DNA of 64,000 nucleotides from Dendrobates tinctorius (GCF_039654945.1 NW_027361767.1:6820001-6884000), one strand, 5' to 3'; positions 1 through 64,000 are shown, numbered from the stretch's first letter. The notes: a model not told the origin generated them from the letters alone. Numbers and translations are program-made.

Positions 1-441
1 ACATATATATAGTCTGTGCTCGCATTTAATAAAGGATTTTGATATCTTTATACTACTTGGATTCGTTTGCTCCTTTTTTCTCCTAAATTTGTATGTTTAT
101 GGAGCGGAACATAATATTATGGCAGCTTAGTTCCATGGATTGCCGCATTGTTTTGTTGAAAGTATTGGGCTCATGTTTATTTCTAATGCATGGACCAGAC
201 ATGGGTCAAGACCCGAGCTCGTCAGCCATACAGGCATGTTTGGGGCCAGGATATCCGTGGCCGATTCGTGTATTGCCGTCTATACGCATCTGAATTCTCA
301 GCTTATGATTAGACAAGATGGCGAGACATCACCTGTGCGCCGCAAAGACATTACCCCAGCCTTGCTAGTCACACACCACTGCCATGGATGATGGATTAGT
401 GGATGAGGTGGTCGAGAGCAGTCTACTGTGGACTGACTCAC

Positions 442-21107
<20,666 letters not shown>

Positions 21108-21259
21108 CGCACAGGTGCAGAGGCTTGATCAATGTTTATCTGTGAGAGAGAAGAAGCCGATGACATTAGTTCTTTATCATTTGCAACATTTACCATAAAG
21201 CAGAATCTGACCCGATGGGCATATAAACATGGAAGACCTGTGCTGTAAGGACCAGCCGA

Positions 21260-22280
21260 TACCCGACATTGCCATTTCTGTGGGTGGTTCCACTATTACT
21301 CCCCAGCAACATGCCCGCTGTCTTGGGGTCATACTTGATTCTGAGCTTTCCTTTGCCCCCACATTCGATCACTGGCTCACTCTTGTCATCTGCACCTCAA
21401 AAACATTTCTAGAATTCGACCTTTTCTTACTTTTGAGTCTGCAAAAACTCTTACTGTTTCTCTTATTCATTCTCGCCTGGACTATTGTAACTCTCTTCTA
21501 ATCGGTCTCCCTCTTACCAAACTCTCCCCCCCTCCAATCTGTCTTGAATGCTGCAGCCAGGATCATATTCCTCACCAGTCGTTACACCGATGCCTCTACC
21601 TTGTGCCAGTCATTACACTGACTACCCATCCACTCCAGAATCCAGTATAAACTTATTACCCTCACCCACAAAACCCTCCATGGCTCAGCACCATCCTACA
21701 TCTCCTCCATCGTTTCAGTATACCACCCTACCCGCGCCCTCCATTCTGCTGATGACCTGAGGTTAGCATCCTCAATAGTCAGAACCTCCCACTCCCGTCT
21801 CCAAGACTATACACGTGCTGCGCCAATTCTTTGGAATGCACTTCCCAGGTCAATACGACTAGTCCCCAATCCCTACAATTTTAAGCGTGCCCTGAAAACG
21901 CATTTATTCAGACTGGCCTATCACCTCAACATATTAACCCAACTATCCCTGTGTGGCACAGCCAAAAGTTTTACCATAACCAGGTTCCCAGCATCATGTT
22001 CCCACATGCTTTATGCATCCATTAGCCCTCTGTGTTTGTACTGTTACACACTTAACATTATGGCTGGGCCATACAATCAGGGCCACTGTTACCACCCACC
22101 TTTCGTGTCTACCTCTTTCCTCATAGACTGTAAGCTTGCGAGCAGGGCCCTCATTCCTCTTAGTATCTGTTATGATCTATGTGATTATTGTTATGCTGTA
22201 ATGTCTATTGTCTGTACAAGTCCGCTCTGAAATGTAAAGTGCTGCGGAATATGTCGGCGCTATAGAAATAAAATTTATTA
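21260..22280 (+). mobile_element. L2/CR1-clade LINE 3' fragment
   Basis: Decayed RT C-terminus (RCLGVILDSELSF, LIHSRLDYCNSLL) plus a 3' tail gtaaagtgctgcggaatatgtcggcgctatagaaataaa. Confidence 0.85.
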
Positions 22281-23786
22281 TACAGTCTGCCATGACCTTG
22301 CCAAGCTCTGAGTTTTCAGCAACCCTTTAAAAAAAGTCTAAGCTCCACATTTCCTATAGCCCCCGAAACTACTGTACACATACCACATCATGACCCCAGG
22401 GGTGCTGGGATTATGGAGAGCTGGGAGGACCATGCCACAAAGCGAGGATGATGTAGAGAGCTCTCCGGCAGCCGCAGCCAGGGTTCCCGCAATATCTGCA
22501 CTGTCAGTATTCCTGGTGTAATTCAGCAATAATTGACCTTAGTCCAAGGGACGTAGACTGCAGCTTAAGCCCGAGCGTGCAAATCAATGGAGGGCACCAC
22601 CGGCCGCCTCCGTCTGACGGGCAGCCACTGCGGCTGCATACATAGCAGGCGTTACGGGTTTTGGATGATTTTTAGCAAATCCGATACAGACCAAAGAGAA
22701 GGACGAGGGGAGCCGATAAAGAAGAGCCCAGCAGAGGGCGCCCCAAACACACCAAAACACAGTCTGGACCAGGGGTCTCAAACCCAGAGAGGTCAACGGG
22801 CCTCAGTAAGAAAGAACACTTTACGTTGACAGGGGCTGCCTTCCTTGTGAGTTGAGATACAACTTTCAGTAATTTTTTATTCCACTTTTTGATCACTTTT
22901 CATTCTATTTTTCTCCGTCAGTGTAATGAAGACGACACTTTTTTTTTTTTAATTTACGCCGTTCATCATATGGGTCATAGTAGTTTTATATCCTGGGACG
23001 TTACGGACGAGTGTAGACAGACACTTTAATTTTTACATTAAAAAAAAAAAAAAAAAAAAAAAATTGTGGTGAAATATTTTGCTATTTGTATTATTTTTAC
23101 CCTTTATTTTTACAATTTTTCTTTTTCTCAACTACAGTAAGCGTTCATATGGCCCTGTAGCTTTTTCTCGCCCGATGGCTGTACTGTAGTGCGGCATATT
23201 AGATCTGTCAGCTTTCCGCCTGTTAGACCCTGCACGGTCTTACAGGCCACCGTAGCTGGCTGATCTCAATGCCATTGCTTAGCCTTGGGTGGCCATGGCA
23301 TCTACTGGAATGGCGCCAGCGTAGGCGTTTTACTTTAACGGGGGCAAACATTCAGACTGAGAAGGGATTCTACGAGTAGTGGACAACCCCTTTAAAGAGG
23401 CAAACAACTCTCTCAAATAAACCCCTTATATACTGCTGTCACTACTGACGGGGCCTCATGTGGCCTAGGCCTGCATGTCTGAGATCCCAGATCTGGAAGG
23501 ATTACATCACTAAAATCCACCAGCGGTCACTAGATCACACATTCCCCATATGTACAAGATCTACTGTTCCCATAGAGACCTATAAGTCTCCATGGTAACA
23601 GACTACGAGCAGACCCCGTGTAGTCAGATGCTGGATGCAACGAGACAAAATGTCACTGCTCCATACACCGTGTAGTGGCCATTTTTGGTACTGCAGCTCA
23701 ACTCGTATAGAAGTGAATGCGATCTGAGCGGAAGAATCGAAACCTCTAACGCAAACTCATTGCATCGATAAGGTGACATTCCTCAC

Positions 23787-24211
23787 CGATGCCCCAGGAC
23801 ATGGCCCTCCTAACTAGGCGTCTTCCTCGCTTGCTTTCGCCAGCATTAGCTCCGTCTAGAAAAGCTGCAGACGCTCCGCAACGGGCGCAGATCCCCGCCG
23901 CATGCACAATGCAGAGGAGGCAAATTAATCAAGAACAGGAAAAAAATGAAAATGATCAAGCAGCTCCCGGCTGGAGGCAGAAAATGAAAATGGAGCTGTC
24001 AGGTTACACGCAGCCGCCCACGCCACCGACCGTCACTGACTAAACACAGGAGAACGTTTGGTAGGTGCTCGCCGCCGCCATCCGACAGTAATGCTGCGAT
24101 TTATGGCACGGAGCGGGAGGGGGCGGCCGGCTCTTCCTGGCAGCTCCTTTTATATGGCACTGGGAGATTTAATTAAAGCAAAGAATCTGATTAACGCCCT
24201 TCTATGATTGG
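23787..24211 (-). promoter_or_regulatory. Candidate proximal SMARCA4 promoter / alternative non-coding first exon
   Basis: On the - strand: CCAAT 24207-24211, TATAAAAG 24147-24154, a CpG-rich stretch, then donor ATCG|gtgagg at 23787. Confidence 0.35.
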
Positions 24212-24674
24212 AGCGGGAAATTACTCGCACTTTGATGTCTTGCTTGCGTTAATTACAAGGCTGGGCCGCCAACGTCCAGGTACGGCACAATACAAATTAA
24301 ATTAGGATGGAGGAGAGATAAAACACAATCTGCTCTTCTCAAGGAGAAAGCACTAGGCGTCTCTAGAACAAGACGCTGCTTACCCAGATGAAGGGGAAAA
24401 GCACGAGGGAGAGAAGGGAAAAAAGCAGAAAAGAAGCTTCAAAAGAAAAGGCATTAATTATTGAACGATTTTTATCTGTGCCACAGAAAAGACACAGCGG
24501 CGAGAGGCGGCTCAACGAACGGCGGCGCGGTCTGCTGCTACTCCCCTCCCTCTACAGGCTGCTGCAACCATCGGCCTATGTGCCCCCTCCAGGCTGATAA
24601 AACGGCCTCCTCCGCTGTCCCCCCTTACCAATGCAACCCCTCCAGGCCTCTGCTGCTGCGCCTCCTCAAGGCCC

Positions 24675-25250
24675 ACACAACCGTTGGCCTCCTCCGCTGT
24701 CCCCTCCACGGGCCGACACAACCGTTGGCCTCCTCCGCTGTCCCCTCCACGGGCCGACACAACCGTTGGCCTCCTCCGCTGTCCCCTCCACGGGCCGACA
24801 CAACCGTTGGCCTCCTCCGCTGTCCCCTCCACGGGCCGACACAACCGTTGGCCTCCTCCGCTGTCCCCTCCACGGGCCGACACAACCGTTGGCCTCCTCC
24901 GCTGTCCCCTCCACGGGCCGACACAACCGTTGGCCTCCTCCGCTGACCCCTCCACGGGCCGACACAACCGTTGGCCTCCTCCGCTGACCCCTCCACGGGC
25001 CGACACAACCGTTGGCCTCCTCCGCTGACCCCTCCACAGGCCGACAACCGTTGGCCTCCTCCGTTGTCACCTCCACGGGCCGACACAACCGTTGGCCTCC
25101 TCCGCTGTCCCCTCCATGGGCCGACACAACCGTTGGCCTCCTCCGCTGTCCCCTCCATGGGCCGACACAACCGTTGGCCTCCTCCGCTGTCCCCTCCATG
25201 GGCCGACACAACCGTTGGCCTCCTCCGCTGTCCCCACCCCCAGGCCGATG
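24675..25250. repeat. 41-bp GC-rich minisatellite (about 14 copies, degenerate flanks to about 24530-25610)
   Basis: Unit cacaaccgttggcctcctccgctgtcccctccacgggccga. Confidence 0.95.
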
Positions 25251-28200
25251 CAACTCCTCCAGACCAACGCAAGCATTGGCCTCCGCTGCTGTGCCTCCTC
25301 AAGGACAACGTAGCCGTTGGTCTCCTCCGCTGTCCCCTCACCCACTCCAGGCTGACATAACCATTGACCTCTTCCGCTGTCCCCCCTCAGGCCTACGCAA
25401 CCACTGGCTTCCGCTGCTGCATATCCCCCAGGCCAATGAAACAATTAACTTCCTCCACCGTCCTCCCCCCCCCCCCCCCCCCGAAGCCAATGCAACCCCT
25501 CCAGGCCAACAACTATTAGCTTCCGCTGTCCACCCCCCTCTAGGCCCACGCAAACAGTTGCCTCCGCTGCTGCACCATCCTTAAGGCTGACGCAACCGTT
25601 GGCCTCCGAACCCACCCTGCCTTTTTTTTATGATGGGACTATTTACATTCTTTTTTTTTTATTTTTCCTTGCTTATCCAGATGTTGTAGACTAAGTTGTG
25701 AAATGTGACTTTTACCAAATGTCACATTTTTTTTTTTTTTTTTTTGGGGGGGGAAGCGTTGGGGGATCAATCCTCATTCCTGTCCGTGCCCAGAGTAACA
25801 TTACTGGAAGAGTTTTCAAGTTGAGTTTTTTTAAATCGCTAATTTTTAAAGGACTTATGACCACTGGAAAGTTTCAAAAGAAGAACGGGTAAAGAAAAAC
25901 AAAAAGCATGTTAATTCTCCGCTGAATTCATAGAGCGTGCGCGCCATTTTTAAAAATTTGTCGCGGAACAAAGTTGGCGAATGCAATAAGACAATAAATA
26001 AGAAACATGACTTCAAGAAATAACAAATGATGACTAGAATATTTAAAGGAAGAGCCGGAAGCGACCCATGCAGTGGATGGAGGGCAGGTGAATGGCACGA
26101 GGAGTAGTAATCCCTGGTACTATGGATAAATCATAAATAAGGGGACGGTAGCCTGCAATGCCCGGCACACGGGCACAGATGGCAGGAGGATATAGAAGGA
26201 AGAAAGCTCCAAGAGCTGGTACAGAACAATGGTGCCATTCTGCTCAGTCACCTCCATTATTCCTCCTTTTCACCCTCTGACAACGGCTTTTTTTGGGAGC
26301 ATCAGGGACAGAAAACTACAAAAGTCGACAATAGGGGAGAACCACAAAGGATGACCACGCAACCTGCAATGCCATAAATTGTGCAAGACCCCATTAAAGT
26401 GAATGGGGGGGGGGGGGGCGAGTACTGGATGTGCAGGGAATGCGTACACCGGGATTCTGCTCTAAGCCAGCGCTGCAGCCGCTGATTCAGTGGAGGACGG
26501 ACCTCCACAGATCATAAAATGATGGCATGCAGGGGTACATGGGGAGTCCTACAGAAGATGGGTACCCACCTGTAAGAAAGGCAAGATCTATCAACTGGAC
26601 GTTGTCAGGTGCAAGGGGGGGGTCAACTGAGGACCTGCCTACCACCAACAACCCCACAATCAACCCCCTTTCCTGAGAAATAAGCACCAAGGAAGCACTA
26701 CCCCTCGAGCCACCAGGACCGCCTACCAGCTACCCCCCCAACCACTGAGGCCACAACCTGTTACCACCTCGAGCCACCAGCTACCCCTCCCCATAGCACA
26801 AGGGCTGTTACCAACTACTCTTCAACCCTGAGAAACCAGGGCCGCTTGCAGCACACCTCGTTCCTTGAGCCACCGAGGACTCTAGCAGAATCCCATCCCC
26901 TCCCCCAAGCCACCAGGGCCAGTACTAGAGCTCCCCCTTCTGAGCCACCAGTGCCGCTACCAGCTTCACCCCCCCATGGGCCACCAGCTAAGCCCCCAAC
27001 CACCTGGGCTACCACCAGGATCTCTATCAGCCAAACCCCCCCCACCAGAATGGCTACTGGCATCATCCCACCCCCAGGGCCACTACAAGCAACAGACTGA
27101 TGTCAGGTGGTATAAATGAACCCACAGACCAAGAGGAACCATTGACGATCATCTTCCAATTGCACTGACAAAAGTGATGACAGATGTCACACCAATTCCT
27201 TCAGCGCCATTGTGAAGGAGCCCTTAAACTAAGAGATGTGTTGTGACGCAGATTTACGTTAGCATTGCCTGTATCCGTTACTGCCAATAGCATTCGCCAA
27301 CATCCTAGAGTGTATGGGGCAGACATGGGGGAAACCAAGGGGCCAACAACCCGCTTCTAAGATGGACTATGTGTCCTGCAGCTGCCGGCCCCCCTCTCCC
27401 CCTGCAAGCGGCCATACACAAGCCCAACGGACCAATCGTCTAATGCTTACGATGACGTCTCGACAGCAGAATCTCAGCGTTGTCCTCGGAGGAGTCTAGC
27501 GGCAGCTTACGCTTCACCCCCACCGACTACAGGAGCACACTCCACCAAATCGAGTACGCATGTGTATGGTGGAGTCGGAAGGAATAGAGGCGATACGACC
27601 ACCTTTAGTCTTGGGTCTTAGGCCACCACCTGGTCTAGAAATAACCTGTGACCACCTACAGCCCCTGGAAACAAGAGGGTCTAGACATAGCACAAGATCA
27701 AGTATGTTACCGGCACCATAAAGAGGACCACCATAGTGACCAAGTCTTCCCCTGCCCATCATGCCTGCATCCTCCTTATTTGCATCCCACATGCCCCAGA
27801 TAAACCAATGGGCATAATGTGTTACAGTCTGGGCAGATGCCAGTCATGCCGCACACCGGTCATCTACACGGTATAACGGTCATCTATGGCTCCAGGCATC
27901 TGCCCTTTATTACGCTCTGCCTTGTAATGTCCAACCAGTGGACAGGTGCAGCAATAAGCAGCCAACGCCGCCAGCCTGGCACCACGATGCCGTCCGGATC
28001 CAGGAGCCATCTAGGAATAGTCGCCAGTCACCATCCAGCAAATACCGGCTACTCCAGACATGCCGTATACACTGCGGGCACACAGAATGGCGCTGCCATG
28101 GCACCTCCATACCGAGGAGCACTACCAGTCGATCCCAACCATTCCCATGCCGGTGCCACCCAGCGCCCATCTCCATCACGGCTGGCACGACATCCGCAGG

Positions 28201-28615
28201 TCTGCCCATAGTGACCCCGCCAACCAGTGCCACTCAGTTCACCCCAGGGGCACGGTGACCCGGCGACTTGCCCAACGTAGGCACCAAAAACTAAGGTCAA
28301 CGCCAACTTTTGGGGCAGAGCGGGCAACTTACAGAAAGTACAGACATGATGGATTTCCATAGGAGAGGGGGGCACATGATGCCACAAGCAATGGCAGTGC
28401 CCAGTGTCACCCACCCTGCCCCACACAGGAGGTGAGTGCCAGCCCTGCCCCCAGCACCCCAATACCTGGAGCTCCTCGCTGCAATCAGGCCCCTTTGTCC
28501 CGGCTGCACCTCCCACTACCCGCCCACTTCATTCAATGACTGCCCAGCCCGCTCCCCTCCTCCTCTCCGGCCGGGCACAGCGCCCTCTAGAGGCCGAGCC
28601 GCCCCCGCCGCTCAC

Positions 28616-28830
28616 CTCTCTACACCGCCGGCAGCCACCGTTCTCCGGGACTCAGCCGGCTGCAGCCCCCTTCCCACGGCCAACACTGTGCTCACTGCTC
28701 AACTAAGCTGTGCTCCCCTCCCCCTCCGCTTTATATACTCCAAGCGCGGCATGGGCGGCGTGACGTCACGACGTTGCTCCCTCTTTGTCCTATAGAGAAA
28801 AAGGATGGCATTGATTGCCATGGAGACGGC
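28616..28830 (-). promoter_or_regulatory. Candidate SMARCA4 promoter and non-coding exon 1
   Basis: CpG-rich; CRE TGACGTCA 28761-28768; TATATAAA on the - strand 28730-28737; X-box-like ATTGCCATGGAGAC 28814-28827; strong donor GAG|gtgagc at 28616. Confidence 0.6.
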
Positions 28831-29989
28831 TGGGGGAAGCAGCCGCCATCTTTAATAAGGGCAGGTGCCGCTTGGTAGGCTTCACAGTCACAAGATGCCC
28901 CTTTTCAAGTGTTTTCATTAACTCTATAACAACCATGTTGGAAAAGTAATTTTGGCATCTTCCATGTGACTTGTGTGTAACCCCATGCGGGGAGCGAGGG
29001 GCGCTGTTCCTTATATAACGAGCCCATTATTAGCGATCGTACCCGTAATGCATGTCCCGGGTGTGTGACTGGGGTTTCCCAAATGGAAGCGTTCTGTACC
29101 GATCTCCAGCGCCTTCATGAAATGAAAACATGCGAATCATTAGGATTAGTCCCCGTCTTCCACCGTTACGCCCCGTTCACACTTCCTTTATGCCGTCCAG
29201 TGCGGACCACCGTGGCAGGTAGTCTTCTCTTCTGTATGCTTAGATTGTCATTTTGAGGGGGCTCGGTAGGTTCTGTGACATCTCGGGGTCTAGTAAGGGA
29301 CAGGGTGGTGGGCCGCGGGGGGGGAGGCCGCCTGTCCCGGTGGTCCGTACTGGATACCAGATCAGGGCAGTGCTGGGCGAATTGCTTGTCTCCTGTTTTT
29401 CCCATATAAAAAGATTGTCCAGTCAGAAGTCATCACAACTGTACGGGACAGGCGACAGCTTACTGGGACCAGTGGATCCTGGACAATCGGCAGAGCGGGG
29501 CACCTTTATGCACGTTTCAATGGAGCAGTGCACACGCCCAACCGCTGCACCATTCATCCTCTATGGGACTGGCAGAAAAACTTCACAGCCCCATTGGTAA
29601 TGAATGGAGTTGGGGAAGGGCAGGCACACAGGGTCAGACTGAAGAACATTGGGCCCACCAGAGGACTTGATTGTGAGGGCCCCACTCAAGGTTTGCGCTA
29701 TGAATTCTCCTGAAGAAGAAGCCAGGGCCCACTGGAGGATTCTCCACTTCTCTGGTGGGTCAGTCCAACTCTGCGGGCACGTGGCTCCATTGTAACGGGC
29801 ATAAAGGAACCCCGCTCTGCTGATTGTCTGGGATCCACTGGTCCCAGTAAGCTAGTGTCTACCCCACAGAGGGAAGAGACGTCGCCTTTGCTGGTCGACC
29901 CCTTCACGTTACCCTCTGTACACTGGGTAGGGGATAGCTTTCTGTTTGGTACATGTCCGACTGCTTGGACCCCTCGAGATCAGGACTTC

Positions 29990-32900
29990 GCGCATTGCAC
30001 TGACCCCTATGTCTAGATCAGAGGGTGTCTCAGAGATCAGACCCCGGGCCGTGCACTGACCCCTATGTCTACATCAGGGGGTGTCCCAGAGATTAGGACC
30101 TCAGGCAGTGCAGTGACCCCCTATGTCTACATCAGGGGGTGTCCCAGAGATTAGGACCTCGAGCCGTGCAGTGACCCCTATGTCTACATCAAGGAGTGTC
30201 CCAGAGATTAGGACCTCGAGCCGTGCAGTGACCCCCTATGTCTAGATCAGGGGGTGTCCCAGAGATTAGGACCTCGAGCCGTGCAGTGACCCCTATGTCT
30301 ACATCAAGGAGTGTCCCAGAGATTAGGACCTCGAGCCGTGCAGTGACCCCCTATGTCTACATCAAGGAGTGTCCCAGAGATTAGGACCTCGAGCCGTGCA
30401 GTGACCCCTATGTCTACATCAGGGGGTGTCCCAGAGATTAGGACCTCGAGCCGTGCAGTGACCCCTATGTCTACATCAAGGAGTGTCCCAGAGATTAGGA
30501 CCTCGAGCCGTGCAGTGACCCCCTATGTCTACATCAGGGGGTGTCCCAGAGATCGGACCTCGGGCAGTGCAGTGACCCCCTATGTCTAGATCAGGGGGTG
30601 TCTCAGAGATTAGGACCTCAGGCAGTGCAGTGACCCCCTATGTCTACATCAGGGGGTGTCCCAGAGATTAGGACCTCGAGCCGTGCAGTGACCCCTATGT
30701 CTACATCAAGGAGTGTCCCAGAGATTAGGACCTCGAGCCGTGCAGTGACCCCCTATGTCTACATCAGGGGGTGTCCCAGAGATTAGGACCTCGAGCCGTG
30801 CAGTGACCCCTATGTCTACATCAAGGAGTGTCCCAGAGATTAGGACCTCGAGCCGTGCAGTGACCCCCTATGTCTACATCAGGGGGTGTCCCAGAGATCG
30901 GACCTCAAGCCGTGCAGTGACCCCTATGTCTACATCAAGGAGTGTCCCAGAGATTAGGACCTCGAGCCGTGCAGTGACCCCTATGGCTACATCAGGGGGT
31001 GTCCCAGAGATCGGACCTCGAGCCGTGCAGTGACCCCTATGTCTACATCAAGGAGTGTCCCAGAGATTAGGACCTCGAGCCGTGCAGTGACCCCTATGTC
31101 TACATCAGGGGTGTCTCAGAGATTAGGATCTCGGGCAGTGCAGTGACCCCCTATGTCTAGATCAGGGGGTGTCCCAGAGATCGGACCTTGAGCCATGCAG
31201 TGACCCCTATGTCTACATCAGGGGGTGTCCCACAGAGATCGGACCTCGAGCCGTGCAGTGACCCCCTATGTCTACATCAAGGAGCGTCCCAGAGATCGGA
31301 CCTCGAGCCGTGCAGTGACCCCCTATGTCTACATCAGGGGGTGTCCCAGAGATCGGACCTCGAGCCGTGCAGTGACCCCCTATGTCTACATCAAGGAGTG
31401 TCCCAGAGATCGGACCTCGAGCCGTGCAGTGACCCCTATGTCTAGATATGGGGGTGTCCCAGAGATCGGACCTTGAGCCGTGCAGTGACCCCTATGTCTA
31501 CATCAGGGGGTGTCCCAGAGATCGGACCTCGAGCCGTGCAGTGACCCCCTATGTCTACATCAAGGAGTGTCCCAGAGATAGGACCTCGAGCCGTGCAGTG
31601 ACCCCTATGTCTAGATCAGGGGGTGTCCCAGAGATCGGACCTCGAGCCGTGCAGTGACCCCTGTGTCTACATCAGGGGGTGTCCCAGAGATTGGACCTCG
31701 AGCCGTGCAGTGACCCCTATGTCTAGATCAGAGGGTGTCCCAGAGATCGGACCTCAAGCCGTGCAGTGACCCCTATGTCTACATTAGGGGGTGTCCCAGA
31801 GATCGGACCTCGAGCCGTGCAGTGACCCCTATGTCTACATCAGGGGGTGTCCCAGAGATCGTACCTCGAGCCGTGCAGTGACCCCCTATGTCTAGATATG
31901 GGGGTGTCCCAGAGATCGGACCTCGAGCCGTGCAGTGACCCCTGTGTCTACATCAGGGGGTGTCCCAGAGATCGGACCTCGAGCCGTGCAGTGACCCCTA
32001 TGTCTAGATCAGGGGGTGTCCCAGAGATCGGACCTCGAGCCGTGCAGTGACCCCTATGTCTACATTAGGGGGTGTCCCAGAGATCGGACCTCGAGCCGTG
32101 CAGTGACCCCTATGTCTACATCAGGGGGTGTCCCAGAGATCGTACCTCGAGCCGTGCAGTGACCCCCTATGTCTAGATATGGGGGTGTCCCAGAGATTAG
32201 GACCTCGGGCCGTGCAGTGACCCCCTATGTCTACATCAGGGGGTGTCCCAGAGATTAGGACCTCGAGTCGTGCAGTGACCCCTATGTCTACATCAGGGGG
32301 TGTCCCAGAGATTAGGACCTCGAGTCGTGCAGTGACCCCTATGTCTACATCAGGGGGTGTCCCAGAGATTAGGACCTCGAGTCGTGCAGTGACCCCCTAT
32401 GTCTACATCAGGGGGTGTCCCAGAGATTAGGACCTCGAGTCGTGCAGTGACCCCTATGTCTACATCAGGGGGTGTCCCAGAGATTAGGACCTCGAGTCGT
32501 GCAGTGACCCCTATGTCTACATCAGGGGGTGTCCCAGAGATTAGGACCTCGAGTCGTGCAGTGACCCCTATGTCTACATCAGGGGGTGTCCCAGAGATCG
32601 GACCTCGAGTCGTGCAGTGACCCCTATGTCTACATCAGGGGGTGTCCCAGAGATGGGACCTCGAGCCGTGCAGTGACCCCTATGTCTACATCAGGGGGTG
32701 TCCCAGAGATTAGGACCTCGAGTCGTGCAGTGACCCCCTATGTCTACATCAGGGGGTGTCCCAGAGATTAGGACCTCGAGTCGTGCAGTGACCCCCTATG
32801 TCTACATCAGGGGGTGTCCCAGAGATTAGGACCTCGAGTCGTGCAGTGACCCCCTATGTCTACATCAGGGGGTGTCCCAGAGATTAGGACCTCGAGTCGT

Positions 32901-33690
32901 GCAGTGACCCCTATGTCTACATCAGGGGGTGTCCCAGAGATGGGACCTCGAGTCGTGCAGTGACCCCTATGTCTACATCAGGGGGTGTCCCAGAGATTAG
33001 GACCTCGAGTCGTGCAGTGACCCCTATGTCTACATCAGGGGGTGTCCCAGAGATGGGACCTCGAGCCGTGCAGTGACCCCTATGTCTACATCAGGGGGTG
33101 TCCCAGAGGTCGGACCTCGAGTCGTGCAGTGACCCCTATGTCTACATCAGGGGGTGTCCCAGAGATTAGGACCTCGAGTCGTGCAGTGACCCCTATGTCT
33201 ACATCAGGGGGTGTCCCAGAGATGGGACCTCGAGTCGTGCAGTGACCCCTATGTCTACATCAGGGGGTGTCCCAGAGATCGGACCTCGAGTTGTGCAGTG
33301 ACCCCTATGTCTACATCAGGGGGTGTCCCAGAGATGGGACCTCGAGCCGTGCAGTGACCCCTATGTCTACATCAGGGGGTGTCCCAGAGATTAGGACCTC
33401 GAGTCGTGCAGTGACCCCCTATGTCTACATCAGGGGGTGTCCCAGAGATTAGGACCTCGAGTCGTGCAGTGACCCCCTATGTCTACATCAGGGGGTGTCC
33501 CAGAGATTAGGACCTCGAGTCGTGCAGTGACCCCTATGTCTACATCAGGGGGTGTCCCAGAGATGGGACCTCGAGCCGTGCAGTGACCCCTATGTCTACA
33601 TCAGGGGGTGTCCCAGAGGTCGGACCTCGAGCCGTGCAGTGACCCCCTATGTCTACATCAGGGGGTGTCCCAGAGGTCGGACCCCCACAG
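29990..33690. repeat. 56-58-bp tandem satellite, about 3.7 kb (roughly 64 units)
   Basis: Unit gacccctatgtctacatcagggggtgtcccagagattaggacctcgagccgtgcagt. Confidence 0.97.
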
Positions 33691-34009
33691 ATCATTGAAT
33701 GTTGGGATTGGGGGTTGTCGGAGGACACTGGCTGTTCAGCCGTAGCCACTTTTCACCACGATTTTCTCTCCAGCTCCTTTAACAGAAACCATGAAATAAT
33801 CAGTTTTTATTATTTTATTTTTATGGTCCCTGTTTCATGTTTTTTTGCTTCCACCGACTATAAATAAAGTTATTACTTCCTGAATTGTTTTTATTCATGA
33901 CCTTAGTGGAGATTTCCTAACCCCCACGCGTGTTTATTACAGGACAGCGTCTCTAGTCCTCAGGTAACTTCTCCTCACAGCCTTTGTTTCCACAAGAATG
34001 GAGCGGCCT

Positions 34010-34230
34010 CCCTAACCAAGATGGCGGCGCAGGCCTCAGCACGCCGGCCACGTGACACCGAGGGGCGTGACAAAGGGGGGCTGGAGAATGAGTAAGGGGC
34101 GTGTCCACTCATTCATTCGCCGGCTGCCAATCAGCTGCTGGATGCGGCGTCTCACAATCTCGGGCGAGGCTTGAACCGCACTGGGCGAGAGTGACGCATG
34201 CGCAGTCAGTGCTCCACTGCGGCTGAGGAG
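34010..34230. promoter_or_regulatory. TATA-less CpG promoter-like element, target unassigned
   Basis: YY1 AAGATGGCGGC 34018-34028; E-box CACGTG 34049-34054; CCAAT 34127-34131; NRF1-like ACGCATGCGCA 34194-34204. Confidence 0.5.
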
Positions 34231-35269
34231 GAGAACGTGACAGAGCCCCTCCAGCCCTTGGGGTAGTAGTTGGCCTTTCTGTGATATATTAATGGAGTTG
34301 TACAGGTCACCACCGGTGTGACCCCACTTCCAGGATTGGCACCCCATCCCTGGCTCAGAAAGGATGGGGTGTAAAAGCAAGTGATGGCAGAAGGTTACAA
34401 TGTGTTCGTCTGTAACTGGGGCAGCGCCACTTATCAAAGCCCCGGTCCATCTTCAGCGTAATACAGCCAGAAAGAAAAAACTACAGTATTTTTTTTATAC
34501 AAAATTTGCATACATTTGCATACATCTTCCTTGTGAATGTCCCTTTAACACAAATATGCCCCTTTAAGAAAATATTAAAGGGATTTTTCCATTGTGTCAT
34601 GAGCTGAACTCGGGCAGAGCTGCTGAGCTCAGTGATTGGCTGCAGCGCTGTTGATGTGACAGGTAATAACAGGCCCTGGGATCAGCGGCTTAGCGTTAGA
34701 CCTGGGGAGGGTGAATAAGGCACAGCTGTGTGTTGGTAGCCGCCACTTGGGTACGTAGGTGTTGAGGGACGGCCTGCAGCGGTTTCTGCTTTGATGACAC
34801 ACGTGGCGGACAGCTGGCGCCTTGTCCTGGTGTGTGGACGCTCCATCACTGCCCCTGACCACTAGGGGGCAGGCATTGTGGCCCTGCGGTGGAGATAAAG
34901 CCGCCCCCGTTCTCCATCTCCGTGCCTGCAGGTTGTGGGGGCAGAACAGCAACTGGAAAATGTGTTGGGTGGATGATGATCGAGGCTCATTCCTCTCCAG
35001 TGAGCACATGACGGCGTGAGTCTGCAGGGAGGCACGCCGTCATCTCAAAGGGGGTCTCCACTACTGGTAAAAGAACAGCCTCATCAACCTGGCTGGTGGC
35101 GCCAGTAATCCCGACCAGCTCCTAGCTTCCTCCTCTGATGAGACAGGTGAGGGGCAATACATGACCGCTGCAGACAATCAGTGATGACTGATCAGCTGCA
35201 GCAGTTCTGGGTGATCCAGTGGCCAAGTGATGCAGCACCACTGGTGGGAGTACAGGATACTGATACTAA

Positions 35270-35780
35270 GGGTGCAGGATAACGACGCTGATAATCGAGG
35301 TACATGATACCATGATACTGAAGGTGCAGGATAATCACACTGACACTTGGGGTAAAAGATAATGACACTTGGGTACAGGATAATGACACTGACACTGGGG
35401 GTGCAGGATAATGACGCTGACACTGGGGGTGCAGGATAATGACGCTGACACTCGGGGTGCAGGATAATGACGCTGACACTTGGGGTACAGGATAATGACA
35501 CTGACACTTGGGGTGCAGGATAATGACACTCGGGGTACAGGATAATGACACTGACACTGGGGGTGCAGGATAATGACACTGACACTGGGGGGGCAGGATA
35601 ATGACACTCGGGGTACAGGATAATGACGCTGACACTGGGGGTGCAGGATAATGACACTGACACTTGGGGTGCAGGATAATGACACTCGGGGTACAGGATA
35701 ATGACACTGACACTGGGGGTGCAGGATAATGACACTGACACTGGGGGGGCAGGATAATGACACTCGGGGTGCAGGATAAG
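35270..35780. repeat. Minisatellite with about 22-bp and 28-bp units
   Basis: Repeats of ggggtgcaggataatgacact(gacact). Confidence 0.92.
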
Positions 35781-36350
35781 GACGCATTTGATATTTGAGG
35801 TACCACTACGTCCCTCGTCCTCCCCGGCCTTCCATTGTCCGCCTATGCTCCCATTGCTCCAGTCATACAGGTGTGAATGTTATCGGGCATGATGCAGGAT
35901 CGCTGCGCTCCGGACTCTGAGGTAAATCTGTAACGAGACACTGGAGGTTTATTGGATCATATTACAGATCACAATCACGGTCGGATACTCGTGTGACGTC
36001 CAGAGATGGGGGGTCGGGGCTGACAGCGGTTTTCGGGGTTATTACATATATATGTGGCTTTTGGCTGTCTTTGTGCCGCCATGGACATTGGGGGCTGTGT
36101 GCAGACCATCAGATTCCAATACAGGGGGCTGTGTAATGGACATCCTTAGTGCCCACTGATTAACCCTTTATGAGCACCTGAAAACCCCATGTCCCCACAA
36201 CTACTAGAAACAGCAGAGCCTGACAAGTCCATTTTTCCCGCCATAGTTTCTTTGGCTGCGGGCAGAGCAATGTCCTTGGCCCCACAGCCGGGGTTACACT
36301 GACGACATACAGGACATATAGTGACAGTCATATAGTAGGCTCACGCGGTG

Positions 36351-39300
36351 TCACTCGCAGAATACCGTGTATACAGACACCACACAGAACAGACTATCAT
36401 TCTGGTACACGTGAGCTGCATAATTGTCAGCGTGGGGGTCCCAGAGGCAGCGGCTGACCACTTTGATGTCTTCCTGCCCTCTCTCGCCCATGGTGGCCAC
36501 ACACAGCATCTTGTATCGTGCAGGTAACACCTTCTTCACCTGGATCCTGATCTCCTCGCTGATCTCCTTCACTAGCGATGGCACTTTTTGGGGGTCATAA
36601 GTGGTGCCCCCCAACCGTAACGGGAGGTAACTTTCCAGAATGTTCCTTATGGCGGAGACCTGGACTTTCTCTGGTGGCCGAGAGGCAAAAGACGGAGGCT
36701 GTGGGGGGTTAGAGAAAGTAGAAAAGATCACTACATGGCTAAGTCGTCCCAGCGGGACCCTCTTCACCTTCAATTTTTCCTCCTTCCTCTAACTAAAAAT
36801 TTTAAACTTCTTGTTTGATACCGTTATATCGGGTTATTCTACTTTTTTACAGTATGGGCTGCAGTTTTTTATTGGTACCACTTTTTGCCCCATGACTTTT
36901 TTTTTTTTTTTTTGAAGGGGTAAAGTAACCAAAAAGATGTGGTTTTGCTATTTCAATTGCACACATGGTGATAATATAATTAAAAAATAAAAATATTTTA
37001 TTTATTTATTATTTGTATTCTTATTTAATTTTGTTTTTTTTATTCTTTGGATTTTATTTACAGGATAAAGTAGTCGATTTGGACGTTTATAATTTTTTAA
37101 ATTTTTCACATTTTTTATTTGTCTCCTCTTGGGGACTCGGATGATTTTCCAACCTCCTGAAAGTCACGGTCAGAATGGACAGCGGCACCTAAAGCGGTTA
37201 CACTACTGCGATCGGAGCGAGCAGTTAGTCCTGAGTCCTCGCCTTAGATACCATATGTTGGGTTCTTTAAACCGAAGCCTGGGCAGAGTGCGCCCCCCCT
37301 CAGTCACCATGGACCCCCGGATTGCTGGCGCCACCCCTGAGTAAGTAGTATGACGAATGGTATAATAACAGGAGCGTGGGGTGATCGAAGCCCTATTAAT
37401 ATCCATCTTTCTTCAGTTCAGCAGGACACTATAAAAAAAAAAAAGCATTTATTATTTTGGGAAAAATGTCCCCATATTTAATACATGGGCCCTTTAAGTA
37501 AAATTTCTTTTCTTCAGAACTGCAAAAAAAAAAGTCACCCCGGCTACGTTCTATTGTTGCCATGGCTACGGAATTTGATGAAGTTCCGAGGCTTTTTCAC
37601 TGCTTAACTCAGAACGCTGGCAAATCTCGTCGCCATGGCAACGACAGCATGGGCCCGGGAGTTGTGGCGCGTATACAATGTCAGCGACCATCGAGGCGCT
37701 CGCGACACGCGTATATAGCGCCCGTAAGGAAGGTGACTGGTTTGAGGGGAAGAGGCATGCATGTTTCACAGTGGGGGTGGTCTATGAGGAATTCATGTTT
37801 GGGGGGGCCACATCTGGTATATATCATGTCTACCCCCCGTTTATGATCCAAATGCTGCCCTGGTGGTACCCAAAGGGCAAGATGGCATCACTCACCTGAG
37901 GTTCTACTATTTCAATCTTCTTCACCAGCGCCACTTTCTGGGCTCGTCTCTCCTAACCGAGATACAAGGGTATGAGTACAGCATGGCTGCCATCATCAGG
38001 AACAGGGAACGGGGAGATTTAAGGTCTAAGAAGCCATTGACTGCAGCATGGCAGGGGCACCCCCATAATCAGTGCTGGCCTAAGTGCGCCAATTAAGAGT
38101 GCATGTAAACTCTAAAAGTGACCTCATTAATAGTGGCAGCAAAGGAGTATTCCTATAAAGATTGGCAATGTACCAGCATACCATGACAGTGCCAGCCTAA
38201 GCGTGCCCAAGTAATCAGTGTCAGCCTGAGAGTAATCACGTAAGCAGTGCTATAATGCCCTATAACCAGTGTCAGTCAAAGAGTGATCATATACAGTAAC
38301 TAGTACCCCTCCAGCCTCATAGTGATCACAAAAGCTGTACCAAAGTGCCCCTATAACCAGTGTGAGACAATGGTCATATAACTAGTGCCCCTCCAGCCTC
38401 ATAGCGATCACATAAGCAGGTCCTAAGTGCCCCTATAATCAGTGTCAGACAGTGGTCATATAACTAGTGCCCCTCCAGCCTCATAGTGATCACATAAGCT
38501 GTACCAAAGTGCCCCTATAACCAGTGTCAGACAATGGTCATATAACTAGTGCCCCTCCAGCCTCATAGCATCACATAAGCAGGTTCTAAGTGCCCCTATA
38601 ACCAGTGTCAGACAGTGGTCATATAACTAGTGCCCCTCCAGCCTCATAGCGATCACATAAGCAGGTCCTAAGTGCCCCTATAACCAGTGTCAGACAAAGA
38701 GATCATATAAGCAGTACCAAAGTACTCCTATAACAAGTGCTTTATAGAGAGTGATCACATAAGCAATGACTGAGTGCCCCTCTAAAAAAAATGTAAGCCT
38801 CAGTGATCACAAACATTGCCAAAGTGCCCCTATAACCAGTTTCAGACAGAGTGAACACATACGGAGTACCAAAGCACCCCTTTAACCAGTTTCACACAGT
38901 GATCACATAAGCAGTGTCATAGTCCCCTTATAACCAGTGTCAGAATTCCCCTCTAAATAGTCTGTCATGCTATAAGCAGTGCTAGTGTCCCTATATACAG
39001 TGCTAGACTGAGAGCAATGATATAGGACAATGACTGCGCTATAAAAGAGTCAGCCTGAGAAATGCTAATGTTTCTCTATAACCAGTGCCAGACAGGAATT
39101 GTCCCTATAAACTATCACTGTCCACAGACTGCTGATAATAAGAATACAATGCAGGGAATGGCCCCATAATCAGTGCAGTGACCATGCACCCCGATTAATT
39201 GTGTCAGATAGCGAATAGCCCAATATCCGCTGTCGGAATCTCCCCTGTAAACAGTGCGTCTATAAACTGTCAACCTGCATGGCCCCCATACACAGTGCCA

Positions 39301-42300
39301 GACAAAATGAGCAATATCTCTGCTGCCAGGAAGAGACGTGGGAAGCCAAAAAGTGGCTCTTCAGGTCCACTGAGCAGTGAATATGGTCTGACTACAGAAC
39401 TGGTCCCATAATAACTCCTGTAGATGGATGTCCGTCACCGAGCTGCCCATCATGTCACGTGTATCTGAAGCCGCAGTTCGCCATTCATCTGCTGTAAGTA
39501 CTTTATCATAATACACAATATTATTATTTCCCTTTTATAGCCTGCAGGTGGCGCTGTCTCCACTACTACATAATGTGGCTAAGGAAAAATGGACTCTTTC
39601 TAGGCAGTGACTGGAATTAGTGCTGACCCCTACTGGTGAAAAGTGGTATTACAAAATATCGAAATAATCATAGCGTAATGATATGTTGTAATATTAAACC
39701 TTATAATATACTTTGTTCTTTTTGACATGTCACATGCTCGCCGTCCACAAAAGTCTCAACCCCTACTTATCGGAATTTATAATGCCCCCCCATTACCCAT
39801 TGCCGGCAGCCCTCTTCACTGCCGGCCAAATTACTCCCTTGCATCACAAGTTCATCCTGATCCACCTGGTTCATGCTAGACTTACCTTCAGGTTCTTGGT
39901 CATTCTTTGGGCAGCGAGCAGACCGGTAAGACTCCAAGATGCTTGATTAATGATGGACACATTACCCAGGAAGGGCTTACTCCTTATAGGCTACACATGG
40001 GAAAAGTGCGGCATTATTTCATTTACTCGCTCATTAATCCTAGGTGCAATAGAATCATACTTGGCTTATTCCAGCACGGCTGGAGTAAGGTTATAATGCT
40101 ACATGTCATGGAGAAGAGAAATAAAAAATCCGATATCACAGGCGGTAATCACAATAGTTAGGGGTTCTGTGTGTTTCCTGCCCAAAAAAAAGGCGCTAAT
40201 GTATTCAGGGAAGATAATTTCCAGTAGGCAGACTGGACGTCTCCAGCCCACACCAGGGACATCACATGGAAATGCAATATTTCCAGGACATACCTACAAT
40301 ACTCTGATACCAACACTATCCATGGAGAGATCTGTGATCGGGGGACATATTCGCTTCTGTGGGTTCAAGTGCCAGGATTTTCAGCCTTGGGAAAACACAG
40401 AAATGTAATATCTGAATTATGGATAGATCATAGTCAGGATGGTGAAAGCACTGTACATAGGAGGCAATGTGCGGGGCTCACCCTGTATACAGGAGGCTAT
40501 GTGCGGGGCTCACCCTGTATACAGGAGGCTATGTGCGGGGCTCACCCTGTATACAGGAGGCTATGTGCGGGGCTCAGACTGTACATAGGAGGCTATGTGC
40601 GGGGCTCACCCTGTATACAGGAGGCTATGTGCGTGGCTCAGACTGTATATAGGAGGCTATGTGTGGGGCTCACCCTGTATACAGGAGGCTCTGTAAATAG
40701 GGGATGTGTGGTCTCATACTGTATATGGGGGCTATGTGCAGGCTCATACTGTATACGGGAGGCTATATGGGTCTCACACTGTATATAGTAGGCTATGTGC
40801 GGGCTCACACTGTATATAGGGGATGTGTGGGGGCTCATACTGTACATACAGTTAGGTCCATATATATTTGGACACATTTTTCTAATTTTGGTTCTAGACA
40901 TTACCACAATGAATTTTAAACAAAACAATTCAGATGCAGTTGAAGTTCAGACTTTCAGCTTTCATTTGAGGGTATCCACATTAACATTGGATGAAGGGTT
41001 TAGGAGTTTCAGCTCCTTAACATGTGCCACCCTGCTTTTAAAGGGACCTAAAGTAATTGGACAGATTAAATAATTGTAATTAAAATGTTCATTTCTAGTA
41101 CTTGGTTGAAAACCCTTTGTTGGCAATGACTGCCTGAAGTCTTGAACTCATGGACATCACCAGACGCTGTGTTTCCTCCTTTTTGATGCTCTGCCAGGCC
41201 TTCACTGCGGTGGTTTTCAGTTGCTGTTTGTTTGTGGGCCTTTCTGTCTGAAGTTTAGTCTTTAACAAGTGAAATGCATGCTCAATTGGGTCGAGATCAG
41301 GTGACTGACTTGGCCATTCAAGAATATTCCACTTCTTTGCTTTAATAAACTCCTGGGTTGCTTTGGCTTTATGTTTTGGGTCATTGTCCATCTGTAGTAT
41401 GAAACGACGACCAATCAGTTTGGCTGCACTTGGCTGGATCTGAGCACACAGTATGGCTCTGAAGACCTCAGAATTCATTCGGCTGCTTCTGTCCTGTGTC
41501 ACATCATCAATAAACACTAGTGACCCAGTGCCACTGGCAGCCATGCCTGCCCAAGCCATCACACTGCCTCCGCCGTGTTTTACAGATGATGTGGTATGCT
41601 TTGGATCATGAGCTGTACCACGCCTTCACCATACTTTTCTCTTTCCATCATTCTGGTAGAGGTTGATCTTGGTTTCATCTGTCCAAAGAATGTTCTTCCA
41701 GAACTGTGCTGGCTTTTTTAGATGTTTTTTAGCAAAGTCCAGTCTAGCCTTTTGATTCTTGATGCTTATGAGAGGCTTGCACCGTGCAGTGAACCCTCTG
41801 TATTTACTTTCATGCAGTCTTCTCTTTATGGTAGATTTGGATATTGATACGCCTACCTCCTGGAGAGTGTTGGTCACTTGGTTGGCTGTTGTGAAGGGGT
41901 TTCTCTTCACCATGGAGATTATTCTGCGATCATCCACCACTGTTGTCTTCCGTGGGCGCCCAGGTCTTTTTGCATTGATGAGTTCACCAGTGCTTTCTTT
42001 CTCAGGATGTACCAAACTGTAGATTTTCGAAACAATCACTGACCTCAGGGAGACCAGTCAAAGAAAACACTGCGGCAGCCGGCAAAGGCGCTCAATCAGT
42101 GAAATCCTAGGTGCATTGCTCCCTGGGAAATACGAATATGCAAATAAAGTCCGTGGAGCCTCATTTAAGAGTCTCAAACACGGGACTGTAGATTTTGCCA
42201 CTCCTAATGTTGTAGCAATTTCTCGGATGGTTTTTTTTCTGTTTTTGCAGCTTAAGGATGGCTTGTTTCACCTGCATGGAGAGCTCCTTTGACCGCATGT

Positions 42301-43428
42301 TTCCTTCACAGCAAAACCTTCCAAATGCAAGCACAACACCTCAAATCAACTCCAGGCCTTTTATCTGCTTAATTGAGAATGACATAACGAAGGGATTGCC
42401 CACACCTGTCCATGAAATAGCCTTGGAGTCAATTGTCCAATTACTTTTGGTCCCTTTAAAAACAGGGTGGCACATGTTTGTGGATACCCTCAAATGAAAG
42501 CTGAAAGTCTGAACTTCAACTGCATCTGAATTGTTTTGTTTAAAATTCATTGTGGTAATGTCTAGAACCAAAATTAGAAAAATGTGTCCAAATATATATG
42601 GACCTAACTGTATGTACATTATGAGCCCCCACACATCCCCTATATACAGTGTGAGCACGCACATAGCCTACTATATACAGTGTTTAGAAAAATGTTGTCT
42701 CTGTCCAAATATATATGGACCTCGCTGTAGGAAGCTATGTGAAGGCTCATACCGTAGATAGGGGATGTGTGGGTCATACTGTATATAGGGGGGCTATGTG
42801 CAGGCTCATACTGAATATAAACGAGGCTATGTGTGGGCTCATACTGTAGATAGGAGGCCATGTGGGGGCTCACTGTATATAGGGGATGTTAAAATACTTC
42901 ATTCTGCTCAATATTAAGGCACGCAATTATTAAAATAAAATCATAATTAATATTGAGCAAAAATAACTTCAGCCTATTGGTTGGGCCTCCACAGCAGTCA
43001 TGGACTGTCCAGTGGGCTCTTGGGAAAATTAATTGCCCCCACCCCAGGATTGAGCCTGTAATCTCTACTATAATCTCTGCTTCATGGTCCGAATTTGGAT
43101 CGTGAGGGCCGGAGCGGCCGGGGGTCTCCCTCCTGACCCGAACATTACACTGTTGAGTTTGGAACAGGTGAGTCGTGGCCGGGCCGGACCCCTGACCACG
43201 AATGTGCGGCAGGTAATGAGGTCACGCGGGGTCACATATAACCTGCAGATATCCTCACGTATTCTGTAGCTCGTCAGGCTTGTAATAAGCTTATAACGCT
43301 ACAGCAGACATTATAATGTTACAGCTCAGTGAAGACTTTACCATTTTCGGCCCCGATTTGTCAGCATTGTCCAGGCTGATCCGCACGCTGGCCACAGAGG
43401 ATCTTTTCCCACTGGTCTTGGATGCCAT
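36351..43428 (-). CDS. Tctex-1 domain dynein light chain-like protein, 198 aa, 4 coding exons
   Basis: Exons 43342-43428 (GCCGGCCACCATGG Kozak; MASKTSGKRSSVASVRISLDNADKSGPKM), 39886-39990, 37896-37952 and 36351-36698; all GT-AG, all phase 0, no stops. The last exon encodes the Tctex-1 fold (YDP...EISEEIRIQVK...RYKMLC...SRCLWDPHADNYAAHVYQNDSLFCVVSVYTVFCE*). AATAAA at 35948-35953. Confidence 0.85.
37556..37642. promoter_or_regulatory. Pair of RFX X-boxes in the last intron of the Tctex-domain gene
   Basis: GTTGCCATGGCTAC 37556-37569 and GTCGCCATGGCAAC 37629-37642 match the palindromic X-box consensus. Confidence 0.6.
38200..39130. repeat. Tandem repeat, about 82-bp dimer of about 41-bp subunits, degenerate edges
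   Basis: Core cagtgtcagacagtggtcatataactagtgcccctccagcctcatagcgatcacataagcaggtcctaagtgcccctataac. Confidence 0.85.
40450..40848. repeat. 32-bp minisatellite interrupted by a Tc1 (resumes at 42730-42890)
   Basis: Unit ctgtatacaggaggctatgtgcggggctcacc. Confidence 0.9.
40849..42727 (-). mobile_element. Decayed DD34E Tc1 transposon with long TIRs and a rearranged right end
   Basis: TA-flanked ends cagttaggtccatatatatttggac; transposase pieces 41626-42039 (GRPRKT, WTDETK) and 41095-41562 (QMDNDPKH...SPDLDPIE, spacing 34); frameshifts; 157-bp insertion. Confidence 0.92.
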
Positions 43429-44074
43429 GGTGGCCGGCAGCGTCCCCTCTCCAGGCAGCGGCACGGCGGCGTTGTGTTGGGAGACACGGCTGCTGGTAAA
43501 TACAGCGCTGTGTACCTGGAGGAGGAGAAGCCGTCGTGTGTCACCTGCGCTCTGACAACTAAGCCTTTATGTCAATAACCAGAGCCGAGCGGCAGCGGAA
43601 GGGTGCGCTCCATTCAGAGGGGAAAGCCGGGACACAAAGGGTAACCAGGGCTCCGAGAAAGGAGGCACGAAAAACACAGACCCCACCTGCCAGGAAAGCA
43701 GGGGTTGTAATGTGTGAGTATCACCTAGTGCTGCCCCCCCAGAGACAGAAGCCATTCTAGTCAGGGCCATAATGGACAGTAGCCAGCGTCTGGGAAAGCT
43801 GGAGACAATCAGCATGTCCGATGCCCATAGAGTTGTGTCTGTACATCCGGCCCCTCGTCCACCGGCGTATGACATCGGGCCCCTCCGGTCTATAACCTCC
43901 TGCCCCTTATCCCCCCAGTGTATACCCTCTGGCCCCCCACCATGCCATCCACCCTTACAACCAGAACGGCCGGTGGTGCAGAACTCACTGATACCAGCGC
44001 GGTTCTGTAATAAGGGCCACCGGGGTAACAAGTCTGTCCCTGACATTTCTTCCTCCTGACTCTTCCCCCATCAC

Positions 44075-44760
44075 CTGTGAGTGATATTATTGAGAAGTGG
44101 AAGGAACCGCAGCAACTCAGCCACAAAGTGCAGACCCCGTAATGTTATAGAGCGGGGGGCCGAGTGCTGAGGAGCAGAGGCCAGAAAACTCACAAACGCT
44201 CTGCTGACCCCATAACTGCAGAGTCCAGACCTCCTCTGGAATAACATCAGCACAAACACTGCACCCCCGCCGGGAGCTTCATGGCAGAGCAGCTACATGC
44301 AGCCGTACATCAAGCACAAGGCGGAGCGTCGGATGCAGTAGTGTAAAGCCTCCATCACTGGACTCTGGAGGAGACGTGTTCTGTGCAGTGACAGACCACA
44401 CCGCACTATCTGCGTCTGATGGAGGAGTCTGGGTTTGTGGATTCCAGAAGAACGTTACCCCTTGACAACACTGGGCCCGCTGTACCGACGGTGGAGGAGG
44501 ATAATGCTCTGCGCTTATCAGGGGTCGGCGTTGGGCCCTTAGTTCTACTAAAGGGAAGTCTTACATTTTCAGCATAAGACATTGTGACAAATGTATCTTC
44601 CAGCTTTCTGGTATGTTTGGTGAAGACCCTTTTCTGTTCCCCATGACTGTGCTCCATACAAATATTGAGGGGGAATTTGGTGGAAGAAGTTGACCAGCTG
44701 AACAGAGACTGTGAGCCCAGCCTCCCCCCCCCAACATCAGGGTCTAACCTCCAAAATCCC
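44075..44760 (+). mobile_element. Highly degenerate Tc1-like transposase remnant
   Basis: Recognisable decayed Tc1 coding stretches (aacatcagcacaaacact...cgggagcttcatgg; tggactctggag...gttctg...agtgac; ctgttcc..catgactgtgc); no open frame. Confidence 0.55.
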
Positions 44761-45389
44761 TAGACGCTCAGGTCAGTGCACCTAAAATATAAGCCCCTAT
44801 GACTGGGCCAAAACCTCACCCCCTATGCTGTAAGGATTGCAGGCGCAGTTTCCTCCCTCTCTTTTAGGGTCCGGCTGGCCCCGGCCTGATACAGCAGTGA
44901 TGCAAGTACCTGGTTACACAAACAGTCCTGTCCAGACACGACCTGGATAATCACCTACAGATCAGAGGAGAGATACGGCCGAACAACAAGCTATTCACAC
45001 GGCGGGATCTACTGTGCCGGAGAGTAATCCGCTGTGCCGGAGTAATCCCGCCTGGGTGTGCTGCACTGCTATACTGTGTGCACAACCTCCATATAATACC
45101 GGAGGGCGGGCGAAGCTTTACCTAGTGGTCACAAATATAGTGTACTCTAGTATTAAGCCCTCAGCAAAATAACCAGGACCTGCTCATCCTGAACCTCCTG
45201 TTGCATGCAAAATCCTCTCCCAAGATATTTTCCCTGTGACCCAAACGATCAGACATGTCAAAATCTATCTGCCCCATCTTTCTCTCAGCGCATTGCAAGA
45301 CCTCCCATACACAAAAGAAGACAGTTTGGGGGGGGGGGGGGAGGCATTAATGTAATCTCCTCTGACCTCGCTCAGTACCAGATGTGCAC

Positions 45390-45551
45390 TGAACTACGAC
45401 TCCCAGCATTACCTGTAAAGCTGCAAGCCCTCACCTGACACCGCCGCTCCCCGGCTCTGACGATACAACCTCTTATTATAAAGCTCTTAATTAGCGCTAT
45501 TAATTCCACCGCCGCCTTAATTACGGTGACAGCTCCGGTTGCCACGGTAAC
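45390..45551 (-). promoter_or_regulatory. Candidate promoter / non-coding first exon of the Tctex-domain gene
   Basis: X-box GTTGCCACGGTAAC 45538-45551; donor CAG|gtgagg at 45435; ZNF143-like ACTACGACTCCCAGCA near 45393. Confidence 0.5.
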
Positions 45552-46775
45552 GTTTTATCCACATTGTTCCGCTCATTCTCAGCTTTTCTTGTTTAATGGA
45601 GGATCATTAATGTCAGGTCTAACCCCCCCCCCCCCCCACCCACCGGATCATAAAGGCCGAGCGTAAGCTATTACCCTCTGTTATCAGCCAGAGCAGGGAG
45701 AGGAGCAGAGCGTCGCTCTTACACAGTCCCGCCGGAGAGGAAGGTTATTGTGGGTGGGGGATATTCCACCCCGCAGGAAGCACTAATGCTGCATGTCGTA
45801 CAGAGGAGGGGGGAGGTCATAGAGGGGCGCACACGTGCATGGCCACTTTTGCGGGGGGCAAACGCCATTGCTGCTGGCCCCAATAAGCCGTACCTATTCA
45901 TTGGCAAAAAAACAAACAAAAACAAATCACTTATGGTGTTTGCTGCAGAATGAGTTAACTGAGAATCTATAAGGGAGCTCTGTAGGCTATGTGCATAAGG
46001 AGTTTTTTTTTCCCAGCAGAATCTCTTCCAAATCTAAAAACTCCTCAAACACTCAGACATTTCCACTCAGCTGCAGTGTGAATGCTCCTTGAAGCCATGT
46101 TCCCAAGTATTTTTTTGTTTTTTTTACGCCTAGAAAACTAGGAGAAAAAAAAAAAAAAAAAAAGCTAAAATTTGAGCTTAACGCTTTTTTTTCCATAAAT
46201 ACACAGTCAAGAGAGCCAATCTTGGCTGTAGAGAAAAAAATGCTGAGTGTGAACATAGCCTTATTCTTCATCTGTCTTTTCCTGAGCTTTTCCTACCCGA
46301 TTTATGACCAAGACAGAGTTCAATCTGCAAAAAAAAAAAAAAGCCTATAAAAGCAAATTGGGGAACATTTTTTTTATGAAATCCAACTTCATAAGTAATT
46401 CTAAAAAAAATAAAAAATAAAAATACCTTTTATATTGACCTGAATAGCAACACAGACTGCCCTCTAGTGGCAATAACTGGTATAAAACAATATGTATTTA
46501 TTCCTAGAGCATAGTGTGGTACGCCAGGCTGTGATAAAGAACAGACACTGCTCTTTGGCCGGGATGGTGCCGTTTCTATAAAAAGCCGCCATGTTTTCTA
46601 GTCGTGGACAGCCCCTTTCAGAACAGGTGTCCCATCCCCTCATCAGCTTCTTTCCACTGTAGAGCAGCACGGCTTGCGCTACAATGGATGCCGGTGTGAT
46701 CAGAGCCACGCTCCTCCAGCAATCTGCACCTATAAATACACAGCAGTCTGGATAGTATACAGCCCCCCGATCCCA

Positions 46776-49700
46776 TCACTGGAGGTCTTCACACATAACA
46801 ACCGGCTGGAATTTGAGCTCATAGAGTTTCTCGTTTTCCTCCGAGTGGAGATCATTATAGGCGATGGTTTTCATGCTGGGAGGAAGGTGACGGAACTCGT
46901 CTTCATTGATGTCAAAGTCCTTCATCTTATTCCTAAGAAGCCACCAGCGTCCGAAGAAGCCAACGTCCAGGACCCGGCCGGGAAAGTCCGACACGCGGGG
47001 CTGCAGGTGCGGGCACTGGGTGGTGTACAGATCGCAGGCCGGGTCACACGGAGCCTCGTACACCAGGGACAAACCCAGCAGCTTCACGTGTCGCAGGCGG
47101 CCCTGCTGGCTCAGGGCGAGGAGATACTGCACGTGGCCATCAGACGTCCCGCTCCTCGTCCAAGGCGAAAGGAGGAGAAGACATGCCGACGCTTCCAGGA
47201 GGGAGCACTGGAAAGAGTCCTCAGAGGGGGCTGTAGACGAGCAGACCCCCACCCCTGCCAGCAAGGACAGATACACCGAGGCCTTAAAGGGGCGCTCCCT
47301 GGCTCCCACTACAATATCCTTACAGGCTTCCTTATAATCACGCAGGAGGCTCCTCGTCCAGATAACTGAGGAAAAGCAAGAGAGAAAATAAGTACATAGG
47401 GGGCAGTATTACAGTAGTTATATTCTTGTACATAGGGGGCAGTATTACAGTAGTTATATTCTTGTACATAGGGGGCAGTATTACAGTAGTTATATTCTTG
47501 TACATAGGGGGCAGTATTACAGTAGTTATATTCTTGTACATAGGGGGCAGTATTACAGTAGTTATATTCTTGTACATAGGGGGCAGTATTACAGTAGTTA
47601 TATTCTTGTACATAGGGGGCAGTATTACAGTAGTTATATTCTTGTACATAGGGGGCAGTATTACAGTAGTTATATTCTTGTACATAGGGGGCAGTATTAC
47701 AGTAGTTATATTCTTGTACATAGGGGGCAGTATTACAGTAGTTATATTCCTGTACATAGGGGGCAGTATTACAGTAGTTATATTCTTGTACATAGGGGGC
47801 AGTATTACAGTAGTTATATTCTTGTGCATAGGGGGCAGTATTACAGTAGTTATATTCCTGTACATAGGGGGCAGTATTACAGTAGTTATATTCTTGTACA
47901 TAGGGGGCAGTATTACAGTAGTTATATTCCTGTACATAGGGGGCAGTATTACAGTAGTTATATTCTTGTACATAGGGGGCAGTATTACAGTAGTTATATT
48001 CTTGTACATAGGGGGCAGTATTACAGTAGTTATATTCTTGTACATAGGGGGCAGTATTACAGTAGTTATATTCTTGTGCATAGGGGGCAGTATTACAGTA
48101 GTTATATTCTTGTACATAGGGGGCAGTATTACAGTAGTTATATTCTTGTACATAGGGGACAGTATTACAGTAGTTATATTCTTGTACATAGGGGGCAGTA
48201 TTACAGTATATTCTTGTACATAGGGGGCAGTATTACAGTAGTTATATTCTTGTGCATAGGGGGCAGTATTATAGTAGTTATATTCCTGTACATAGGGGGC
48301 AGTATTACAGTAGTTATATTCTTGTACATAGGGGGCAGTATTACAGTAGTTATATTCCTGTACATAGGGGGCAGTATTACAGTAGTTATATTCCTGTACA
48401 TAGGGGGCAGTATTACAGTAGTTATATTCCTGTACATAGGGGGCAGTATTACAGTAGTTATATTCTTGTACATAGGGGGCAGTATTATAGTAGTTATATT
48501 CTTGTACATAGGGGCAGTATTATAGTAGTTATATTCTTGTACATAGGGGCAGTATTATAGTAGATATATTCTTGTACATAGGGGGCAGCATTATAGTAGT
48601 TATATTCTTGTACATAGGGGCAGTATTATAGTAGTTATATTCTTGTACATAGGGGGCAGTATTATAGTAGTTATATTCTTGTACATAGGGGGCAGTATTA
48701 TAGTAGTTATATTCTTGTACATAGGGGGCAGTATTATAGTAGTTATATTCTTGTACATAGGAGCAGTATTATAGTAGTTATAGTCTTGTACATAGGGGCA
48801 GTATTATAGTAGTTATATTCTTGTACATAGGGGGCAGTATTATAGTAGTTATATTCTTGTACATAGGAGCAGTATTATAGTAGTTATAGTCTTGTACATA
48901 GGGGGCAGTATTATAGTAGTTATAGTCTTGTACATAGGGGGCAGTATTATAGTAGTTATAGTCTTGTACATAGGGGGCAGTATTATAGTAGTTATATTCT
49001 TGTACATAGGAGCAGTATTATAGTAGTTATATTCTTGTACATAGGGACAGTTTTATAGTAGTTATATTCTTGTACATAGGGGGCAGTATTATAGTAGTTA
49101 TATTCTTGTACATAGGAGCAGTATTATAGTAGTTATATTCTTGTACATAGGGGGCAGTATTATAGTAGTTATATTCTTGTAAATAGGGGGCAGTATTATA
49201 GTAGTTATATTCTTGTACATAGGAGCAGTATTATAGTAGTTATATTCTTGTACATAGGGGGCAGTATTATAGCAGTTATATTCTTGTACATAGGAGCAGT
49301 ATTATAGCAGTTATATTCTTGTACATAGGGGGCAGTATTATAGTAGTTATATTCTTGTACATAGGAGCAGTATTATAGTAGTTATATTCTTGTACATAGG
49401 GGGCAGTATTATAGTAGTTATATTCTTGTAAATAGGGGGCAGTATTATAGTAGTTATATTCTTGTACATAGGAGCAGTATTATAGTAGTTATATTCTTGT
49501 AAATAGGGGGCAGTATTATAGTAGTTATATTCTTGTACATAGGAGCAGTATTATAGCAGTTATATTCTTGTACATAGGGGGCAGTATTATAGTAGTTATA
49601 TTCTTGTACATAGGAGCAGTATTATAGTAGTTATATTCTTGTACATAGGGACAGTATTATAGTAGTTATATTCTTGTACATAGGGGGCAGTATTATAGTA

Positions 49701-50041
49701 GTTATATTCTTGTACATAGGTGCAGTATTATAGTAGTTATATTCTTGTACATAGGGGCAGTATTATAGTAGTTATATTCTTGTACATAGGGGGCAGTATT
49801 ACAGTTTTGTGCTGATCAGTCCCTGTCGGAGTTGCTCGGTTGCACTCAGTGATCTGTCAGTGTCAGCCCTGTCCCACGTCTTCCTCCTATACTATATCGC
49901 CTACATCGTCTATGGCCACCACTCACCCATCTTCTTGTCCTTCATTCGCTCCCAAAACCCCGGCTTGGTTTCTGCAGCCACTGCAGTAGCAGACCCGGAG
50001 CACGACCTCCTGAATACGACTCCTACACATCTCCCGGCCAT
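46776..50041 (-). CDS. TIMM29: Mitochondrial import inner membrane translocase subunit Tim29, 234 aa, 2 exons
   Basis: Exons 49927-50041 and 46776-47365 (phase 1). Motifs SLLRDYKEAC, LLEAS, LVYEAP, DFPGRVLDVGFFGRWW, DINEDEF and LHSEENEKL match Tim29. Head-to-head with YIPF2; AATAAA at 46497-46502. Confidence 0.96.
47392..49804. repeat. 35-36-bp tandem satellite (about 67 units) filling the TIMM29 intron
   Basis: Unit tacatagggggcagtatta(c/t)agtagttatattcttg. Confidence 0.98.
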
Positions 50042-50436
50042 GTCTGTCCTACAACACCGGAGCCACTTCCGGTTTCCGTACACTCTCAGTCTGTGCATCC
50101 TAATACTTTTCCCTCCATGGAACAGTAGCCCTTTGTAGAAGTTCCGTTATTTTTGTGCCGGGAAGAATGTTCTATTTAACTATTACACAGGGAGGGTCCA
50201 TTTACTTCTAATGATCCATTTATTACCCATGAGATCTGCGGCGCTTCCAGTGGAGGATGCGGACTCTGTGTGATGCTTATAATTACCCTTATAGATGTAG
50301 GCCAGTGGTGGGATGGCGGTAAAGTCCTCCCCCAGTGTTATTGAGCAGTTGGTGCAGTCCTCGTTGTGGTGACGCGGCCGCTGAGCTGCTGGCAGTGCGG
50401 TGGTCACATGACCTGGGGCATGTCGCGCCGATGAAG
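50042..50436. promoter_or_regulatory. Bidirectional TIMM29/YIPF2 promoter
   Basis: Divergent ATGs separated by 395 bp; ETS ACTTCCGG 50065-50072; E-box GGTCACATGACC 50402-50413; YY1 AAGATGGCGGC overlapping the YIPF2 ATG. Confidence 0.8.
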
Positions 50437-56871
<6,435 letters not shown>

Positions 56872-57838
56872 CTGCCTGGCGGAAGAGACCAGAATGAGCA
56901 TGGCCTGTTGTAAGGTCTTGTGCGGTCCTCTGGAGGGCGCCGCACTCCTTATCTACTTTTATTTTTATTGGCTGAGATTATTTACTGACATATAGTTAAT
57001 TATTCTTAATAAAAAGATTTTTCTCATCTACATTCTGGCTATTGATGCCCTGCTGGCAGGAGGATCTGATGACAACCGCCTGGAATGGGCAGCCTCATTC
57101 TGCATGCCATATTGTGCCAATTATCGCTAGGTCGACATCAGGTTTTTATTTAAAAATTGTAGAACACCCATAGACTATATACATTCTGACGGTCCCCACT
57201 TAACTCTGCACTGACGTTATAAAACATAGATGCAAAGTGAATTGCTTGCAGGAGATCGTGCAGCTGTGGAGGCAGGGAGTCGGCTGTTAGACACAGACTC
57301 CCCCATAAAAGAAGAAACATGATTTATTACCAAGACTACCTTCTTGATCTCTGTATACATAGCCCCGAACTAGTGCTTAGGTATACAGTATAGGAAGCAC
57401 TGACAGCGCCTCATCCTCCCATACACAGCGGTCATGTGTGGGTCATAGGATACTTGGTTTGGTCTGCTATGCAGTCAGGAGACCAAATTTCCATTGTAAC
57501 TGGGGATAATATAGCAACCCCAGTTACAGAGGAAATCAACGGTGAAAGGAATGTTGTAAAATGTTAAAATGCCTAAATGAGGGCACAGTGCATAAATTAA
57601 ATGCAAAACACATAATATGATGGGCTGCGAGCTTTCCCAATCTGACACTGATACCCTAATGTGACAAATATAGAAGTGTTTTTTTTTTTTTTTTTTTTGC
57701 TACTACTACATTAAAATGAGTCTGGTTTGGGTAGATTTTCAGTCTGCGCTCCATCTTTACTCCAAAAACAAGTGTCTGGAGTAGAATTGAATGACATGCG
57801 TGATGTAAAAGCATGTTCACACTGGCCATAAAAGCAAG

Positions 57839-58352
57839 CAAAACCAAAGGAAAAAACAATGTGTGTATATACCCTACTGAAAATAAATAAGTAAAAAAGC
57901 AAGTGCATTAAATAATATAGGGTACTTGGTAAACACTATTTTGATCAAAAAAGTATAAAGCTGTCCCACCACGGCAAGGTGTACCCATTTGAGACAGTAA
58001 CTGCACTAACAGTTAAAACCTACCTAGTGTGAATAGTGTTTTTCTTCAGCATTTTTGTATTCAGTACAAATAGTGTGGCCTCCTTTCTACTGAGCTGTGT
58101 AGTTCACTTAGTCCCTCTGAAGCTGGGTGTCCGTTTGGGACCCGGAGACTCTGCCACTATTCACACTAGGTAGGTTTTAACCGTTAGTTACTGTCTCAAA
58201 TGGGTACACCTTGCCGTGGTGGGACAGCTTTATACTTTTTTGATCAAAACAGTGTTTACCAAGTACCCTATATTATTTAATGCACTTGCTTTTTTACTTA
58301 TTTATTTTCATTAGGGTATATACACACACATTATTTTTTCCTTTGATTTTGC
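57839..58352. repeat. About 200-bp inverted repeat with about 115-bp spacer (possibly Penelope-like)
   Basis: 57839-58038 is near-identical to the reverse complement of 58156-58352; direct repeat aaaaacaagtgtc at 57764 and 58354. Confidence 0.85.
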
Positions 58353-58543
58353 TAAAAACAAGTGTCGTCTGAAGAAGAGCGGATATAACGCTTCTTTAAA
58401 GGGAGTGAAATCAGAAAATGACCCGCTGCTTTAATCAAGCTTATGTTACATGCATTTTTATTTTTGAGAATTGTTTTCTAACAGATTGTGATTAAAAATA
58501 ATTAAAAAAAAAAAACCCTTGCAATTTTCTATAAATAACACTA

Positions 58544-60110
58544 CAGTCATGGCCAAAAGTTTAGAGAATGACACAAATATTATATTTTCACATGATCTGC
58601 TGGCCTCTGGTTTTTATGTGTGTTTGTCAGATGTTTTTATCACATACAGAAATATAATTGCAATCATATTATGAGTAACAAAAGGTTATATTGACAGTTA
58701 GAATGAGTTAATGCAGCAAGTCAATATTTGCAGTGTTGACCCTTCTTCTTCAGGACCTCAGCAATTCTCCCTGGCATGCTCTCAATCAACTTCTGGATCA
58801 AATCCTGACTGATAGCAGTCCATTCTTGCAAAATCAATGCTTTTATTTTGTCTGAATTTGAAGGTTTTTGTTTGTCCACCCATCTCTTGATGATTGACCA
58901 CAAGTTCTCAATGGGATCAAGATCTGGGGAGTTTCCAGGCCATGGTCCCAAAATCTCTATGTTCTGTTCCCTGAGCCATTTAGTTATCACCTTTGCTTTA
59001 TGGCAAGGTGCTCCATCATGTTGAAAAAGGCATTGTTGATCGCCAAACTGCTCTTGGACGGTTGGGAGAAGTTGCTCTTGGAAGACATTCTGGTACCATT
59101 CTTTATTCATGGCTGTGTTTTTAGGCAAGACTGAGAGAGAGCCCATTCCCTTGGCTGAGAAGCCACCCCACACATGAATGGTTTCAGGATGCTTGACAGT
59201 TGGCATGAGACAAGACTGGTGGTAGCGCTCACCTGGTCTTCTCCGAATAAGCCGTTTTCCAGATGTCCCAAACAATCGAAAAGGGGATTCATCAGAGAAA
59301 ATGACTTTACCCCAGTCCTCAGCAGTCCACTCCCTGTACCTCTTGCAGAATATCAGTCTGTCCATGATGTTTTTCCTGGAGAGAAGTGGCTTCTTTGCTG
59401 CCCTTCTTGAGACGAGGCCTTGCTCCAAGAGTCTCCGCCTCACAGTGCGTGCAGATGCACTCACACCTGCCTGCTGCCATTCCTGAGCAAGCTCTGCACT
59501 GCTGGTAGCCCGATCCCGCAGCTGAAACACTTTTAAGAGACGGTCCTGGCGCTTGCTGGTCTTTCTTGGGCGCCCTGGAGCCTTTTTGGCAACAAGGGAA
59601 CCTCTCTTCTTGAAGTTCTTGATGATGCGATAGATTGTTGACTGAGGTGCAATCTTTCTAGCTGCGATACTCTTCCCTGTTAGGCCATTTTTGTGCAGTG
59701 CAATGATGACTGCACGTGTTTCTTTAGAGATAACCATGGTTAACAGAAGAGAAACAATGATGCCAAGCACCAGCCTCCTTTTAAAGTGTCCAGTGGTGTC
59801 ATTCTTACTTAATCATGACAGATTGATCTCCAGCCCTGTCCTCATCAACACCCACACCTGTGTTAATGGAGCAATCACTGTAACGATGTTAGCTGGTCCT
59901 TTTAAGGCAGGGCTGCAATGATGTTGAAATGTGTTTTGGGGGATAAAGTTAATTTTCTAGGCAAATATTGACTTTGCAAGTAATTGCTGTTAAGCTGATC
60001 ACTCTTTATAACATTCTGGAGTATATGCAAATTGCCATTAGAAAAAATGAAGCTGTAGACTTTGTAAAAATTAATATTTGTGTCATTCTCTAAACTTTTG
60101 GCCATGACTG
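58544..60110 (-). mobile_element. Tc1/mariner DD35E (Traveler-like) transposon, apparently intact
   Basis: Perfect 39-bp TIRs (cagtcatggccaaaagtttagagaatgacacaaatatta); TA on both sides; 1567 bp. Confidence 0.95.
58721..59737 (-). CDS. DD35E Tc1-family transposase, 338 aa, uninterrupted
   Basis: Start MVISKETR; GRPRKT; FSDESPF; FQHDGAPCH; NSPDLDPIE; 35 residues between the second D and the E. Confidence 0.93.
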   Translation of the reverse strand: MVISKETRAVIIALHKNGLTGKSIAARKIAPQSTIYRIIKNFKKRGSLVAKKAPGRPRKTSKRQDRLLKVFQLRDRATSSAELAQEWQQAGVSASARTVRRRLLEQGLVSRRAAKKPLLSRKNIMDRLIFCKRYREWTAEDWGKVIFSDESPFRLFGTSGKRLIRRRPGERYHQSCLMPTVKHPETIHVWGGFSAKGMGSLSVLPKNTAMNKEWYQNVFQEQLLPTVQEQFGDQQCLFQHDGAPCHKAKVITKWLREQNIEILGPWPGNSPDLDPIENLWSIIKRWVDKQKPSNSDKIKALILQEWTAISQDLIQKLIESMPGRIAEVLKKKGQHCKY

Positions 60111-60233
60111 TAGGTCCAATTCTAGAAGCACGCTTGCTGTTTTTCCAGGAAAGCCACATAAACATTGGGAGCAATAGACTGACACAGACCCTATGTAGTA
60201 GGTAATGAGCCGGCTCTGATTAGGGCAAAGGCC

Positions 60234-60470
60234 ACTGTGAAGGAGGAGGAGGAGGAGGTGATCTGTGACATCACCTATTGTAAATGGTGGATCCTGTGTT
60301 ATCTGCTGTATATAGAGGTGTTATCAGTCATTGTACAGGAAGAGGAGGAGGGGGTGAGCTGTGACATCACCTATTGTAAATGGTGGATATTGTATATAGA
60401 GGTGTTATCAGTCATTGTACAGGAAGAGGAGGATGTGAGCTGTGACATCGCATATAGGGAGGGGTGGATC
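60234..60470. repeat. Short tandem duplication of a roughly 80-95-bp unit inside a MITE-like element
   Basis: Repeats of gaggaggtgagctgtgacatcacctattgtaaatggtggat...gttatcagtcattgtacagg. Confidence 0.7.
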
Positions 60471-60492
60471 TTGATATCTATTGCAATATGTA

Positions 60493-61749
60493 CAGGGGGT
60501 TGGACAAAATAATGGAAACACCTAACGTTTTGGCATCATAATCTTCGAACATGTTATAAACATGCAAACCGTGACATATGGTAATGTTTTGTAGTTGATT
60601 ATTAGTGAGATGTGTATGTAAATTAACTATTTGTTTTGCAGAATTGTAAGAACATTGATGAGAACCTGATACCAATGGCAGACCTCTCGGATTATCAAAG
60701 AGGCCAAATTGTTGGTGCTGGTATGGCAGGCGCTAGTGTAACAGAAAGTGCCCGAATGCTTGGCGTGTCAAGAAGTACTGTCTCCAAAGTAATGACTGCG
60801 TTTGAAAGAGAAGGAAAAATGCAGCAAAGCACAGGTCCGGCCGAAAGTCGAAGTTGACTGAGAGAGACCGTCGGACTCTAAAGCGAATTGTGAGAGAGGA
60901 TCCCAAGACCACGGCTCCAAAAATCGCTGCTGAGCTCAATGAACACCTACAGAACACAGTTTCCACGAAAACTGTTTGTCGGGAGCTGCACAAATCTGGA
61001 TTCCACGGAAGAGCTGCAATTCAAAAACCGCTGCTCTAAAAGACAAATGTTTCCAAGCGCTTAGAGTGGTGTAGAAACCTCCAGAATTGGTGTCTCGAGC
61101 AGTGGAAACATGTGATATTCTCAGACGAATCATCGTTTACCCTATTTCCGACCTCCGGACGAGTGTACGTTTGGAGACAGCCGAAAGAGGCATTCAATCC
61201 AGACTGCCTTCTCCCAACCGTAAAACATGGCGGAGGTTCTGTGATGATCTGGGGTGCTATTTCGTGGAGATCCGCCGGGCCAATGATCTCCCTTCATGGA
61301 AGAATTAACAGCTGAGATTATTTAGGCATTTTGGGCGACCAAGTGCATCCTATGGTTCAAGCACTGTTCCCGGAGGGGAACGCCATATTTCAGGATGATA
61401 ATGCACCAATTCATACAGCTAGAATCGTTAAAGCATGGCACGAGGAACATTCTAATGAAGTTGAGCATCTCATCTTGCCCCCACAATCCCCAGACCTCAA
61501 CATTATTGAGCATTTATGGCCGATTTAGAGTTTCAAGTTAGATGTCAATTTCCGCCGCCATCGTCGCTCAAAGAACTGGAGGGTTTTTTAACTGAAGAAT
61601 GGGCTACAATTCCTTTGAAAACAGTTCACACCTTGTAGGAACCCATACCTCGGAGAACTGAGGCTGTAATCGCCGCAAAAGGTGGACCTACACCATATTA
61701 AACTATTGTTGATGTTTCCAGGTGTTTCCATTATTTTGTCCAACCCCTG
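60493..61749 (+). mobile_element. Decayed DD36E Tc1-family transposon (second subfamily)
   Basis: TA-flanked TIRs cagggg(g)ttggacaaaataatggaaacacct; broken transposase from ATG 60675 (MADLSDYQRGQIVG) with FSDESSF and FQDDNAPIH...SPDLNIIE. Confidence 0.9.
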
Positions 61750-61859
61750 TATATGTACACTGACGAGCAAAAGGGTAACCATGTTTTGTCCTTCTGACTT
61801 TCAGGCTCCAGATCTCACCATCCATTACTGCTCACTTTATAGACCATCATCTTGGATAT

Positions 61860-63230
61860 CTCATACATATATCCTTAAAAAGCCAACCCTCGACCGAACC
61901 GCTATGTCCAGCTATCGCCCAATATCGTTGCTCCCATTCGCTTCCAAACTCCTGGAACAGCACGTCCACGCTGAACTTTCCTCCCACCTATCATCTAACT
62001 CGCTCTTTGACAATCTACAATCTGGTTTCCGCCCCCATCACTCCATTGAGACAGCCCTGACCAAAATTACTAACGACCTACTTACAGCCAAATCAAATGG
62101 ACAATACTCTATACTCCTGCTTCTAGACCTGTCCGCTGCATTTGACACAGTTGACCACTGCCTCCTACTGCAGATCCTCTCCTCCTTCGGCATCAAAGGC
62201 CTTGCCCTATCCTGGATCTCCTCATACCTTTCCAACCGCACATTCAGCGTCTCCCACACCACCTCCTCATTCCACCCTCTCTCTGTTGGAGTCCCCCAAG
62301 GCTCTGTTTTAGGACCCCTACTCTTCTCAACCTATACACTTGGTCTGGGGCAACTCATAAAGTCCCACGGATTCCACTACCACCTTTATGCTGATGACAC
62401 TCAGATCTACCTCTCTGGCCCAGACGTCACCTCTCTGCTGTCCAGAATCCCAGAGTGTCTATCAGCCATATCCTCCTCTCGCTTCCTCAAACTCAATGTA
62501 GACAAATCTGAACTCATCATCTTTCCTCCATCTCACAGATCTTCTTTACCCGACCTAGCTATAACAATGACATCACACTTTCCCCAGTACCAGAAGTCCG
62601 CTGCCTTGGAGTAACCTTTGACTCTGCCCTGTCCTTCAAACCGCACATCCAAGCTCTTTCTACCTCCTGTCGCCTCCAGCTCAAAAATATTTTTCCAGAA
62701 TTCGTCCTTTCCTCAACCCTCAATCTACTAAAATGCTTGTGCATGCCCTCATCATCTCCCGCCTCGACTACTGCAACATCCTTTTGTGTGGTCTGCTAAC
62801 ACCCTCGCACCTCTCCAGTCCACCCTTAACTCTGCCGCCCGACTAATTCATCTCTCTCCTCGCTACTCCTCCGCTTCTCCCCTCTGCAAATCTCTTCACT
62901 GGCTCCCATTCCCTCAGCGTATCTAGTTCAAATTACTAATTCTGACCTACAAGGCCATCTATAACCTGTCTCCCCCATACGTCTCTGAACTAATCTCCCG
63001 CTACCTTCCCTCACGTAATCTCCGGTCCTCCCAAGACCTCCTTCTCTCCTCCACACTTACTCGCTCCTCACCCAACCGCCGCCAAGACTTCTCCCGAATA
63101 GCCCCTATTCTCTGGAATTCTTTGCCCCAACAAGTCCGACTATCAACCAACTTTGGATCCTTCAGACGGAACCTGAAAATCCACCTCTTCAAGAAAGCCT
63201 ACAGCCTGCAATGACCCCACTACCTCCTTC
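61860..63230 (+). mobile_element. L2-clade LINE ORF2 fragment (RT domain), 5'-truncated
   Basis: [49 protein letters not shown] and YADDTQIY, followed by a frameshifted C-terminus. Confidence 0.92.
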
Positions 63231-63671
63231 TCTCTCACCACTACCGGTGAGCAGCCCACGTGACACAGTGCAGCGCGGGTAACACAAGCGCGCAGTTATT
63301 AACCTCTCCCTAGCCGCCCCTGCTGTATAGCATGGAGCAGTCCACAGCCGGCGCCAGCACACAGCGCTGTATAAAATGTACTTGAGTCCTCTCACACACG
63401 CACTGGGAGAAAGCTGCAACTGCTCCCACAGGACCTGCAGTGATGACGGTCATGTGGTCAGTCACATGGGAGGGAGGAGTGACGAGATGGGATGTTTATG
63501 TTGTGAAGAGGTTGTTGGAGTCTAGTCACAAGGGAGCAGCGCACTCCTCTCTAGCATGAGACAGGTGGGGCGCCGCGGGCCGTGTGTTTGAGACCCCTGC
63601 TATAGAGTCATTACACACAGAGTGATCTATGTCACGTGTTTATTTCTGTTAGTGTTGATGATTATGGCTTA

Positions 63672-64000
63672 CAGTCAATGAAAATCCAAAAGTCATTATC
63701 TCAGTAAATTAGAATACTTTATAACACCAGCTTGAAAAATGATTTTATAATCTGGAATGTTGGCCTACTGAAATGTATATTCAGTAACTGCACTCAGTAC
63801 TTGGTCGGGCTCCTTTTGCATCAATCACTGTGGCGTGGCATGGAGGCGATCAGCCTGTGGCACTGCTGAGGGGTTATGGAAGCCCAGGTCGCTTTGATAG
63901 CAGCCTTCAGCTCGTCTGCATTGTTGGGTCTGGTGTCTCTCATCTTCCTCTTGACAATATTCCATAGATTCTCTATAAGATCAGGCGAGTTTGCTGCCAA
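63672..64000 (-). mobile_element. Tc1-like transposon end, runs off the window
   Basis: - strand decayed C-terminus ...PQQCHRLIASMPR...PTKY*; the terminus position is approximate. Confidence 0.7.

Follow-up and report, generated by a model that had tools for sequence, protein, structure and literature searches.

Between TIMM29 and SMARCA4, a 64,000-nt stretch of the Dendrobates tinctorius genome (GCF_039654945.1, NW_027361767.1:6820001-6884000; hereafter the window) carries four minus-strand exons that splice in silico into 597 nt, or 198 codons followed by TGA. Exon 1 (43342-43428) encodes residues 1-29, with a KRSS motif and a start codon in the context GCCACCATGG; exon 2 (39886-39990) encodes residues 30-64, with an SLGN motif and the beginning of a basic helix, GLLAAQRMTKNLK; exon 3 (37896-37952) encodes residues 65-83, ERRAQKVALVKKIEIVEPQ, the distal portion of the predicted helix; and exon 4 (36351-36698), with an acceptor that reads ...ccccccacag, encodes residues 84-198, the stop codon and the entire Tctex-1 domain. 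Read from the window DNA, introns 1 to 3 (39991-43341, 37953-39885 and 36699-37895, all on the minus strand) have GT-AG borders and lie in phase 0, and the four-exon, 198-aa model put forward in a first-pass annotation of this DNA agrees with these coordinates, borders and joins throughout. That annotation was also right that the ORF track displays the last exon only, inside the ORF 36351-36773, and that an AATAAA polyadenylation signal (35948-35953, minus strand) follows about 400 nt past the stop, at a distance of ~398 nt from the stop codon (36353-36351); the interval between them, 35954-36350, is a probable 3' UTR. The 198-aa product is identical to the NCBI automatic model "DYNLT2B-like" of D. 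tinctorius (P0001), and one predicted Anomaloglossus isoform (P0005) skips exon 3 in frame. The existence of the gene is already known from an automatic RefSeq model, and there is nothing unusual in its fold or family.

The neighbors of this gene are as the first-pass annotation had named them. Upstream lies the last coding exon of TIMM29 (46776-47309, minus strand; Pfam Tim29, E=1e-47), and downstream are the SMARCA4 exons (298-21107, minus strand), which begin with a first coding exon at 20790-21107 that holds the ORF start, with the QLQ, SnAC and bromodomain segments and the helicase motifs further along the minus strand. The idea that this SMARCA4, spanning only 21 kb, is without its helicase exons was rejected, as GLGKT, DEGHR, TGTPLQN and RAHRIGQ are all encoded on the minus strand. 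Intron 1 contains a Tc1/mariner-type transposon (~40776-42683), bounded by inverted terminal repeats (40776-40980 and 42479-42683) of 205 nt that are 99% complementary, with a second inverted repeat pair at 41019-41063 and 42434-42478 and transposase ORFs that match the Pfam families DDE_3 and HTH_Tnp_Tc3_2.

Upstream of the start codon, the interval 43429-43646 on the minus strand contains blocks conserved in four anurans and is probably the 5' UTR and core promoter. A block at 43507-43646 is common to Bufo by blastn, and the conserved promoter and 5' UTR stretch stops near 43646. The range originally claimed for the gene, 35948-45551, calls for a correction at its 5' end, as nothing within 43650-45551 is assigned to the gene; a further block, at 44918-45030, is conserved with Bufo by blastn. 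In the four-anuran alignment TATTTACC is invariant ~75 nt 5' of the ATG, and TTATTGACA/TTATTTACA lies ~140 nt 5' of it; both are forkhead-like cores, although they are short and other reasons could account for their conservation. An RFX X-box in the promoter was dropped as a candidate, the aligned upstream sequences offering a weak half-site resemblance only. Among sequencing runs, many small D. tinctorius runs contain ~0.18 of the words in a segment made up of exon 2 and 150 nt of flank per side, which is the expectation for runs that hold exon 2 without its flanks, and the share is 1.0 in DNA runs; one small run holds a share of 0.44 for the last exon and UTR. The runs with exon-only shares are labelled 'RNA?' or '?', labels that are guesses, and they may be exon-capture libraries. 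Taken with the forkhead-like cores, the exon-only shares are no more than hints of expression in ciliated cells or testis.

All parts of the coding sequence bear the marks of constraint. The exons measure 87/105/57/348 nt in Phyllobates and Bufo as well, and the 87-nt size of exon 1 extends to Xenopus tropicalis; both the X. tropicalis gene and the genes of a sister group described below (group B) have four coding exons with the domain in a single similar-sized exon, and the last exon is also of similar size in chimaera. Over the whole coding sequence, omega is 0.10 in the comparison with Phyllobates and 0.065 in that with Bufo, with values of 0.12 and 0.08 for exons 1-3 alone and of 0.05-0.09 for exon 4. 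Purifying selection acts on all exons. Identity is 80-96% in exons and 41-70% in flanking introns; exon 2 DNA is 94% identical in Phyllobates, 86% in Bufo and 79% in X. tropicalis, and exon 3 is 96.5% identical in Phyllobates and 84% in Bufo beside adjoining intron at 50-70%. By blastn, Bufo matches the four exons, the promoter, the one upstream block, one intronic block (37479-37701 in intron 3, 70% identity) and a downstream repeat, and nothing else; the 3' UTR is ~80% identical to that of Phyllobates, and it shows no Bufo conservation past the stop. That chance splice sites surround a lone Tctex exon in a decaying or mis-predicted gene is contradicted by these selection data, with omega at 0.07-0.12 in the upstream exons too, as well as by the intact frame, an exon structure shared exactly by three frog families, exons that stand as conserved islands amid diverged introns, and N-terminal motifs kept from sharks to frogs, and we give this reading essentially no credence.

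The last exon matches Pfam Tctex-1 (PF03645) with E=1.2e-26 and 93.3 bits over profile positions 2-95 of 95, far above the gathering cut-off of 22.8 bits, while a Pfam scan of exons 1 and 2 alone found no family and residues 1-90 retrieved nothing usable from the ESM Atlas. An AlphaFold2 model has pLDDT >90 at residues 90-198, a helix at residues 50-72 and disorder over residues 1-49. Within the domain the model predicts helices at 97-112 and 122-138 and strands at 145-155, 175-182 and 186-196, consistent with the two-helix, four-strand Tctex fold. Foldseek returned 36 Tctex-type matches at E<=0.001, yeast Tda2 among them, and each of the best is a Tctex chain from an axonemal or cytoplasmic dynein, the TM score to 8j07_l7 being 0.87. 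The solved relatives nearest by sequence are human DYNLT2B (75 bits, 37% identity over the domain) and Chlamydomonas LC2.

What marks the subfamily is a long N-terminal extension that carries a basic helix. The distinctive basic helix that the first-pass annotation had picked out, GLLAAQRMTKNLKERR, falls inside the predicted helix, and it belongs to a motif, GLLAAQR-x-TKNLK, present across the group of proteins to which the frog protein belongs (group A). Across 13 proteins of group A, frog and shark included, residues G52, L54, A56, R58, T60, K61, L63 and K64 do not vary. For the subfamily as a whole the helix consensus is S-L/F-x-G-L-L-A-A-Q/R-R-x-T/S-K-x-L-K; a pattern search found the helix in groups A and B, lamprey and a protostome clade, and in 0 rows of DYNLT2B, DYNLT4, DYNLT5 or LC2-like proteins. 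Where a motif of the form E-N/P-T-Y-x-x-x-P is expected the protein reads QPPSFASRP, which bears out the earlier remark that PPSFAS replaces ENTYQL. The RSS or PKA-like site noted at the same time is part of a KRxS[V/I] motif, invariant in 21 anurans and found in most elasmobranchs, and its resemblance to basophilic kinase sites is at the level of motif only.

In a maximum-likelihood tree built without DYNLT1/3 and without named vertebrate DYNLT2, the protein falls in a starred vertebrate clade (support 95/89) apart from DYNLT2B, DYNLT4, DYNLT5 and LC2-like proteins, and this clade divides into sister groups A (99/88) and B (83/87). Group A, to which the gene described here belongs, comprises anurans, caecilians, sharks, rays and chimaera; the amphibian members form a subclade (100/97), which ten cartilaginous-fish proteins join within group A. 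Neither of two protein searches, which covered predicted proteomes, found an amniote or ray-finned member of group A. Group B has a far wider distribution, taking in ray-finned fish, lungfish, amphibians, reptiles and a few mammals, with models called 'DYNLT5-like', '4-like' or '2B-like' in Alligator, Emys, Xenopus, Ambystoma, platypus, Jaculus, Talpa, Perognathus and teleosts. It resembles group A in its four coding exons, helix motif and degenerate pre-domain motif, and differs from it in sequence (31-38% identity) and in locus. The shark Heterodontus has one A and one B copy.

The two groups keep separate genomic surroundings. TIMM29, the group A gene and SMARCA4 follow one another on a single strand both in the D. 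tinctorius window and in X. tropicalis, so that the suggested comparison of synteny finds the same order in a second frog, and in Rhinatrema and Phyllobates the TIMM29 side can be seen as Yip1, Tim29 and Tctex. The chimaera A copy lies between a DOCK6-like (DOCK-C/D) gene and SPC24, surroundings that we take to correspond to the human 19p13.2 neighborhood of SMARCA4, where human TIMM29 and SMARCA4 are presumably direct neighbors. Group B adjoins a CYB5RL-like gene (an Oxidored-like/FAD/NAD reductase in platypus and alligator), and its alligator copy is also next to a CUB-domain, CDCP2-like gene and a teleost copy next to an SSBP-type, SSDP gene. Since sharks, rays and chimaera carry group A, the gene is older than the split between cartilaginous and bony vertebrates. 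The first-pass annotation had left it open whether the paralogue was lost from mammals or never present at their locus; these carriers favor loss. Frogs and caecilians keep both copies and A and B are sisters, as would be expected had an amphibian-specific duplicate of the widespread B gene landed beside SMARCA4, but the group A genes of sharks and chimaera contradict this account, as do the presence of both copies in Heterodontus and the 19p13.2-like neighborhood of the chimaera gene, and we consider it extremely improbable. Groups A and B probably arose instead in the early vertebrate genome duplications.

The automatic names given to group A genes raise the question of orthology with a named family. 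NCBI calls them 'DYNLT2B-like' or, in Xenopus laevis, 'DYNLT2B', and no solved relative comes closer, in sequence or in fold, than human DYNLT2B. DYNLT2B (TCTEX1D2), a component of dynein-2 and of inner arm I1/f, shares the Pfam family and the fold (TM 0.87) and, like the frog protein, has an N-terminal extension before its Tctex domain. However, DYNLT2B has about 140 aa, an ENTYILRP motif and no basic helix, whereas the frog protein has 198 aa, QPPSFASRP in place of ENTY(I/Q)L, and a 23-residue predicted helix. DYNLT2B rows join LC2-like proteins in a starred clade of their own, distant from group A, an AU test rejects an exclusive grouping of the two (p=0.0013), and the NCBI names for orthologues are themselves inconsistent (2B-like, 5-like, TCTEX1D1-like). 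That the gene is a plain frog orthologue of DYNLT2B is thus highly unlikely.

Hardly better is the prospect of a diverged orthologue or co-orthologue of DYNLT5 (TCTEX1D1) or DYNLT4 (TCTEX1D4). These are long-extension Tctex proteins close in size to the frog protein, the automatic names include '5-like' and '4-like', and in the representative search their rows score 84-94 bits, which puts them with the nearer families. Both nevertheless keep an ENTY-type motif that the frog protein does not have, their rows are without the helix motif, and those from fish, birds and mammals form separate starred clades. AU tests reject an exclusive grouping with DYNLT5 (p=0.00014) and with DYNLT4 (p=0.016). 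One unnamed Logan-derived representative resembling human DYNLT5 (P0136) was included in a first quick tree and left out of the careful one. The RVSF PP1-binding site we take to belong to DYNLT4, and a PP1-type [RK][VI]x[FW] motif is absent from residues 1-90 of the translated frog protein. The proposal of a separate paralogue, made from the window alone, is therefore upheld by a clade of its own and by the rejected unions, and the gene is, judging by its sequence, not orthologous to any of the six named human genes (DYNLT1, 2, 2B, 3, 4 and 5). We hold the identity and paralogy of the Tctex gene beside SMARCA4 to be very likely as described here, and consider it likely, with somewhat less assurance, that this DNA carries a functional four-exon gene for a 198-aa Tctex-type light chain of an unnamed subfamily, distinct from the orthologues of the named DYNLT genes.

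Relatives with the same N-terminal design are found well beyond the jawed vertebrates. Protostome proteins from Lingula, Owenia and Brachionus have an N-terminal basic helix, SL-x-GLLAS-K/R-RFAK-x-L, before the Tctex domain, and amphioxus and tunicate proteins have looser forms of it. The invertebrate helix-bearing proteins outscore the named DYNLT families against a frog profile, and they keep an EPTYRMEP motif, whereas the motif is degenerate in their vertebrate counterparts. The lamprey, amphioxus and tunicate branches lie outside both A and B, and the tree does not settle the link between the protostome helix-bearing clade and the vertebrate clade, a union that the AU test does not reject (p=0.24).

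What such a protein might do can be sketched from its relatives. The C-terminal Tctex domain would dimerize, its likeliest partner being a Tctex1-type chain, as for DYNLT2B. In a ciliary dynein, whether axonemal or IFT, this dimer would clamp an intermediate chain by its N-terminal segment. The extension would supply a contact helix and, in its KRxS motifs, basophilic-kinase sites through which assembly or motility could be tuned. The expression pattern, dynein partner and phosphorylation implied by this scheme are all inferred, and we put action in ciliary dynein at about an even chance. A conserved Tctex-fold protein could also work outside dynein, for instance as the dimerization hub of another complex: the literature has Tctex and LC8 chains acting in complexes other than dynein (PMC8754002), the fold matches include yeast Tda2, and DYNLT4 and DYNLT5, presumed chains of ciliary or sperm dyneins, are themselves described as 'not well characterized' (PMC8754002). 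Such a role is nonetheless unlikely, as the nearest solved relatives by sequence and fold all sit in axonemal or cytoplasmic dyneins, and the animals that supplied the named relatives (brachiopod, annelid, rotifer, amphioxus and tunicates) have ciliated cells.

A broader and more tentative proposal is one to which we assign rather low confidence. Helix-bearing Tctex proteins may constitute a seventh DYNLT subfamily of bilaterian age, with two copies in jawed vertebrates that were both lost in humans, and the group A protein, retained by cartilaginous fishes and amphibians only, would in that case be a dedicated ciliary or sperm dynein accessory chain under kinase-dependent motility control through KRxS and the helix. 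Our literature search found no description of a helix-bearing subfamily, and only a nomenclature review of the six human DYNLT paralogues (PMC8754002). If the proposal is true, the HGNC six-gene nomenclature misses a subfamily because humans lost both copies.

DYNLT nomenclature and most functional work begin from the six human genes, yet Xenopus, a leading motile-cilia model, has on the present analysis two further Tctex-type genes, labelled as though they were DYNLT2B or DYNLT5. Such mislabelling can mislead knock-down, proteomic and cross-species work, and the X. laevis copies of group A are named plainly 'DYNLT2B'. The pair offers a clean case of the differential loss of ancient duplicates, in regions corresponding to human 19p13.2 and 1p32, and the subfamily is a candidate dynein component of amphibians, sharks and many invertebrates that is absent in humans.

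The Tctex-type gene is assembled from four minus-strand coding exons in phase 0: exon 1 at 43428-43342, with a canonical splice border, exons 2 and 3 at 39990-39886 and 37952-37896, each between an AG acceptor and a GT donor, and exon 4 at 36698-36351, behind an AG acceptor. Joined, they give a 597-nt reading frame that opens with a start codon in the context GCCACCATGG and closes with TGA at 36353-36351, with an AATAAA 3' of the stop at 35953-35948. The last exon alone holds a complete Tctex-1 domain (PF03645, E=1.2e-26), and a Pfam scan of exons 1 and 2 (exon 3 is below scannable length) matched no family. The first-pass annotation had named TIMM29 and SMARCA4 as flanking genes, and both are in place on the minus strand: an exon at 46776-47309 encodes a Tim29 domain and the exons of SMARCA4 occupy 21107 to 298, so that TIMM29, the Tctex gene and SMARCA4 follow one another on one strand. 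In X. tropicalis, Tim29, Tctex and SMARCA4 also share one strand, and in Rhinatrema and Phyllobates we find a Yip1 gene (YIPF2-like), Tim29 and Tctex.

The locus is rich in repeats. Directly upstream of the TIMM29 exon, and probably within a TIMM29 intron, lies an AT-rich tandem array with strong GC skew (47338-48560), whose 36-nt unit is read by ORFs as dozens of copies of MYKNITTVILPP. The 15-kb gap between the Tctex gene and SMARCA4 (24400-35800) is GC-rich (0.53-0.58) and packed with tandem repeats that produce long spurious ORFs on both strands. Just 3' of the Tctex gene's poly(A) signal is an array with a 28/78-nt period (35245-35783), and the presence of similar arrays downstream of the Phyllobates and Bufo orthologues implies that this satellite is old or recurrent at that spot. 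Intron 1 carries a Tc1/mariner-type DNA transposon (about 40776-42683) with its transposase in two separate ORFs (DDE_3 and HTH_Tnp_Tc3_2); its near-perfect terminal inverted repeats (one pair of 205 nt, 99% complementary, and one of 45 nt, 96% complementary) suggest a recent insertion. Further mobile elements surround the gene at 5600-10100, 17866-18906 and 58721-59770, including a 621-aa retroelement pol-like ORF within SMARCA4 (6947-8812) and two Tc1-like transposase ORFs (346 and 349 aa) that look intact.

Within this repetitive setting the coding exons are under purifying selection. The search found 27 anuran orthologues, from Ascaphus and Bombina through dendrobatids, most of them 192-204 aa, and an alignment of 21 full-length anuran sequences shows conservation in the N-terminal part and in the Tctex domain alike. 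Exon sizes (87/105/57/348 nt) are identical in Phyllobates and Bufo, and exons are 80-96% identical to those species against 41-70% for the adjoining 150 nt of intron. By the Nei-Gojobori method, omega, the dN/dS-type selection ratio, comes to 0.10 (dS 0.19) in the comparison with Phyllobates and to 0.065 (dS 0.80) in that with Bufo; restricted to exons 1-3, the values are 0.12 and 0.08, respectively. Blastn matches to Bufo comprise the four exons, the promoter block, one block upstream of the promoter, one intronic block and the downstream tandem repeat; the upstream exons that had been proposed are thus conserved. The intronic block (37479-37701, intron 3) shares about 70% identity with intron 3 of Bufo (15479-15688 of the Bufo locus, L010) and is the sole intronic match at that distance. 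The upstream block, 113 nt at 44918-45030 and about 1.5 kb from the start codon, is 84% identical to Bufo (L010:6260-6379) in intergenic DNA that otherwise does not match, and may represent either an enhancer or part of a repeat. Among predicted isoforms, one from Anomaloglossus (P0005) omits exon 3 (57 nt) without shifting the frame and loses the distal half of the N-terminal helix, and one from Rhinoderma (P0007) has a different first exon.

Placement within the family rests on a careful tree and on a profile search that covered 1.84 billion representatives exhaustively. The search returned a graded score series, headed by an anuran representative at 380 bits, with caecilian and chimaera proteins at 198 and 192 bits. 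Shark, sturgeon, alligator, a second frog protein, teleosts, jerboa and platypus follow in overlapping ranges from 164 to about 100 bits, a zone shared with protostomes (120 bits and below), amphioxus, tunicates and lamprey, and the nameable DYNLT5, DYNLT4 and DYNLT2B rows come only after these, at 84-94 bits. A word-index search with the alignment of group A, the paralogue to which our gene belongs, added ten more cartilaginous fishes, a second caecilian, lungfish, coelacanth, turtles, a lizard, gar, bowfin and eel. The IQ-TREE analysis (79 rows, LG+C20 PMSF, ultrafast bootstrap and SH-aLRT) left out DYNLT1/3 and one human-looking representative, P0136, that was present in a first quick tree. 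It unites lampreys and jawed vertebrates (95/89), and recovers group A (99/88) as anurans and caecilians (100/97) with chimaera, sharks and rays (100/99). Its sister, group B (83/87), joins ray-finned fishes (96/90) to a subclade (99/96) of a second shark copy, coelacanth, lungfish, second frog and caecilian copies, reptiles, platypus and jerboa. DYNLT4, DYNLT5, DYNLT2B and LC2-like rows form supported clades of their own away from both groups. AU tests reject uniting group A exclusively with DYNLT4 (p=0.016), with DYNLT2B (p=0.0013) or with DYNLT5 (p=0.00014). These rejections leave the gene without confident one-to-one orthology to a known DYNLT gene, and it stands as the separate paralogue originally claimed.

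The neighbors of the two groups speak to their origin. The chimaera group A gene is flanked by a gene of the DOCK-C/D family and by SPC24, and that of a skate lies near a CAMSAP gene; the human location of DOCK6, SPC24, SMARCA4 and CAMSAP3 is 19p13.2. Group B adjoins, in platypus and alligator, a reductase gene that looks like CYB5RL, its product having Oxidored-like, FAD and NAD domains, with a CUB-domain gene that looks like CDCP2 on the other side in alligator, and in a shad an SSDP-family gene that looks like SSBP3; the human location of CYB5RL, CDCP2 and SSBP3 is 1p32.3. Regions corresponding to 19p13.2 and 1p32.3 have long been held paralogous, and sister genes on paralogous regions suggest that A and B are copies from the early vertebrate genome duplications. 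Profile and word-index searches of predicted proteomes found group A in no amniote, ray-finned fish or salamander. A search with the group B alignment found B in many anurans, salamanders, caecilians, crocodilians, turtles and squamates, and in few mammals: beside the CYB5RL-like gene it survives in monotremes (platypus, L003), two rodent lineages (Jaculus, P0037; Perognathus, P0248) and one mole (Talpa, P0252). No bird appeared in any search, nor any other mammal among predicted proteins, and this distribution of B is one of patchy, repeated loss.

The protein itself combines an ordinary fold with an N-terminal extension. Among solved chains its sequence is closest to human DYNLT2B (75 bits) and Chlamydomonas outer-arm LC2, with DYNLT1/3 far lower (36 bits). 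In an AlphaFold2 model that drew on 74 relatives, residues 90-198 form a Tctex fold (pLDDT above 90), 50-72 a 23-residue helix (pLDDT 60-72) and 1-49 a disordered head. The best Foldseek matches are all Tctex chains within axonemal or cytoplasmic dyneins, and the fold matches include the DYNLT1:DYNLT2B heterodimer 8rgi and pairs in the axonemal structures 8j07, 8glv and 6zyw. From frog to shark, the group A extension has three conserved elements: a K-R-x-S-[V/I] motif near the N-terminus (K8, R9 and S11 invariant in 21 anurans; present in most elasmobranchs, absent from caecilians and chimaera), an S-L-G-N-[V/I] motif conserved across the group, and the basic helix, in which G52, L54, A56, R58, T60, K61, L63 and K64 are invariant. 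Where DYNLT2, 2B, 4 and 5 and protostome relatives read E-N/P-T-Y-x-x-x-P, group A has Q-P/V-P-x-F-x-S-x-P, and in group B even the aromatic residue is gone. The helix pattern occurs in A, B, lamprey and the protostome clade, and in none of the DYNLT2B, 4, 5 or LC2-like rows. A single clade for all helix-bearing proteins is not rejected (AU p=0.24), and the distribution of the pattern supports their common origin, which the domain tree alone leaves open.

Sequencing runs and the promoter offer hints of expression. Whole-genome runs contain every word sampled from exon 2 and the 150 nt of intron flanking it at either end, and ten small D. tinctorius runs (four studies) contain 0.16-0.18 of them, about the share expected of a run with the exon alone (75/375 words); one of the ten also contains 0.44 of the last exon and UTR. 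These shares fit, rather than prove, spliced RNA or exon capture. Promoter blocks in 43429-43646 are conserved among Dendrobates, Phyllobates, Bufo and X. tropicalis, and include GTCAGAGCGCAGGTG as well as the forkhead-type cores TATTTACC and TTATTGACA/TTATTTACA, which would suit control by FOXJ1, though as motifs they are only a hint.

If it behaves like the solved Tctex chains, the domain would dimerize and, as in 8rgi, 8j07, 8glv and 6zyw, the dimer would clamp a dynein intermediate chain along an extended segment; the extension helix might add a further contact, and the extension could offer sites to basophilic kinases. In fish and sea-urchin sperm, an outer-arm chain related to Tctex2 becomes phosphorylated upon activation of motility, which makes kinase regulation of this product plausible. 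That it is a ciliary dynein chain we regard as an evenly balanced proposition; the gene, its family, its paralogy and its synteny we hold jointly with high confidence. RefSeq already models the gene under inconsistent '-like' names, and in X. laevis both copies are called plainly DYNLT2B. A consensus nomenclature review recognizes six human Tctex paralogues, with DYNLT4 and DYNLT5 poorly characterized (PMC8754002), and a full-text literature search found no published description of a helix-bearing Tctex subfamily. The gene is a new, or at least unnamed, member of the well-known Tctex family.
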